This document shows positions 1-53,671 of a stretch of 53,671 nucleotides of DNA, piece after piece. Numbering within the stretch: the first letter of the stretch is position 1; every line of letters starts with the position of its first letter. Both the position numbers and the translations under genes were made by a program. The notes under the pieces were generated by a model, which was given only the letters and a program-made list of their open reading frames with translations, was not told the DNA's origin and did not search any database. The DNA lies in the IMG/VR virus record IMGVR_UViG_3300044756_000026, positions 1-53,671 of that record; one strand, written 5' to 3'. Origin of the DNA: a virus (taxonomy: Duplodnaviria > Caudoviricetes).

Positions 1-231
1 CGCCCCCCCCGCGGCGCCCGCGCGCGGCACGCACACGAAGGCGAGCTCGCGAGTGTGCTTCAGGCTCGCGCCAGGTTTCTGGGGCTTTGCGTCTTTTGCC
101 ACAATACGGCTCTCACACAGCCACTATGCAGCCACCTCTCACCGGTGCTGATCTGGGGTTATGCGGATATTCGATGCGTGTGATATTGTAGTATTAGGCG
201 AAGCCGTTCCCCGGAAATAAAGGCGGTAGAG

Positions 232-687
232 ATGTCAGGGTTAAAAATGCCGCATCAGCGCGCATCCAGAGCACATTCGAAGAAGGCCAGTCAGGAGCTC
301 CGGCTGGTAGACGTGGAGATGGTGGAACAGCCTCCACTGCCCGATACATTCGTGTACGCGGACGAGGATTACGAATTTCATCCGCAAACAATCAAGTGGT
401 GGAACGTGTGGGGCAATTCACCCCTCGCGCCGGCCTTCACTGAGCAAGATTGGCAGGACCTGTTGGACACCGCCATTGTCCATTCCAAGCACTGGTATGG
501 GTTCAGTGATCGAGCAGCCGGTGAACTGCGCTCCCGCATGGCCCGATTCGGGGCGACTCCCCTGGATCGTGCGCGGTTGAGGATTATGTTCGTTGCCGCA
601 GAGAAGGCGGAAGAGACCGAAGAATATGCACAACAGTACAGTAAGGATGCGGTGCATGTTCGGAGGGGTGCATTGAAGTCAGTTTAA
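232..687 (+). CDS. terminase small subunit (actinophage type)
   Basis: First gene, upstream of TerL; motifs HPQTIKWW..W..SP...DW..L.DTA and ELR.R.A.FGATP.DR.RLRI are typical of actinophage TerS-like proteins. Confidence 0.7.
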   Translation: MSGLKMPHQRASRAHSKKASQELRLVDVEMVEQPPLPDTFVYADEDYEFHPQTIKWWNVWGNSPLAPAFTEQDWQDLLDTAIVHSKHWYGFSDRAAGELRSRMARFGATPLDRARLRIMFVAAEKAEETEEYAQQYSKDAVHVRRGALKSV

Positions 688-699
688 TCGGAAAGGAAC

Positions 700-1014
700 A
701 TGATGACCAAGAAGTCCGACGAACCAGAAGGCATTGATCCTGAGACGGGCATGACCACGTCCGATGCCGAGGCCTACAAGAAGACGGTCGAGGAGCAAAA
801 GAAGGCCGAGGAAGAGCAGCGGGAGGCTGCGGAGAAGTCCGAGGAGGAAGCGCAGGAGGAATACCACAAGCACCGCGAAGAGGGTGGCTTCGAAGCTCCC
901 TCGAGCGTACAGCTGCGCAAGGATCGCGAGAAGCGGGAGAAGGATTCCGGCTCATCTCGCGAGAAGACTCAGTCACAATCGTCCGCCGGCACGCGCGAGT
1001 CCAAGGATAAGTAA
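700..1014 (+). CDS. hypothetical charged protein
   Basis: GAAAGGA RBS; E/K-rich ORF filling the gap between TerS and TerL. Confidence 0.6.
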   Translation: MMTKKSDEPEGIDPETGMTTSDAEAYKKTVEEQKKAEEEQREAAEKSEEEAQEEYHKHREEGGFEAPSSVQLRKDREKREKDSGSSREKTQSQSSAGTRESKDK

Positions 1015-2673
1015 ATGCCATGGCGACCGAGTGAGCCAGGTGAGATACCCACTCTCGGTTACCATGCCATAAGCTGGATGTCAACATACCTGGCGGCGCC
1101 GGACCGTGCGGACTACGAGCCATTCATTCCATATGTGGAACAAGAAGATTTCATTCTTAAATGGTATGCGCTCTATCCAAACGGCCGGCGTCGCTTTAAT
1201 CGAGGCGTGTTCGGTCGACCGCGTGGGCACGGGAAATCTCCGTTGCTCGCTGCGTTAGCATGCTTCGAGGCGTTAGGCCCGGCGGTGTGGGATGGGTGGG
1301 ATGCAAGCGGTCAGCCAGTTGGTAAGCCGTGGAGTCGAGTGCGTACGCCTTGGGTTCACCTTGCCGCCGTGTCTGACGACCAGACTCGTAATACGTGGGA
1401 GCCAGTTCTGCAGATGTTGCGGGAGGAAGCTCCGGTCCACGACGACTACATCCTTGAACCGATGGAGACGTTCGTTCTCTTAGAGAACCGTGGGCGTATG
1501 ATGCCAATAACGTCGTCGGCACGTACCGTGAAAGGTGCACGTGCTCACTTCGCAGTATTGGATCAAACGGAAGAATGGATACCTAGCAATGGTGGAGTGC
1601 AATTCGCTCGCGTCATCCGAACCAACGCAGCCAAGATCGGTGGTACTACGCTTGAATCGCCGAACGCTTTTACCCCTGGTGAAGATTCGGTTGCTGAGAG
1701 GTCGAATGCGTTTCACGATTCAATCCTTGACGGCCGTGCGCGCGACAAAGGCCTTCTTTGGGATCATCGAGAGGCACCAGCAGAAACGGATATTGAAGAC
1801 TACGACTCGCTTATCCACGGCCTACGAGTCTCTTATGGCGACTCATCCGCACACCCAGACGGTTGCGTCATCCACGACCCTCCGTGCGGCCCTGGCCATG
1901 TGGACCTTGACCGACTCATTGCAACCATCTGGGATCCAACACAAGAGGAGCAAGACAGTCGTACAGATTTCCTGAATCAGATCACGCACGCGGCTGATCA
2001 GTGGATCACACACATACAGTGGGGAGCGGCACTTGATCTCGACAAGCCAGTCATCACCGCCGACGATCCGATTGTACTGGGGTTTGATGGCTCCATGGGA
2101 CGAACGAAAGGAAAAGCTGACGCGACGGCACTCGTCGGTGTTCGTGTGGCTGATGGGTATGCCTTCGAAGTGCGTGTATGGGAACAGCCACTTGGACCAT
2201 CTGGAAAGGATTGGCTTCCTTCCCCTATCGAAGTCGACAGAGAAGTACGTGCGTGTTTTGAAAGGTTTAAAGTTGTTGGATTCTATGCTGACCCCTCGGG
2301 CTGGACAGAACACGTTGCTCGCTGGGAATCGGCTTTTAGAAAGAGACTGCGTGTCAAGGCCACGCGTGAGCATCCCATTTCTTTTTGGCCTCAGCGACGA
2401 AATTTCAAGGTCGTCGATGCGGTTGAAAGGACCAGGATCGCTGTTTGTGCCGGTGAGCTCACGCACGACGGCTCGCCGAACCTGACGCGTCACGTATTGA
2501 ACGCACGCAAGCGAGAAACGACCTCGGGAATTTTGATCTACAAATCCTTCCCGAAATCGCCAAACAAGATCGACGCCGCCTATGCCTTGGTCATGGCATG
2601 GAGAGCACGCACCGACGCAATCGCTGCCGGTGTGGGTAGAAGCAAGACTCGTGGAAGGGTTGTAGTCGGATGA
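1015..2673 (+). CDS. terL: terminase large subunit
   Basis: Walker A RPRGHGKS, Walker B-like AVLDQTEEW, nuclease motifs LGFDGS...DATAL and C-terminal KIDAA. Confidence 0.95.
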   Translation: MPWRPSEPGEIPTLGYHAISWMSTYLAAPDRADYEPFIPYVEQEDFILKWYALYPNGRRRFNRGVFGRPRGHGKSPLLAALACFEALGPAVWDGWDASGQPVGKPWSRVRTPWVHLAAVSDDQTRNTWEPVLQMLREEAPVHDDYILEPMETFVLLENRGRMMPITSSARTVKGARAHFAVLDQTEEWIPSNGGVQFARVIRTNAAKIGGTTLESPNAFTPGEDSVAERSNAFHDSILDGRARDKGLLWDHREAPAETDIEDYDSLIHGLRVSYGDSSAHPDGCVIHDPPCGPGHVDLDRLIATIWDPTQEEQDSRTDFLNQITHAADQWITHIQWGAALDLDKPVITADDPIVLGFDGSMGRTKGKADATALVGVRVADGYAFEVRVWEQPLGPSGKDWLPSPIEVDREVRACFERFKVVGFYADPSGWTEHVARWESAFRKRLRVKATREHPISFWPQRRNFKVVDAVERTRIAVCAGELTHDGSPNLTRHVLNARKRETTSGILIYKSFPKSPNKIDAAYALVMAWRARTDAIAAGVGRSKTRGRVVVG

Positions 2674-2825
2674 TTGTTCTCGGTGTTATCCTGCTGGTTC
2701 TCGGAATTCTGTTCGGCATTAGCATCCTGTATTACGTCGGTGCTCTCCTCCTGATCCTCGGCGTTGTTTTCTGGATCCTTGGTGCCAGTGGTCACGCCGT
2801 TGGCGGAAGGTCGCGGTGGTACTAA
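2670..2825 (+). CDS. small two-TM membrane protein, 51 aa (not in ORF track)
   Basis: ATGA overlap with terL stop; MIVLGVILLVLGILFGISILYYVGALLLILGVVFWILGASGHAVGGRSRWY; resembles actinobacterial DUF6131-like proteins (from memory). Confidence 0.75.
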   Translation: MIVLGVILLVLGILFGISILYYVGALLLILGVVFWILGASGHAVGGRSRWY

Positions 2826-2826
2826 G

Positions 2827-4332
2827 ATGAGCTACCCCATCATGTTGCCGTCTTTGAGTTTTAAGACGCATGACCTGATTACTGAGTTGCAAAACCAGTT
2901 AGCCAGGTATCAGGTCATCAACCAGATTCTCAAGTCATTCTACGAAGCATCGCACATGCCGGCGAATCGTGGGTTCTCGGTGCCGCCAGTGATGAAGGAC
3001 ATTGTCACTGTCATGGGCTGGCCCGGCACGATTGTGGACGTCATCGACGAGCGCCTCGAATGGCAAGGTTGGATGAACGCTGACGGCTCGGTCTCTTCGG
3101 ACAATGCCAACAAACCAATGTCGTGGCACGACGAGGTTTACCTGGAGAACCAACTTGGGGTAGAATCATCGCTCGTGCATCTTGACTCACTCGTCTACGG
3201 ATGTGGCTTCGTTTGTGTGGGAACTCGGTCCCCCGACGATAAGAACAAAACGCCACTAATCACCATTGAATCCACGATGTGGACTACCGGGATTTACAAC
3301 GTACAGAAACGGTGCTTCGATGCTGTCATCGCAGGCCGCTGTAACAACGAGGGTAACCTCGTCGCTGCGACACTCTATGAACCCAACCGGACTACTCAAT
3401 TGTCCCGTAGTGGCGTGTATGGTAACACGTGGTTCATCAGCGACTGGGATGATCACAACTTGGGTCGTGTCCCCGTCGTGCCCTTCATTAATCGTCCTAC
3501 GGCTTCGCGCCGCGAGGGACGTTCGGAAATTACTCGTGCGATTCGGTGCTATACAGACATAGCAATCCGCACGATAATGGGAATGGAGACGAACCGTGAG
3601 TTCTTTAACAGCCCTCAACGTTACCTTCTCGGTGGGAATGAAGAAGCCTTCACAGATCAAGCGGGAAACCCAATCAGCCCCTGGCAGGCTGTTATGGGAA
3701 GGGTATGGGCGCTTGAGCGAGACGAGAACGACGAGCTACCCACTGTGGGTCAGTTTAACCCATCTGCTGCCCGTCCGTATCTGGATCAGGTTCAAGGTCT
3801 CTCTCAACTCGTCGCAGCAGAAGCGGGTATTCCTACTACATACCTCGGGTTCTTCTCAGAGAATCCCTCGAGCGCCGATGCCATCCGAGCCCTTGAGTCT
3901 AGACTCATTAAGCGGACTGAGCGTCGGCAAACCAGCTTCGGACGCAGTTGGAATGAAGTGGGAGAGCTCGCCGCTCTGATCGGCAAGCAACCCGAGATGA
4001 GAGTCGACAGCCAATGGCGAAACGCAGCAACTCCGACCCAACAGGCAGACGCAGACTCCGCAATGAAATTGGTGTCTACAAATATCTTGCTTCCCGACTC
4101 CGAGGTCACGTACAAGCGGATCAACCTCACACCGATCGAGAAGAAGATTCTCGCGAAGGAAAAGAAGAAGGCGGAAGCGAAGGCACTAATTGAAGGGGTG
4201 TTGAATGGACCACAACCAGTACCGCCTGGTACTCCAAAGGCTGGAGGAGGTGATGGTGCAGGGCTTGTGGGCAGCAATGGACGCGTACCCGCTGCGGCGG
4301 GATCTAGTGGAGGTGCTCCCGGAAATCGTTGA
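2827..4332 (+). CDS. portal protein
   Basis: Position after TerL; motifs GWP..IVD...ERL, HNLGRVPVVPF.NR, GRSEI, NPSSADAIRA.E.RL; start at MSYP. Confidence 0.92.
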   Translation: MSYPIMLPSLSFKTHDLITELQNQLARYQVINQILKSFYEASHMPANRGFSVPPVMKDIVTVMGWPGTIVDVIDERLEWQGWMNADGSVSSDNANKPMSWHDEVYLENQLGVESSLVHLDSLVYGCGFVCVGTRSPDDKNKTPLITIESTMWTTGIYNVQKRCFDAVIAGRCNNEGNLVAATLYEPNRTTQLSRSGVYGNTWFISDWDDHNLGRVPVVPFINRPTASRREGRSEITRAIRCYTDIAIRTIMGMETNREFFNSPQRYLLGGNEEAFTDQAGNPISPWQAVMGRVWALERDENDELPTVGQFNPSAARPYLDQVQGLSQLVAAEAGIPTTYLGFFSENPSSADAIRALESRLIKRTERRQTSFGRSWNEVGELAALIGKQPEMRVDSQWRNAATPTQQADADSAMKLVSTNILLPDSEVTYKRINLTPIEKKILAKEKKKAEAKALIEGVLNGPQPVPPGTPKAGGGDGAGLVGSNGRVPAAAGSSGGAPGNR

Positions 4333-4864
4333 GGCTGCGTCATTCCCTGCAGCAGTCGCGGCACAAACATACTACGACGCGCTGAACCTCGAGTCCGACT
4401 TCGAGTCCGATGTGTACGAAGTTCCCGACTTGGCCAAACGACTCACCGGTACAGCTTGGTGGGCGACCGGTCAAGATGCCGCACTGGAGTTGATGAAGTC
4501 AGCTGGTGTCAAAGCAATTCATGACACGGCACGCGAGACGTTGATTCAGAACGTCAAGCGTGAAGGCGGCAAGTGGTTCAGGGAACCGAAAGAAGATACG
4601 TGCCCGTGGTGCCGCCTGCTAACCGTAAAGCCGAAGATCTATAAGTCTGATCATTTGTCGTGTGCGTCGCATTACGGGTGCACGTGTGATGTTGCCGTCT
4701 TGCGTCCTGGGATGACGCGAGAACGTCCGAAACATCATCGCGCGTGGGAACGTGAATACGAACGCGCACGGACAATGTCAGCGTCCGGTACAGTTGACGA
4801 CGTGGTTAACGCCTGGGGTCAATTGCTCAAGCAAGTTGACAATACCGGGCTAGCAAGTGCATAA
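4253..4864 (+). CDS. capsid maturation / MuF-like minor head protein
   Basis: After portal; C-P-W-C and H-x-x-C-x-C motifs; GGAGGAGG RBS; exact start uncertain (4253 or 4256). Confidence 0.7.
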   Translation: MVQGLWAAMDAYPLRRDLVEVLPEIVEAASFPAAVAAQTYYDALNLESDFESDVYEVPDLAKRLTGTAWWATGQDAALELMKSAGVKAIHDTARETLIQNVKREGGKWFREPKEDTCPWCRLLTVKPKIYKSDHLSCASHYGCTCDVAVLRPGMTRERPKHHRAWEREYERARTMSASGTVDDVVNAWGQLLKQVDNTGLASA

Positions 4865-4865
4865 T
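4836..4865 (+). promoter_or_regulatory. SigA-type promoter
   Basis: TTGACA (4836-4841), 18 nt spacer, CATAAT (4860-4865). Confidence 0.7.
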
Positions 4866-4869
4866 GACA

Positions 4870-5000
4870 TTGTGACAACACGCGCTGCGGAATTTCGCGT
4901 TTCGTGTGCGCCCTTTCGCCGCACCGCGTAATTGTCGCAACGAAGACCCGGTCTCCGGAAAGAATGTGTATGTGTGTGCGCATCCGGAACCGGGTCTTCA
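4870..5000 (+). ncRNA. candidate structured RNA or leader
   Basis: Stems 4870-4878/4932-4940, 4880-4884/4925-4929, 4886-4890/4919-4923, 4942-4952/4989-4999, 4954-4959/4983-4988; begins at the predicted +1. Confidence 0.5.
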
Positions 5001-5025
5001 CCTAGGAAAAACAAAAGGAGAAATC

Positions 5026-5367
5026 ATGACGCATTACCCGAAGGATCCTGATGAACCGCGACGCCCGGTAGGCCCATTCGATACCGAGGTGCACGACGAG
5101 AGGGCTCGCAAGGCAGCAGGAGTCGCAACGATCCTCGCAGCCATCGCGGGATTGATCGGACTCGTGGCGCTCATTCTGGCGATTGTTCACACGTCTCAGG
5201 ACTTCGCGCCGGCGAACTGCGATCCGTCGACCGATTACGTCTGCAAGCCCGAGACGCAAACGCAGACGACAACGACGCAAGTTCCGTCGACTTCGCTGTC
5301 GCCCACTTCAGTTCCAGTTCCTACGTCATCGCCGTCTGAAACGGTAACGACTACGGTGGTGCCATGA
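5026..5367 (+). CDS. membrane protein with Thr/Ser/Pro-rich tail
   Basis: AGGAG RBS; one TM helix (VATILAAIAGLIGLVALILAIV) followed by a T/S/P-rich stalk. Confidence 0.7.
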   Translation: MTHYPKDPDEPRRPVGPFDTEVHDERARKAAGVATILAAIAGLIGLVALILAIVHTSQDFAPANCDPSTDYVCKPETQTQTTTTQVPSTSLSPTSVPVPTSSPSETVTTTVVP

Positions 5368-5861
5368 CCGCTACTTCGCTCCTCACGTTCCCAGTGACTG
5401 GGGACTGGAGTAGTCAGGATGAACCGCGTCCTGGCGATGCTTCAACGGATATCATCCGAGGCATCGTTTATGGGCACGTGCTGTTCACTCCGCGACTACC
5501 TCATGGATTCGTCGCGTACGTCGATCAGTTCGATCTGTCACCCGCGGGGGATGGCAGTGTAAAACGACCTACAGCCGTGTCTGTTACTCCGCTCGGCGCA
5601 CACATCCATGGCGGACGTTTGTGCTCGCAGGTGACTGGCTTCCCGCCGGTGATCGAACTGGTCTCCAATGATCCTCGACTCGCACTGTCGTCCAATCCCG
5701 ACGTGATGGACGGCGAACTGATCTATGACGTCAAGTTCTACGATACAACCTTTAGCGGTGTGGTATACGAAATTGAGAACTTCGCGTTCTCTGCTCCGGT
5801 CGACGCAACAGCCGTAGTGTTGACCTCACCCACACTGCCGCGTTTGAAGTACAACGGCTAA
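5364..5861 (+). CDS. hypothetical virion-associated protein
   Basis: ATGA overlap; beta-rich ORF in the head operon. Confidence 0.6.
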   Translation: MTATSLLTFPVTGDWSSQDEPRPGDASTDIIRGIVYGHVLFTPRLPHGFVAYVDQFDLSPAGDGSVKRPTAVSVTPLGAHIHGGRLCSQVTGFPPVIELVSNDPRLALSSNPDVMDGELIYDVKFYDTTFSGVVYEIENFAFSAPVDATAVVLTSPTLPRLKYNG

Positions 5862-5912
5862 CGAATTTTACGCGAACGTCCCGCGGTAATGGACGGCCAC
5901 TGATAAGGAGAT

Positions 5913-6476
5913 ATGATGTCTGTAGATGCAGGTCAGCAACAGGATGATTCTGGACAGTCTGGTGGAGATACCGGCCAACAGCAATCGTCCTCTCAATTTA
6001 CGCCCATGACGATCAGGTCGCAGGAAGAACTTGATCGGATGTTTTCGGCTCGTGCGGCACAAGCGGCGCGCGCTGAAGCAGCGAAGTATTCCGACTACTC
6101 TGCGCTCAAGGAAAAGGCCTCCAAGTGGGACAGCCACGAGACCGAATCCATGGACGAGGTTACTCGGGAGCGAACGGCTCGTGAACAGGCGGAACGAGAG
6201 CGGGATGCTCTCCGTCAGGAAAAGGAACGTTCGAAGCTGATCGGCGACATTGCGAAGGAAAAGTCTGAAGGGCTACCAATTGCCTTGGACCCGTCGCTGC
6301 TCGTCGGCAACACTCGGGAAGAAATTGAGGAGTCTGCTGAACGATTGAAGGCATACCTGGGTCAGGCAACTGGCCCGCGTCCACCCGCATATAATCCCGC
6401 TCAAGGTCATAACGGAGCACAACAGGAACCGCAAGGTGACTGGCTACGTAACGCCATGACCGGGAGAATTCCATAG
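5913..6476 (+). CDS. scaffolding protein
   Basis: Directly before the capsid gene; SQEELDR, KY.DY..LK.KA, G.T.EE....A..L motifs. Confidence 0.88.
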   Translation: MMSVDAGQQQDDSGQSGGDTGQQQSSSQFTPMTIRSQEELDRMFSARAAQAARAEAAKYSDYSALKEKASKWDSHETESMDEVTRERTAREQAERERDALRQEKERSKLIGDIAKEKSEGLPIALDPSLLVGNTREEIEESAERLKAYLGQATGPRPPAYNPAQGHNGAQQEPQGDWLRNAMTGRIP

Positions 6477-6493
6477 AAAGAAGGTCCATTAAC

Positions 6494-7489
6494 ATGGCCG
6501 GATACCAGCAAGTACAAGATCGGCAGGCGTTTGGAAACGCCACCGATATCTTCCTGCCCGATCAGGTCGTCAATGAGGTGCTGCAATCGGCGCCGGTGTC
6601 ATCGACGATTCTCGCTCGCGCACGACAGATCCGCATGTCCTCGCGGAGCATGAAGCAGCCGGTGCTCGCATCGCTGCCTGATGCCTACTGGGTCAACGGA
6701 GAACCGCACACCCCAGCGGTGTCGGATTCGACGCAGGGTCTGAAGCAGACCACACGCATCACGTGGGACAAGGTGACGATGACGGCTGAAGAGCTGGCCG
6801 TGATCGTGCCGATTCCCGATGCGCTGATCGACGACGCCAACATCCCATTGTGGGCATCGGTACGTCCGTTGCTCGTCGAAGCACTGGGCAAGAAGATCGA
6901 CGAGGCAATCCTCTTCGGTGTGGACAAGCCTGCTGCATGGCCGGCTGCCCTCGTTCCCGGTGCCATCGCTGCGGGTAATACCGTTGCGGCTGGAACGGGT
7001 GACGACCTCGGTGTCGATGTTGCCCAGCTCGGTGAGATCATGGCGAAGAAGGGACTCGCGATCAACGGGTTCATTTCTCGGCCCGGTCTGCAGTGGTCGT
7101 TGATCGGACTCCGCAACAACGGCAACCCGATCTACACGCCGCCGCTGAGTACCGATCTGTCGAAGGCGCCGGCTTCTGGTTTCTACGGCTATCCGCTCAA
7201 CGAGGTCACCACTGGCGTGTGGGATGACACTGCCGCCGAAATGGTGACCGCTGACTGGTCTCGCGTCGTCGTCGGTATCCGTCAGGATATCACGTTCTCG
7301 ATGTTCTCCGAAGGCGTTATCTCGGATGACACCGGCAAGATCGTGATCAACCTGATGCAGCAGGACACGAAGGCTCTGCGCGTTGTGATGCGCGTCGGGT
7401 ACTCCGTTGCCATGCCGGCGAACCGTCTCGAGGCTGATCGAAGCAAGTTGTTCCCGGCCGGTGTAATCACGCCGGATCTCACCCCGTAG
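6494..7489 (+). CDS. major capsid protein (HK97 fold)
   Basis: AYWVNGE, AEELAVIVPIPD, D.AILFG, MQQD..ALRVVMRVG motifs. Confidence 0.93.
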   Translation: MAGYQQVQDRQAFGNATDIFLPDQVVNEVLQSAPVSSTILARARQIRMSSRSMKQPVLASLPDAYWVNGEPHTPAVSDSTQGLKQTTRITWDKVTMTAEELAVIVPIPDALIDDANIPLWASVRPLLVEALGKKIDEAILFGVDKPAAWPAALVPGAIAAGNTVAAGTGDDLGVDVAQLGEIMAKKGLAINGFISRPGLQWSLIGLRNNGNPIYTPPLSTDLSKAPASGFYGYPLNEVTTGVWDDTAAEMVTADWSRVVVGIRQDITFSMFSEGVISDDTGKIVINLMQQDTKALRVVMRVGYSVAMPANRLEADRSKLFPAGVITPDLTP

Positions 7490-7497
7490 GAGGAATC

Positions 7498-7728
7498 ATG
7501 CAGGTCTGGGTCAATGCAACAGGCGAGGAGCTACGAGTTCACAACACGGACCCGAATGCTCTTCAAGCTCTTCGTAATTGTGGGTTTGTGCCCGCGAACG
7601 GAGACGAACCTGAGCCACCTGTAGCCAGGCGGACTCGAACAGCAGTACTCGTGCCCGAGGAAGACGACCTGGATGTCGATGAGCGACCAGTGAGGCGGAA
7701 GCGTCCAGCGCGAAAGAAGGTCGGATGA
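7498..7728 (+). CDS. hypothetical protein
   Basis: AGGAGG RBS; small ORF after the capsid gene. Confidence 0.6.
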   Translation: MQVWVNATGEELRVHNTDPNALQALRNCGFVPANGDEPEPPVARRTRTAVLVPEEDDLDVDERPVRRKRPARKKVG

Positions 7729-8234
7729 CCGATCCCGAACCAGTTGCTCCGCCTGCGCCGTTCACACCGGAAGATTTTAAGGGCCGGGTGCCTGCGTGGA
7801 ACGCGAGCAACGTCCAACAGGATATTGACGACGTATGGGCAATGGTCTTAGAGATTGCGCCGTGTATCGCCGATGAGGATTTCGATAAAATGCCGGTGGT
7901 GATCGCCATCGTCCGGCCGGTAATCGAACGCCGAGCGGGTGTGCACAAGCAAGATGTCGCAGGACCATTCCAGGTCACCTGGGAAACAGGTGGCGTACCA
8001 CAAGGTGGAGGTGTTTTTTACCCATCAGAGATCAATGCATTGCAGAAGTTATGTGGGAAGCGTACTCGAGGGGCGGCTTTTGAAATTGACACGCTTCCGG
8101 TCGACCATATGACCTACGCACCGCTGACTGGAGTTGTGGTCAACGGCGATGCATGTCTGAATGGACCGCCTGGTGAGTGGTCAGAAGAGGAGCTACCACT
8201 ATCTGGGTGGGTGGATGATGGCGCGGTACATTGA
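7725..8234 (+). CDS. head-to-tail adaptor
   Basis: APCI, AGPF, F.PSEI..LQ.LC, AF.IDT motifs; synteny. Confidence 0.78.
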   Translation: MTDPEPVAPPAPFTPEDFKGRVPAWNASNVQQDIDDVWAMVLEIAPCIADEDFDKMPVVIAIVRPVIERRAGVHKQDVAGPFQVTWETGGVPQGGGVFYPSEINALQKLCGKRTRGAAFEIDTLPVDHMTYAPLTGVVVNGDACLNGPPGEWSEEELPLSGWVDDGAVH

Positions 8235-8583
8235 GCAGTTTGTGCTGCTATATCCACTCATAGATCCTGCTCCACAGGATGCGCACGGGAATGATATAGA
8301 TGATTGGGAGGACGCCGACCCTGATGGTGTGGGTGTCTATGGTTGGGGAGCACCTGACTCCAACGAGCCCTTTCTTCAAGATGCACAAGAGCGAGTCGCA
8401 GAGACGGTGAGCTTGTATGTGTACCCTGATTTCCCGGGCAAAACCAAAGACCTCATTCAATTAGGCATAGATGACACGCTGCCAAAGTACCGAATCATGG
8501 ACGGTGAACCGGCTCAATACCTTCATGGTCCGTTTGGATTCGCACCAGGAACCGTCGTGCATCTCGTATTGACGGAGGGCTAA
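8218..8583 (+). CDS. head-to-tail stopper
   Basis: D.HGN...DW and PFG..PG..V.L...EG motifs; synteny. Confidence 0.75.
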   Translation: MARYIEQFVLLYPLIDPAPQDAHGNDIDDWEDADPDGVGVYGWGAPDSNEPFLQDAQERVAETVSLYVYPDFPGKTKDLIQLGIDDTLPKYRIMDGEPAQYLHGPFGFAPGTVVHLVLTEG

Positions 8584-8900
8584 TGGTTGAAATCACGCGG
8601 CAAGTTTGGAACATTCAGGAGTTCAATCGGATACGTAAGCAAGAAGGAATGCGTCGTATCATTACGCGTCACTGCCGTGCGCAAGCGGCAGAGGCGAGTA
8701 GTGACTTTTATGCCACAGCAGGAACCGGGCTGAACAAGGCTCAATCTCATGCGAACCGTCCACCCTACGATTGGGCAATTCGCGAGTTCCACGATCGCCT
8801 CAGCGGTCAAGTGAGAACATCGACGAACGCTGCACGGCGTCATGAGACGAAGAGTTCATCCCTGTTACGTGTCGTGGCAAGGAATGCAGGTGGATTTTGA
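8583..8900 (+). CDS. neck / tail completion protein
   Basis: Synteny between stopper and terminator. Confidence 0.55.
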   Translation: MVEITRQVWNIQEFNRIRKQEGMRRIITRHCRAQAAEASSDFYATAGTGLNKAQSHANRPPYDWAIREFHDRLSGQVRTSTNAARRHETKSSSLLRVVARNAGGF

Positions 8901-9388
8901 CTCAGCCGCAGTACACCCAGCAGTTCGTTGAGTTCCCGCCAGCAGAAACAATGGTGCGTGAATACCTCATCCACAGGATCGCAATGGATACAGATATTGA
9001 TCCAGACTTGTGGTCGGTGCACACACGTATCCCCAGAAAGAGACCATCGTCATTCATACGCTTCTACATTGACGGGGGACCAATGGTCAACCCGGTGGTG
9101 TGGGCGTGTCAGATAGTCACGATGGTTCATCAATATGGGCTGGTGCCGGTTACGGCTGGTATCGGTCCAACAGCAGAAGTAATCGCATTCAAAGTCATGA
9201 GTTGGATGACGAATGCGGCTGGTCGTTCGGGAGTGCCAGGTCCCCATATGAATACCAGTGGGCAAGTGATGTTAGCAAGACACATATCCGGTCCAGAAAA
9301 TGTCGGAGATACCGACGTTCCGGACGCAGCGGTGTACCGGATTGCATCCCAATGGTTCATATATCCATCCTCTATTAAGGAGTACTGA
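8897..9388 (+). CDS. tail terminator
   Basis: V.T.IP..RP..F...GG motif; immediately upstream of the major tail gene. Confidence 0.7.
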   Translation: MTQPQYTQQFVEFPPAETMVREYLIHRIAMDTDIDPDLWSVHTRIPRKRPSSFIRFYIDGGPMVNPVVWACQIVTMVHQYGLVPVTAGIGPTAEVIAFKVMSWMTNAAGRSGVPGPHMNTSGQVMLARHISGPENVGDTDVPDAAVYRIASQWFIYPSSIKEY

Positions 9389-9389
9389 C

Positions 9390-10112
9390 ATGGCCTCTCC
9401 GAAGGAACAAGGCGACGTAGAAACGACGCGTGGCGCACAGCCTCAGCAAGGCGGTGTTGATCCGCAGGTCGCATCAGGCGGCAACGTGGGTTCGATTCAA
9501 CCACTGGCTGGCGCTCAGACAGCAGCTGGTGATGTGAAGGAAATCTTCGCCGGCTCGCCCATCGGCATCAACGTTTACGGCGGTATCTACTGGATGCCTC
9601 TGGGAACTCAGCTGCCAACTGATGCGGTTACAGCACTGCCGGCTGCGGCGATTCCCCTCGGGTTCGTATCCGAAGATGGCGTCACTGTGACCACAGATCG
9701 TGCTGGTGATCCTGTGATCGCATGGGGCGGCGACAAGATCGCATACCTGCAGAAGTCGTTCGGGATCAGCTGGAAGTTCAAGTTGTACCAGCTTCTCAAC
9801 GCAACTGCTGCTGCTGTGGCATATGGTGATGCCAACGTTGCAGCGACGCCGGGCTCGCCTACTGCTGGTGCACAATTGGCGATCAAGCAGAACAGCGCGA
9901 TGCTGGATCTCGGCATCTTCGTCATCGACTCGTACTACGCTGAGAAGAAGGTGCGCGAGGTCGCGCCGTACGCTCGGCCCACACAGATCGGTGATCTTGT
10001 GCTGGTTCACACAGCACTGTCGGCGCTCGATTTGACCATCGAGTTGTTCCCCGACGACACAGGCAATGTTGCCTATCGGTACACGGACGACGGCGTACAC
10101 GTCGGTCCGTAA
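9390..10112 (+). CDS. major tail protein
   Basis: P.GT.LPTDA, LGFVSEDG, AWGG, PDD.GN..Y.Y.DDG motifs; AAGGAG RBS. Confidence 0.9.
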   Translation: MASPKEQGDVETTRGAQPQQGGVDPQVASGGNVGSIQPLAGAQTAAGDVKEIFAGSPIGINVYGGIYWMPLGTQLPTDAVTALPAAAIPLGFVSEDGVTVTTDRAGDPVIAWGGDKIAYLQKSFGISWKFKLYQLLNATAAAVAYGDANVAATPGSPTAGAQLAIKQNSAMLDLGIFVIDSYYAEKKVREVAPYARPTQIGDLVLVHTALSALDLTIELFPDDTGNVAYRYTDDGVHVGP

Positions 10113-10191
10113 GCTGAAGCGAAGGTACTCCGGGTCGGGTTCGTATCACCTGGCTATGCGGACCCGACTCGGCTTCAGCCAGGAAGCCAGG
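10113..10191 (+). other. long hairpin, possible pseudoknot, between major tail and chaperone genes
   Basis: CCGGGTCGGGTTCGTAT/ATGCGGACCCGACTCGG stem; outer GCTGAAGC/GCTTCAGC; loop CCTGGCT complementary to AGCCAGG at 10185-10191. Confidence 0.6.
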
Positions 10192-10208
10192 ATGAAAGAG
10201 AGCGAAGA

Positions 10209-10661
10209 ATGGCGACAACTACTAGAAATGGTCGCGCACCCACGAAGGCGGTAGCAACGAAGGCAGCGGCGTCACGTCGTAAGTCGACAGCACCGTCGAA
10301 GCGGGTGTCAGATATCCCCGGCGACATTGACTTCGACTGGCGTACGATCTACCCAGCCAAGGTCAAGCTGTATCGCTACGTGAGCGAAGACAATCACATG
10401 GTCTGCTTGCCACGTTTCGAGCAACCCGGTGAAGGCGAAATCTTCGGCATGATGCTGCTGGAGAAATCGGACCAGGAAATGCTCGTGGGGTTGATGCGCG
10501 ACTTGATCAACCAGTACGCGAAGAGCCCGGAGTATGCGCTGCGGGTGACGTATGAAGCTTTGCGTACGATGCACACAGAAGGCACAGTCTCCGAGTTCCT
10601 CGAAGGGTGGGCAAAGGACGCAGGGCTCGAAGTGGAAAAATCTGTGCCGTTATCCACTTAG
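10209..10661 (+). CDS. tail assembly chaperone (G)
   Basis: Between major tail and tape measure; slippery site near the 3' end. Confidence 0.82.
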   Translation: MATTTRNGRAPTKAVATKAAASRRKSTAPSKRVSDIPGDIDFDWRTIYPAKVKLYRYVSEDNHMVCLPRFEQPGEGEIFGMMLLEKSDQEMLVGLMRDLINQYAKSPEYALRVTYEALRTMHTEGTVSEFLEGWAKDAGLEVEKSVPLST

Positions 10662-11044
10662 CGCGTAAGCACGAGAGTGCGCTGCGTTGGGATCTCCTGT
10701 CGATGGGGCTGAGCCTCGAAACTGCTAGTCTGCCGTGGGGCGATTGGTGGGCTCTTGTCTCAGCCTCACCGCCGGGGTCTGCAATGTATCGCGCGGTGAA
10801 CCAAGAATATGGTCTTACCGAACATCTCCTGTGTACGATGCTAGATCGGTTGAACACGCAGATATGGATGAAAACGAAGGATGCTCACGCAGATCCTCCA
10901 CGTAATCGCCCTGAGCGTGTTCCTCGCCCCGGTGTGGAGAAGCGGCCAGATGTGCCATACAATGGCATGGGGCTACCACCGAACGTCGTTTCCATAGAAG
11001 AATTCATACGCCGACAGGCAGAAGAGCGGGAACGCAATGGCTGA
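10634..11044 (+). CDS. tail assembly chaperone -1 frameshift extension (GT)
   Basis: G GAA AAA at 10634-10640 leads into the -1 frame (KICAVIHLARKHESALRWDL...RP.RVPRPGV). Confidence 0.82.
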   Translation, partial: GKICAVIHLARKHESALRWDLLSMGLSLETASLPWGDWWALVSASPPGSAMYRAVNQEYGLTEHLLCTMLDRLNTQIWMKTKDAHADPPRNRPERVPRPGVEKRPDVPYNGMGLPPNVVSIEEFIRRQAEERERNG

Positions 11045-14000
11045 ACTTGCACAGGAATGGATCTCCATCCTTCCTGATGCCTCGAAGCTAGCAGCGGGTA
11101 TTAATGCAGCGGTTACTAAGGCGAAAGTCAAGCCGTTAGTTATTCCTGTTAAATTCGAGACCAAACAACTCAACGAGGCGATACAGAAACTTAAGCCGAA
11201 AGCGATTAAGCTTCCGGTAGCGATTGATCGTACGAGCCTCAACAAGTCCATTACTGACGTCTCCAAGACAAAGCTCAAGCCACTCAAGCTTGAGATTCAG
11301 GTAGACAAAACTGCTGTCAATCGTGGTATCGCCGAGGCTGAAAAGACTAAGCCCAAAGCGATCAAAGTACCAGTTGAACTTCAAACGCCCGTCACTCCGT
11401 TAACATCAGCGCTCAAAGGCACTGCGCAAACTGCTGGTCAGCAATACGGCCAGAGTATGTTGACTGGGGTAAATCAAGCAATAGCATCTAGTCCTGTTGC
11501 TCAGGCTGCTGGTACAACGGCGGGTAAGAAAGCTGCTGCCGGTGTCGCGGCTGGTGTGGCTTCTGGTGCTTCTCAGACGCAATCAAGCTTCGCTAAGATG
11601 TTCAATATCTCCAGTCACGTTAGCAGGATGCAGAGCAGTTTGCAGAATGCAACGTCTAGCTGGAACACAATGAGTCAAGCAGCGGATAAGACTCATGGGC
11701 GTATGGTCGGCGCTATTCAACAGATGATTCGTTACTCTTTGATCTTTACTGCTGGTGGTGCTATCTTCGGTGGCATGAAGTATCTCGTTACCACAGGCAT
11801 GGAGTTTGATGATACGCTGCATCTGCTTGGTGCTACGACTAAGGCTAACAATGATCAGATGACCGCGATGAGCGATACTGCTCGCGCGCTCGGTCGTGAC
11901 ATGTCGCTTCCTGCGACGTCCGCGAACGATGCTGCAGCGGCGATGCTCGCAATGACGCAGGCAGGATTCAATGTAGACCAAGCTATGTCTGCTGCACGCG
12001 GATCGCTACAACTTGCAACTGCAACTAATATTGAAGCATCTGATTCTGGCAAGATCGTTGCTACCACACTGAACTCATTCCATCGTCCTGCTGAAGATGC
12101 CACTAAAGCAGTTGACTTGCTGACCAACGTATTCCTGAAGTCTGGCGCACCGATCAACGACATTGCCCTCGCATTCCAACAGGCTGCCACAGTTGGCGGC
12201 ATCTTCGGTCTGTCAATGGAAGATACTGCTGCGACAATGGCGCTGCTAGCGAAGAACGGTATCCGTGGTTCTGACGCTGGCACGCTGCTCAAAACAATGC
12301 TCGCCGGTTTGACCGATCAAGGCAAGCCTGCTCAAGAAGCAATCCACGAACTCGGCCTGACAGTCAACGATGCTAACGGCAACTTCGTCGGTATGCAGTC
12401 GATCATGGAACAGTTGAATGCTGCACGTGGTCGTATGACACAAGCTGATTACGCTGGTGCATCTGCCACACTGTTCGGTACAGACGCAATCCGTATTGCT
12501 GGTGTGGCTGCTACTGGTACTGCTGACGCATGGAAAGAAATGCGCGATGCAGTCGTCGAGCAAGGCACTGCTCAGCGTGTGGCTGAATCTCGTATGCAAG
12601 GCTTGCCCGGTGCAGTCGAGAAGGTCAAGAACTCATTCGAAGGGCTGTCGCTTGCGATCTACGATATGGTCAAGGGTCCGCTGACGACGATTGCCACTGG
12701 TGTGGCTGAAGGGTTGAGCGGATTCACTGAGTGGATCACCGGCAGTAGCACAAGTCTCAAGGTGTTCGGCGGCGTGCTTGAATATGTCGCCATCACTGTT
12801 GGTCTCTGCGCTGTTGCATTCGGCGCATGGAAGATTGCGACATTGGCACAGACGGCTGCGATGTGGCTGTTGGATGCTGCGTTGAATGCGAACCCAATCT
12901 CGCTTATCATCATTGCCATTGCTGCTGTGATCGCTGCATTGGTTCTGTTGTATCAGCACAATGAAGGATTCCGCAACTTCGTCAATGCGCTATGGGAAGG
13001 CATCAAGGTAGCCTTCGATAAGATCATGGTAGCAGTGCATTGGCTGGTGGAGCAGTGGAATGCTGCATGGCCTACGATCAAGACAGTACTGGAAACTGTC
13101 TGGAACGTTATTAAAACTATCTTTACCGCCATCGGCGAAACTTGCACATGGTTGTGGCAGAACATCATCGTGCCCGCATTCGAAGGCATCAGTAATGCCA
13201 TCAGCGTAGCATGGGATATCATCAAGCTTCCGTTCCAGCTGTTCGAAGCGGCGATGAGAGTTCTCGGACCGATTGCAATGGCGCTTTGGGATGTGTATAT
13301 TCAGCCAGCATGGGAGTTCATTAAGAATGCTATCTCTGCTGCTTGGGACTTCATGTCGCCGATCTTTGATACCATCGGTGCAGCATTCAGCAAGCTAGGC
13401 GATGTTGCTAAAGCTGGATTCAATGCCTTCGGTGATGTTGCCAAGACAGTCGGTAGTGCTGTCAAGGACGTGTGGGATGGGCTGTGGAACATACTGAAGA
13501 TTCCACTGCACGGTCTTGGTAACTTCCTCGTTGGTATTCCTGACACTGTTCTCGGCGTTAAGATTGATTTCATTTCTGACGTCCATGACTGGGGTAAGAC
13601 GCTCCAAGGGTTGCGCACCGGCGGTATCCTGCGAGGGCCGGGTACTGGCACGTCAGACTCGATCCTAGCGACCAATAGCAGTGGTGTACCGACGGCGCGT
13701 GTATCGAACGGCGAAGGTGTTGTGCCGGCAGCACCACTGAAGACTCCAATGGGTATGGCGCTATTCAATACACTGCTTGGTATGGCTGGTGGCGGACGCT
13801 TGCCGACAGGTGCGATCATTTGGCCACCACAACCTGTTGGTCCAGTTGACAAGACACGTCCGGGTGGTGTGCCTGATCTTACTGGTCATCTGCCTGGTCC
13901 ACACCTACCTGATTGGAGCGGCACATTCGGTCCACCTGATGCTGGATGGTGGGATCGACCGATCAATCCTGATGATATTTTGTTCCCAGAACTTCAACCG

Positions 14001-15749
14001 CCCTGGATGCAAGACTGGTTGAAGAAGCATCCGCCGAAGGGTTGGAAGGGCAAGCGTATTGAAGGATACCGTACGGGTGGATTTATGCAGGTGCCTTACG
14101 CGTCTACCTTCATGAAGTCTGTACGAGGATTCGCTGGTGGCGGTGTGGTCACTGATGAAGAGAAGTCGCGTCTTGGTGGCGGTACTGTTAATCAGTCAAT
14201 TCTCGAAGCGATCCGTGAAACTAATCCTCGAGCGGTGCTGACGAGTGGCTATACTGATCACGCAATGGACGGGGGATATCACCCGAAGAAGAAGGCTATC
14301 GACATTGACCCATCAGATGCGAACCTGCGTGCTGCATGGGCGATGCGTGATGACTTGGTGATGATCATCCACGACGACCCGAAGTACGTGTGGTATAACG
14401 TCGGCGGCCAACGTGCTGAAGGTGCAGCGGCGCGTGCGATATACGGCGAAGCGACGATGAGAGATCACGGCAATCACATTCACCTCGCAGCCGAACATGC
14501 AGTCGGTCCGGTTAGCGGAGGTGTTCGTGGTGCGGCTGGTCCAGACATAAGCGAGTTGACGAGTTCGTCGTCGCCTGATGAAGTTGCAGCGGCGATCATT
14601 GCTGAAGCTCAGAAGCGTGGGTTCAGCAAGGAAGAAACGATTGCTATTCTTTCCACAGCACTGCAGGAATCCGGTCTTGATCCTAAAGCAGTTGGTGGCG
14701 GCGGTGCATGGAAAGGTATCTTCCAACAGGACAAGTCGTATCCACAGCGTGAATCTCCGGCAGGTCAAGTAGGTGGATTCTTCGAACGACTCGGCGGACC
14801 TGGTGGTGATATCTGGGAAAAGATATTCACACTGCAGCAAGGTAAATCGTCTACGTCTCCGGGCGCACGTACTGGTTACATGGGCGAGATTCAATCGCAG
14901 AAGGGTCGCGCTGAAGGACTGTATGCAAGTGCTGCTACTTCGTCCTATACAAATGCTGGTGGTCATTACGAGGTCGATGAAAAGAAGGTTCGTGAAGCAG
15001 AAGAGAAGGTCACTGATACACAGAACCGACTCGACGTTGCGAACCAGCGCTTGAAGGAATACACAGACAAGCGTGCTGCTGGTGAGAAGGTTAAGGACTC
15101 AACGATTCAAGCTGCGCAGGATCAAGTCGATAAGCTGACACGCGAAGTGCAAGATGCGAAGGATGACCTCGAGACTGCGAAGCAAGGTAAGTTCGTTAAG
15201 GACAAGGGAGACAAAGCAGAAAGCGGAGCCAAATCCACTGGCAAGAAACAAGGTGCAGATCTTGATACCAAATCACTTGGTAAGATGTTCGTTGAAGGCA
15301 TGTTTGAGACTATCGGCCTAGATGGATCCGTGCTCGACAATCCGTTTGAATGGCCATCAGTCAAGTCAGGTATGGCGCTGTTCAATTACGGTATGGGCTT
15401 GGCGAAGTTCGCAGGTACAGACTGGGTTGATGAGAACGGTAATCCTAAGCAAGGACCTGACAATCCGTGGACTGGTCAAGCACAAGGTGGTGCTGGTGGA
15501 ACTGGTGCTCCGGGTGGTGGCGACATGGGCATTGGTGCGCTTACTGGTATCGGTGATGTGCTCGGCGTACAGTTCCCAGAAGAACAAAAGCATCAAGGTA
15601 CGGGCAATGAGCCTGGTCCGGGCGTAGACAACTCCATGAACGTTAACATAGAAAATGCGGGCATGACTCAAGAACAAGTAGCAGCAAGCGTGACTGAACC
15701 ACAGCGACAGCAGGCGCGTCGTTATACTCCACCGAATGACGGAGGCTAG
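11037..15749 (+). CDS. tape measure protein with C-terminal peptidoglycan-hydrolase-like domains
   Basis: 1570 aa; TP901-like core (GIRGSDAGT.LK.ML); W-periodic repeats; GPGTGTSDSI. Confidence 0.95.
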   Translation: MAELAQEWISILPDASKLAAGINAAVTKAKVKPLVIPVKFETKQLNEAIQKLKPKAIKLPVAIDRTSLNKSITDVSKTKLKPLKLEIQVDKTAVNRGIAEAEKTKPKAIKVPVELQTPVTPLTSALKGTAQTAGQQYGQSMLTGVNQAIASSPVAQAAGTTAGKKAAAGVAAGVASGASQTQSSFAKMFNISSHVSRMQSSLQNATSSWNTMSQAADKTHGRMVGAIQQMIRYSLIFTAGGAIFGGMKYLVTTGMEFDDTLHLLGATTKANNDQMTAMSDTARALGRDMSLPATSANDAAAAMLAMTQAGFNVDQAMSAARGSLQLATATNIEASDSGKIVATTLNSFHRPAEDATKAVDLLTNVFLKSGAPINDIALAFQQAATVGGIFGLSMEDTAATMALLAKNGIRGSDAGTLLKTMLAGLTDQGKPAQEAIHELGLTVNDANGNFVGMQSIMEQLNAARGRMTQADYAGASATLFGTDAIRIAGVAATGTADAWKEMRDAVVEQGTAQRVAESRMQGLPGAVEKVKNSFEGLSLAIYDMVKGPLTTIATGVAEGLSGFTEWITGSSTSLKVFGGVLEYVAITVGLCAVAFGAWKIATLAQTAAMWLLDAALNANPISLIIIAIAAVIAALVLLYQHNEGFRNFVNALWEGIKVAFDKIMVAVHWLVEQWNAAWPTIKTVLETVWNVIKTIFTAIGETCTWLWQNIIVPAFEGISNAISVAWDIIKLPFQLFEAAMRVLGPIAMALWDVYIQPAWEFIKNAISAAWDFMSPIFDTIGAAFSKLGDVAKAGFNAFGDVAKTVGSAVKDVWDGLWNILKIPLHGLGNFLVGIPDTVLGVKIDFISDVHDWGKTLQGLRTGGILRGPGTGTSDSILATNSSGVPTARVSNGEGVVPAAPLKTPMGMALFNTLLGMAGGGRLPTGAIIWPPQPVGPVDKTRPGGVPDLTGHLPGPHLPDWSGTFGPPDAGWWDRPINPDDILFPELQPPWMQDWLKKHPPKGWKGKRIEGYRTGGFMQVPYASTFMKSVRGFAGGGVVTDEEKSRLGGGTVNQSILEAIRETNPRAVLTSGYTDHAMDGGYHPKKKAIDIDPSDANLRAAWAMRDDLVMIIHDDPKYVWYNVGGQRAEGAAARAIYGEATMRDHGNHIHLAAEHAVGPVSGGVRGAAGPDISELTSSSSPDEVAAAIIAEAQKRGFSKEETIAILSTALQESGLDPKAVGGGGAWKGIFQQDKSYPQRESPAGQVGGFFERLGGPGGDIWEKIFTLQQGKSSTSPGARTGYMGEIQSQKGRAEGLYASAATSSYTNAGGHYEVDEKKVREAEEKVTDTQNRLDVANQRLKEYTDKRAAGEKVKDSTIQAAQDQVDKLTREVQDAKDDLETAKQGKFVKDKGDKAESGAKSTGKKQGADLDTKSLGKMFVEGMFETIGLDGSVLDNPFEWPSVKSGMALFNYGMGLAKFAGTDWVDENGNPKQGPDNPWTGQAQGGAGGTGAPGGGDMGIGALTGIGDVLGVQFPEEQKHQGTGNEPGPGVDNSMNVNIENAGMTQEQVAASVTEPQRQQARRYTPPNDGG

Positions 15750-15751
15750 AC

Positions 15752-16876
15752 ATGAGTAGTCCGACATTGAATACTCCGCTCATTCAATACCCATACCCTG
15801 ATCTCAGCAAGTGGAAGACTCATCAGGGTTATGACATCTTCGCACCACAGATTCCACAGTTCCCACAGTGGCAGAAGAACTCTAGCTGGGATTGGTTACA
15901 CCCAGCGCTCAAGAGCGTCGAGACGAAAGTCGTGTACGTCGGTCCTGATCAATCATGGTGGGATTTGCACGGACCTCTCAAAGGCCGGCAGGGTGTGGTG
16001 ATGCAAGACGTCGCTGCGGGATTTCAACAGTTGCCATTCGTACAGTTGTTTTCTGAGGGTCCATACATGCCCGGTGCTGAACTCGAGCGTGTGGATATCA
16101 AGAAGCGTGAATTCTCCATCGGCATCATCATCAATCCGAACTCGAACTCACAGGATCGTTTGCAGTATAGCAATGCCAACAAGTATCGTATGGTCGAAGC
16201 GAAGTGGTGGAAAGCATGGTCACGTACTGAGAACGGCTGGCTCGGTGTTTATACTCGCTGGACTGGTTGGCGCTGGTGCAAGGTTGTGCTGTCGCCGATG
16301 GATACGACGTTCGACATGGATCCTGCAGCGTTCGGCAACAATGGTCAGAAGTATGACTTGAAGTTCGTAGCGTGTGATCCGTATTACCACAAGCCATCAT
16401 TCAGCCAAACATGGATCAACACTATCGACCGTGTGACCATGCACGCTAAAGGAGATCACGTCTTTACGATTGCGAATCGTGGCACTGCTGAAGCATGGGC
16501 ATCATTCCTCGTTGATCCTGGTAAGTGTTTCATTCAAGACGGCATGACTGATCGTATGGTCGAGATGCCGCCGGTGTATGCATCAGATGGATATATGATG
16601 GTGCAGACAGACCCGAACGAGCGCACTGTCGTCGGTGCGAACGATCCTGTAGACAATGCATTCTATCGCTTCATTCGTCAAGCAGCATTGGCTGAGTTCT
16701 TCCTGCACGACATTGCCGATCAAGGTGAACCGATCTGGATGCGGTGGACAGAACCGACTGTGTTCATGTCGCCGATTCCTCCATATACTGTTGCGAACAT
16801 TCGAGTCACGCATGATCAGCCCAATGCTGCAGTAACGTGCATCATGCCTCAGGCATATGAGACGGGGTGGTCATGA
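15752..16876 (+). CDS. minor tail protein (distal tail-like)
   Basis: First gene after the tape measure; WDL.G...G.QGV and DPYY motifs. Confidence 0.8.
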   Translation: MSSPTLNTPLIQYPYPDLSKWKTHQGYDIFAPQIPQFPQWQKNSSWDWLHPALKSVETKVVYVGPDQSWWDLHGPLKGRQGVVMQDVAAGFQQLPFVQLFSEGPYMPGAELERVDIKKREFSIGIIINPNSNSQDRLQYSNANKYRMVEAKWWKAWSRTENGWLGVYTRWTGWRWCKVVLSPMDTTFDMDPAAFGNNGQKYDLKFVACDPYYHKPSFSQTWINTIDRVTMHAKGDHVFTIANRGTAEAWASFLVDPGKCFIQDGMTDRMVEMPPVYASDGYMMVQTDPNERTVVGANDPVDNAFYRFIRQAALAEFFLHDIADQGEPIWMRWTEPTVFMSPIPPYTVANIRVTHDQPNAAVTCIMPQAYETGWS

Positions 16877-18714
16877 GCAATCAGACGATTGATGAAATTA
16901 AGAATGGCACATACAAAGGCGGGTTCGTCGTCAAGGATGTGCTACAAGACTTCATCGACAATCACAATCCACTCTATCAGCAGGCAGTCATCGGTGCGGG
17001 TGGCAAGCGGCCTACCCATGCTGAGAATCCGCGTCAAGCATACAACTATGTCTACAAACGCAATCAGGTAATCAAGCAGTCTGCTAAGCAGCGTCCGCTG
17101 GTTCGACTCATGGACAAGGACATGAACTTCATTGGTCGCATTGCGGCTGAGAAGTCTGTCAACTGGGAAGAATTGATGTACGCTGGTGGCACAGCGACGA
17201 TTACTCTGAAGCGCAACAACTGGCTGGCTGACTGGATAGTCAAAGAAGTCAACATACAAGAAGACCTACACATCATCATCGACCCGCGTCCGACGAAGCG
17301 TAGTTGGCGTACACGCTGGGGCGGCAAGGTCACAGAGATTCACATCAAGCGTACGTCTGAAGGCATCCACGAAATTGACCTCGAGGTCATATCGAACTGG
17401 GAACACTGGCGCCACATTCTGTTCGGCGCGAACCCTGTGCTGCTGCCTGAGTTCCAGTATCCGAAGGTGTTCATCTTCCCCGCGAATACGCGGACGTGTA
17501 TCACGTACACCGCGATCCTTAATCTTGCACGGCAGTACGAGCCATTCCTGGCGATCCCGACTAATCTGCTGAACCCGATTCATTGGCTGTCGACTGAACT
17601 GACGAACATCAATCCAATGAGTTGGCCAGTGCAGATGGCGTTCGTCAATCCTGTCATAGATCAGAGTAGGTTCACGTTCGTCTGCGCACGTTGGACCGAT
17701 GCACAAACACTGACTGATCCACTGCTCAAGGATGCCGGATGCTTCATCAAGCCGTATGTGTTCCTGACCGAAGACGAGGATACACCGCATGTTGAGCTTG
17801 CTGATCTCATCGGACAAACCGCTGCACGACCAACTCGTAACTGCATTGTTTTGGCTGTACTTGATAAGTCTGGCGTTACTGGTCCGACTGGTACTCTAGT
17901 AGACGGCATCCTCAATCTCTTCGCTGCTACGGCTGATGACTTCATCACTGAACTCGTCTTCCCCGTTGACGCTGACTACGACGGCGTGACTGATCCGCTG
18001 TTCCGTAAGTGGCTACTCGTCGCACCCGAGAAACCCAAGATCATATTCCGGGATGGACACTACTCAGGGATAGTTGAGGCTGACCGAGTAATTCATAAAG
18101 CTAAAGCACGAACTATCATGATTGGTGGCAAGTCCCCACAGTGGGTCAACCAAGCCATCACGTTCGGCATACGCTATGGTTTATCACAATTAGCTCAAGT
18201 CATCAACTACGGTCTTGGCGCATACGAAGAATACGGCGCTGAAGGTTTGGACAACGTCTACCAGGGTCAGTTCGATGACACGGTGCTCGCGTTCGAGCGA
18301 TGGACAGATCCACGTCGCGTCATACAGAACGGTGCCGCTGCATTCCTCGAGCACATGGAACAAGGCTCGGGCACAGCGTACACTGTCTCAGGTCTCGTTG
18401 ACATTCGCGCAGGGCTGTGGAAGACTCGACCGTACATTGCCACACAGGTTGGCATCATCAATGGCCATCCGTGGTTCGTGTACGATGACTTTGAGTTGGG
18501 TGATCGACTCGGCTTCGAGCTTGCGGAAATCATCTACGTCGATCAGTGCTCGGGCATCAAGGGCTCGTACGACGTGTCGTCTCCGCTGAAGTATGAACTC
18601 TCAATTGGCACAGCATCCGATCAAGAAGATCCCGTTGCTCGTGCGCTACGTTCTGTGCAAGCCGCATGGAGTGTTCTCGGTATGGTGATGGGAAGTGGAG
18701 GAACTACGTTCTAA
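16873..18714 (+). CDS. minor tail protein (baseplate hub-like)
   Basis: RL.DK, RWGG.V, GGKSP.WVN, DF.LGDR motifs typical of mycobacteriophages. Confidence 0.82.
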   Translation: MSNQTIDEIKNGTYKGGFVVKDVLQDFIDNHNPLYQQAVIGAGGKRPTHAENPRQAYNYVYKRNQVIKQSAKQRPLVRLMDKDMNFIGRIAAEKSVNWEELMYAGGTATITLKRNNWLADWIVKEVNIQEDLHIIIDPRPTKRSWRTRWGGKVTEIHIKRTSEGIHEIDLEVISNWEHWRHILFGANPVLLPEFQYPKVFIFPANTRTCITYTAILNLARQYEPFLAIPTNLLNPIHWLSTELTNINPMSWPVQMAFVNPVIDQSRFTFVCARWTDAQTLTDPLLKDAGCFIKPYVFLTEDEDTPHVELADLIGQTAARPTRNCIVLAVLDKSGVTGPTGTLVDGILNLFAATADDFITELVFPVDADYDGVTDPLFRKWLLVAPEKPKIIFRDGHYSGIVEADRVIHKAKARTIMIGGKSPQWVNQAITFGIRYGLSQLAQVINYGLGAYEEYGAEGLDNVYQGQFDDTVLAFERWTDPRRVIQNGAAAFLEHMEQGSGTAYTVSGLVDIRAGLWKTRPYIATQVGIINGHPWFVYDDFELGDRLGFELAEIIYVDQCSGIKGSYDVSSPLKYELSIGTASDQEDPVARALRSVQAAWSVLGMVMGSGGTTF

Positions 18715-19160
18715 TGGCTGTCGTACCACAGATGCCTAGCGAAGTCGATATCGAAGGCATGAAGAATACACTGCGGCTAAAGTCAATCAGCCAAGGTGAT
18801 AAGCAAGAGTTGGCGCAGGATACAGTGAAAGCGATGTACGCTCTGGCCAACGACCTCATCTACCCAAGCGATGCAAGCGGAGACGTCATCGACATTCGAT
18901 ACTTCTCACCGCTGATTGCGTATCACCTCGCGATGTGTGGATGGCGAAAAGACCCAGAGAAAGTTCAACGTGTGCGTGAGAAGCTACCACCGACGGCTGG
19001 TGTGGCAGAAGACGCGATACGTTGGGTCGATCCTGGACATGCGAAACAAGGCGAACTCCCGCTTGCGTTTCGCACAGATATCGAGGAGAAACCCAATGAA
19101 GAAGGTTGGCACGTCAAGCCCTTTGTCCGTCAAACGTTCCTTGAGGAAGGTGAATACTAA
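18714..19160 (+). CDS. conserved tail-region protein
   Basis: IAYHLA..GWR and EDA..WV motifs; TAATG overlap. Confidence 0.65.
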   Translation: MAVVPQMPSEVDIEGMKNTLRLKSISQGDKQELAQDTVKAMYALANDLIYPSDASGDVIDIRYFSPLIAYHLAMCGWRKDPEKVQRVREKLPPTAGVAEDAIRWVDPGHAKQGELPLAFRTDIEEKPNEEGWHVKPFVRQTFLEEGEY

Positions 19161-20258
19161 ATGCCTACAGCAACTGTAGAAGTTGGAGACGAAGTCCATC
19201 TCGGTGATGCGATCACTAACACATCATTCTTTGGGCACGTCACTGACCTCGACTCACCCAATGGTGTGGTCGCAACGCTCGAGATTCTCGGTGACCAAGC
19301 CGTCCTCAGTATGGACGTGCTCATTGGTCCGCAAGGTATTCCTGGCAAGAATGCTTCGCCTGTCAAGATGCAGTGGACAGACAGTGATCAAATGGACACG
19401 CCGTCAGACTTGCCTGGTGGAGCAACGGGTCCGCCGGCATTGACACCGGCTGAAGAAGGCTACGGATACTGGATCGGTAATCAGGTCTACGTCTGGAGCG
19501 GCAACGCATTCTATCCATTCATGATGGGCACCAAGGGTCTCACTGGTTTGACGCCAGACATTGACCCGACCATCGAGGACATTCCATGGATGGATGTAAA
19601 TCGTCCGCCGTCTACGATTGACGTCTCGGGTACATCTGAGAATCCACAGTGGCACTTCAAGATCGCAGCGCCTCGTGGTGCTGATGGTCCTGCTGCTGCT
19701 ATTCGTGCAGCGACGGACTACAATAACACGATTCCGCCGACTGAACTTCAAGTACCCGCGTGGCATGAGGCTGATCAGAAGTGGCATCCGGAATCAGTCA
19801 ACCTTCGCTTGTGCAAGATGTATACTGTGCCGGAAGGCCAGTTCGTCAATTTCTCAGGCTTGTCGCAAAGGCAGACGATATGCACGTTCGCAATTCCGCC
19901 GCAGGATTATGACTGGGTGCCTTGGGTCGTCGGACATATCCGAGCGTCCGGCTTGGAGATCGACACTGATCCACTCATCATCGGTGCTGAAGTACGGCTC
20001 AACGATCCGCAAGCTGGACAGCTCGTTGCACGTGGTTTCGGTAACAACTCTACGTGGACAACGATTACACCGCATGCTAGCAGTGCGGCTTTCTCGAGCG
20101 ATGCGATAACGCCTGAAGGGTTGATCGGTAGAGTGCCAGCGAATCATACAGGGACCGAAGGAACGCTGTACGTGAACCTGTACAACGACGGCATCACGGG
20201 AGTTTACAACTTCGCTAAGCAAAACGCGCAGCTAGGAATTTTGGTGGTGCCACTCTAA
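19161..20258 (+). CDS. minor tail protein
   Basis: Short G-x-x repeats; IPPQ..DW.P.V.GH; EVRL.DP..G.LVARG.GN. Confidence 0.78.
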   Translation: MPTATVEVGDEVHLGDAITNTSFFGHVTDLDSPNGVVATLEILGDQAVLSMDVLIGPQGIPGKNASPVKMQWTDSDQMDTPSDLPGGATGPPALTPAEEGYGYWIGNQVYVWSGNAFYPFMMGTKGLTGLTPDIDPTIEDIPWMDVNRPPSTIDVSGTSENPQWHFKIAAPRGADGPAAAIRAATDYNNTIPPTELQVPAWHEADQKWHPESVNLRLCKMYTVPEGQFVNFSGLSQRQTICTFAIPPQDYDWVPWVVGHIRASGLEIDTDPLIIGAEVRLNDPQAGQLVARGFGNNSTWTTITPHASSAAFSSDAITPEGLIGRVPANHTGTEGTLYVNLYNDGITGVYNFAKQNAQLGILVVPL

Positions 20259-23200
20259 TGCCCAAGGCTTATGATGGGTCCAAGCAAGTAGTACTGGACA
20301 AAGATCCCACACGGCAGTTGGCGTTCGGTGGGTTAGCCAGTGATGACTTGTTCAAAGGTGTCGGCACTAGCATCCTGAAGTTGTTCCAAGTTACGGGTGA
20401 CGAGTTCTGGAAACTGTTGGGCTTTGATCCGCCGCCTGAAACTACAGACGATTATCTCAATGCGCTCGTTGACCTCATCGTCCACACTGCCATGAATATC
20501 ACTTCGTGGTTGGCGTCACAAATTCCTGGGCTCGATGCTTCGAAGATTACGTCTGGTCTGTTTCCGCAAAGTCAGATCGAAGGACTCGAGCAGGAACTTT
20601 CTGATCTTGGTGCTGCGATCATCGCTGGTGATCCTACAGCCATCATTGAAGCGATCACCGGCATCGTCGATGGCACGACTGACGACCTGGAGAATTGGTC
20701 TGACAACCTACACGCGATGCTGGGGCTCCCTCCACTAAATGACGCGATATTCGATGCGGGCGCATCGGTGGAACAATTCATCATCGACATGCTCCACCCT
20801 CAGAATTTGCTTGCGCCACTCGTTAGCGGTGTGGTACCGGGTACGAACATTCCAGCGCTTGATGCTTCCAAGATCACGAGCGGTCAGTTCCCACAGTCGA
20901 TGCTCAACATCGTTTCCATTGCAGCTGGTATTGTGACAGGAGTGTTCACGACTGGACAGATTCCTTCGCTTGATGCATCTAAGATTAGTTCCGGTATATT
21001 CGCACAGTCCATGGTGGATATCAGGAACATTGCCTCGAGCATAGTGACTGGCGTATTTCCGGCAGCACAAATCGGATCGCTCGATGCTTCGAAGGTCAAC
21101 ACTGGTATCTTCCCACAGTCACAGTTGAGCATCACCAGTATTGCAGCGAGTATAGTCAACGGCACGTTTACCGCGACGCAGATTCCATCACTCGATGCTT
21201 CTAAGATTGGCAGTGGTCAATTCGCACAGAGCATGGTCAACATCACATCCATTGCCGCAGCGATTGTCACTGGCACTTTAGCTACCGGACAAATCCCCGG
21301 ACTCGATGCTACCAAGATTACTTCGGGTACATTCCCGACTTCAATGTCGCCTGATCTTGTTGCCATCATTCAGCAGTTGTATAACGGCACAAACATTCTC
21401 GCTTCAATTGGCAAGGCTAACGTTCCAAAAACTCTTGATCAAACTTGGATGCCCAGCGCCTTGTGGCCTGCTGCTAATGTGGGCGTACTTGATGCCAGCA
21501 AGATTACGAGCGGTTCGTTCGCACAGAACATGGTGACGAACCTGACTACAGATCTGACGAACCGTGCGCTCAAGTCTATCGTCAACTCTAAAGCATTAGC
21601 TGGTGCGAACCTGTGCGTTGACCCGGGATTCGATAACCCTGACGTGTGGCTGTATGAGCCGGGCGCAGTATCGACGGAACAAAAGCTCACCGGTACAACA
21701 AGCTACAAGCAAATCGCCGACGGCACACTCAAGGCTGTTTCGTTGACAGCGAGTGGGGGTCCTGGTCAGGGCGGCGTGTATATGGTTCGTCCCGGCGCGC
21801 AGTATTATCTTGAAGCAAGTATCTTCCCGAAGTCAACGAATGTCGGTGGCGGTTCCATCGGTGTTATTTCATCTGCGTGGGATTCAACTGGCGTTAACGC
21901 TTTTACTTATATTTTCCAGCCGTATCTTGGAGCACCGCCTGCAAAGAATACTTGGACAACGTACGCGGGGTTTTTCACTGTCCCAGCAGGATATGATGGC
22001 ATCATTCCATACGTGCTCGTCAACAGCGACGTCCCAGTCGGTGATACATTCTACTGGGATCGGATCGTTGTTAAAGAAGTCACGCGCGTTGGTAACTCGC
22101 CAGACTTGCAGGCAATCTCCGATCACATTTACAATGGCTTGATCGGTGGCTCAGGATACACAGGTCTTCTCGGCAACATACCTGATCAAGCACGCGGCGG
22201 TCTCGATAAGATTTACAACGACGTGCTGAACCACACCGCACAGCTTCAGGCATTGAGCAGTGGTAGCAATGCTGAAGACAACTCCGGTGTCGGCATTAAC
22301 ATCAACTTCTCTGACTATCCAGATGGTAATCTACCGTCAGTATTCTCGGTGACATATATTGGCGCAGGTACAAGTAGGCTAGGCATTACTAATGGCGTCG
22401 GTCTATGGCGTACTGAAGTCAACAATGCCAATCTTACAGCGCGTGCCTCATACAATGTTGCAGGTACTCAGACAGACTACCAGATTATTCGTGGTACGCT
22501 CGGCGGTGTCCCTGAGCAAGGCGGTACTGGCGGCACGCCAAAGATCGGTGTCATGGGCCGATTGAACAGCACATCTGCGCCGACAACATTTGTGTGGGGT
22601 CGTGGCTACTGCACAGGCTTCCTCACATACAAAGGCGAACTGGGCACTACGGTCAACAATGTTGAGACAGTATGGGTCAGCAACATTGCGCTCACGTGGT
22701 CAATGGACATTCGATGTGTCTTCGGTGTTGGCACACAGCCGCGACGTTATCAATTCTACTCCGGTGGTAAATTGGTCTATGACTACACTGAGGCTGGAAC
22801 AGTAAGTCAGATGGGGGCTGGCTTCAGGTTCTTTGGCCTGACAGCAGACATTTGCACTGACTCCAGTGGTAATCCTAAGGGACCAGGTTCGTTGGCATCT
22901 GCAGCGATCAGCGACAACGCACCGCCCAATGTGCTTGGTTCTGGTTGTCGGTTGATTCGTCAGAACACCGCGACTGTCACTCTCGCTGCTGCCACCAACC
23001 AGACTGACTTACCTGCAAACTATTTCGATGCTATCCAAGCATGTAGCGCGGATATCACTCCTACGCTTTCTAGTGGCCGGATGCAAGTAACCAAAGACGG
23101 TTGGTATATGATTTCCATCGGCGTGGAAACTACAACATCTAATAGCGGTCGACTCGGGTTGGGCATCAAGAAGAATAATGCTATGTGGCAGTGGGGTCCG

Positions 23201-23380
23201 ATGCTGTATCAGGTCAACCCATCATATTCTGCTTCCTTCTTAGGATACCTTGTTGCCGGTGATTATATCTCAGCTGTCCATGCCAACACGGACGGATTCA
23301 CAGGGTGGGGCACTAAGGGTCAAGCCGACGCTCAAAAAACATGGTTCTCAATGGCACTAGTGAATAGGAGTTACGCATAA
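20258..23380 (+). CDS. minor tail protein / putative receptor-binding fibre
   Basis: 1040 aa; LDASKI repeats; CBM-like insert; beta-rich C-terminus. Confidence 0.8.
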   Translation: MPKAYDGSKQVVLDKDPTRQLAFGGLASDDLFKGVGTSILKLFQVTGDEFWKLLGFDPPPETTDDYLNALVDLIVHTAMNITSWLASQIPGLDASKITSGLFPQSQIEGLEQELSDLGAAIIAGDPTAIIEAITGIVDGTTDDLENWSDNLHAMLGLPPLNDAIFDAGASVEQFIIDMLHPQNLLAPLVSGVVPGTNIPALDASKITSGQFPQSMLNIVSIAAGIVTGVFTTGQIPSLDASKISSGIFAQSMVDIRNIASSIVTGVFPAAQIGSLDASKVNTGIFPQSQLSITSIAASIVNGTFTATQIPSLDASKIGSGQFAQSMVNITSIAAAIVTGTLATGQIPGLDATKITSGTFPTSMSPDLVAIIQQLYNGTNILASIGKANVPKTLDQTWMPSALWPAANVGVLDASKITSGSFAQNMVTNLTTDLTNRALKSIVNSKALAGANLCVDPGFDNPDVWLYEPGAVSTEQKLTGTTSYKQIADGTLKAVSLTASGGPGQGGVYMVRPGAQYYLEASIFPKSTNVGGGSIGVISSAWDSTGVNAFTYIFQPYLGAPPAKNTWTTYAGFFTVPAGYDGIIPYVLVNSDVPVGDTFYWDRIVVKEVTRVGNSPDLQAISDHIYNGLIGGSGYTGLLGNIPDQARGGLDKIYNDVLNHTAQLQALSSGSNAEDNSGVGININFSDYPDGNLPSVFSVTYIGAGTSRLGITNGVGLWRTEVNNANLTARASYNVAGTQTDYQIIRGTLGGVPEQGGTGGTPKIGVMGRLNSTSAPTTFVWGRGYCTGFLTYKGELGTTVNNVETVWVSNIALTWSMDIRCVFGVGTQPRRYQFYSGGKLVYDYTEAGTVSQMGAGFRFFGLTADICTDSSGNPKGPGSLASAAISDNAPPNVLGSGCRLIRQNTATVTLAAATNQTDLPANYFDAIQACSADITPTLSSGRMQVTKDGWYMISIGVETTTSNSGRLGLGIKKNNAMWQWGPMLYQVNPSYSASFLGYLVAGDYISAVHANTDGFTGWGTKGQADAQKTWFSMALVNRSYA
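20849..21345 (+). repeat. tandem 37-aa (111 nt) LDASKI.SG.F.QS repeats
   Basis: About 4.5 tandem units, plus solitary copies near 20522 and 21485. Confidence 0.85.
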
Positions 23381-23673
23381 TGGAATCAGTCAGCCAGGCA
23401 TTGCTCGATCAGATCGCCGAAGTCGCAAGCGAGAGAGAGGAACCGATTACTGCGGCACAAGTCGCAGCGGTACTTGCTGCACGCGAAGCGATCCTCGACG
23501 GTGATCCCGTCGGCACAATTCGGCAAGGGCCGGCAGGTGAGATCGCTGTTCGTGTCAACGACAACGGTCTACATCTGTGGCGTGTGAACTGCCCGGATGG
23601 TTCGCAGTACAATGACCTGCAACCATCAATGCACGCCGAATGGAAAATCATACAAGGAGGAAAGAATGAGTAA
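23380..23673 (+). CDS. hypothetical protein
   Basis: TAATG overlap; DPVGT.R...G.IAVRV motif. Confidence 0.65.
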   Translation: MESVSQALLDQIAEVASEREEPITAAQVAAVLAAREAILDGDPVGTIRQGPAGEIAVRVNDNGLHLWRVNCPDGSQYNDLQPSMHAEWKIIQGGKNE

Positions 23674-23911
23674 TCCTGATCAGCCCACACCTACTCCCCC
23701 AGAGTATGCAGAAGGTGCGGTGAAGCAAGATCCAGCGACGAAGGCTGTCGCGGTTCGCACCAACTTCCCAGATCCTTACTACGATCACCAGTGGGGTGTG
23801 ATGACAGTCGATCGAGGCGGACACTACGCGAGCTTCGACGATGTGGAAAGCTGGCCGGATCTCACCGCGCCAGTAAGTCGAGAGGAGGAGAAGGCGAATG
23901 ACCGCGGGTAA
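23666..23911 (+). CDS. hypothetical protein
   Basis: AAGGAGG RBS; G.VKQDP.T..VAVRT motif. Confidence 0.65.
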   Translation: MSNPDQPTPTPPEYAEGAVKQDPATKAVAVRTNFPDPYYDHQWGVMTVDRGGHYASFDDVESWPDLTAPVSREEEKANDRG

Positions 23912-24140
23912 CGGTACAGCAACAGCTGCACTACAAGAACAGGTTGACATCCTTGCCTGGTTGCACGCAGAGCAGCGCTTCGAGTATATGGAACTCGTTG
24001 CTCGCGTGATGAACGTCGGCAAGGTATTGGCGGGTCTCGTAGTGCAGAACGCACAACCGCAAATTCAAGAACAGCTACAGCAGCAAGTTCTCAATCAGTT
24101 GATGACCGGTGGCGTGGTCGTCAAAGATACGGGCGGTTGA
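23898..24140 (+). CDS. hypothetical protein
   Basis: GGAGGAG RBS; overlaps both neighbours. Confidence 0.55.
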   Translation: MTAGNGTATAALQEQVDILAWLHAEQRFEYMELVARVMNVGKVLAGLVVQNAQPQIQEQLQQQVLNQLMTGGVVVKDTGG

Positions 24141-24631
24141 TGTGGCGATGGGGTATTAGTGTACTGACAGGGGCGCTGTTGTTCGCGCCGTGTGCTAATG
24201 CCGAACCTGATGTTGGTCCAGGTGGTGTTGGTGGGCCGGGAGGTCTTGGTGGTCCAGGTGGTATCGGACCGGACTTTGCACCTTCATCTGCTACGTTGTT
24301 CATGTGTCCGGGTCGAGGCGGCGCTGCTGATGTTCTCGGCTTTGGGGGTGGCTACTGTGACTTCAATTTCACACCAGTTAAGTTAGATACAGAAGGTCAT
24401 TATGGAGTCATGCATACCCACTGTGAATGGGGCGGCGCACGGCCATTGCTTGAAACCTGGAATTGCTGGCGAGTATTTCCTGGCCAGCCTGATCACCCGG
24501 CGCTCCCTGATCCTGATATTATCCCTGACGGCATGGGAGTTCCTTGGGCAATTCAAGGACCGGTTCCTGATGATCAGTGGCCACCTCCTGGACTGCAGCC
24601 TGGGCCAGAGTTATTGAATCCAACCGGATAG
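24137..24631 (+). CDS. secreted Gly/Pro/Cys-rich protein
   Basis: Signal-peptide-like N-terminus ending ANA-E; four Cys in the mature part. Confidence 0.65.
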   Translation: MMWRWGISVLTGALLFAPCANAEPDVGPGGVGGPGGLGGPGGIGPDFAPSSATLFMCPGRGGAADVLGFGGGYCDFNFTPVKLDTEGHYGVMHTHCEWGGARPLLETWNCWRVFPGQPDHPALPDPDIIPDGMGVPWAIQGPVPDDQWPPPGLQPGPELLNPTG

Positions 24632-24640
24632 GAGAAAGGA

Positions 24641-26020
24641 ATGGCATATTATTCTAAAGATGGCATCGCTATCGCCATCATTCACGAGGGTCAGCGTCGT
24701 GGCATTACCCCGAAGGGTATACAGATTGCCATAAGCACTGGCCTCGTCGAGTCGGATCTGACGATGCATTGCAATCATCAAGATCCAGAAAGTCAGAAGT
24801 ATCCGTACGACGCAATCAGCTACGACTACGATTCGTCGGGTGTGTTTCAGCAGCGCCCTGCATATTGGGGCACCGCACGGGAACGCATGGACGTCGTGTA
24901 TTCTGCAGGTATGTTCTACGATTCATTGGTAGCTCAGAGAATAGGCGATCAGGATTACAACACGGACGCGACCACACCTGGTGGCTGGGCGTATATGGTG
25001 CAGCAGTGCGCCGAGGAATACGCCTACCGCTACGATGAACGCTTCCCCGAAGCCTGTCGGATTTACGACAACTTGGCTTGGATGGAGTGCCCGCATCAAC
25101 CCGGTGAATGTCGCGTCTCTGGTGACATGGGGCCAATGGTCAGTGAGACCTGGATGACAGAAACCGACGGCGGCACAAGCTTCGGTGAAATCATTCTGCC
25201 GTACGATCACAGCATCGTGCCACAGGAAACTGGGTACTGGTGTGGGCCGGCCTCAACACAGGTCGTGCTCAACGGTCAAGGTATCTTCATCAGTGAACAA
25301 CAGTTGGCTGCTGAGATGGGCACGCACTCCGGTGGTACTGATTACATCGGACAGATAGAAATCGTGCTCGACTGGTATCTACCACACATGAATCACGTGA
25401 CAGTAGACCAACCGTATGATCCGATGAGTTACGAAGACAAGGAGCGGCTATGGGCAAACCTGATCCGCGCGATGGCTGATGAGCCCCGTGGTGGTGTGGT
25501 CATGAACTGGGTCGCACCGCCTGGGAACTATCCCATCGGCATCAAAGGATCACAGTCACCGTCTTACGGTGGCGGCACCATTTATCACTACGTAGCCTGC
25601 ATGGGCATTGACGACAATCCAAACCAGCGAGCATGCTGGATTGCAGATTCCGGCTTCCACCCATTTGGCTACTGGTGTTCGTTCGATCAGGTCAGCACAT
25701 TAATTCCACCCAAGGGTTACTGCTACCCAGCAGTTGAACCCGCAGCAGGATCAGGAGATATCGACATGGCTAACGTACCACAGGAACAATGGGACAAACT
25801 GGTTGCAGATGTAAAAGACATTCGTACACAGCTGCGCGGTCCTGATGATCAAGGATGGGAAGTGCTTGGTCAAAATTCAGCAGGACAAAACCTTTCGGTT
25901 GTTGACGCCCTCGGGTCTGTCAAGCATACCGTCGAAGGGCAGCCGCCCCCTTTCCAGAAATCCCTCCCACCCAGCCAGGTTCGGGGGAAGGTACGCCGAC
26001 CGAACGACACGCGCTCCTAA
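24641..26020 (+). CDS. lysA: lysin A (transglycosylase-like N-domain, C39-like peptidase, C-terminal domain)
   Basis: VESDL...GVFQQ; QETGYWCGPAS...HY...IADSG; C-terminal QLRGP..GW..LGQN..G.NL..VDAL. Confidence 0.88.
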   Translation: MAYYSKDGIAIAIIHEGQRRGITPKGIQIAISTGLVESDLTMHCNHQDPESQKYPYDAISYDYDSSGVFQQRPAYWGTARERMDVVYSAGMFYDSLVAQRIGDQDYNTDATTPGGWAYMVQQCAEEYAYRYDERFPEACRIYDNLAWMECPHQPGECRVSGDMGPMVSETWMTETDGGTSFGEIILPYDHSIVPQETGYWCGPASTQVVLNGQGIFISEQQLAAEMGTHSGGTDYIGQIEIVLDWYLPHMNHVTVDQPYDPMSYEDKERLWANLIRAMADEPRGGVVMNWVAPPGNYPIGIKGSQSPSYGGGTIYHYVACMGIDDNPNQRACWIADSGFHPFGYWCSFDQVSTLIPPKGYCYPAVEPAAGSGDIDMANVPQEQWDKLVADVKDIRTQLRGPDDQGWEVLGQNSAGQNLSVVDALGSVKHTVEGQPPPFQKSLPPSQVRGKVRRPNDTRS

Positions 26021-26934
26021 CTTGCTCGGGAACGTGGGCGCCTCCGGGCGTTGGCTTTCCTAGTGATGTGGCCAACGGGTGCGCGGACGTCTGTGAGGAA
26101 ATACCTGTACAGGCGCCTTGGTCGTTTGGTCCACTTGGTGGTGCCGGCGACGAAGGGTTCCACTCACCTAGCTACGCGGAGTCTGTGAACATCGGTGTGG
26201 ATTGGGCAGTCGATTGGTTGCTTGCTCGACCACACCGTACATTCCTCCTAGGCGGCTACAGTCAAGGTGGTGAGTGCGCGTCACGCATTTACGAAGAAAC
26301 GCTCACGGGACGCCTACAGGGACTGCGACACAACTACGTCGGCGGGTTCACGTTCGGCAATCCCTCACGACAACTGGAGCATACGTTCCATGATGGACCG
26401 GCACGACGCGGCGTAGGTATCGCTGAGTTCAGGCTGTCTGACATGGGAGATGACTGGGCTGATGAAGTGGAACAAGGTGATATGTACGGCGCCGTTCCCA
26501 AAGGCCTATCCGGAGAGATCATGCGAGATGTCTACACTCTGTGCACTGAAATGGAAATGCATAGTGGTGCAGCAGCATTCGCGCAGACGTTCGTCTATAA
26601 CTGCATCGAGATTGTGCAGAACTTGGACGGCGATGCCCACGATGATCTGGTCGCGCTTTCTTACGACATGGGTCTGGACTTCAGTCATGCAGTCAGACTG
26701 GACACTCGTCGCATTGAACGTCGGCTTGGTGACCTGATACCTGAAGGTGCATTGTCTGTCAAAGGTATCGCGGCAGCAGTTACTGCGGCTGTCATCGCCA
26801 TCTCCTTCTTCGCTCAAGGTACACGTCCACACATCGAGTATCACATTCGCGAGGTGTTCCCCGGTCAAACCTATCTGCAGCATGCAATCCAGCATGTTCG
26901 GCACTGGGCCGGTACTCGGCAACCCACAGAGTGA
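25954..26934 (+). CDS. lysB: lysin B (cutinase-like esterase); 5' end probably reached by -1 frameshift; first start codon is GTG 26068
   Basis: GYSQG nucleophile elbow, FGNP.R, GDMY, H..Y; frame open from 25906 and encodes ALLTCSGTW upstream of any start codon. Confidence 0.85.
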   Translation, partial: PEIPPTQPGSGEGTPTERHALLTCSGTWAPPGVGFPSDVANGCADVCEEIPVQAPWSFGPLGGAGDEGFHSPSYAESVNIGVDWAVDWLLARPHRTFLLGGYSQGGECASRIYEETLTGRLQGLRHNYVGGFTFGNPSRQLEHTFHDGPARRGVGIAEFRLSDMGDDWADEVEQGDMYGAVPKGLSGEIMRDVYTLCTEMEMHSGAAAFAQTFVYNCIEIVQNLDGDAHDDLVALSYDMGLDFSHAVRLDTRRIERRLGDLIPEGALSVKGIAAAVTAAVIAISFFAQGTRPHIEYHIREVFPGQTYLQHAIQHVRHWAGTRQPTE

Positions 26935-27282
26935 GGACGTATGTATCACACCATAGGCCGAACCGTCAGCGCACAGAGGTACGCGCGCTCCCGCGGATTG
27001 TGTGGTGATATTGGCCCGTTTCGCCACGTGTGTACGAGGTGGGCCAACCATAAGGGTCGACATGGTGGTGTGTTACAGGAGCCTTCGGATGTCGGTGCAA
27101 TATCCGCGCAGTGGGGCTAACTGACTGGGTGGGGTCGTTGGTCGTTATTCGCCTTTCTCCCGGCGACCTCACCCCCAGTCACCTGCGCGTTTGTCGATGT
27201 GAGATCCTGTGTGTTATCGTATGCAAGACGCTGAAACATACAGCGCTCACACGATGTAAACAACAATGAAAGAGGTTGAGAA

Positions 27283-27822
27283 ATGGCGACAGCAACGCGT
27301 TCGCGCAAGGCACCTGCCAAGACGGCGGCACCTGCTCCGAAGCGTACGTCACGCGCAAAGACAACGACTGCTCCTCCGGCGAAGACGGCGAAGGCGGCAC
27401 CTGCTGCCAAGCGTGGTCGTCCGAAGGCAAGCGCCGACAAGAAGAACATCACCTGGTTGCAGGAGCACCTCGAGTCGAACCACGGCATCGAAGCCGACGG
27501 TACGAAGATCCGGCAGGTGCTGCGTCAACTCGTGAAGGACGGCGCGTTGCCGGAACGCGAGGGAGGCACGACGTACGAGTTCACGGGTCTGAAGGATCCG
27601 CAGGTCGTCGAGCTGATCAAGAAGCTCAAGAGCCCCGGTCGCAAGAAGGCAGCGGGCGCCGCTCCGAAGCGCGGACGCAAGAAGGCAGAACCGGTCGAAG
27701 AGGTCGACGAAGATGTCGAAGACCTTGATGACGAGGAGGAGTACGAGGACGAAGACGCCGACGAAGAGCTCGAAGACGACGAGGAATACGAAGACGAGGA
27801 CGAAGACCTCGACGACGAGTAA
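27283..27822 (+). CDS. histone/HMGA-like DNA-binding protein
   Basis: PAK repeats, KRGRPK AT-hook and KRGRKK, central helical domain, long D/E tail. Confidence 0.7.
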   Translation: MATATRSRKAPAKTAAPAPKRTSRAKTTTAPPAKTAKAAPAAKRGRPKASADKKNITWLQEHLESNHGIEADGTKIRQVLRQLVKDGALPEREGGTTYEFTGLKDPQVVELIKKLKSPGRKKAAGAAPKRGRKKAEPVEEVDEDVEDLDDEEEYEDEDADEELEDDEEYEDEDEDLDDE

Positions 27823-27841
27823 CCCCTCGCTCGCCGCCAGG

Positions 27842-27878
27842 CAAGATGCCGGCACGGTTCGCCGTGTCGGTATTCTTG
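27842..27878 (+). terminator. hairpin terminator
   Basis: CAAGATGCCGGCACGG-TTCG-CCGTGTCGGTATTCTTG after the stop codon. Confidence 0.6.
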
Positions 27879-27882
27879 AGGG

Positions 27883-27912
27883 TTGACACGCTCGAGACTA
27901 ATTTGATACGAT
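27883..27912 (+). promoter_or_regulatory. SigA-type promoter
   Basis: TTGACA-N18-TACGAT followed by the CACACACGAAAGG leader. Confidence 0.7.
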
Positions 27913-27940
27913 TGCATGACACACACACGAAAGGCAGAAT

Positions 27941-28327
27941 ATGTTCACACCCGAAGCAGCACGAATCATCGGGATTAAGCCGCGCACGTTACGCGCATAC
28001 CTTCGCAGCATACATTACAACACAGCCGGATCACGTTACGAGTTCACGATGGACGAGGTTCAATCTCTGAAACGAAACTACTGGGCCGGTGTTCGACACA
28101 CACCCGAACGCAAGGGCGAGTTCGTCGGCACGCCTGGAATGCCCGTGTCATACATTCTCGACCCTGACAAACGACCGATGCTAGAAGCTGAGCGAATCGC
28201 TCGCATCAACCGACTACACGCACGACTACACGAACTTGGCATGGACGTACCTCAAATGCTGGATGATGATCTGATCCGTTGCAATCGTGCTCTATTCATC
28301 TCAGTCGACAACGACGATGCACGATGA
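27941..28327 (+). CDS. helix-turn-helix DNA-binding protein
   Basis: FTPEAARIIGIKPRTLRAYLR...RYEFT.DEV (MerR/Xis-like HTH). Confidence 0.7.
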   Translation: MFTPEAARIIGIKPRTLRAYLRSIHYNTAGSRYEFTMDEVQSLKRNYWAGVRHTPERKGEFVGTPGMPVSYILDPDKRPMLEAERIARINRLHARLHELGMDVPQMLDDDLIRCNRALFISVDNDDAR

Positions 28328-28341
28328 TCCGGGGGCACGCC

Positions 28342-28376
28342 AAAAAGCGCGCCAGGGGCAATTCTGACGCGCTTCT
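28342..28376 (-). terminator. intrinsic terminator at the convergence of the two arms
   Basis: On the - strand: AAGCGCGTCAG...CTGGCGCGCTTTTT. Confidence 0.6.
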
Positions 28377-28379
28377 GGA

Positions 28380-28658
28380 TCAAACGTGTGTGATGTGTGC
28401 GCGAACGTCATCTGGACACGTAGCGACGATTACAACGCCGCCTGCCCTGCGTATCAGATGATGAACGAATTCCTGTCGCGCTGATGGTCGTTGACCTGGC
28501 TGCTTGACCTCGATACCAATGAAGTGGCCCTCGTGACATGCAATGATATCCGGAAGTCCAGTCATCATCATCGGCGAGCCATGAACGGTGAAACAGAATG
28601 CGCCGATCTCATCCAAGTACTTACGGATGTCGCGCGCAATCCGCGCTTCAGGTTGCAT
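28380..28658 (-). CDS. VRR-Nuc domain nuclease
   Basis: E..I...I, GLPDII, GIEVK..G.RPS..Q motifs. Confidence 0.85.
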   Translation of the reverse strand: MQPEARIARDIRKYLDEIGAFCFTVHGSPMMMTGLPDIIACHEGHFIGIEVKQPGQRPSARQEFVHHLIRRAGGVVIVATCPDDVRAHITHV

Positions 28659-28914
28659 CCTTGACCTCGGCGTACTTGCCTTCGTTGTCACGAGAGTACC
28701 CCTGATTGGATTGATACTGTACTTCGCCTGTTGGTGTGGCCACCGGCACGTATCCCAAATCCTCCGCGGTCTTCATCTCGGTCAGAGTTATATCGGCGGC
28801 CGGAATGAGCGGACCGAAGCGCCGACGATATGCGAGCAACTCCTTTGAGATTTCGGCGTTTGCCTTCTCGAGTTTCTTGATTCGATCCTTGAGATCTTCC
28901 TTGCTCATTCCCAT
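28648..28914 (-). CDS. hypothetical coiled-coil protein
   Basis: Fills the operon gap; GAGGTG RBS. Confidence 0.55.
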   Translation of the reverse strand: MGMSKEDLKDRIKKLEKANAEISKELLAYRRRFGPLIPAADITLTEMKTAEDLGYVPVATPTGEVQYQSNQGYSRDNEGKYAEVKDAT

Positions 28915-28915
28915 G

Positions 28916-29551
28916 TTACACCTCATCCAGATCTAGTTCGTCGAGGTCCTCTTCGTCCTCGTCCTCGTCTTCATCACGGGCGCGACGCTTGCGAGACGCG
29001 GCCTTGCGCGGGGCTGCCTTTTTCGCGGCAGCTCGCTTGCTGCGGCGTGGAGGCTCGGGCTCTTCGTCTTCCTCGTCGTCCTCTTCGACATCCTCGTCTT
29101 CCTCATCATCGAGGTCGTCGTCGTCATCATCAGGCCGGCGTTTCTTACCGGCGCCGTTGGTGGCGACTTCCCCGTATGGCATCATGTCGTTGATGACTGA
29201 CTTGAGCCGACCCTCGTACTCATCGTCGACCATTGTCACACCGAACTTGCGCTTGAGGAATCGCTCGGGCGCAACCTTGGCACGTGACTTCGGTAACGCC
29301 ATCCCACACGCGAGGATCATGTTCTTGATCTTCCAGTCCTGCGTCCCGTCGATGACGATGTGATACGGGAACGTGCCCGCCTTGCCCGGGATCTTGAAAC
29401 CGAATGACCACATCGGATTGCCGGCCTTCGACTCACCGTCTTGGAAGTGCGTGCATGTCGCCACGTAATCTCCCTCGTCGATGTGTGTGGGATTGAACGG
29501 ACCGCGATCCTTGATCTTGCCGAAATCAACTACGTACGGCTTCGTTGCCAT
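28916..29551 (-). CDS. putative ssDNA-binding protein (DUF669-like) with acidic tail
   Basis: EGDY, SKAGNPM, EYEGR..S motifs; follows the AAA ATPase. Confidence 0.65.
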   Translation of the reverse strand: MATKPYVVDFGKIKDRGPFNPTHIDEGDYVATCTHFQDGESKAGNPMWSFGFKIPGKAGTFPYHIVIDGTQDWKIKNMILACGMALPKSRAKVAPERFLKRKFGVTMVDDEYEGRLKSVINDMMPYGEVATNGAGKKRRPDDDDDDLDDEEDEDVEEDDEEDEEPEPPRRSKRAAAKKAAPRKAASRKRRARDEDEDEDEEDLDELDLDEV

Positions 29552-30374
29552 TAGTACTGGCCTTCTTTCCTGCTAGTAGGTTCACCAGTCGGCGAACGCT
29601 TGGATTAGGTAGGTAGTCAGGTAAATGATACTCGCTACGAGCACCGGTGTCGTACGTGACAGACGGCGCTAGCCATAGCCGGCGTTGAATTACATCTTGG
29701 TCTCCATCCATGCTTGGTACCCTGACGGTATAAAGCCTGCCCACAACATCCACAATAGCATTAAGAGAAGAACGTATACCAGCAGGCAGGTCAGGCACAA
29801 AGCGTGTTTCGCTCTCCTCAACGTCGTCGTCTTCCTCCTCGAACTCGTTGGTGACTAGCCTTTCGTGGGCAGTGTAGATCACACCTATGTCGAGCGTGTG
29901 GAAATTATAAAGCATTCCCTTGAACAATTCCCCTGCCTTACCATAGTCCCGTTGTGTAACCATGCCCGGCTTTCTTGATATATCACGCTCTTCAGCTTGT
30001 TCCATGACGAATCGCAATGCCATATTCGCCATCCGCGTAGTTCCGTCGAGTGCGCAGTATTTGTAACTATGATCCCCGTATTTGAGAAACTTGTAGACAT
30101 CGTCCAAATCAAGCCAATGATTGACATGCCACACATCGGGGTCAGCCTTAAGAAAGCGGTCTGTTCCTCGCTCAGGGTCAATGATAAGAACGTTACCTTT
30201 GCCGGGAGAAAGACAAAATCTGGTCTTTCCCTGTTTGTTTCGAGCGTAAACAAGAACACTAGGCGGGCGCTGGGGAGCAACTGCACTGGGACTCGTTATC
30301 CTTTTCGCCGCGAGGGCTGTATATTCTGCAGCCTTCTTGCTATTTCGGACCGTAGTATTCGAGCGGATCGCCAT
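29526..30374 (-). CDS. AAA ATPase (Sak4/AAA_24-like)
   Basis: VYARNKQGKT, D.E.GT, LDG.T, TAHE, DVVGRL motifs. Confidence 0.8.
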   Translation of the reverse strand: MAIRSNTTVRNSKKAAEYTALAAKRITSPSAVAPQRPPSVLVYARNKQGKTRFCLSPGKGNVLIIDPERGTDRFLKADPDVWHVNHWLDLDDVYKFLKYGDHSYKYCALDGTTRMANMALRFVMEQAEERDISRKPGMVTQRDYGKAGELFKGMLYNFHTLDIGVIYTAHERLVTNEFEEEDDDVEESETRFVPDLPAGIRSSLNAIVDVVGRLYTVRVPSMDGDQDVIQRRLWLAPSVTYDTGARSEYHLPDYLPNPSVRRLVNLLAGKKASTNGNEAVRS

Positions 30375-31335
30375 GCTTATATTCTCGCCTTCTCACGTTT
30401 TCCGCGTTGCGGTCCAGCATCTCGGCTAGACATAGCACACGATACGAGCACCAGTCGCAAGCACGCTCGGGTGCGCGTTCGACAGTATCTCTGTCTTCGA
30501 AATCATACTCTGCATATCTTTCCGCTGTACGGGCCAGTTCCGCGATTACTCGATCAATCGTATCATTACGTTTCTCAAAGACGTCACGGCGAAATATGGG
30601 GGAGCTCTGAACTGCGTCCGGATCGTATCGCGCATGGTACAAATCATCCAGCAATTCAGCATACTCACCTAAGTCTTTGCCCTCTGCCTTTAAACCTTTA
30701 GTCGCAGTGGGCCAGTCAGTAAACGGTTGTTTCTTGTATAGACGACCAGTCTTTGTGAACTTAAGTGGTTGAGGTGCCTTAGCGATAACGTAGTTCCAGA
30801 TGTGACCAAGGACCTCAATTCCGTTCTCGCGACAGGCCCAAATATAAAACGTGCTTTGTGGATCGCGGTAGCGGTAGTCCATAGATGGTAAGGTTCGTCC
30901 ATGGGTCTTATGATCGACAACCCAGATTCCGAATTGATCTTCCACGATGAGATCGCACTTCCCCTGGTATGGCAAACCGTTAGGAAGTGTCGCTTCGATC
31001 TTGTGCTCAACTTCAAGAATGCGCCACGTTGTATCGTTAGAGTAATGCCACTTGTAAGCCTTGAACAAAGCTGACATGTCGTGGGGCAGATCGCCGAGCG
31101 CATCTTTCTCCTCATCCCATAGTTCGGCGTATTCAGCGCAGAGTCGTTTGTGCTCTGCTGTTACTGACTCACCTTTGTAGTGAGCTTCGAGCAGCGAGTG
31201 GAACCAGCTTCCTCGCTTCAGTGGTTTGCGCTTCTCCTTTCGCGGTACGAGTTCATCGTGGAATTTATACATCGCTTGCCGTGGACACGTACGAAATGTC
31301 TTGAGCAAGGAATTAGTTATGACTAGATCTGACAT
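30340..31335 (-). CDS. Cas4-like PD-(D/E)XK exonuclease
   Basis: CPR, GSWFH, E...G..DL...DHKT, C-terminal C..C.Y...C. Confidence 0.85.
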   Translation of the reverse strand: MSDLVITNSLLKTFRTCPRQAMYKFHDELVPRKEKRKPLKRGSWFHSLLEAHYKGESVTAEHKRLCAEYAELWDEEKDALGDLPHDMSALFKAYKWHYSNDTTWRILEVEHKIEATLPNGLPYQGKCDLIVEDQFGIWVVDHKTHGRTLPSMDYRYRDPQSTFYIWACRENGIEVLGHIWNYVIAKAPQPLKFTKTGRLYKKQPFTDWPTATKGLKAEGKDLGEYAELLDDLYHARYDPDAVQSSPIFRRDVFEKRNDTIDRVIAELARTAERYAEYDFEDRDTVERAPERACDWCSYRVLCLAEMLDRNAENVRRREYKHGDPLEYYGPK

Positions 31336-33709
31336 TCAACCATTCCTTCATAGTTCGACGAGAGCCAAATGCTTCTTCTGGCACCGGCGTGTTGGATCCC
31401 CAGTGTTTTCCGATTTGGAGATCGGCAACGAGGGGGATGGAGAGTTCGTAATCGAAGAGTTTCTTGAGTGGTGGATTCTCCATGGTGGTTTTGATGAGGG
31501 GGAGAACGTCAGGCAGTTCGTCATTTGGTACTTCGAAATTGATTGCGTCATGCACAGTACCAATTGGAATTGCTTTAAATCCACGTCGGCGAAACTCTCG
31601 GTCGAGAAGGACAAGAGAGAGAAGGCACATGTCAGATGCCATTGCTTGGACTGGCGAGTTGATAGCCTGCCGTTCAGCTTCATTCACGACCCCCTGCTCA
31701 TGAGACGCAATGTCGGGCAAGTGCCGGATGCGTCCCAGTGGTGTTTGCACTCGTTGGAATTTATGCACCAGTCTACGCTGACGACCATGCCAAGGAAGTA
31801 AATCAGGAAATTGATCGAAGAACGCCTTTCTCGCATGCTGTGCTTCAATCTCCGTAACCGTGAGTTCATACTTCTCCCAAGCAGTTTCAATGAATTTTCT
31901 CCATCCCATGCCATATAAAAATCCGAAGTTGACTGCTTTAGCTTTCTTGCGTTCCTCCTTAGTTATCTGACTGGTGGGCTTTCCGGTAAGCTGGACGGCC
32001 ATCGCCATGTGGATGTCTTCACCAAGTGCATACAACTTGCGCATGGTTCGCTCACCGGATAACTCCGCGGCGATGCGGAGCTCGATCTGAGAGTAGTCAC
32101 TTTCCACAAATGTCCAACCCGGCGGGGCTGAAAAAATACCTCGAACGAGCGGCTCTCGAGGCACCTGCTGGATATTGATGCCGCGCATTGTGGATGCTCG
32201 CGAACCAGTGACTTTGTCAGAATCGGCTTTCCCAGATGAGAGACGACCAGTAACAGTTCCAGCCAACTTGAAGGTCGTATGAAGACGACTATCCTCAGTG
32301 ACCAGTGCTTGATATGGATTGAAGAAACTACTTTCATACTTCTGCCACCGCACCCGTTCCAGTAGTAGCGGAATCACTCGATGTGAATCCTTGATGTGTG
32401 AAAGTGTCTGCTCTGACACTGATGGTCCGATCTTACCAACCTTCGTAATGGGCACCTGGAGATAATCATACAACCACCAGCGAAGGAAGTTCGAAGGATT
32501 GAAGTTGACGCTCTCAGCATATTCTTCTGGCACGTCGCGCATCAATCGACGATGTATGCGTGCAAGTTGTTTACGGACGTAATCAGCGCCTTGTATCAAC
32601 GCCTCTTGATCAACGTACGCACCGTGTCGTTCGATATGTACGAGAGATTGCGATGCTGGCATGATCAGCTTGTAGAACAGTCGTGCCACACGAGGATCCT
32701 CTTCGATCTGTTCCTTGAACAATCGGTATAGTCGCATCGTGTGCCAGGTATCGAGCGCGTTGTATCGCAGGATTTCTTTCAGTGGATACTGCTCGTACCA
32801 CGGTGGCTGGCCTTTGCCATTGTTGATCTTTATGTCCCACGGTTTTGCATCGAGAAGAAAGGTTGCAAGAGGCTTGAGGCCTTTCGGTCGATTCTCGTCG
32901 AGTATATGTGCCGCCAGCATGGTGTCGAAGTTGACGGGAACCGGACAGCCCACCTGACACATCCAACGACAATCAAACTTTGCATTGTGAGCGATACGCG
33001 TGGGGACCTTGCACATGGCCGTTGATATACGATGAAGAGGTTCGTACCATCCGTCAGCCCAGTGATAGCCTGGATGGGCGACGGGTAATACCCATGTGCG
33101 CATCTGTTTACCTTCGAGCAATGTAACTGCCAGCGAGACAACAAAAGCGCCGGGTACCAGTTCGTCAAAACCTGAAGTCTCCAAATCCCAGGCGCAGGCC
33201 TCAGCGCTGGAAAGCGCAGCGAGGAGTTCGTCAACTCTCTCTTGTGTATGGACGACACGTACAGTCTTGGGCTCATCTTCCTCTACCTCAACATCGTAGA
33301 CAGTTCGATACATGGCAGCAATGTCGCCTTGCAGCATGATCGCTTGGTGTGGGTTACGATCAACAGCGCCGAGTGCAATCGTCGGCATGACAGGAATGCC
33401 ATCATAGTCACCGACGTGTCCGCGATGTTTCATGATGCCTGAGTGTCCGAGCACAGTGAACAGTGCCTCGTTGCCGAGAGTGATGATGCCATCTACTGGT
33501 CGATGCTGTGCAAGCCTGTCGTAGAATCCAGCGCGTGCTTCTTTGAGGTCGGCCTTTGATTCGGTGATCGAGTCGTCATGTTCCGACCACACCCCCATGA
33601 ATATCAGCTTCGTATCCTTGGGGAATCTCTGACTCAACAACCTCTGTTGCAGTGTCGTCCGCGTCGTCCCGCGCGCTACGTATTTCGTCAAGATAATTAT
33701 CGTTGTCAT
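31313..33709 (-). CDS. polA: DNA polymerase I (family A) with N-terminal UDG-like region and 3'-5' exonuclease
   Basis: DLET, HNAKFD, YNALD; TGRLSS, DYSQIELR, KAVNFGFLYG, VHD; N-terminal ITLGN.A...GI...RG...MPT. Confidence 0.95.
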   Translation of the reverse strand: MTTIIILTKYVARGTTRTTLQQRLLSQRFPKDTKLIFMGVWSEHDDSITESKADLKEARAGFYDRLAQHRPVDGIITLGNEALFTVLGHSGIMKHRGHVGDYDGIPVMPTIALGAVDRNPHQAIMLQGDIAAMYRTVYDVEVEEDEPKTVRVVHTQERVDELLAALSSAEACAWDLETSGFDELVPGAFVVSLAVTLLEGKQMRTWVLPVAHPGYHWADGWYEPLHRISTAMCKVPTRIAHNAKFDCRWMCQVGCPVPVNFDTMLAAHILDENRPKGLKPLATFLLDAKPWDIKINNGKGQPPWYEQYPLKEILRYNALDTWHTMRLYRLFKEQIEEDPRVARLFYKLIMPASQSLVHIERHGAYVDQEALIQGADYVRKQLARIHRRLMRDVPEEYAESVNFNPSNFLRWWLYDYLQVPITKVGKIGPSVSEQTLSHIKDSHRVIPLLLERVRWQKYESSFFNPYQALVTEDSRLHTTFKLAGTVTGRLSSGKADSDKVTGSRASTMRGINIQQVPREPLVRGIFSAPPGWTFVESDYSQIELRIAAELSGERTMRKLYALGEDIHMAMAVQLTGKPTSQITKEERKKAKAVNFGFLYGMGWRKFIETAWEKYELTVTEIEAQHARKAFFDQFPDLLPWHGRQRRLVHKFQRVQTPLGRIRHLPDIASHEQGVVNEAERQAINSPVQAMASDMCLLSLVLLDREFRRRGFKAIPIGTVHDAINFEVPNDELPDVLPLIKTTMENPPLKKLFDYELSIPLVADLQIGKHWGSNTPVPEEAFGSRRTMKEWLNVRSSHN

Positions 33710-34130
33710 CGCCCTTTTTCCCTATCACTAAATTATACACACCCACACCTCCTCCATGCAAAAGGACGAGACCGTCACGATTGCGATACTCTCGAACGTA
33801 CGTGACCTTCGATACGCCGGCATTCAGCATGAGTCCGGCACAGTAATAACATGGCGAGTCGGTGCATATGAACTCGCATCCGTTGAGTGCGACACCGGTA
33901 CGTGCTGCCCACACGATTGCGTTGGCTTCAGCGTGTATCGCTCGAGCACAAATCTCTGATGGCGGGTGCGTGCAATGAGCCATGTGAATCGGCACACCGT
34001 TGTATCCCATGCTCAAGATGCGCCCGTCGTGTACCGCTAGCGCGCCTACTCGTAATCGCGTGCATGTCGAACGTGCGGCGATAACGAAGGCAATCTCCAT
34101 CAGCGTGTCTAGGCGTGTGGGACGAGTCAT
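33576..34130 (-). CDS. dCMP deaminase
   Basis: RSTC.R..VGA, GYNG, HAEANA, SPC..C. Confidence 0.9.
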   Translation of the reverse strand: MTRPTRLDTLMEIAFVIAARSTCTRLRVGALAVHDGRILSMGYNGVPIHMAHCTHPPSEICARAIHAEANAIVWAARTGVALNGCEFICTDSPCYYCAGLMLNAGVSKVTYVREYRNRDGLVLLHGGGVGVYNLVIGKKGDDNDNYLDEIRSARDDADDTATEVVESEIPQGYEADIHGGVVGT

Positions 34131-34855
34131 TGAAATCTCCAAACGTCGTTGGTGAACAGGTGCAAGTTTGAGATGAACACTGTAAGGTTACCTACGATTG
34201 GCCACTCCCCAGTACAAGTCTTTGACTGTACCCACTGAAGTAATCTTCCGGTGAGATAGACATCGTTAAGGAAATGCCTCGTGAGGTCACACGAGCGAAT
34301 GAAATAGTTGCAGTCCAATAACCCGCCGTTCCTGATGAAATGGTAACCGAGCGAACAGGGCACTCGTTGTCCGTGCCGAGTTCCCGTGTCTTCAGGAAAA
34401 TAAACGGGAAGGTAAGCCTGGCGGGTCCAGGTATCAGCAGCGAGCAGCGCGACAACATCTCTAAGGTTTCCTCCGACACTGGCATCTGGCCAATATCGTT
34501 CGGGGTAGGTGTGGTCAAACTTTTCCTTCTTCCCTTCGCGCATGAATCGGTCAGCGTTCTTCTTACTGTGCCACGGCCAGATGTCATACGATGGCGGCGG
34601 ATTCAACGGTATGCCTGACACACGTTCAGAGAAGTGAATGTCCGCCCAAGGAAGATCCGGTGAGCACATCTCCTGCCATGATTTGACTAACGGTGGCACG
34701 GAACATGTCAATATGACATTCGCCAGTTCGTGTGCCGGGCTTGGTGCCGCAGTAGACTGCCACGAATTCCGATCCACGGGTGTATGCTGGAGCAACTGCG
34801 TCACTAAATGGCTCCGGTAATGTGCTGGACATACAGAGGTAGATGTCTGGAACAT
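34127..34855 (-). CDS. thymidylate synthase family (possible dCMP methyl/hydroxymethyltransferase)
   Basis: TRQA, VPCSLGYHF, RSCD...FLND, NLH.F. Confidence 0.8.
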   Translation of the reverse strand: MFQTSTSVCPAHYRSHLVTQLLQHTPVDRNSWQSTAAPSPAHELANVILTCSVPPLVKSWQEMCSPDLPWADIHFSERVSGIPLNPPPSYDIWPWHSKKNADRFMREGKKEKFDHTYPERYWPDASVGGNLRDVVALLAADTWTRQAYLPVYFPEDTGTRHGQRVPCSLGYHFIRNGGLLDCNYFIRSCDLTRHFLNDVYLTGRLLQWVQSKTCTGEWPIVGNLTVFISNLHLFTNDVWRFQ

Positions 34856-35757
34856 TAGTCCGGTATGCCAATCTTCTCGAGCCCCAGATCCACAACAGGA
34901 GTCGACGGAAGAGGCGGATAAGCACGATTGTCGGGTGTCTCAAATCGCCGGGCGAACTCGTGACCGTAACGTTCCGTACACCATCGTTTTCTGGGACGCT
35001 GGTAGGAGCGGTAGGGCGACATGCCAGAATAAAGTAACCCCGTCTCATTCATCTCTCGCCATCTCGTGTATTCGCGGTAAGCTCGTTGTATGCCTGGATA
35101 TTCGGCAAGTTGATTATCTTGTTCAAGAGTGCGCGCGATACCAACAAACCGTCTCGTTTCCCGCTTGTCTCCGAGGGGATAGGCAATTGTACGGAATCTG
35201 TGATACTGGACGGTCTCGATGAACCAGGTAAATTGGAAGTTGTCAACAGACAGTCCGAGACGCTTTGCGGCATGACGTGTAAGGTGATAAGCAACTGCCA
35301 TATCGAGAGCAGATAGATAGCCCATGTAGGAGGCCCGGGAATGCAGAAGTACGTGCGGGTGGGGGACGACCGAAAGTGATAGGCTAAGCATACACGATCC
35401 AAGGTTTCGGACACGGGCTTTTCCGACCCCTCGAGGCTGAACAAGATTGGTCCGATACACCATCCGATCAGGGTTTTTACCAGCACCTCGTCGTTCAACA
35501 AGCTCAAGCCAATCATTGACTGAGTCGCCATGTAGATATTGTCGTACCATTGTTGTCCACCGCGAGCGGGGAATCCAGAGTCTTCGAATATCGTGGTCAA
35601 ATTCCATTCGCTCCGCGGTTCCATATACGTGCTCCAATACCACATCAGTGTTCGTGATAGCATCGTAGGAATCACGGTGCCCGTACAGTACTTTGTCGCA
35701 GATAGCATCGTGCAGCTCATGCATTGTCGCTGCTTGGATGAGGTGTGGTTCATGCAT
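34855..35757 (-). CDS. divergent thymidylate-synthase-like protein
   Basis: GSCMLSLS...LHSRASYMGYLSALD resembles a degenerate PC...RS.D arrangement; adjacent to the TS gene. Confidence 0.5.
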   Translation of the reverse strand: MHEPHLIQAATMHELHDAICDKVLYGHRDSYDAITNTDVVLEHVYGTAERMEFDHDIRRLWIPRSRWTTMVRQYLHGDSVNDWLELVERRGAGKNPDRMVYRTNLVQPRGVGKARVRNLGSCMLSLSLSVVPHPHVLLHSRASYMGYLSALDMAVAYHLTRHAAKRLGLSVDNFQFTWFIETVQYHRFRTIAYPLGDKRETRRFVGIARTLEQDNQLAEYPGIQRAYREYTRWREMNETGLLYSGMSPYRSYQRPRKRWCTERYGHEFARRFETPDNRAYPPLPSTPVVDLGLEKIGIPD

Positions 35758-36440
35758 CAGTAGCCCACGTGCTGGCGTTGTGCATTGATGAACGCCTTTC
35801 TGAAGTACGAGGTAAATACCTCGAGCGGTTCGACGCCGGCGATGAGATGCAGTTCAATGAAGAAATGCCACACGTCAGCCAGTTCTTCTACGAATGCTTC
35901 ACGGTCTGTTTCTACATGCGTCTGCTTCCATGGTTTGTTCTTGAGGTGATTGATGGCCTCGTATAACTCCTCAACCGTGTAGCCTGCAAATTCTCGAATC
36001 GCTGCCTGTACGCGGGGCGTGTCGATGTTACCCCGTTCGTGCGTCTGGATATTCGCGGCCGGATTGATTTCCGCATAGTTCGCCATGTGACGAAATTGTT
36101 GGGCGAACATAGTGCAAAGGATATCGGGAACTGAGAGATCAGATGTGGTTCCGGAACCATCATCCCAGATTTCATCAAAGTCATCCGTACTCGGCGTCCA
36201 CGGTATGTTGAGCCGTACAGAATTTGGCGGTCGAACTCCCTCGCCATTGCCATAGCCTGGCTCTCTTGCACTGCTCTTAGGAAGGCGAGCGTCGTTCGCT
36301 CGAACTCCTCCAACGCTTCCGTGTTGATCCGGATCGTCACTGCTATTTGACGTGGCACCATCCTTAATTTCCTTGGGGATTTGTTGTCCTGGTGAATGTT
36401 CTTTGGTGGTCATGCTTCTGGGCTTTCCAATACTTTCCAT
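35757..36440 (-). CDS. MazG-like / dimeric dUTPase-like pyrophosphatase (start uncertain)
   Basis: EELYEA...KPWKQ...EELADVWHF...K..IN..RQ..GY. Confidence 0.8.
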   Translation of the reverse strand: MESIGKPRSMTTKEHSPGQQIPKEIKDGATSNSSDDPDQHGSVGGVRANDARLPKSSAREPGYGNGEGVRPPNSVRLNIPWTPSTDDFDEIWDDGSGTTSDLSVPDILCTMFAQQFRHMANYAEINPAANIQTHERGNIDTPRVQAAIREFAGYTVEELYEAINHLKNKPWKQTHVETDREAFVEELADVWHFFIELHLIAGVEPLEVFTSYFRKAFINAQRQHVGY

Positions 36441-36951
36441 CTGTGGCTGTAAGCTGATCTGCTAAACTCAAGTCACCCGCTCGCCCGTGTGTGTAATCAT
36501 ACGTGACTGCTGCGCCACGCCAGAACAAGCGTTGCATGAGGTAACCCTCATATATCTTGTCGATGTATTGTACCACCCCTTCCATCTGTTGTTCTTGTTC
36601 TATGTTATGCTTAATCTTTTCAAGTGGCGGTAGACACCAGATGACCAGCGAGTTGTTGGCGATGCGCTGTCGGATGACTGCCATGCTCGGCTTGAGAAAG
36701 TCGGTGTTCACGTGACGTGTGGGAATGGTGCTGCCGTACACGTACTCCGAGATGATCGGGTGTCGATCATGTACGCAGTGTGTGGGATGATCACGGACAC
36801 TCCTATACACTCGCTCGGCAATGTCTGGGTACGGTCCTTCAACGCTGCGCGTGAAACGTTCGTGGATTTCAAGACCTGGATACAGATGCTGGAGCAGACT
36901 GATGAGCGTAGTCTTTCCTGCTCCGTCCGGACCTTCAACAATAATGCTCAT
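36364..36951 (-). CDS. thymidylate/dNMP kinase-like
   Basis: IIVEGPDGAGKTT; DRHP.ISE.VYG. Confidence 0.8.
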   Translation of the reverse strand: MSIIVEGPDGAGKTTLISLLQHLYPGLEIHERFTRSVEGPYPDIAERVYRSVRDHPTHCVHDRHPIISEYVYGSTIPTRHVNTDFLKPSMAVIRQRIANNSLVIWCLPPLEKIKHNIEQEQQMEGVVQYIDKIYEGYLMQRLFWRGAAVTYDYTHGRAGDLSLADQLTATDGKYWKAQKHDHQRTFTRTTNPQGN

Positions 36952-38423
36952 CGTCCACGTACTGCCTTTCTCGGATTCTTTACAATTGCCTTAGCGACGT
37001 CGCCGTCCTTACGTAATGTATCACGCAACGTCTCGTCTATGGTATGACGTGCGAGTAAATACGTGTACGACGTGGGGGTCTTGCACAATGCCATCCGGTC
37101 TTCAGATTGTTTGTAGTTTACCCATGACGTTGGTAAGCTGTACCAAATCATGTGACTGGCAGCAGACAAGTCGATACCCACACCGCCAGCCTGCGGGTTC
37201 ATGACTATCGCGGCAGCACCTTTGCTTGCTTGGAATTTTCTAACATTCTCAGTTCCTTCCGCTCGAGTGATGCCGCCACGTAGTGCATAGTTCGGTAGAC
37301 GCTTCTTATTACATAGAGCTTGAATCGCATCCAACTCCGGGCGGAATCTTGCAGCAATAATAATTCGTTCCTCATTCTCGATCGCTTCATCGAGCAATCC
37401 CTCCAGCACTCTAAGCTTTTCGTTGCCGACTTTAACAATCTCTCCTTCTGTTGACTTGCTGTATCCTCCAGTAACTTGTCCCAGTCTAAGGGCAAGGACC
37501 AAGGGTATGGATGCTTCAACAAAATGTGTTCTATCTCGAGCTTCAAATTCTGCGATGAGTTGCTCGGCCAGGGTGGTATAAAAGGATTGGGTGGCACTAT
37601 CAAGTACGATAGAAATCTCGCGGTCTGGGAGTCGCGGGGGAAGATCGAAGCATTCATCGCGGGATACCTCGAAGGCGTCGGCATGTATCTTCTCCTTCAA
37701 TACTTCTAGATTGCGTTGACGTAAGAACTGCGGGTAACCATTGCGATGTGTCCACACGCCAAAGTGATTACGAAACTCGTCCACCGTAGGCCAATCCTCG
37801 AAGCGTTCGGGATTGAGAAACTTCCACTGCATGTAGATGTCAAAGATCCGATGCGCCTTGGTGATAGGCGTGCCGGTCATGATCACACGGTAGTCGAAGT
37901 AATCTCTCATGCCGACGATCATGGTGCTCGCTCGACCAGAAGGAGATTTAACCTTGTGGCTCTCATCAAGTATGCACGCGGCTGGTTTGTCTCCGAGCCA
38001 TCGAAGAAGTTGGGATCTATTCTTATAGCGACCAGTAGTCTTTGATCGTTTCCCAGAACGAAGCCGTCTTCCGGGTGTACCGAAAGCTTCATAGTTGACC
38101 ACGAGTACTGTGAGGTCTGTCGAATTGTGGATAATAGGTGGAGGATATTTACGGGCGTTCTTATCCCATACGTATAGAGCGTAGCGAACGGGGCAGTGTT
38201 TGGCGAACTCATCTACCCACACATCCATGACCCGAGCGGGTGCGATGACCACCGCCCGATCACACTGTTCTGTCATCGCCAGAATGCTGAGATAATCAAT
38301 GACTACCTTCGTCTTACCGGTTCGAGGTTCCATCAATAAAGCCCCACCGAATTTGTTTCGAAGCAACATCTTGAGAGCTTTGACTTGATGCTGGTATGGC
38401 TTAGTCCTGAACTTATACTTCAT
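36948..38423 (-). CDS. SNF2-like DNA helicase
   Basis: P..HQ, TGKT, DESH, TGTP, G.GIDL, Q..DR motifs. Confidence 0.9.
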   Translation of the reverse strand: MKYKFRTKPYQHQVKALKMLLRNKFGGALLMEPRTGKTKVVIDYLSILAMTEQCDRAVVIAPARVMDVWVDEFAKHCPVRYALYVWDKNARKYPPPIIHNSTDLTVLVVNYEAFGTPGRRLRSGKRSKTTGRYKNRSQLLRWLGDKPAACILDESHKVKSPSGRASTMIVGMRDYFDYRVIMTGTPITKAHRIFDIYMQWKFLNPERFEDWPTVDEFRNHFGVWTHRNGYPQFLRQRNLEVLKEKIHADAFEVSRDECFDLPPRLPDREISIVLDSATQSFYTTLAEQLIAEFEARDRTHFVEASIPLVLALRLGQVTGGYSKSTEGEIVKVGNEKLRVLEGLLDEAIENEERIIIAARFRPELDAIQALCNKKRLPNYALRGGITRAEGTENVRKFQASKGAAAIVMNPQAGGVGIDLSAASHMIWYSLPTSWVNYKQSEDRMALCKTPTSYTYLLARHTIDETLRDTLRKDGDVAKAIVKNPRKAVRGR

Positions 38424-38782
38424 GCCAACGGTACCACATCAATCTGCGGTGCATTTTCTGCTAGCCCTTCGCCTTTCCAGAAGTACGCGTACGGACACTT
38501 GACTGTGATGGTCTTGTTCATCACGTAGCAGTACGCGGTGAACATGTACCACACACCTGGCCAGTGAGGCACGTTGCGAATGACTCCGCGCATCCGGTAG
38601 GTGTGGTCACAGTCGTCGTGATTCACACGTTTGGGTGGTCGCCTGTGTAGCTTGGTTAAATCTTGACCGGGTGGTTCGTTAGGTAGCGATGCCCGATCGC
38701 TGTCCCGGTCAAGGCGGCGAGCGACAAGCGGACTACGTGTGCTTCGCTGGACTCCTCCGCTATCTCCAACAGGACCTGGCAT
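38420..38782 (-). CDS. hypothetical protein
   Basis: GAGGAG RBS; ATGA overlap with the helicase. Confidence 0.55.
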   Translation of the reverse strand: MPGPVGDSGGVQRSTRSPLVARRLDRDSDRASLPNEPPGQDLTKLHRRPPKRVNHDDCDHTYRMRGVIRNVPHWPGVWYMFTAYCYVMNKTITVKCPYAYFWKGEGLAENAPQIDVVPLA

Positions 38783-38807
38783 AACGTCTCCTCATCTTCT
38801 AGTTCTT

Positions 38808-39350
38808 TCAGGCGATCGAACTCCGCCTCGTGCGGCGAACCGTTCGTCTCTGCCATTTCTCCTGCTTTCGTCGGCGTTCAAGGCGTCGGCGCTGTTCCAT
38901 GCGCGCGTGTCTCATGTTCTCCTTCTCTACTTGTTCTCGATCAATACCACAATAATAACATCTGAAGCGACCTTCGACGATGATGGGCGCCCAAGCGAGT
39001 GCGTGATGTGTGTGCCCGTAGTACTTGAAATATGTCGGGCGACGGCATCTACCGCACCACTCCGCATCAATGGGCATGATCTCCAGCCGATCAATGAAGC
39101 GAGGTATTTTGAAGATGCGGTTGCGTGCGATGATGGATGCGTCTACGTATAGACCGCTGTCCAACAGAGTGAAGACCTTGTCGCGCGCCTCGTCGAATGT
39201 GTCTCGGAAACCGACCGCCCATTTGCCGTTTCTTTTTTGAGCTGTGATTTCCCATGGCTGCGTGGTTGATTCATAGACCCGCACGTTGCGCTCGAAATAT
39301 GACGCGTATTCCTCGTGCGAGAGTAACTGTGTTAATGTGGGTAACGTCAT
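38808..39350 (-). CDS. hypothetical Zn-finger protein
   Basis: WCGRCRRPT...RCYYCG. Confidence 0.65.
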   Translation of the reverse strand: MTLPTLTQLLSHEEYASYFERNVRVYESTTQPWEITAQKRNGKWAVGFRDTFDEARDKVFTLLDSGLYVDASIIARNRIFKIPRFIDRLEIMPIDAEWCGRCRRPTYFKYYGHTHHALAWAPIIVEGRFRCYYCGIDREQVEKENMRHARMEQRRRLERRRKQEKWQRRTVRRTRRSSIA

Positions 39351-39391
39351 GCGATAATGTTATCACGACACGCCTCATGATTGGAGAATAA

Positions 39392-41347
39392 ATGTCAGTC
39401 GCATCCGTAGTAAAGAAGCAGTTAGAATTTCTGAAGGATTTGTATTGGGGATTCGAAGGTGGCTATATATTTCTTCCGTGGATTGCTGCCGATGATGCCG
39501 CTGGCGATCCGCAAACTCGCAAGAATGGCTGGAACAATGGCTCGGCCTACTACTGGCCTGATGATGCCCGACTTGTTGACGCTCACCTGCGCGAGCATTA
39601 TCTCGACGACATATACTTTACCCCGACGATGTTCGAGAAACGATCTCGCTCGAGCAACCCAGTTACCATGGATCGTTTGTATGCTGACCTCGACGACAAG
39701 GCTAACGTACCTGAAGACCTCACGCCTACGTACTACTGGGAGACGTCGCCTGGTCGGTATGCTGCAATCTGGTTAGCCACTGAACAGCACAAGCGTGATC
39801 AAACGAAGAGTGGGTTAATGAATCAAAGATTAACCTATCACGTTAATGCGGATCGCTCGGGGTGGGACACAGGACAACTGCTGCGACTACCGTGGTCGGT
39901 GAACAACAAGGCTCACGTCGGCGGCAAGCGTGGGAAAATGATCAGCACGCTGGACGAGTACTACACGTGGGAGTACCTCGGTGAAACTATACCAGGGCTA
40001 CCCCGACACTTACTCGGTGGTGTGGAAGTAAATGTCACTGAGCACACTGTACGTGAGATGCAGCTCGAGCGTGACGTATTGAAGGAATACGCGGATAAGT
40101 TGGGCCCGTCCGTGATACGTCGACTCATGCAAGGTGATGACCTGGGTATGGATCGGAGCAAAACAGCATTCGGCTTAGAAAAGGATTTAGCGAAAGCAGG
40201 AATGAGTATACCTGAGATGATCGTCGTGATGGAGCCGACTGTCTGGAATAAATATCGGGGTAGACAAACAGAGTTCCGAGATCTCTCGCGCGAATGCTCC
40301 AAAGCGTACAGTATTGTGGTACATGAAGAGAAGCTCGAAGAATTACAGCACGAGGAACATCCAGAGGCACAAGCGTTACCAGATCCTCAAGGCTTCCAAC
40401 ATATGAAAGATTACATTGAGGCAATAGAACCACCTTACCTGATCGACAAATGTTTACCTGCTGGTGGTTGTATGATAATCGCTGGCATCCCGAAGTCGTT
40501 GAAGTCATGGATCGCTGAATACATGGCAATCTGTTTGGCCACTCAACATTCGTTCCTCGAAAAGAAAGTAAGCAACAGCGCCAACGTAATGTATATCCAA
40601 GCTGAAGATGGTGAACTGCTGGTGCGTCAACGGCAGCACGCCATCGCACGCACGATGAATCCGAACTGGTCGCTCGATGTACCGTTCGATGAGATCGAAG
40701 GATACCCGGCAGAGTTCATGCCGTATGTCGGTCGAGGATGGAATGCTACTGACCCCGAACACTTGGTGTGGTTAGAAGATGTGATCGAGAGATTCGATAT
40801 CCAAGCAGTCATCATCGACACGCTGACAATGGTTACACTCGGAACAGACATGAACAATGCCGCAGACATATCCACTGTGCTCGGCAATCTCAAGGTCATC
40901 GCTCGACGAACTGATTGTGCTGTCGTCGTCGTGCACCACATGAAGAAGGATATGAAATCAGCACGCGCTGGCCAGAATGTGGCTGGCTCTCAACAGATAC
41001 ATGCATGGGCTGATGCTGGCATGTATTTCCACGAGAAACCACAAACGGGTGCATCTGTGACGTTCGACCTCGAGACGAAGTCAACATCTACGGAAACATT
41101 GTCGTATCGAATAGACGGGATGAGCGAAGATCGGTTTGAAGTACAGTACGTGCCGCCATCAGGAACAATGCCAAAGGAGAAGCGTATACCAACAGGTGCA
41201 GATCTTGAAAAGGCTGAACCACCGAAGTCGGTGCAACGAAAGGTTGCGATCAGAAAGTACTTGAAGATTAATCCAGATGCCACGAACAAAGAGATATCGA
41301 CAGACTTGGGAATACCCATTGCCTCGGTGTATCGGTTGATGAAGTAG
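39392..41347 (+). CDS. DNA primase/helicase (RepB-like primase, AAA_25 helicase, C-terminal HTH)
   Basis: LYADLD, ETSPGRY, LLRLP...N.K; G.PKS.KS, EDG, IIDTL, VHH..K. Confidence 0.88.
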   Translation: MSVASVVKKQLEFLKDLYWGFEGGYIFLPWIAADDAAGDPQTRKNGWNNGSAYYWPDDARLVDAHLREHYLDDIYFTPTMFEKRSRSSNPVTMDRLYADLDDKANVPEDLTPTYYWETSPGRYAAIWLATEQHKRDQTKSGLMNQRLTYHVNADRSGWDTGQLLRLPWSVNNKAHVGGKRGKMISTLDEYYTWEYLGETIPGLPRHLLGGVEVNVTEHTVREMQLERDVLKEYADKLGPSVIRRLMQGDDLGMDRSKTAFGLEKDLAKAGMSIPEMIVVMEPTVWNKYRGRQTEFRDLSRECSKAYSIVVHEEKLEELQHEEHPEAQALPDPQGFQHMKDYIEAIEPPYLIDKCLPAGGCMIIAGIPKSLKSWIAEYMAICLATQHSFLEKKVSNSANVMYIQAEDGELLVRQRQHAIARTMNPNWSLDVPFDEIEGYPAEFMPYVGRGWNATDPEHLVWLEDVIERFDIQAVIIDTLTMVTLGTDMNNAADISTVLGNLKVIARRTDCAVVVVHHMKKDMKSARAGQNVAGSQQIHAWADAGMYFHEKPQTGASVTFDLETKSTSTETLSYRIDGMSEDRFEVQYVPPSGTMPKEKRIPTGADLEKAEPPKSVQRKVAIRKYLKINPDATNKEISTDLGIPIASVYRLMK

Positions 41348-41382
41348 TGTGTGTCTGTGTGTGTATGTCGTCGTCATTATCA

Positions 41383-41432
41383 TTTATCATTATCACACCC
41401 GTATATATATACGGGGGTGTGATGAATGATGA
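41383..41432. repeat. AT-centred palindrome, candidate origin or terminator
   Basis: TCATTATCACACCC-GTATAT|ATATAC-GGGGGTGTGATGAATGA. Confidence 0.5.
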
Positions 41433-41471
41433 AATTCTAACAGACAACCTCCACACCGGAAGGGTGATAAG

Positions 41472-41693
41472 GTGATCAAAGTTTATACCAAACCGGAATG
41501 TGTGCAATGCAAGTGGACTAAGGTATTTCTAGAGAAGATGGGCCTCGAGTATGAAGAGCATGATGTGACGCAAGATGAAGAGGCCGCAAAGGAGGTGAGG
41601 AGAAGAGGATTCGATACCTTACCCGTCGTCGTTACCGCGCAAGATGTTTGGGCCGGCTTCAAGATTGACAAATTAAAAGACTTGAAGCGTTGA
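41472..41693 (+). CDS. nrdH: NrdH-like glutaredoxin
   Basis: VYTKP.CVQC..TK...PVV...W.GF..DK. Confidence 0.92.
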   Translation: MIKVYTKPECVQCKWTKVFLEKMGLEYEEHDVTQDEEAAKEVRRRGFDTLPVVVTAQDVWAGFKIDKLKDLKR

Positions 41694-41743
41694 GCGCCGT
41701 CGTGATACGATTGTGCTGTACGTCACAACGAAAGGAAGAATCT

Positions 41744-41884
41744 ATGCCAACTCTTACGCTCAAGGAGATCGCCGAGAATCTCGGTTACAAGGACATGACG
41801 TCGTTCTCCCGAGAGTGGAAGACTCTGTCGCCTGAAGAGAAGGCGCAGTTCCGTCAAGTATGTGGAGAACGCAATGGCTCTTAA
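41744..41884 (+). CDS. small hypothetical protein
   Basis: TACGAT -10 at 41706 and GAAAGGA RBS. Confidence 0.55.
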   Translation: MPTLTLKEIAENLGYKDMTSFSREWKTLSPEEKAQFRQVCGERNGS

Positions 41885-42188
41885 ACATATGCCGCAGCTA
41901 CCACGCAAGCGGATACTCGGCGTATCATTCGATCAAGAACGAGTGACTGCCGGATCAATCGAGGTCGGCGACCACATCATGATGCCCGACCGCCCGACGA
42001 TGGTGATGCGTGTGGAAGATGTCATCCAGTACAAGAACACCGTTACCATTCGCGGCGTGCTGACTAACGGCTCGAAGCAGATGTTCAATCGTTTCCGCAT
42101 CGGACCAGTGCATCGTGTGGTGTGGCACAATCCAGAGTTCAAGGCAAAGCTTGATGCCATTATTGACGCAGGAGTAAAGGGTGAGTAA
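41874..42188 (+). CDS. hypothetical protein
   Basis: GGAGA RBS; operon packing. Confidence 0.55.
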   Translation: MALKHMPQLPRKRILGVSFDQERVTAGSIEVGDHIMMPDRPTMVMRVEDVIQYKNTVTIRGVLTNGSKQMFNRFRIGPVHRVVWHNPEFKAKLDAIIDAGVKGE

Positions 42189-42408
42189 TTTCGGAGTGCG
42201 CTGCGACGGGCGACACATCAAGACGAAGAAGGAACTGAGGGATCTGGTGAAAGCGGGCGTCGAGCTGTTCGCCTACGATACTTCGTCCTTTAGTAACCGC
42301 GGCGTCGTACGTGTCACGGAACTGTTGCCCGAAGACGTGATCGTCGGACCGGATCCGGATACGAAGCGATCGTGGTTCGCTAACTACAAGGACGGGAAAA
42401 TCGTATGA
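42181..42408 (+). CDS. hypothetical protein
   Basis: AGGAG RBS; KTKKELR...VGPDP...R.W.A motif. Confidence 0.6.
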   Translation: MSNFGVRCDGRHIKTKKELRDLVKAGVELFAYDTSSFSNRGVVRVTELLPEDVIVGPDPDTKRSWFANYKDGKIV

Positions 42409-42689
42409 ACTGCCCAGCGTGTGGGTTCGCTAACGATGCTTACGTGGAATACAAACAGGAGGGACCGGACGTTGACTCACGCGAACCTAGTAGTGGCGAC
42501 GCTCTCCTCTGCTATTCTTGTGCAGCAGTTCTTACGCTCAATGAGGAAGGCGAACTCGTGTACCCAACGCAGGAACAACGGATGCGATGGGTCCGAGAAC
42601 CTCTTGTCCAACAAGGAATCATCCAGCTGATGCTGCACATGACGATACATGAGCTGATCGCTGAGCAGGAAAGAACCCCGGGGGGGTAA
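42405..42689 (+). CDS. hypothetical Zn-ribbon protein
   Basis: CPACG...C..C; ATGA overlap. Confidence 0.55.
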   Translation: MNCPACGFANDAYVEYKQEGPDVDSREPSSGDALLCYSCAAVLTLNEEGELVYPTQEQRMRWVREPLVQQGIIQLMLHMTIHELIAEQERTPGG

Positions 42690-42748
42690 TTTAGGCTTTA
42701 CGTCCAAAAAAATCACAGAGAATTCTGAGACTTTGAAAGAAGAATAAT

Positions 42749-42997
42749 ATGCCTTTGAACGAGACCCAAGACGCGGTTATGTGCGAAGTCAAGGACGGCT
42801 ACCTGATCAATGTTCTCGCAATCCACGCAATTACACCTGACGATGAATTTATGGAGCCAAGTTCACGAATTTACCTTTCAAGTGGTTCAAAAATCTCTAT
42901 TGAAGGCATAACGCCACACCAGATTGTGGATCAGGTGATGACAACACTCCGCGAGGCACAAGCGATGATTCTGGGGAGGATTGAGTCTAGTGACTGA
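42749..42997 (+). CDS. hypothetical protein
   Basis: ORF with GAAAG upstream. Confidence 0.5.
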   Translation: MPLNETQDAVMCEVKDGYLINVLAIHAITPDDEFMEPSSRIYLSSGSKISIEGITPHQIVDQVMTTLREAQAMILGRIESSD

Positions 42998-43919
42998 GCG
43001 GAAGTCGGTACAATTCCGTATCGACGAGTCTCTTGCCGACATTGACGCCCTGATCGACGCACAGCTGGCTCAAGGTCCGGTTGACGACTACAATGTGGAC
43101 CGATACGACCACTGCCACTGGTGTGGGTACACATGGCACGGATTGCCGATCACCGAGCACATGCGCGAGATGCAGTCGTATGGTCAGATGTACGACGGCT
43201 ACAAGTACAGCGAAGACGATAGCGCATGGATCTGTCCTGGTTCTGACTACTATGGACCAATGCACGAGTCTGGTCACTGGAATAAGGAAGCGAGGGAACG
43301 TTGGGCTAATCGCCTCGCTGACTTTCCAGTCCCCCAAGACCGAGTCTTGTCAGATCAGTCTGGGTACTCACTTGCTGACCTTGAACTTCTTCGGAGTCGT
43401 GACCGATCGGTCGGGCTTTACCAACAGCGACGGACTGATTACAGCTACACTCGAACTCGTCGCACCCTCAAACGTTATCGCTTTGACCCCCCTGATTGGC
43501 GATCCTGGCGAATAAGCATGGAGCACGATCAGGACTTTGACGAGATCATGGGCTTCGGTAGTCCGTATCGTCAACTGCGGTCGAGTCGCACGTACTTGGA
43601 GATTGATTACGAGGGACGCTTGCAAGTGACTCATGGAATGCGCATTCCTGAGCAATTCATTTCAGAATGGACGTTGACAGGAACGCATCAAGATCAGGTG
43701 CTCTGGGCTCGGATGCGCACATGGAAAGTAGAGATCAAGCAAATCGTTCTGTACGCTCATACTCCGGAGCATCGTCTGGAGGAGCCGTCTCGACATGATG
43801 AGTCGCGTCGAGACAACGAACCACAGTATATTGATGTGGACACATATGACAATCCACTGGAGCTTGTGTGGTGGAACGATTTCTGGAAGGATTTGGGTGA
43901 TGCGCCGGAACAATCATGA
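42981..43919 (+). CDS. hypothetical protein
   Basis: 312 aa; GGAGG RBS; ID.LID.QL...C..CG..WHGLP...CPGS. Confidence 0.65.
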   Translation: MSLVTERKSVQFRIDESLADIDALIDAQLAQGPVDDYNVDRYDHCHWCGYTWHGLPITEHMREMQSYGQMYDGYKYSEDDSAWICPGSDYYGPMHESGHWNKEARERWANRLADFPVPQDRVLSDQSGYSLADLELLRSRDRSVGLYQQRRTDYSYTRTRRTLKRYRFDPPDWRSWRISMEHDQDFDEIMGFGSPYRQLRSSRTYLEIDYEGRLQVTHGMRIPEQFISEWTLTGTHQDQVLWARMRTWKVEIKQIVLYAHTPEHRLEEPSRHDESRRDNEPQYIDVDTYDNPLELVWWNDFWKDLGDAPEQS

Positions 43920-44355
43920 GATAAGGGACGCTGAGAACGACATTCTTGGGTATACGCCTTCACGATTCGTCACGGCGTATCACGAGTTAATTTCTTCTTG
44001 CATGCTAATGGCGTCCAGTGGCGACCAGGAACCCAATACGCGCATCGCAACGCCAAAACGCAAATACAGCACACACACAGGAGGGCTCAGGGACGAAGCT
44101 TCAATGAGATTTAAAGCATGGGTCGATAGAGAGCTACGTGTACTAGCTCGAGACATGGAAGCATTCATACATGCGCGCGGCGCCGAACGTGAGTACATGA
44201 GAGCACGCGCTGATTTGAAGTGCAAAGGCTGCGGAAAGTATGTGCAGTGGCACTGGCATTTCTGCGCCTGGTGTGGGCACGTCATGGTGCATACCATGGA
44301 CACGCTCCGGACCAGGAACGAAGAACGATTGGGAATCATATCGAACGGTGAGTGA
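43900..44355 (+). CDS. Zn-ribbon protein
   Basis: C-terminal C..CGK....W.FC.WCG. Confidence 0.6.
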   Translation: MRRNNHEIRDAENDILGYTPSRFVTAYHELISSCMLMASSGDQEPNTRIATPKRKYSTHTGGLRDEASMRFKAWVDRELRVLARDMEAFIHARGAEREYMRARADLKCKGCGKYVQWHWHFCAWCGHVMVHTMDTLRTRNEERLGIISNGE

Positions 44356-44449
44356 GATGTGGACTGGTTACAAGGTCTGGCATTGATCGCAACATTAGTC
44401 GGAACCTTTGAGTTCGGAAGAGTCAGAGGATGGGAGAAAGGATATAGTT

Positions 44450-44575
44450 ATGCCTGGAAAGAAATATCGCTCTATCAAGAAACCAAAGATGTACGAGGGC
44501 CTAAGGAAGAAGGGGTTTAGCAAGTCGTCAGCGGCAAAGATCAGCAATGCTAAGTCAAAGAAAAAGAAGAAATGA
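44450..44575 (+). CDS. 41-aa highly basic protein (not in ORF track)
   Basis: GAAAGGA RBS; MPGKKYRSIKKPKMYEGLRKKGFSKSSAAKISNAKSKKKKK. Confidence 0.65.
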   Translation: MPGKKYRSIKKPKMYEGLRKKGFSKSSAAKISNAKSKKKKK

Positions 44576-44667
44576 CCACGTTCTGGGCATCGGTGATCGT
44601 CAGTATCTTGGCAGGTGGTACTACCGGATTCATAGTCACATGGCTTTCCATCCGGTTCCGCCGCTGA
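44572..44667 (+). CDS. 31-aa single-TM peptide (not in ORF track)
   Basis: ATGA overlap; MTTFWASVIVSILAGGTTGFIVTWLSIRFRR. Confidence 0.45.
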   Translation: MTTFWASVIVSILAGGTTGFIVTWLSIRFRR

Positions 44668-44930
44668 ACTTTCCGCCTCGTCCGTTCGAGGCGTTCACAC
44701 AGTGCCCGCGTTGCGAGTACATGGGTTACGCTTTCCTCAGACCCCTGTTGCGTGTGGTTCACCATGGGCCGATCAAGCGGTTGGACAACGGTGACGGTAC
44801 GACGACTGAAATCCACGCGTTCGGAGATACGTGGGATTCATATCATGAAGTCGATCCAGCAGTAGAGAAGCCGAGCACGATAGAACGTCAATGTCAAGTA
44901 TGCCACTATAGATGGGAACAATTACCATGA
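44640..44930 (+). CDS. Zn-ribbon hypothetical protein
   Basis: CPRC...RQC..C...W.Q. Confidence 0.5.
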   Translation: MAFHPVPPLNFPPRPFEAFTQCPRCEYMGYAFLRPLLRVVHHGPIKRLDNGDGTTTEIHAFGDTWDSYHEVDPAVEKPSTIERQCQVCHYRWEQLP

Positions 44931-45169
44931 CCGAGAAAGCACCTCCTGGCGGAGGTACAATAGAAGCTAAACTCTGGTTCAAAACTGAATGTGGGCAATG
45001 CTCGGGTCAACAGGAGGATGGATCAGTAGCTTTACATTGGGATGAAGATTCGTCGTATGCTGAGGATTTTGCGGTGGCTCATGTTAACGCTAATGCTGAT
45101 CACGTGGTGACTATCACTACTCAGGTACTGATTCTTCCACCGGAGGCTCGTCAGTCGTCTCTTGATTGA
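44927..45169 (+). CDS. hypothetical protein
   Basis: C..C...H....H; ATGA overlap. Confidence 0.5.
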   Translation: MTEKAPPGGGTIEAKLWFKTECGQCSGQQEDGSVALHWDEDSSYAEDFAVAHVNANADHVVTITTQVLILPPEARQSSLD

Positions 45170-45341
45170 CGAATGGTTCAGCATCGGGTTCGCCGTGTGT
45201 TCGGCGGTATTCTACGCAGCTTGGGCAAAAGCAATTTTCGTGGTAATGCGTCATTTCTTCGGACATTGCAGCTTCCTTTCGTGAGAACCATTACGATACG
45301 ATTGTAACGCACGCATTACACACGACGAATGGATCTTACAA

Positions 45342-45608
45342 ATGAAATGTCCAGAATGTGATAGCGACAATGTTCAGCTAACGCAATTCATCGAGGACCC
45401 GCCAATTGATATTCCATGTAAAACAGAAGGGTATGCGGATGAAGTTCATTGTCTCGATTGCATGGGAGTGTTCGTACCTGACAAACTGAAGAAAGTTTGG
45501 ATCAAATCGCATCTCGCTGATGTACCAATCGAAGGCAACATCGACGATGCGGATACGTTGCGACAACTCCTAGAAAAGAAACTGGAATCTTTGGACGATG
45601 ACGATTGA
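45342..45608 (+). CDS. Zn-ribbon hypothetical protein
   Basis: CPECDS...CLDC; TACGAT promoter-like element near 45297. Confidence 0.55.
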   Translation: MKCPECDSDNVQLTQFIEDPPIDIPCKTEGYADEVHCLDCMGVFVPDKLKKVWIKSHLADVPIEGNIDDADTLRQLLEKKLESLDDDD

Positions 45609-45924
45609 CAAACGCCTGCGTCGGCAACAACGCAAGGCGCAGAAAACGGAAGACAACTCGTGGGGCGGGTACGCGGGTCGTTCGTTAGGTGAGATCATCG
45701 CCGAGGAAGCGGACAAGCGATTCGTCAAACGCAAAGGCGGAGACATGTCCGTCGAGAACGAATGGGAAATGCGAGGCGTGTTGCTCGCACTATCCATTCT
45801 GCGTGGGTCGTCGGTCAATGAAGAAATAAGGCGAATGAAAGGAAGAGTAAAGCATGGCGAAGCCGAAGTCGATACAAGCAGAGGCACGCAAGTACGGAAA
45901 GTCCGTCGCCGCGTACCTGAATGA
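45598..45924 (+). CDS. hypothetical protein
   Basis: Overlaps the previous stop. Confidence 0.5.
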   Translation: MTIDKRLRRQQRKAQKTEDNSWGGYAGRSLGEIIAEEADKRFVKRKGGDMSVENEWEMRGVLLALSILRGSSVNEEIRRMKGRVKHGEAEVDTSRGTQVRKVRRRVPE

Positions 45925-46141
45925 CAAGACGAAGAAAGGAGCATTCAATGCTGGTGTGGTGTGGAACGATGACGACGTAGCCACTATCGTTCAGATGATT
46001 GAGAACGACAGCACCACCTTCGATATGGCGATCACGCTCGGTCGTACGTACTACGGCGCGCTCAACGCACGCGCACACATCGGTTTTGCAATGCGGCACT
46101 CAGACGTGATCTGGGGCACCATGACGAAAGGCAAGAAGTGA
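45854..46141 (+). CDS. putative Myb/HTH-like protein
   Basis: W..DD...MA..LGRT motif. Confidence 0.5.
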   Translation: MAKPKSIQAEARKYGKSVAAYLNDKTKKGAFNAGVVWNDDDVATIVQMIENDSTTFDMAITLGRTYYGALNARAHIGFAMRHSDVIWGTMTKGKK

Positions 46142-46317
46142 TACACACTGGCGATTACGTCAAGGTGAATCCAATGTCGAAGGTATACAAGGTCAAGGCA
46201 GTATACGGCGACAGTCTCCAGCTTACGATTGCACCCGACCATCCAGACGGGGCAAAGTATGACCGCAATTTCTGGACAACAAGAGATAAGGTGATTGAAG
46301 TTGAAGCAATACGTTGA
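46138..46317 (+). CDS. 59-aa hypothetical protein (not in ORF track)
   Basis: GAAAGG RBS; GTGA overlap; MIHTGDYVKV... Confidence 0.45.
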   Translation: MIHTGDYVKVNPMSKVYKVKAVYGDSLQLTIAPDHPDGAKYDRNFWTTRDKVIEVEAIR

Positions 46318-46657
46318 CGGCACCCTCGAGGGCAGCCCTGAAGAATTAGCCGCATACAAGCACATCGACGCGATGCTCGCGCGCAAGAACAAGCCGGCAC
46401 CGAAGGCAATAGAAGCGAAGAAGGCACCGGTAAAAAAAGAACGCTCGAAGAATAGAGTATCGTCGGACGCGATCCTACTCTTCATTGAAGAACGCGAGGG
46501 GGCGACTGCTGCGGATATAGCTGAACAATTCCCCGGGCTCCCCCGAAAGGCAGCGTACAACAGACTATATCAACTGAGAAAGCAAAACAAACTCTGGTTG
46601 ACGGATCGTGGTGTGTTCAAGCTCGAGCGAAACAATGCCGAAAAAGCAGCGACGTAG
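46295..46657 (+). CDS. winged-HTH DNA-binding protein
   Basis: GATAADIAEQF...YNRL..L......RGVF.L. Confidence 0.65.
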   Translation: MKLKQYVDGTLEGSPEELAAYKHIDAMLARKNKPAPKAIEAKKAPVKKERSKNRVSSDAILLFIEEREGATAADIAEQFPGLPRKAAYNRLYQLRKQNKLWLTDRGVFKLERNNAEKAAT

Positions 46658-47015
46658 TTGGACCCGTCCCGGACTGTCGGATGCTGCTGCACAACGCCGA
46701 TGGTCCGGGATACGGGCGTCTGTATTAAACCGTGACAAACACTTGTGTCAGGCGAAGTTGTGGTGTTGTACGATTAAAGCGGAGGAGGTACATCATGTCT
46801 ACGCACGTTTCCGCAACCGCGATAACGTGGATGACAGGAAGTCGAACCTCATGTCTGTGTGCAAGAACTGTCACGAGATTCTCACGACGAACGACGTTGT
46901 GGCTGAACGTGAAATGAAGAAGTGGTTGGCGCACGTGGAAAAGATGAAGTTCTCGGATGCTCCGGGAATTCTGAAGAAAGGTGAAAAGTACGATGGTCGA
47001 CATGCCGAAGGTTAA
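46635..47015 (+). CDS. HNH endonuclease (cos-packaging type)
   Basis: W..IR..VL.RD...CQ...EVHH...SNL..VC..CH. Confidence 0.85.
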   Translation: MPKKQRRSWTRPGLSDAAAQRRWSGIRASVLNRDKHLCQAKLWCCTIKAEEVHHVYARFRNRDNVDDRKSNLMSVCKNCHEILTTNDVVAEREMKKWLAHVEKMKFSDAPGILKKGEKYDGRHAEG

Positions 47016-47169
47016 GAAGCTCACTGCTGACATTGAAGCCGTGTTGGTGGCACATCAGCACACGCGGCAGATCTATCCAGGACGTTGTACCTGTGATGCG
47101 CTCAAGCCGCGCAACCCGGAGCAGTGGCGTCGGCATCTCGCCATTCAACTCAGGAAAGTGATGACGTGA
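46993..47169 (+). CDS. hypothetical protein
   Basis: H....CTC...HLA..L motif. Confidence 0.5.
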   Translation: MVDMPKVKKLTADIEAVLVAHQHTRQIYPGRCTCDALKPRNPEQWRRHLAIQLRKVMT

Positions 47170-47294
47170 TGAGATGTTGGCACACTCCGTTCTGGAACTG
47201 TTCTTAGTATTCGACTGCGGTGTAGGTGTGGGAGTGTTCGTTGTCTGGCTCGGATTCTGGTGGGGGAAGCGGCGAAAGTGAGGACGCGTCCGTA

Positions 47295-47340
47295 CACCAT
47301 GGGCTAAACCCAGGACGTGTACTTCTCACCATAGGCCGAT
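47295..47340 (+). repeat. bipartite CACCAYRGGCYRA element, copy 1
   Basis: Units at 47295 and 47327, 32 bp apart; same arrangement at 51917/51949. Confidence 0.65.
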
Positions 47341-47445
47341 GTGGTTCCAAAATGCGGGTATCAGCAGCGCACACGATGGCCAGCACGGCCTATACGGCCA
47401 CATACATCATATATATGCGCGATGCGCGCGCGATCCTGAATGGTG

Positions 47446-47499
47446 GCTTAAAGTGGTAGCGGCATTGGGATGACGTGACTCAGCTTAATGACATATAAT
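47446..47499 (+). promoter_or_regulatory. repeated early-type promoter (AAAGTGGT...GACATATAAT)
   Basis: TATAAT at 47494; related copies at 48982, 49645, 50644, 51234, 52100. Confidence 0.75.
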
Positions 47500-47505
47500 C
47501 GCGTT

Positions 47506-47850
47506 ATGACGAACACACGAACCGAACGCACGAAATACCTGGATCCCATCATCACGGAGTTCAGCTTGTATGACATGTCAGCCGCCGATGAATCTGACCC
47601 CGATCCAATCTACGTCGATGCGCGCAATGCCTCCGACCACATCGGCGGAATGATCTCTTTGCGTAATCACATCGCGTACAACGAACTCCGCCTGATCGAA
47701 CAAAAGGAATGGGGTTCGCACGACGAGGCACGTTACGAATTGTGGAACGTGGGTGTGCCCGTTGCTATCCTGTGCCTCGCAACGATGCCGCGCGACGTGT
47801 ACGAAGAAGCCAACGCCCCCGAACAGTTCGCCGACCTCGAAGGAGAATAA
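47506..47850 (+). CDS. hypothetical protein, probably leaderless
   Basis: ATG 7 nt after TATAAT; ESDPDP motif shared with 50656. Confidence 0.6.
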   Translation: MTNTRTERTKYLDPIITEFSLYDMSAADESDPDPIYVDARNASDHIGGMISLRNHIAYNELRLIEQKEWGSHDEARYELWNVGVPVAILCLATMPRDVYEEANAPEQFADLEGE

Positions 47851-47854
47851 CGAC

Positions 47855-48040
47855 ATGGACATGGTACGCATCGAAGGCAAGCAGCTCGAGAACCTGATCG
47901 ACACGTTGACGCGATACAAGGAGGCAACGGGTCGTGATCCGTATCTCCTCCGTATCGCATGGCAAGGCGAATCCGTGTTGATGAAGGTCAACGAAGGATT
48001 GTGGTCCGCTCCGATGGGAACGAAACAGGAGGCATATTAA
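47855..48040 (+). CDS. hypothetical protein
   Basis: AAGGAG RBS; KVNE..WS.P.G motif. Confidence 0.6.
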   Translation: MDMVRIEGKQLENLIDTLTRYKEATGRDPYLLRIAWQGESVLMKVNEGLWSAPMGTKQEAY

Positions 48041-48042
48041 TC

Positions 48043-48204
48043 ATGGGATATTACGAACCCGATGAGGTTGACGAATGTCCGTGCGCGAACGATGAGCCGT
48101 GTTGGGCACATCCCGATCTCGAACGATGGGCAGCTCTGTTCCAAGAAGTCCCGAACGATTACGACGAGGAATCAAGATTCATCAGAGAAGAGGCGATGAC
48201 GTGA
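48043..48204 (+). CDS. small acidic protein
   Basis: AGGAGG RBS. Confidence 0.5.
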   Translation: MGYYEPDEVDECPCANDEPCWAHPDLERWAALFQEVPNDYDEESRFIREEAMT

Positions 48205-48647
48205 ACACGACGCGGAGATGTACGCAATGCGGAGAGTTGTGTGAGCTGCTCGATGATGCGAGGATGTGGACCGAACTGTTATCCAATTGTCACACCGCTC
48301 CCGTCGTGTGGGATAGACCGCATGTGACAGGCGATCACTTAGCCGCCATCAACATGATCGCCATTCTCCAACCGTTGTGCGCACAGTTCTCGCGCGATCA
48401 CGGAAACGTTCCGTTGAAATACAATCCGTATTTCTCGATGATGGAAGGATTGGAAGAGAAACTGCCTGATGAGGCAAAGAGTTACCACTGCAAGGTACAC
48501 GGGTGGAACGCGATATTGACCACGAAGCGGAACAAGGACACCATTCCGTATTCGGAAGGTGACGTCGAATGCGCGGCGTGCCTCGAGCAAGATGAGACCG
48601 CACATGATACCTGTGTGTGGGGACAGGAGATTGACGACAAATCATGA
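48201..48647 (+). CDS. Cys-rich hypothetical protein
   Basis: GTGA overlap; several CxxC / CxxH motifs. Confidence 0.5.
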   Translation: MNTTRRCTQCGELCELLDDARMWTELLSNCHTAPVVWDRPHVTGDHLAAINMIAILQPLCAQFSRDHGNVPLKYNPYFSMMEGLEEKLPDEAKSYHCKVHGWNAILTTKRNKDTIPYSEGDVECAACLEQDETAHDTCVWGQEIDDKS

Positions 48648-48940
48648 ACGACCGCGAAATGCTCTCAACCAAGATGCGGCGTACCACGTCGTGGAAACAC
48701 ATCGCAGCCCGTGATGCAACGATTCCCGACATGCCGCACGTCGGCTCCATGTTGTTCACGCGTACGTGGTACAACGAGAGGGATGCGCGTGTGATCGTGG
48801 GTGAGTTCGACCAAGACAAAGGATTCTTTGCAGCTCGCATGTATCACGCGGAAAAGGGACTGTCGTACGGCGTACGTGATCAGGAAGTAGCCGGCGCGTA
48901 CGTCATGTCGCAGGTCCTCGAGTGGATAGGTGAATCCTAA
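48644..48940 (+). CDS. hypothetical protein
   Basis: AGGAG RBS; ATGA overlap. Confidence 0.55.
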   Translation: MNDREMLSTKMRRTTSWKHIAARDATIPDMPHVGSMLFTRTWYNERDARVIVGEFDQDKGFFAARMYHAEKGLSYGVRDQEVAGAYVMSQVLEWIGES

Positions 48941-48966
48941 ACCAGTTCCGTACGAGGTTGAACAAT

Positions 48967-49013
48967 CTGAGCTGTTTACGATATAATGACGCGAACGCAC
49001 ACACACGAAAGGA
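48967..49013 (+). promoter_or_regulatory. repeated promoter and leader
   Basis: CTGAGC...GATATAATGACGCGAACGCACACACACGAAAGGA, nearly identical to 49630-49676. Confidence 0.75.
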
Positions 49014-49019
49014 ACGCAC

Positions 49020-49286
49020 ATGCCAAGAACCCAACGCGTTGATGACGTACGCGACGAGGACGGATACATCATACAGGGAGGATATTCGTTTTGGGAATGT
49101 GAACGATGCGGAGAAGAGGTACGCCGCTATCGTGGACAAGGCGATGTGAGCTGTCACAAATGCGATGCGCAATACAACGCGTCGGGTCAACGGTTGCGTG
49201 ACAACTGGAGAGACAACCGATCGAACTACGATGACGACGTCTCCGACATGGACGGATACGAAGATTCACTGGCAGGAGATTACTGA
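49020..49286 (+). CDS. Zn-ribbon protein
   Basis: C..CG...C..C.A.YN..GQ.LR. Confidence 0.65.
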   Translation: MPRTQRVDDVRDEDGYIIQGGYSFWECERCGEEVRRYRGQGDVSCHKCDAQYNASGQRLRDNWRDNRSNYDDDVSDMDGYEDSLAGDY

Positions 49287-49288
49287 TC

Positions 49289-49465
49289 ATGAGCTACTGT
49301 GAAGATTACCCGTGTTGTGGGCACACGCCACAGGATCCGTGTGAACGGCAATGGTACGATGAGCCGGACGCGTTCGACACGACGAAGAATCCGCATGCTC
49401 TGTGCGATCATGAAAACGGAGAGTGCGACGTGGAATACTACGACGAGGATGAGGAATACGCTTGA
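49289..49465 (+). CDS. 58-aa acidic Cys-rich protein (not in ORF track)
   Basis: AGGAG RBS; MSYCEDYPCCGH... Confidence 0.6.
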   Translation: MSYCEDYPCCGHTPQDPCERQWYDEPDAFDTTKNPHALCDHENGECDVEYYDEDEEYA

Positions 49466-49682
49466 GCCTCTGGATCCGCGTGCGCATCAAAACTGTCCTG
49501 CTCGTATTAGGTTTGATCGAGGATCGGTTCGTGGATGAGAATGATTGAGATTCTAGGATTTGGAGTTTATTCGATCACGTTGGTTGCGTGTGGGATAATC
49601 ATCACTCTCCGAAACACGGGTTGATCCACTGGAGCTGAATGACATATAATGACGTGAACGCACACACACGAAAGGATGACAA

Positions 49683-49991
49683 ATGCCGAAACAAGCCGAC
49701 AACGATTTCCGTCGTTATGATCGTGCGACGATGATCCGTTCCAACGAACGCCTCGACGATACGTTACGCGCGATGATCGCTGAGCTTCTCGAAATCCTCG
49801 AACACGACAATTTGTCGCAGCTCATACAATGGTCGAGGAAAGTCTCCGCCGCGATGAAACGTGGGAACAGGCGACAATCAGCCGCGTTGCATGTGTTGTT
49901 GATCCTCGCGACACAATCCGACGAGGGAGATACCCGCAAACGAATCTCCGACGACGTGCGTGCATTCGGGCGCGCCTTGAATGTGATGTGA
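49683..49991 (+). CDS. hypothetical protein
   Basis: Own promoter (TATAAT 49645) and GAAAGGA RBS. Confidence 0.65.
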   Translation: MPKQADNDFRRYDRATMIRSNERLDDTLRAMIAELLEILEHDNLSQLIQWSRKVSAAMKRGNRRQSAALHVLLILATQSDEGDTRKRISDDVRAFGRALNVM

Positions 49992-50087
49992 GCTGATGTT
50001 ACACGAGATCTTCCACATGTGTATGTGTATGGGATTCGGCATGTGTGTCGAATGTGCAGGAAAACAAATTATCAGGAAGGTAAAGGA

Positions 50088-50297
50088 ATGCAATTCACGC
50101 GTACGAGCCAACTGACTGGTGTGGAGCACACGATGGAGGTGAACTGCACACAGGAACAATGGAATGAATATCTGGGTGGGCATAAGCTGATCCAGAACAT
50201 CATGCCCGACGTGCCTGCCGAACAACGAGAATTCCTCATGACAGGCATCACGCCTGATGAATGGGATACGTACGTGGGTGATGGCGATGAGGATTAG
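50088..50297 (+). CDS. hypothetical protein
   Basis: LIQN..P.....REFLMTGITP.EW motif. Confidence 0.65.
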   Translation: MQFTRTSQLTGVEHTMEVNCTQEQWNEYLGGHKLIQNIMPDVPAEQREFLMTGITPDEWDTYVGDGDED

Positions 50298-50469
50298 AGT
50301 TCAATTCACGGTTGAGGTTGATCCTGATTTGTACATCGAGAAGTTCTTGTTGCCCGATGATGTGCGTGCCGACGTACGGCTCCACGTGAACAATCAAGCC
50401 ATCGACCATGTCATGTACAGCTGTCACGACAATGGCGTGCCAATCCAATTGATCTCACACAATTGTTGA
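50281..50469 (+). CDS. hypothetical protein
   Basis: Overlapping start; VEVDP motif. Confidence 0.45.
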   Translation: MAMRIRVQFTVEVDPDLYIEKFLLPDDVRADVRLHVNNQAIDHVMYSCHDNGVPIQLISHNC

Positions 50470-50655
50470 CGTCATCCCTAGGCGACCATGCATATGCGAC
50501 GACACGATGACACACGCAAACGTCACTGGTCGCCTAGGGACGCACACACACGATCCGACGCACGTCTTGGTTGCACGTGTCGCGCGACGTGCGCATCCGA
50601 AAGTGGTAGCGGCATCTGGTTGTATATTGTGAGCCGCTTGACATATAATACGTGT

Positions 50656-50934
50656 ATGACGAACACATACGCAGCCGACTTTTATTCGTACGCGCAATCC
50701 GAGGAATCCGATCCGGATCCTGTGCATCACGTGCAAGCCGATACCGTCGGTGAGCTCTTGTTCCTGATGAACGAACTCCTCGATCCGATGTTCACGAACA
50801 TCTCTTACAAATTCATCGACAACGACGACACAACCGAAAACTCATTCCGCCTACAAGCCGTGTCTCCGATTGACGAACGAACTCTCCAAATCAATGGTGT
50901 GGTCGACGTGTACGAATTGAAGGATGGAGAATGA
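50656..50934 (+). CDS. hypothetical protein, probably leaderless
   Basis: ATG 7 nt after TATAAT at 50644; MTNT start and ESDPDP motif. Confidence 0.6.
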   Translation: MTNTYAADFYSYAQSEESDPDPVHHVQADTVGELLFLMNELLDPMFTNISYKFIDNDDTTENSFRLQAVSPIDERTLQINGVVDVYELKDGE

Positions 50935-51152
50935 TGCGGGTAGCCCTTGCATTGATCGCATTGTGTTTAGCCACTGCGCCACATGCGAATGCGAAGCCAA
51001 CGATCTGTGATCAACTATCCGCGGCATCTTCTGTAGAGGATGTGTGGAACATATTCGTTGAACATGGCGCACAGAAGGTTGCGGATACAGCCCACGAATC
51101 ATGCCCCGAGCATGGCCTGAAAATCATTGCCGCATTGAAGGCATTTGAATGA
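50931..51152 (+). CDS. small secreted protein
   Basis: Signal peptide ending ANA; IC..L...CPEH. Confidence 0.6.
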   Translation: MMRVALALIALCLATAPHANAKPTICDQLSAASSVEDVWNIFVEHGAQKVADTAHESCPEHGLKIIAALKAFE

Positions 51153-51273
51153 CCCGCGGGGAGCCTGACATTTTCGATCCGCGGGCAGCCTGACATCCGA
51201 AAGAGGTTGTTGCGCATTCTGAGCCGCGTGACATATAATGACGTGTACGCACACGAACGAAAGGAATACGAAT

Positions 51274-51822
51274 ATGCTCCTGAACCAATTCCGCGAAAAG
51301 GGTTCGTTCCACCCGACGCCTCAAACGACTGAGCTGCTGCGCATGTTGGATATAAACTTCCAGCGAGCCGCACATAACAAATACGGGGAGGTCCTGTTGC
51401 ATGAGTTCGCCTACCGCAACGTACGAGACCTGATCGGCCTCTCACATTTGTATGGCGGGCAGTACCTGTCGAATGACGGGATCGACGAATTCTGCAATGA
51501 CATTGAAGCCGTGCTCTTCCTTGATTTCGCAGAAGAGCTGTACGCGTGTTATTGCGACGACGAGGATATCAAGGATCCGGAGAGCGTCGGGTATCGTGAA
51601 TTCTCCACGAACGTTGATGTGGCACAAGCCACGTTGAAGAACCTGCGGGAGCTTGACATCGACGTGCTGAAGCTGTGTGCCGACATACGCCCGTTGTATT
51701 TCGACAGCCTGTTCGATGACAACATATCGGGGCAGACCTACACATTCGACGGAGAGACCGACGCCATCGACTTGATCGAAGCCATCGTCAACAAAATCAT
51801 CGCACGCCTGCAGACAGCCTGA
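51274..51822 (+). CDS. acidic hypothetical protein
   Basis: Own promoter (TATAAT 51234) and GAAAGGA RBS. Confidence 0.65.
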   Translation: MLLNQFREKGSFHPTPQTTELLRMLDINFQRAAHNKYGEVLLHEFAYRNVRDLIGLSHLYGGQYLSNDGIDEFCNDIEAVLFLDFAEELYACYCDDEDIKDPESVGYREFSTNVDVAQATLKNLRELDIDVLKLCADIRPLYFDSLFDDNISGQTYTFDGETDAIDLIEAIVNKIIARLQTA

Positions 51823-51916
51823 CACCACACACCACCGCGCGGGTAGCTCCGTGCGTGTGGGTTAGGTTGGGCGGCTCCGCGGCGGCTCACCGCACCAGAC
51901 CCAGGAGCGGTCACCA

Positions 51917-51962
51917 CACCACGGGCCAAACCCCAGACGGACTCACCACACCATGGGCCGAT
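51917..51962 (+). repeat. bipartite CACCAYRGGCYRA element, copy 2
   Basis: Units at 51917 and 51949. Confidence 0.65.
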
Positions 51963-52159
51963 CCAACAACACCAACACGTGCGGGAGCCCTGCGCGGCAG
52001 CCCTGTGCGGAGCCCCTGCGGCAAGGCCTGGGGTGGCTTGTGTGCGGCGTTCAGCGGGAGCGGCTTAAAGTGGTGCGTGACATGTGCGGCTGCGTACGAT
52101 ATAATAAATACATGCGCGAAACACACACAGAGATCACGCGCACACGGAAGGAAACACAC

Positions 52160-52531
52160 ATGAAGGCTCTTGTAATCGCAACGTGCGCGGTGGCCGCGTC
52201 ATTGTCGTTCGCATCGCACGCGTACGCACAGCCCGACGACGATGCCTACGAACGAGAGATGACAATCAAGCTCTCGCAAATCGCGGACGAGATCGACGAC
52301 ATCCCGACGTGCATGATGGAAGACGGCTCCGACGTGATACCCGCGCACGGTGGCCGTTGTTTGTGGATGAACGACGGGAACACGTGGTTGACATACGAGG
52401 ATCGTTCGTTCCTCATCGTGGATGATTCCGTCGTGTCGGCTCCGCGCGTCGTGTGTTCGACGTACGGCCGATGCGATTTGTACGACGACGGAGCCTTCGA
52501 ACAAGGCACGTTCGTCGGAGGGTACAACTAA
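52160..52531 (+). CDS. secreted hypothetical protein
   Basis: GGAAGGA RBS; signal peptide ending AYA; P.C..EDGS...C.W motif. Confidence 0.65.
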   Translation: MKALVIATCAVAASLSFASHAYAQPDDDAYEREMTIKLSQIADEIDDIPTCMMEDGSDVIPAHGGRCLWMNDGNTWLTYEDRSFLIVDDSVVSAPRVVCSTYGRCDLYDDGAFEQGTFVGGYN

Positions 52532-52543
52532 CACGCGGAAACG

Positions 52544-52570
52544 GAAAGGCGGGCGCAAGCCCGTTTTTTC
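52544..52570 (+). terminator. intrinsic terminator
   Basis: GCGGGC-GCAA-GCCCGT followed by a T run. Confidence 0.8.
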
Positions 52571-52628
52571 GTGCGCAACGAACCACACGCAAGCCGCGCG
52601 GGCGGTTGAACGCGAACGGAGCCAGACG

Positions 52629-52967
52629 TGTGACGTGGATCACATGCGGCCCTCGGCCAGCGGCGGCAAGGTCGGGGCTCCGCGGCGGGAGGTTTTCAGA
52701 CGGCGGGCGGTGGCCACACAGCGGCGAGCGGAGCGGCGGGGGGAGCTGCGCGGCGGCGGCGGAAAACGGCCAGAGTGAGGACGCGAGCTTCTCACCACAG
52801 GCCATTTAACGGAGGGGCGCGGATTCGGGGGGTCGAAAAAGGGGCGCGCGCGGGCGGGTGTGACGTGGGTCACAGGGCTGTGATGTGGGTCACACGCGCG
52901 GATGGAATGTGACGTGGGGCACATCGGGGGCGCATTGTGACGTGGGGCACATGTGACGTAGCACACA
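52629..52967. promoter_or_regulatory. array of six CRP-like boxes (TGTGA-N6-[T/G/A]CACA)
   Basis: Copies start at 52629, 52859, 52879, 52908, 52936, 52952. Confidence 0.6.
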
Positions 52968-53086
52968 CATGCGAATGTCGTTGTGCGCGTGCATATCATG
53001 ATATGATCGTGTCATGCAACGCACACACACACGACGCGCGCGTTGCATCGTCGTGCGCACACACGCGCGACGCGTCACGAAATGAA

Positions 53087-53485
53087 ATGACACACGAAAT
53101 GACAAACGCAAAATCGACAAACGCACGCACGACACGCACGCGCACGACGCGCAAATCGAACGTCGTCGCAACGCGTGACGCACGCGCAAACGCAATCGCG
53201 TCGCGTGTCGCGTACATCATGCGCGTTGACGCATCAACGATTGACGATGCGTTGATCGCACACGTTGACGCGCAATTGACGCAACGACGCGTTGATGCGC
53301 ACGTGATCAACGACGCGCAATTGCGCGACATGATCATTGCGTTCACGAACAACGACAACGTTCGACGCGTGTACGAAAATCACGATGCGTGTTACGCGTC
53401 GAACGCACACGACAAATCGAAAATCGCACGCGCGAAATGTCGTCGTGAACGTCGTGCGCGCATCGTGAACGACGCGACGAAATGA
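53087..53485 (+). CDS. terminal hypothetical protein lacking Gly, Pro and Trp
   Basis: TATGAT -10 at 53002; C-terminal H..C....H....AR.KCR motif; start 53087 or 53099. Confidence 0.6.
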   Translation: MTHEMTNAKSTNARTTRTRTTRKSNVVATRDARANAIASRVAYIMRVDASTIDDALIAHVDAQLTQRRVDAHVINDAQLRDMIIAFTNNDNVRRVYENHDACYASNAHDKSKIARAKCRRERRARIVNDATK

Positions 53486-53565
53486 TCGACGAATTTGTCG
53501 ACACGCGCGACGACGTGATCGACATGTTGATGCGCATACGCGACGCGCACAACGACGACGAATAA
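53482..53565 (+). CDS. 27-aa acidic peptide (not in ORF track)
   Basis: ATGA overlap; MIDEFVDTRDDVIDMLMRIRDAHNDDE. Confidence 0.4.
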   Translation: MIDEFVDTRDDVIDMLMRIRDAHNDDE

Positions 53566-53592
53566 CGTTCGCGCACAACACAATTGAATAAC

Positions 53593-53635
53593 ACGTAACG
53601 CGCATGACGAATTATGTTGTGCGCGTTACGTTTTC
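53593..53635 (+). terminator. intrinsic terminator
   Basis: ACGTAACGCGCA...TGCGCGTTACGT followed by TTT. Confidence 0.75.
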
Positions 53636-53671
53636 ATTTGTGTGTATGTCAAGACATTACGTCAATCGAAT

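What the first reader, a model, noticed from the sequence alone, without database searches (positions are those of the whole stretch)
25906..26100. Lysin B appears to be made by a programmed -1 frameshift from lysin A
Seen: the LysB frame is open from 25906 but has no ATG/GTG/TTG until GTG 26068, which lacks an SD. Upstream of that codon the frame reads PFPEIPPTQPGSGEGTPTERHALLTCSGTWAPPGVGFPSDVA. That is a Pro/Gly linker followed by what looks like the first beta-strand and GT motif of cutinase-fold LysB. In the LysA frame, C CCT TTC (25948-25954) is a correctly phased X XXY YYZ heptamer whose -1 shift lands in the LysB frame. A possible stem starts 6 nt downstream (TCCCTC 25961/GGGGGA 25983), and GAAGGG lies just upstream. 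Inference: the phage makes 459-aa LysA and a ~764-aa LysA-LysB fusion, coupling peptidoglycan and mycolate-ester hydrolysis at a fixed ratio. Established phage -1 frameshifts are mostly in tail-chaperone and structural genes.
Basis: partly seen in the sequence, partly recalled or inferred. Interest (0 to 1): 0.85.

Follow-up and report, generated by a model that had tools for sequence, protein, structure and literature searches.

The report
Frameshift-joined lysin A–lysin B phage enzyme
This soil phage very probably makes its outer-membrane-cutting enzyme (lysin B) only as an extension of its cell-wall-cutting enzyme (lysin A), by letting ribosomes slip back one base at a conserved slippery site, and a whole clade of uncultured phages either does the same or has the two genes fused outright.

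Summary
LysA (24641-26020) overlaps a -1 frame that is open from 25906 to 26934 and encodes a LysB esterase. That frame has no ATG/GTG/TTG before GTG 26068. The first core strand and the GTW loop of LysB (26008-26037) lie upstream of that codon, by alignment to D29 LysB (3HC7) and by an AlphaFold model. C CCT TTC (25948-25954) is the only canonical in-phase heptamer.

Comparative evidence decides the matter. Among 27 related metagenomic loci that include the junction (LysB at least 49% identical):
- 24 loci (11 distinct sequences) have the same -1 break with a phased heptamer at the same spot. Nine distinct sequences carry C CCT TTA/C and two carry A AAT TTA.
- The heptamer codons run against codon bias.
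- In most distinct junctions the -1 frame opens only 1-2 codons before the heptamer.
- The other 3 loci are in-frame LysA-LysB fusions, and 10 further fused proteins of 804-852 aa exist.
- No locus has a conventional LysB start.

Split and fused forms interleave on the LysB tree. The window nests among fusions, at 78% identity to the nearest. An independent assembly of the probable source run is identical.

A downstream hairpin is plausible but not statistically established. I found no published report. Verdict: a new use of -1 frameshifting, not yet shown experimentally.

The parts
24641..26020 (+). lysA zero-frame ORF, 459 aa. It has an N-terminal lysozyme-like module, a C39-like peptidase and one C-terminal wall-binding-type repeat. 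The last 21 codons after the heptamer form a non-conserved tail.
   Evidence: ORF. Pfam PF13529 at residues 192-337, E 8e-12; phrog_700 at residues 1-156 and phrog_1519 at 183-373, both 'endolysin'; zero-frame tails after the heptamer are 4-47 aa long and unrelated across relatives.
25903..25905 (+). TGA that closes the -1 (LysB) frame upstream. Any shift into LysB must occur after it.
25934..25939 (+). GAAGGG, a Shine-Dalgarno-like element 8 nt upstream of the heptamer and a possible stimulator.
   Evidence: Purine-rich GAAGG, GGAGG or GGTGGTGAG lies 3-17 nt upstream in most relatives, but it also encodes the conserved E-G-G-E residues, so RNA-level selection is not separable from protein-level selection.
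25948..25954 (+). Slippery heptamer C CCT TTC, the proposed -1 shift site.
   Evidence: Phase checked by hand. It is conserved in phase in 11 further distinct split junctions. According to passages of Sharma et al. 2014, C_CC.U_UU.C gives high-level frameshifting in E. coli.
25961..25988 (+). Candidate stem-loop (25961-25966 paired with 25983-25988, with an inner 3-bp stem), 6 nt after the heptamer.
   Evidence: MFE -12 to -14 kcal/mol; z +0.4 to +0.8 against shuffles; 5.8th percentile of local 35-nt windows. Inconclusive.
25954..26934 (+). Part of the LysB frame read after the shift: 326 codons plus the stop. It comprises a Pro/Gly linker followed by a cutinase-fold esterase.
   Evidence: model residues 1-17 are disordered; best fold match is D29 LysB 3HC7, E 1.1e-9; phrog_102, E 2e-74.
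26008..26037 (+). First core beta-strand (HALLTC) and the invariant G-T-W loop of LysB, upstream of every canonical start.
   Evidence: strand at residues 21-26, pLDDT about 86. A22, L24, T25, G28, T29 and W30 are invariant in 19 sequences; this stretch aligns to residues 6-13 of chain 3HC7_A.
26068..26070 (+). GTG, the first canonical start codon in the LysB frame. It is read here as the conserved Val of the PSDVA motif, not as a start.
   Evidence: V41 is at least 90% conserved; it lies inside helix 37-44, so starting here would delete strand 1 and the GTW loop.
26260..26262 (+). Codon of the Ser in G-Y-S-Q-G, the presumed nucleophile. Asp is at 26479-26481 and His at 26830-26832.
   Evidence: S105 and D178 are invariant and H295 is at least 90% conserved. 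GYSQG and the GDMY Asp align with 3HC7. Calling these three residues the catalytic triad rests on recalled knowledge of D29 LysB.

Best explanation
lysA and lysB form one recoding unit. Most ribosomes translate lysA in frame and stop at TAA 26018-26020, giving a 459-aa peptidoglycan hydrolase. A fraction slip back one base on C CCU UUC (25948-25954). The tRNA-Pro re-pairs from CCU to CCC and the tRNA-Phe from UUC to UUU. These ribosomes continue in the -1 frame through a disordered Pro/Gly linker into the cutinase-fold mycolyl esterase.

The result is a 764-aa LysA-LysB fusion that carries both peptidoglycan-cutting modules, the wall-binding repeat and the esterase. Free LysB is not made, because no usable start precedes its first core strand. 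The slip frequency would therefore fix the ratio of LysA to LysA-LysB.

Shown here: the anatomy, its conservation, the existence of natural in-frame fusions, and the fold. Inferred: the slip itself, its efficiency, the stimulators (upstream GAAGGG, downstream hairpin), and the benefit (tethering or co-delivery of LysB through LysA's wall-binding module).
For: 1. No canonical start exists between the frame opening at 25906 and the conserved strand. Eleven invariant columns of a 19-sequence LysB alignment lie upstream of GTG 26068. These columns align to residues 6-13 of D29 LysB and form strand 21-26 in the model (mean pLDDT 76.5, pTM 0.78). The fold search ranks 3HC7 first.

2. Among 27 related loci with LysB at least 49% identical and the junction present, 24 (11 distinct sequences) have LysB in the -1 frame of LysA with a phased X XXY YYZ heptamer at the homologous place. 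Nine distinct junctions have C CCT TTA/C and two have A AAT TTA. Three loci are in-frame fusions and none has a conventional start.

3. In 6 of the 12 distinct split junctions (window included) the -1 frame opens one codon before the heptamer, and in one more it opens two codons before. This pins the shift site.

4. The zero-frame sequence is conserved up to ...GGEPP(F/L) and then diverges into tails of 4-47 aa. The -1 frame is conserved from the linker onward.

5. The heptamer codons run against codon bias. Elsewhere in the same ORFs, TTA is 0/52, 0/27 and 0/45 of Leu codons and CCT is 6/60, 0/33 and 1/42 of Pro codons in L023, L032 and L025 (GC 64-69%). In L021, CCT is 1/22. The fusion L055 encodes the same P-P-F with the non-slippery CCA CCG TTC.

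6. The database search returned 11 fused proteins of 771-852 aa carrying both domains, two of which are the products of L005 and L055.

7. On a LysB tree of 26 rows, split and fused states need at least 4 changes on well-supported branches. The window sits in a supported group with 5 fusions, and its highest identity is 78%, to P0005.

8. An independent contig from the probable source run covers 24600-27000 with 0 differences and 0 gaps at depth about 10.

9. Sharma et al. 2014 class H_HH.U_UU.Y among the most efficient -1 motifs in E. coli and name C_CC.U_UU.C as giving high-level frameshifting (passages).
Against: - There is no direct evidence of the trans-frame protein.
- No stimulator is established. 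The window's hairpin is not better than dinucleotide shuffles (z +0.79, +0.39). Across 12 loci, z ranges from -2.48 to +1.29.
- The advantage over local background (mean percentile 0.19 for 35-nt windows; 8 of 13 loci at or below 0.06) weakens at 45 and 60 nt (0.24, 0.26). The window length was chosen after looking, and some loci are related.
- The downstream stability may simply reflect Pro codons followed by Gly codons in a linker.
- Four distinct relatives (L027, L022, L047, L025) have a GTG or TTG 7-8 codons before the G of GTW. These could start a near-full LysB independently.
- The host, and so its tRNA pool and anti-SD, is unknown.
- The read check used contigs, not raw reads, probably from the window's own source run.
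- Many related contigs may come from one sampling campaign, although their sequences differ.
Confidence: 0.85

Rival explanations
1. LysB is made on its own, either from a non-canonical start codon in the linker (for example ATC 25960 or ACG 25993, behind GGGGGAAGG 25983-25991) or from GTG 26068. The overlap with lysA would then be ordinary gene packing.
For: A strong SD-like GGGGGAAGG lies at 25983-25991. Four distinct relatives have GTG or TTG 7-8 codons before the G of GTW. Conventional relatives start LysB with a start/stop overlap (L035 to L040).
Against: The SD-like run is only 1 nt from ACG, and no near-cognate codon is shared across relatives. Eight distinct junctions have no canonical start at all before the strand. 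GTG 26068 is a conserved Val inside a helix, and starting there deletes strand 1 and the GTW loop. This reading does not explain the conserved phased heptamer, its use against codon bias, or the natural fusions. The LysA stop lies from -38 to +61 nt relative to GTW, so there is no constant coupling geometry.
Confidence: 0.07
2. The window is really an in-frame LysA-LysB fusion gene, and the break is a one-base assembly or sequencing error in the C5T3 run.
For: The closest LysB relatives are in-frame fusions. The break sits at a short homopolymer.
Against: An independently made contig of the same run is identical over 24600-27000. The same break recurs in 11 other distinct sequences from other contigs, including two with AAATTTA and no C run. 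The window's junction also differs in architecture from its nearest fusions, having one wall-binding repeat where they have two, so it is not a one-base variant of them.
Confidence: 0.03
3. lysB is a decaying pseudogene, cut off from its start by a frameshift mutation in a formerly fused gene.
For: Fused relatives exist, and a one-base indel would produce exactly this picture.
Against: The 342-codon frame is intact. The presumed catalytic Ser and Asp are invariant and the His is nearly so. Split loci whose LysB is only 50-67% identical to the window's all keep the frame open and keep the heptamer, which indicates purifying selection.
Confidence: 0.03
4. RNA polymerase slippage at the C5T3 run makes a subset of mRNAs with one base fewer or more, and these encode the fusion in frame.
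For: The outcome (two proteins) would be the same, and the site contains short homopolymers.
Against: The runs of 5 C and 3 T are shorter than the A or T runs known to support transcriptional slippage (established knowledge, recalled). The feature conserved across relatives is the XXXYYY pattern in the correct codon phase, including AAATTT, which is what tandem tRNA slippage requires.
Confidence: 0.02

Closest known systems
Tail assembly chaperone G/GT -1 frameshift of lambda-like phages (Levin et al. 1993; Xu, Hendrix and Duda 2004; recalled, and cited in the reference lists seen)
   Same: Two overlapping phage late genes with the second in the -1 frame. A phased slippery heptamer sits in the overlap. 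The products are a short protein and a C-terminally extended fusion, presumably at a fixed ratio. Conservation lies in the arrangement rather than the sequence.
   Different: The genes here are lysis enzymes, not assembly chaperones. The extension is a complete catalytic domain. Relatives freely replace the frameshift by an in-frame fusion.
IS3-family OrfA/OrfAB and E. coli dnaX -1 frameshifts (Sharma et al. 2014, PMC4066793; passages read)
   Same: A bacterial-type -1 shift on X_XX.Z_ZZ.N. An upstream SD-like element and a downstream hairpin are optional stimulators. The fusion carries the full function (IS3). In dnaX, shifting gives a truncated product, as it would in L005 and L007.
   Different: The heptamer C_CC.U_UU.C/A is not the usual A_AA.A_AA.G. 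The stimulators are not established here. The gene class differs.
Mycobacteriophage Ms6 lysA, which gives two endolysins from one gene (PMC3111421; title and abstract seen)
   Same: One mycobacteriophage lysis gene region yields two lysin isoforms that share a module.
   Different: By its title, the Ms6 case is a second gene embedded in frame, not a frame change, and LysB is not involved.
Conventional LysA / LysB pairs, and LysB with its own N-terminal peptidoglycan-binding domain (D29 gp12, PDB 3HC7; CELFI gp27; M. fortuitum prophage LysB, PMC10888907, title seen)
   Same: The same cutinase-fold esterase with GYSQG. The best PDB fold match is 3HC7. The best phage match is CELFI LysB at 45.8% identity. 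LysB is often tethered to a wall-binding module.
   Different: Those LysB genes have their own start codon. Here the tether would be the whole LysA, and no start exists.
Unnamed in-frame LysA-LysB fusion proteins in metagenomes (P0002, P0003, P0005-P0012, P0015; loci L005, L007, L055)
   Same: The same domain order and the same linker position. The LysB part is up to 78% identical to the window's.
   Different: They are single ORFs. L055 has lost the slippery codons. L005 and L007 keep them, with a -1 stop three codons later.

Membership tests
Programmed -1 ribosomal frameshift cassette | Two overlapping ORFs, with the downstream one in the -1 frame and lacking its own usable start | tested here: met
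   the LysB frame is -1 relative to LysA, the overlap is 25906-26020, and no ATG/GTG/TTG occurs before 26068.
Programmed -1 ribosomal frameshift cassette | Slippery heptamer X XXY YYZ in the zero-frame phase inside the overlap | tested here: met
   (by hand): C CCT TTC at 25948-25954. By my reading it is the only canonical heptamer between 25906 and 26005.
Programmed -1 ribosomal frameshift cassette | Heptamer and frame break conserved in homologues beyond what coding requires | tested here: met
   12 of 12 distinct split junctions (window included) have a phased heptamer at the homologous site; the heptamer codons run against codon bias; a fused relative encodes P-P-F without slippery codons.
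Programmed -1 ribosomal frameshift cassette | Downstream stimulatory hairpin or pseudoknot 5-9 nt after the heptamer | tested here: inconclusive
   Hairpins start 0-10 nt downstream in most loci. A 7-bp stem with one compensatory pair is shared by 4 relatives. The 35-nt windows are more stable than local background in 8 of 13 loci, but shuffle z-scores are not significant, and the window's is +0.4 to +0.8.
Programmed -1 ribosomal frameshift cassette | Upstream SD-like stimulator | tested here: inconclusive
   GAAGGG lies 8 nt upstream, and similar purine-rich elements occur in relatives. They are confounded with the conserved E-G-G-E coding, and the host anti-SD is unknown.
Programmed -1 ribosomal frameshift cassette | Trans-frame protein observed, and dependent on the heptamer | not testable with these tools
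   This needs expression, mass spectrometry or reporter assays.
Lysin B (cutinase-fold mycolylarabinogalactan esterase) | Alpha/beta cutinase-like fold resembling D29 LysB | tested here: met
   3HC7 ranks first (E 1.1e-9, TM 0.60 on the target), followed by Rv3802c, MSMEG_6394 and cutinases; profile hit to 3HC7 at E 3.4e-4; phrog_102 at E 2e-74.
Lysin B (cutinase-fold mycolylarabinogalactan esterase) | G-x-S-x-G nucleophile motif with conserved Asp and His | tested here: met
   GYSQG with S105 invariant, D178 invariant and H295 at least 90% conserved; the Ser and Asp motifs align with 3HC7. The role of these residues as a triad is recalled.
Lysin B (cutinase-fold mycolylarabinogalactan esterase) | Esterase activity on mycolyl-arabinogalactan | not testable with these tools
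   This requires an enzyme assay.
Lysin A (modular actinophage endolysin) | Peptidoglycan-hydrolase catalytic module or modules in the lysis cassette next to lysB | tested here: met
   PF13529 (Peptidase_C39_2); phrog_700, phrog_1519 and phrog_6007, all 'endolysin'. The gene lies after the minor tail genes and directly before LysB.

The most novel reading that the evidence does not exclude
The heptamer is a two-way recoding switch in a clade of trifunctional lysins. In split genomes such as this window, the slip extends LysA into LysA-LysB. In fused genomes that keep the heptamer (L005, L007), the same slip runs into a stop three codons later and releases LysA alone, as in dnaX. Lineages would then toggle between the two defaults by one-base indels (at least 4 changes on the tree), each time retuning the LysA to LysA-LysB ratio to the host envelope. 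The Pro-then-Gly linker would double as the stimulatory hairpin.
Probability: 0.3. Interest if true: 0.85.

Novelty: new variant of a known kind. Interest (0 to 1): 0.75.

Why it matters
Programmed -1 frameshifting in tailed phages is textbook for tail chaperones and some capsid genes. I found no report of it in lysis enzymes that join LysA to LysB, nor of natural LysA-LysB fusions. That statement rests on searches and on term look-ups in two endolysin surveys.

If confirmed, four things follow:
- It would show that a clade of phages of mycolic-acid bacteria delivers its outer-membrane esterase only as a passenger on the endolysin, at a ratio set by the ribosome.
- It would give a natural design for chimeric anti-mycobacterial lysins: peptidoglycan hydrolase, wall-binding repeat and esterase in one chain.
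- It would correct gene calls, because gene finders will truncate LysB to a non-functional fragment in every such genome.
- It would supply a set of natural variants (split, fused with heptamer, fused without heptamer) for studying how recoding sites arise and are lost.

Tried and rejected
- **Megablast** of the lysA-lysB region against 50,697 phage records gave no match. The clade has no close isolate there. The best tblastn hit is CELFI at 45.8%, and all 2004 matching records are below 60%.
- **Pfam** gave no family for the LysB frame at E up to 0.01. The local copy seems to lack PF27131, which the protein database lists for the fusions.
- **Other shift sites in the window.** G GGG AAG at 25984-25990 is not a canonical pattern, because the A-site re-pairing would be mismatched at the first base. 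I rejected it by reading.
- **Termination-reinitiation.** The LysA stop lies inside the codons of strand 1 in the window, and its position ranges from -38 to +61 nt relative to GTW in relatives. Rejected.
- **Hairpin significance.** Dinucleotide shuffles give no support. The local-background test gives moderate, post-hoc support. The 4-sequence consensus fold has only one compensatory pair. I left this as inconclusive.
- **RNA evidence.** No RNA holder was listed.
- **Run X2.** It holds only a 173-nt identical piece (26019-26191), which does not reach the heptamer. X3 gave only a 47-nt match below 90%.
- **DNA of the nearest fused relatives (P0005, P0007).** A viral-contig scan with P0007 returned only the contig of L005. 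Whether those fusions keep a slippery site is therefore unknown. Their junction peptides mostly lack the F/L/K/N residue that a heptamer would need.
- **Shearman et al. [quoted passage not shown]
- **PRFect supplements.** These tables may list lysin gene pairs among its unjoined predictions.
- **Earlier notes of this scan.** Nothing similar appears on other DNA.
Full report
**What the window is.** The window is a complete 53,671-bp IMG/VR virus record with about 53% G+C. The tape-measure gene (11037-15749) and minor tail genes are followed by a lysis cassette.

**The observation.** lysA occupies 24641-26020 and encodes 459 aa. The frame one base back is closed by TGA at 25903-25905. It is then open from 25906 to 26934 and encodes a LysB-type esterase. 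No ATG, GTG or TTG occurs in it before GTG 26068.

In the lysA frame the codons CCG CCC CCT TTC CAG place C CCT TTC (25948-25954) in X XXY YYZ phase. A -1 slip there gives ...GQPPPF then PEIPPTQPGSGEGTPTERHALLTCSGTW... The product is 438 + 326 = 764 residues.

**Is the upstream part of the -1 frame really LysB?** Four lines of evidence say yes.
- tblastn against 50,697 phage records finds 2004 LysB-bearing records, all below 60% identity. Their alignments begin at residues 23-35 of the open frame, and GTG 26068 is residue 55.
- PHROG family 102 matches from residue 30.
- A profile of four relatives hits D29 LysB (PDB 3HC7) and aligns LLTFAGTW with residues 6-13 of that chain.
- An AlphaFold model built on a 19-sequence alignment (mean pLDDT 76.5, pTM 0.78) has a disordered linker at residues 1-17, counted from 25948. 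It has strand 21-26 (HALLTC) at high confidence and helix 37-44. GTG 26068 is Val41 inside that helix. Foldseek ranks 3HC7 first (E 1.1e-9), followed by Rv3802c, MSMEG_6394 and fungal cutinases.

Eleven invariant alignment columns lie upstream of Val41. Ser105 of GYSQG and Asp178 are invariant, and His295 is nearly so. A protein started at GTG 26068 would lack the first core strand and the GTW loop.

**Relatives.** Scans of viral, metagenome and genome contig collections returned loci L005-L069. I located the junction in each by script and read several by eye.

Among loci whose LysB is at least 49% identical to the window's, 27 include the junction. One more, L034, starts inside LysB.

*Split loci.* Twenty-four of the 27 have LysB in the -1 frame of LysA, with a phased heptamer at the homologous position. 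They represent 11 distinct junction sequences:
- L021
- L054
- L006 (= L029, L030, L031, L046, L060)
- L033
- L023 (= L024)
- L027 (= L028, L058, L059)
- L048
- L032 (= L061)
- L025 (= L026, L056, L057)
- L022
- L047

The heptamer is C CCT TTC in L021 and L054 (as in the window), C CCT TTA in seven, and A AAT TTA in L022 and L047. This last variant keeps the slippery pattern while changing the sequence and the encoded residues.

*Fused loci.* Three of the 27 (L005, L007, L055) are single in-frame LysA-LysB ORFs. None of the 27 has a conventional LysB start.

*Starts in the split junctions.* Eight of the 12 distinct split junctions (window included) have no canonical start anywhere before the strand. 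Four (L027, L025, L022, L047) have a GTG or TTG 7-8 codons before the G of GTW.

*More distant LysB genes.* These are 46% identical or less and include Mycobacterium and Mycolicibacterium prophages. They have ATG or GTG starts upstream of the strand, often overlapping the LysA stop, and no heptamer at that place.

**Where the shift must be.** In 6 of the 12 distinct split junctions the -1 frame opens one codon before the heptamer, through a TGA formed by GGT GAG. In one more it opens two codons before.

The zero-frame protein is conserved up to ...GGEPP(F/L). It then dissolves into unrelated tails of 4-47 residues with stops at varying positions. The -1 frame is conserved from the linker on.

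**Nucleotide-level selection.** In the GC-rich relatives, the heptamer codons are otherwise nearly absent from the same ORFs:

| Locus | TTA among Leu codons | CCT among Pro codons |
|---|---|---|
| L023 | 0/52 | 6/60 |
| L032 | 0/27 | 0/33 |
| L025 | 0/45 | 1/42 |
| L021 | – | 1/22 |

The fused locus L055 encodes the same Pro-Pro-Phe with CCA CCG TTC, which is not slippery. The fused loci L005 and L007 keep CCC CCT TTC/T in phase. There a -1 slip would hit TAA or TGA three codons later.

**Fusions are common.** A search of the protein database, restricted to long proteins, returned 11 proteins of 771-852 aa carrying both the C39-like peptidase and the LysB domain. The sources call them 'hypothetical protein' or 'predicted chitinase'. 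Two of them are the products of L005 and L055.

Several of these proteins (P0005, P0006, P0007, P0009, P0010) share the window's LysA N-terminus and LysB. They have two wall-binding repeats where the window has one.

I built a maximum-likelihood tree of 26 LysB domains: 9 split, 12 fused and 5 conventional. I left out the incomplete L033, L047 and L048, and the duplicates L061, P0002 and P0008. I also left out the five returned proteins of 424-469 aa, which I did not examine. On this tree, split and fused states require at least 4 changes on well-supported branches. The window lies in a supported group with five fusions, and its highest identity is 78%. Recombination could inflate this count, but the two states are clearly interchangeable in evolution.

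**Sequence quality.** A contig made independently from the probable source run covers 24600-27000 with no difference and no gap, at depth about 10. These are contigs rather than raw reads, and they are not an independent sample. The recurrence of the break in other genomes, including two whose heptamer has no C run, is the stronger argument against an error.

**Stimulators.**
- GAAGGG lies 8 nt upstream. Similar purine-rich elements precede the heptamer in relatives, but they also encode conserved residues.
- RNAfold pairs 25961-25966 with 25983-25988.
- Some relatives have strong hairpins 4-6 nt downstream: a perfect 9-bp stem in L033 and -21.6 kcal/mol in L054.
- Four relatives share a 7-bp stem with one compensatory change.
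- Against dinucleotide shuffles nothing is significant (z from -2.48 to +1.29; window +0.79).
- Against other 35-nt windows of the same loci, 8 of 13 loci fall at or below the 6th percentile, with a mean percentile of 0.19. The effect fades with longer windows, and I chose the window length after looking.

The stability comes from Pro codons followed by Gly codons. Whether that is selected at the RNA level remains open.

**Mechanism.** The best reading is a programmed -1 tandem slip on C CCU UUC, producing LysA and LysA-LysB. Sharma et al. 2014 (passages) place H_HH.U_UU.Y among the most efficient motifs in E. coli. They name C_CC.U_UU.C as a high-level frameshifter. They list C_CC.U_UU.A among patterns that shift at more than 0.1% without stimulators.

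In the GC-rich relatives the A-site codon UUA is very rare, which could add a pause. This last point is inference.

The likely benefit is that this LysB has neither its own wall-binding domain (as CELFI's has) nor its own start. It would ride on LysA's wall-binding repeat, at a ratio fixed by the slip frequency. This too is inference.

**Rivals.** I considered independent initiation, assembly error, a pseudogene and transcriptional slippage. Each fails to explain the conserved phased heptamer together with the intact, conserved LysB frame and the natural fusions. Together I give them about 0.15.

**Novelty.** Full-text searches were run for lysin A, lysin B and frameshift, for endolysin with ribosomal frameshift and slippery, and for LysA-LysB. 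They returned only tail-gene frameshifts, the Ms6 in-frame second endolysin, and gene-order notation.

Term look-ups in Payne and Hatfull 2012 and in Pollenz et al. 2022 found no 'fused' or 'frameshift' applied to lysins.

The PRFect paper (passages and section 19) says that some of its unjoined predictions fell in lysins, citing a 1994 Lactococcus paper that I could not read. It also states the general principle that genes fused in some genomes and split across frames in others may use frameshifting.

I therefore rate this a new variant of a known mechanism: well supported by comparative genomics and untested at the bench.

Noticed in passing
window 10209-10661 and 10607-11044, just before the tape measure gene 11037-15749: These look like the usual tail-assembly-chaperone pair, with the second ORF in the -1 frame. 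The overlap holds GTG GAA AAA TCT (about 10639-10650), a possible A_AAA-type slip site rather than a full heptamer. It would be a useful internal positive control for frameshifting in this phage.
   Followed up: partly
window 24137-24631 (+), directly upstream of lysA; L006 723-1481: A 164-aa protein with a signal-peptide-like N-terminus and a Cys/Trp-rich conserved core (…YCDF.F.P…CEWGG…WNCWRV.PGQPDHP.LPDPDI.PDG.GVPWAI.GP.P.DQWPPPGL). By eye it is clearly homologous to the gene upstream of lysA in L006. It has no PHROG match. It may be a conserved, secreted partner of this lysis cassette.
   Followed up: partly
window 26935-27282 and 27283-27822: No holin-like gene follows lysB. There is a gap of about 350 nt without a convincing ORF. 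Next comes a 179-aa protein with a Lys/Ala/Pro-rich N-terminus and a long acidic Asp/Glu tail (phrog_16498, unknown function).
   Followed up: no
loci L006, L033, L032, L021 and others: The clade with the LysA-LysB junction spans locus G+C from 0.46 (L006) to 0.69 (L032). This suggests hosts of very different base composition, although LysB implies mycolic-acid bacteria.
   Followed up: no
L005 2964-2982; L007 2961-2979: These in-frame fusions retain the phased CCCTTTC/T. The -1 frame stops three codons later (TAA / TGA), so a slip there would release LysA alone, the reverse of the window's arrangement.
   Followed up: partly
window 26019-26191: A contig from a run of another study (coded X2, freshwater sediment) is identical over 173 nt of lysB. 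This hints that a very close relative occurs in a second habitat. The piece is too short to say more.
   Followed up: no
window 25752-26020: Another first-stage note (e1-6299544) proposes an internal in-frame start in lysA that would give extra products sharing the wall-binding repeat. I did not test it. It would be compatible with the frameshift reading.
   Followed up: no

What the first reader, a model, noticed from the sequence alone, without database searches (positions are those of the whole stretch)
52962..53651. Terminal ~690 bp with no GG, CC, AG or CT dinucleotide that still encodes a complete transcription unit
Seen: reading line by line I found no GG, CC, AG or CT between 52962 and 53651. 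G never follows a purine, on either strand. The GG-rich DNA just upstream and the rest of the genome use these dinucleotides freely. The segment still has a -10 (TATGAT 53002), a ~130-aa ORF with no Gly, Pro or Trp, a coupled 27-aa ORF and a terminator. The leader used elsewhere (CACACGAAAGGA) appears here as CACGAAATGA, so the Shine-Dalgarno GG is lost too. Inference: selection acts on the DNA, not the protein. One model is a first-injected or first-expressed module that must lack targets of an RG/CY-directed activity, such as host restriction, DNA ADP-ribosylation, alkylation-type chemistry or a context-specific phage base modification. The ORF would then be a candidate anti-defence gene, by analogy with site-free T5 first-step DNA. 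A structural role, such as Z-DNA-prone alternating purine/pyrimidine DNA at the end, is an alternative.
Basis: partly seen in the sequence, partly recalled or inferred. Interest (0 to 1): 0.9.

Follow-up and report, generated by a model that had tools for sequence, protein, structure and literature searches.

The report
Phage end gene lacking four dinucleotides
The last 690 bases of this soil phage genome carry a working small gene written entirely without the DNA steps GG, CC, AG and CT, a rule also kept by a related isolated mycobacteriophage, which suggests that something unknown reads this two-letter motif on phage DNA.

Summary
From 52961 to 53651 there is no GG, CC, AG or CT on either strand. 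That gap is 692 bp; the next longest in the genome is 43 bp (P about 1e-75).

It is not an artefact:
- The isolated Mycobacterium phage JacoRen57 keeps the same four-dinucleotide ban over about 530 bp at the same place near its right end, in otherwise unalignable sequence.
- Contigs from three other soil-metagenome studies carry diverged copies that still obey the rule.

The stretch is a complete transcription unit: an extended -10 promoter, a possible leaderless mini-ORF, a 128-132-aa ORF, a possible coupled 27-aa ORF and a 17-bp-stem terminator. Natural variation falls mostly on third codon positions, so the main ORF is a real gene. It uses only 17 amino acids.

The constraint is purely dinucleotide. 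Trinucleotides fit a first-order model, palindromes are plentiful, and non-coding parts obey the rule too.

Selection on nucleic acid rather than protein is therefore supported. What reads 5'-RG-3'/5'-CY-3' is unknown. My best reading (0.35) is a target-free, first-entering early gene that evades a DNA-acting activity. Rivals are a CRISPR PAM desert, a DnaG primase-initiation desert, a modification context, DNA structure, and an RNA-level cause.

No paper describing such a unit was found. This scan had not noted it on other DNA.

The parts
52961..53651 (.). Zone with no 5'-RG-3' / 5'-CY-3' step (no AG, GG, CC or CT) on either strand
   Evidence: Trinucleotides fit a first-order Markov model (ratios 0.88-1.19).
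52999..53007 (+). Extended -10 promoter TGnTATGAT (inferred). A possible -35, TTGTGC at 52981-52986, has only a 15-nt spacer.
   Evidence: Coordinates, sequence. The simple sigma-70 scan did not call this site. It is read by eye and by analogy with the leaderless promoters of JacoRen57 and NoShow.
53014..53085 (+). Possible leaderless 23-codon mini-ORF, or the 5' leader. Its ATG lies 7 nt after the -10.
   Evidence: In metagenome contig X2 there is no substitution in 53019-53160, against 14 in 53161-53416.
53087..53485 (+). Main ORF: 132 aa from the ATG at 53087, or 128 aa from the ATG at 53099. No SD, and no Gly, Pro or Trp. Predicted four-helix protein with a basic C-terminal motif ...HDK-KIARAKCRRERRARI.
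   Evidence: Four homologs at 83-95% identity. 21 synonymous third-position transitions in independent contigs. AF2 pLDDT 67. The motif is shared with JacoRen57 gp73 and with phrog_1342 and phrog_18656.
53482..53565 (+). Possible translationally coupled 27-aa acidic ORF (ATGA overlap)
   Evidence: It is kept in contig X2, but the X4 contig diverges after 53491, so its coding status is uncertain.
53593..53641 (+). Intrinsic terminator: 17-pair stem, 5-nt loop, T-tract
   Evidence: The zone ends about 10 nt after the T-tract.
53652..53671 (.). Last 20 nt, up to the likely physical (cos) end. Holds the first AG after the zone.
   Evidence: The Logan contig of run X1 stops within 1 nt of the window's end.
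52600..52960 (+). G-run-rich block on the top strand only, directly upstream of the zone. It holds six TGTGA-N6-TCACA (CRP-like) boxes at 52629-52967. The top strand has no CC after 52802 and only one CT after 52791.

Best explanation
This is a self-contained early transcription unit beside the right genome end. The whole unit has been purged of the two-base step 5'-RG-3' (5'-CY-3' on the other strand), from about 40 nt upstream of its -10 to about 10 nt beyond its terminator. The proposed purpose is that a DNA-acting activity which reads this step cannot cut, modify or block the unit.

The logic is that of the site-poor first-step DNA of T5 and the leading ocr region of T7. The gene needed first stays transcribable while the rest of the genome is still outside the cell, is only reversibly hit, or is rescued by the product. 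The product is a small basic helical protein of unknown function, possibly DNA-binding.

Shown:
- The ban is absolute and purely dinucleotide.
- It is maintained by selection on nucleic acid.
- It is conserved across two lineages.
- It covers a real, expressed-looking gene.
- It lies next to the genome end.

Inferred:
- The right end enters first. This rests on analogy with cos siphophages that package from the terminase end.
- The unit is expressed early.
- The reader of the motif is a host or virion-borne enzyme.
For: 1. The absence is absolute, and this is the only such region in the genome.
2. The same forbidden set holds in JacoRen57 over 529 nt: AG 1, GG 0, CC 0, CT 0, with the other 12 dinucleotides present. 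It lies at the same place, 175 nt from the right end. The DNA is unalignable apart from 42 nt.
3. In both phages the zone starts shortly upstream of the promoter and stops 10-15 nt after the terminator T-tract.
4. Diverged copies in three other metagenome studies keep the rule. Only 1 of 47 listed substitutions would create a forbidden step, and that one lies in an indel-rich spot. Four unalignable loose ends (108 nt in all) are also free of the four dinucleotides. By comparison, 44% of random substitutions and 75% of transitions would keep the rule.
5. The constraint is purely dinucleotide. It is not palindrome avoidance: CGCG 28, GCGC 20, ACGT 9, TCGA 8.
6. Codon choice is fully bent to the rule: AAA 6 of 6, GAA 2 of 2, CAA 3 of 3, TTG 3 of 3. 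The expected count is 49 forbidden steps and 0 are observed. P(no G/P/W in 155 aa) is 8e-13.
7. The zone lies 20 nt from a likely physical end.
Against: - No enzyme with RG/CY specificity is identified.
- No gene is shared by the window and JacoRen57 yet missing in NoShow and Muddy.
- The rest of the genome carries about 11,700 such steps, so the model needs two-step entry, reversible damage or fast rescue. None of these is shown.
- JacoRen57 and the zone-less NoShow and Muddy were all isolated on M. smegmatis mc2 155, so the trait is not needed on that laboratory host.
- The protein has no recognisable anti-defence fold or family.
- The top-strand-only CY-free halo in the G-rich flanks is not predicted by this model.
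- Early expression and injection polarity are untested. No RNA run holding the stretch was listed.
Confidence: 0.35

Rival explanations
1. CRISPR PAM desert. RG/CY is the union of common PAMs: NGG and NAG for Cas9, AAG, AGG and GAG for type I-E, and CC for type I-F. These PAM sets are recalled, not taken from a call. The free cos end is a favoured source of spacers. Repeated escape by PAM loss would then have stripped every PAM from the terminal unit. The G-rich block behind it might act as a Chi-like stop.
For: - This is a genuine class of two-base reader.
- The zone is terminal.
- A top-strand G-rich block with GCGGCGG and AGCGG repeats, in the orientation expected of a Chi site, follows the zone.
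- Free DNA ends are described as favoured substrates for type II adaptation, in a passage of PMC13575424 that cites earlier work.
- It would explain why the trait is lineage-specific and why it is dispensable on M. smegmatis.
Against: - The flanks are full of GG. In JacoRen57 this includes the 175 nt between the zone and the end, so the end region as a whole is not PAM-free.
- A cut anywhere else still kills the genome.
- Type I-E would need only ARG and GAG removed, not every RG.
- The same paper saw no spacer enrichment at the cos end of its phage.
- No spacer-like match to window 36000-53671 was found in 401 Mycobacteriales genomes, though only 2 candidates per genome were scored.
Confidence: 0.15
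2. Primase-initiation desert. Characterised bacterial DnaG primases start primers as pppAG or pppGG on template 5'-CT(G/A) or 5'-CCC. A strand without 5'-CY-3' then offers no start site. The terminal 0.8-0.9 kb of the top strand, and both strands within the unit, would stay unprimed. One possible result is a long 3' single-stranded tail for recombination-dependent concatemer formation.
For: [quoted passage not shown] They state that synthesis starts at the middle base and that most primers in vivo begin pppAG.
- This model explains why exactly the RG/CY pair is banned.
- It predicts the strand asymmetry seen in both phages, where the top strand is CY-free well beyond the unit.
- The phage carries recombination genes: an AAA_24 RecA-like protein, a PD-(D/E)XK nuclease and an SNF2 helicase.
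Against: - The initiation specificity of actinobacterial DnaG is not known to me. The M. tuberculosis DnaG paper I read defines no trinucleotide.
- The phage has its own RepB-type primase-helicase.
- The model gives no reason for the zone to coincide with promoter and terminator, nor for the bottom strand to be a desert only inside the unit.
- The left genome end shows no mirror-image desert.
Confidence: 0.12
3. Context of the phage's own base modification. Virion DNA might carry a pyrimidine or guanine modification whose installation depends on the neighbouring base. The unit would then be either entirely free of modifiable sites, or entirely modifiable because every C is followed by a purine.
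For: A pyrimidine-metabolism cluster sits beside PolA: a kinase, a MazG/dUTPase-like gene, a TS-like gene, a 300-aa unknown and a dCMP deaminase. The TS-like gene matches no Pfam family and no PDB sequence, only phrog_160. Phage TS homologs can make non-canonical pyrimidines (passages of PMC13326640).
Against: The same cluster is present in the zone-less NoShow and Muddy, and in Streptomyces phage KimJongPhill. No DNA glycosyltransferase or methyltransferase was seen among the window ORFs scanned (not all small ORFs were scanned). No modification data are at hand.
Confidence: 0.1
4. DNA physical property. The ban might be a by-product of selection for a structural feature of the last-packaged, first-ejected DNA or of its promoter. 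Candidates are Z-DNA-prone purine/pyrimidine alternation and resistance to the B-to-A transition.
For: - 75% of steps in the zone alternate R and Y, against 53% in the genome. JacoRen57 shows 71%.
- NoShow has a 159-bp TG/CG-alternating stretch before its last gene.
- Alternating runs of 15-18 nt cluster near the promoter and leader.
Against: - An absolute ban on two step classes is not what a bulk property predicts. AA, GA, TC and TT steps, which do not alternate, are common (174 of 689).
- The boundaries follow the transcription unit.
- The trinucleotide spectrum shows no further structure.
Confidence: 0.1
5. RNA-level cause. The transcript, and perhaps an antisense transcript, must lack AG, GG, CC and CU. 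This would avoid a dinucleotide-specific endoribonuclease such as a toxin or HEPN-type RNase, or avoid any SD or anti-SD-like pairing.
For: The zone matches the transcribed span. All SD-like strings are gone. Right-arm promoters and leaders share a 36-43-nt stretch in the same dialect, running up to the SD.
Against: - The banned set is closed under reverse complement. This points to double-stranded DNA, or else needs an unshown antisense RNA.
- The promoter upstream of the start site also obeys the rule.
- The predicted RNA structure is no stronger than in dinucleotide-preserving shuffles (z = -0.28).
- No match reached any Rfam family's gathering score.
Confidence: 0.08
6. Mutational rather than selective origin. 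Recurrent context-specific hypermutation of this exposed segment, such as C-to-T at CY, has burnt out all targets. Alternatively, the unit grew from a short forbidden-step-free repeat.
For: The zone holds several short direct-repeat families. Short promoter cassettes in the same dialect occur elsewhere in the genome.
Against: - GC is 54%, the same as the genome, and the expected products TY and RA are not enriched.
- The polymorphisms are balanced: C>T 11, T>C 6, A>G 8, G>A 6 among listed sites.
- Neutral decay would quickly restore the steps at the divergence seen.
Confidence: 0.05
7. Assembly artefact, chimera or synthetic spike-in.
For: The record is a metagenome assembly, and the odd stretch lies at a contig end.
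Against: - A second assembly of the probable source run spans the junction in a single 38-kb contig.
- Three other studies hold diverged copies.
- The cultured phage JacoRen57 has the same feature.
- Four homologous proteins are found in other sources.
Confidence: 0.01

Closest known systems
First-step-transfer (pre-early) DNA of phage T5 and the leading ocr region of T7 (recalled knowledge; a T5 preprint was seen only in a search listing)
   Same: A short segment at the entering genome end carries the first-expressed genes. It is kept poor in sites for host DNA-directed defence so that countermeasures can be made first.
   Different: In T5 and T7 the avoided sites are specific 4-8-bp restriction sites, and entry in stages is demonstrated. 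Here a whole two-base step class is banned absolutely on both strands. The ban forces a 17-amino-acid alphabet. Staged entry, early timing and the countermeasure are all unshown.
Restriction-site (palindrome) avoidance and PAM depletion in phage genomes (recalled; PMC7320823 was seen only as a search listing)
   Same: Selection removes short words that host immunity reads.
   Different: Those effects are statistical and genome-wide. This one is local and complete (0 of about 150 expected). It leaves 4-6-bp palindromes abundant.
CpG/UpA suppression in RNA viruses (PMC7029135, abstract in a search listing)
   Same: Avoidance at the dinucleotide level, thought to evade a host sensor that reads two bases.
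   Different: That case involves eukaryotic RNA viruses, genome-wide partial suppression, and CpG or UpA. Here CpG is the commonest step (127 of 689), and the ban is on RG/CY in a DNA phage.
DnaG primase initiation sites (PMC2978363, passages)
   Same: The template dinucleotides 5'-CT and 5'-CC and the primer starts pppAG and pppGG are exactly the banned pair.
   Different: No primase-site-free genome segment is described in the passages I read. Specificity in Actinobacteria is unknown.
Right-terminal unit of Mycobacterium phage JacoRen57 (MK279840, gene 73, 'hypothetical protein')
   Same: The same forbidden set, the same position, the same promoter-to-terminator extent, and a shared ARAKCRRE motif.
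   Different: The ORF is shorter (89 aa). One AG lies upstream of the proximal promoter. A G-run-rich 175-nt segment lies between the zone and the end. The feature is not annotated in the record. Two papers mention the phage, and their listed titles and abstracts say nothing of the feature (listing only).

Membership tests
T5-like first-step-transfer / pre-early module | Lies at the genome end that enters the cell first | not testable with these tools
   The unit is 20 nt from the right end, opposite the terminase genes. That this end enters first is an analogy with cos siphophages, not a result.
T5-like first-step-transfer / pre-early module | Two-step DNA entry with a pause after the first segment | not testable with these tools
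   No sequence signature for this is known to me. It needs an entry time-course.
T5-like first-step-transfer / pre-early module | Depleted in host restriction sites | tested here: not met
   4-6-bp palindromes are plentiful (CGCG 28, GCGC 20, ACGT 9, TCGA 8, CATG 7, GATC 6). What is depleted is a dinucleotide class.
Anti-CRISPR (acr) locus | Small gene with a strong early promoter, followed by an HTH aca repressor gene | tested here: not met
   A promoter and a small gene are present. No HTH family was found in the ORF (Pfam and PHROGs). The second ORF is a 27-aa acidic peptide.
Anti-CRISPR (acr) locus | Homology or fold match to a known Acr or other anti-defence protein | tested here: not met
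   No Pfam hit for the window ORF. Foldseek against PDB and BFVD gave no match at E <= 0.001. The PADLOC library and dedicated Acr libraries were not searched.
PAM-depleted protospacer region | The motif removed equals the PAM of the host's CRISPR system | not testable with these tools
   The host is unknown. No spacer-like match was found in 401 Mycobacteriales genomes (low sensitivity).
Z-DNA-forming tract | Long uninterrupted purine/pyrimidine alternation (CG or CA/TG repeats) | tested here: inconclusive
   Alternation is 75%, but the longest perfect runs in the zone are only 15-18 nt. 174 of 689 steps do not alternate.
phrog_1342 / phrog_18656 (unknown function; the N-terminal H-x2-C-x-H...ARAxCRR motif, also found on SprT-like proteases) | Significant profile match | tested here: inconclusive
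   JacoRen57 gp73 matches (E 3.6e-5 and 1.2e-4). The window ORF itself gives no PHROG hit at E <= 0.01. It shares only the ARAKCRRE core with gp73 in an alignment.
Sigma-70-type promoter plus intrinsic terminator unit | A -10 element, a start and a GC-rich hairpin with a T-tract, all on one strand | tested here: met
   TGnTATGAT at 52999-53007 (read by eye). Terminator at 53593-53631 with 17 pairs and a T-tract. Transcription itself is not shown.

The most novel reading that the evidence does not exclude
Soil actinobacteria, or these phages themselves, possess a so far undescribed DNA-directed activity whose whole recognition element is the step 5'-RG-3'/5'-CY-3'. It could be a nuclease, a base modifier or another blocker of transcription. 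A clade of phages answers it with an 'untargetable' first gene, written in a reduced 12-dinucleotide, 17-amino-acid code, whose small basic product is the antidote. Dinucleotide-desert genes would then mark both new defences and new counter-defences.
Probability: 0.3. Interest if true: 0.92.

Novelty: new variant of a known kind. Interest (0 to 1): 0.82.

Why it matters
Local, absolute exclusion of a dinucleotide class from a whole functional gene is far stronger than any motif avoidance I know of in phage genomes. The protein itself has had to give up Gly, Pro and Trp.

Such a signature must have a strong cause, and that cause reads only two bases. Finding it could reveal one of three things: a new kind of defence or DNA chemistry in Actinobacteria, a new tactic against CRISPR adaptation at injected DNA ends, or a replication trick based on primase start sites.

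The question is directly testable. JacoRen57 is a cultured phage of the non-pathogenic laboratory host M. smegmatis and shows the same feature.

The signature is also trivial to scan for, so it could serve as a sequence-only flag for first-expressed or counter-defence genes in uncultured phages.

Tried and rejected
I then ran the search for related loci with alignment A1 in metagenome contigs and viral contigs. I also ran two degenerate patterns in viral contigs and one of them in metagenome contigs. None returned a related locus. Their DNA could therefore be judged only by amino-acid make-up (no G, P or W in 569 residues) and through read laying.

2. Function of the ORF.
   - Pfam and PHROGs gave nothing for the window protein.
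   - A profile search of 1.84 billion representatives found only its own cluster (P0004) and a spurious repeat protein, P0005.
   - The AF2 model has pLDDT 67. Foldseek against PDB and BFVD gave no match at E <= 0.001.

3. Orthology with NoShow gp79. It has the same upstream box, a leaderless start and a terminator. BLASTP gave only E about 0.05, so I do not claim orthology.

4. Phyletic partner gene. I ran tblastn with 87 crude window ORFs against JacoRen57, NoShow and Muddy. No ORF hit JacoRen57 only.

5. Wider distribution. No gap longer than 50 bp was found in any of these:
   - NoShow and Muddy (whole genomes);
   - ReT1v-1 (whole genome);
   - KimJongPhill (40-82.5 kb);
   - FF47, BearBQ and SheckWes (right 4 kb each);
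   - 20 IMG/VR loci around TerL relatives, mostly left ends.
   The public collections cannot be scanned for an absence, so the true distribution is unknown.

6. blastn of the window's last 2.7 kb found only a 42-nt match to JacoRen57. blastn of the JacoRen57 zone found only JacoRen57 itself.

7. RNA. The fold is no better than shuffles. No match reached any Rfam family's gathering score. No RNA holder of the stretch was listed.

8. DarT1 as an RG-specific ADP-ribosyltransferase. The paper reports no consensus motif, so I dropped it.

9. Spacer hunt. Window 36000-53671 was searched against 401 Mycobacteriales genomes. The hits were only chance matches, mostly to the G-rich block, with no spacer-like match. 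Just 2 candidates per genome were scored. A search of 4 genomes by handle found nothing.

10. Guanine oxidation. By recalled chemistry it favours 5'-GR, not 5'-RG, and GA is common in the zone. Rejected.

11. A translation or tRNA cause. Rejected because non-coding parts obey the rule.

12. Papers. Searches listed no paper that describes a dinucleotide-free phage segment. I judged this from titles and abstracts in the listings, and read passages of one listed paper. Supplementary files were not consulted.

13. My first CRP-box pattern had the wrong spacing. It was corrected.
Full report
**Observation.** The window is a complete, linear 53,671-bp virus record. Between the AG at 52960 and the AG at 53652 there is no AG, GG, CC or CT, a gap of 692 bp. 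The next longest gaps in the genome are 43, 43 and 40 bp. Elsewhere these four dinucleotides make up 22.1% of steps, which gives about 1e-75 for 690 free steps. A 300-bp sliding count finds only this one depleted region. The other 12 dinucleotides are all used (CG 127, AC 87, GC 72 ... TA 12), and GC is 54%, as in the genome. The banned set is closed under reverse complement. On both strands, G never follows a purine and C is never followed by a pyrimidine.

**What kind of constraint.** Trinucleotide counts fit a first-order Markov model built from the dinucleotides (observed/expected 0.88-1.19). Nothing longer than a two-base step is being avoided. Palindromic 4-6-mers are abundant (CGCG 28, GCGC 20, ACGT 9, TCGA 8, CATG 7, GATC 6, ACGCGT 5), so this is not ordinary restriction-site avoidance. 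Purine/pyrimidine alternation is 75%, against 53% genome-wide. The predicted RNA folding energy equals that of dinucleotide-preserving shuffles (z = -0.28). No match reached any Rfam family's gathering score.

**Anatomy.**
- Directly upstream lies a block (52600-52960) that is rich in G-runs on the top strand only. It holds six TGTGA-N6-TCACA boxes at 52629-52967.
- The zone starts inside the last box.
- It holds TGnTATGAT at 52999-53007, read as an extended -10.
- An ATG lies 7 nt downstream. It opens a 23-codon frame at 53014-53085.
- The main ORF follows (ATG at 53087 or 53099, ending at 53485).
- A 27-codon ORF overlaps the main ORF by ATGA (53482-53565).
- A 17-pair hairpin with a T-tract lies at 53593-53641.
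- The zone ends about 10 nt after the T-tract and 20 nt before the end of the record.
- A separate assembly (Logan) of the probable source run spans the whole stretch in a 38-kb contig. It stops within one base of the window's end, which fits a physical genome end.
- The usual leader CACGAAAGGA appears as CACGAAATGA at 53076 and 53093, so there is no SD.

**It is a real gene.** The ORF has four homologs at 83-95% identity from other sources, none with Gly, Pro or Trp (569 residues). Contigs from three other soil-metagenome studies (X2, X3, X4) cover 53014-53627 at roughly 80-97% likeness. Of the 47 substitutions listed, at 38 distinct sites, 21 are synonymous third-position transitions in the frame that starts at 53099. 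That is the signature of a protein under purifying selection. The AF2 model is four helices (pLDDT 67). No family, fold or distant relative gave a function. The C-terminal ...ARAKCRRE... core is shared with JacoRen57 gp73. There it belongs to an H-x2-C-x-H...ARAxCRR motif that matches phrog_1342 and phrog_18656. The same motif heads NoShow's SprT-like protease and KimJongPhill gp98, both written in ordinary DNA.

**Selection on nucleic acid.**
- Promoter, leader, spacer and terminator all obey the rule.
- Back-translating the same protein with this genome's codon usage gives 49 +/- 5.8 forbidden steps (minimum 26 in 20,000 trials), against 0 observed.
- Lys, Glu, Gln and Leu use only AAA, GAA, CAA and TTG.
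- The chance of no G, P or W in 155 residues at genome frequencies is 8e-13.
- Among the listed natural substitutions only one (53578 A>G, in a spot crowded with indels) would create a forbidden step. By comparison, 44% of random substitutions, 75% of transitions and 83% of synonymous transitions keep the rule.
- By the tool's count, 12 further substitutions and 3 indels were not shown.
- Four loose ends of those contigs are too diverged to align (108 nt in all) and are also free of the four dinucleotides. This is hard to get by chance (0.78^104).
- The direction of the substitutions is balanced, and GC is not lowered. Burnt-out hypermutation is therefore unlikely.

**Conservation and distribution.** By TerL the phage is a distant relative of cluster-AB/Mapvirus mycobacteriophages: 68.6% to JacoRen57, 64.9% to NoShow and 63.4% to Muddy.
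- JacoRen57 was isolated on M. smegmatis. It has the same ban over 529 nt (record 51707-52235): AG 1, GG 0, CC 0, CT 0, with all other dinucleotides present. The zone covers promoter(s), gene 73 and a terminator, and ends about 15 nt after the T-tract and 175 nt from the right end. Only 42 nt align with the window.
- A scan of all ten strand-symmetric dinucleotide classes singles out only AG/CT and CC/GG, and only in these two phages.
- No zone was found in NoShow, Muddy and ReT1v-1 (whole genomes), KimJongPhill (40-82.5 kb), FF47, BearBQ and SheckWes (right 4 kb each), or 20 IMG/VR TerL loci.
- So 2 of 9 phage genomes examined have the zone (some only in part), plus the metagenome fragments.
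- No ORF of the window hits JacoRen57 but not NoShow or Muddy.

**A strand-asymmetric halo.** In both phages the top strand stays almost free of CC and CT well beyond the unit. In the window there is no CC after 52802 and one CT after 52791. In JacoRen57 there is one CC after 51480 and no CT from 51482 to 52408. The flanks, meanwhile, are packed with top-strand G-runs. About 0.8-0.9 kb of the top strand therefore lacks 5'-CY-3', and the unit in addition lacks 5'-RG-3'.

**Mechanism.** Shown: a strong, persistent, purely dinucleotide constraint on a complete gene cassette beside the genome end. Everything about the reader of the motif is inference.
- My preferred reading (0.35) is a target-free first gene. 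The cassette must remain transcribable in the face of an activity that acts at RG/CY on DNA. The promoter-to-terminator extent in both phages fits this best.
- Weak points: no such enzyme is known to me, the rest of the genome is full of sites, and first entry and early timing are unshown.
- A CRISPR PAM desert (0.15) uses a known class of two-base reader and fits the terminal position. The GG-rich flanks argue against it.
- A primase desert (0.12) is attractive because characterised DnaG primases start pppAG or pppGG on 5'-CT(G/A) or 5'-CCC (PMC2978363 passages). It also predicts the top-strand halo. Actinobacterial specificity is unknown, however, and the match with the transcription unit is left unexplained.
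- A modification-context model (0.10) rests on a divergent TS-like gene with no Pfam or PDB sequence match. That gene cluster is also present in zone-less relatives.
- DNA structure (0.10), an RNA-level cause (0.08), a mutational origin (0.05) and an artefact (0.01) follow.

**Comparison and novelty.** The nearest known logic is site-poor first-entering DNA (T5 FST, the T7 leading region; recalled), together with statistical motif avoidance. The differences are decisive: the ban is local, absolute, two bases wide and strand-symmetric, and it reshapes the protein alphabet. Six literature searches listed no paper that describes such a segment. The JacoRen57 record annotates only a 'hypothetical protein'. 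I file it as a new variant of motif avoidance with an unknown reader.

**Verdict.** The anti-defence story is plausible but unproven. Interest is high because the signal is extreme, conserved, unexplained and directly testable.

Noticed in passing
window 52600-52967: A top-strand-only G-run block. It holds 8 G-runs of 4 or more and no C-runs, 6 of the genome's 11 top-strand GCGGCGG copies, and six CRP-like TGTGA-N6-TCACA boxes at spacings of 16-29 bp (plus one 230 bp away). A near-identical box (TGTGACGCAGGTCACA) precedes NoShow's second-last gene.
   Followed up: partly
window 47484-47522, 48972-49010, 49635-49673, 50637-50673, 51224-51262, 52090-52129, 27898-27932: Right-arm promoters share a cassette, (T)GACATATAAT-GACG..ACGCACACACACGAAAG|GA. 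It is itself free of RG/CY for 34-39 nt, from just upstream of the -10 to the SD. These cassettes account for many of the next-longest gaps in the genome.
   Followed up: partly
L004 (NoShow ON108645) 4459-4618 = record 52358-52517: A 159-bp stretch with no GA or TC. It is an almost perfect TG/CG purine-pyrimidine alternation and lies directly upstream of the promoter of NoShow's last gene. This is a different compositional oddity at the same genomic position.
   Followed up: no
window 34127-34855 (-) and 34855-35757 (-): The 'thymidylate synthase' homolog matches only phrog_160. It has no Pfam family at E <= 0.001 and no PDB sequence at E <= 0.01. The neighbouring 300-aa gene (phrog_13667) also has no Pfam family or PDB sequence match. 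The cluster is conserved in JacoRen57, NoShow, Muddy and Streptomyces phage KimJongPhill.
   Followed up: partly
JacoRen57, NoShow, Muddy (L003, L004, L007) and window 53087: Many small right-arm genes of cluster-AB phages begin with the same leaderless start, ATGAC(A/G)ACGAAC (MTTN...), 6-7 nt after a -10 box.
   Followed up: no
window 28838-29244: A 406-bp stretch with no AA on the top strand. It lies in the minus-strand gene 28916-29551, which has a weak CDC45-like Pfam hit.
   Followed up: no
window 53019-53160: In metagenome contig X2 the leader and the first ~20 codons carry no substitution, against 14 in the next 256 nt. The 5' part of the unit therefore seems more constrained than the rest of the ORF.
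   Followed up: partly
window 11037-15749: The tape measure protein is 1570 aa. At about 0.15 nm per residue (a recalled rule of thumb) the tail would be about 235 nm, or about 690 bp of B-DNA, the same length as the zone. This is probably a coincidence.
   Followed up: no
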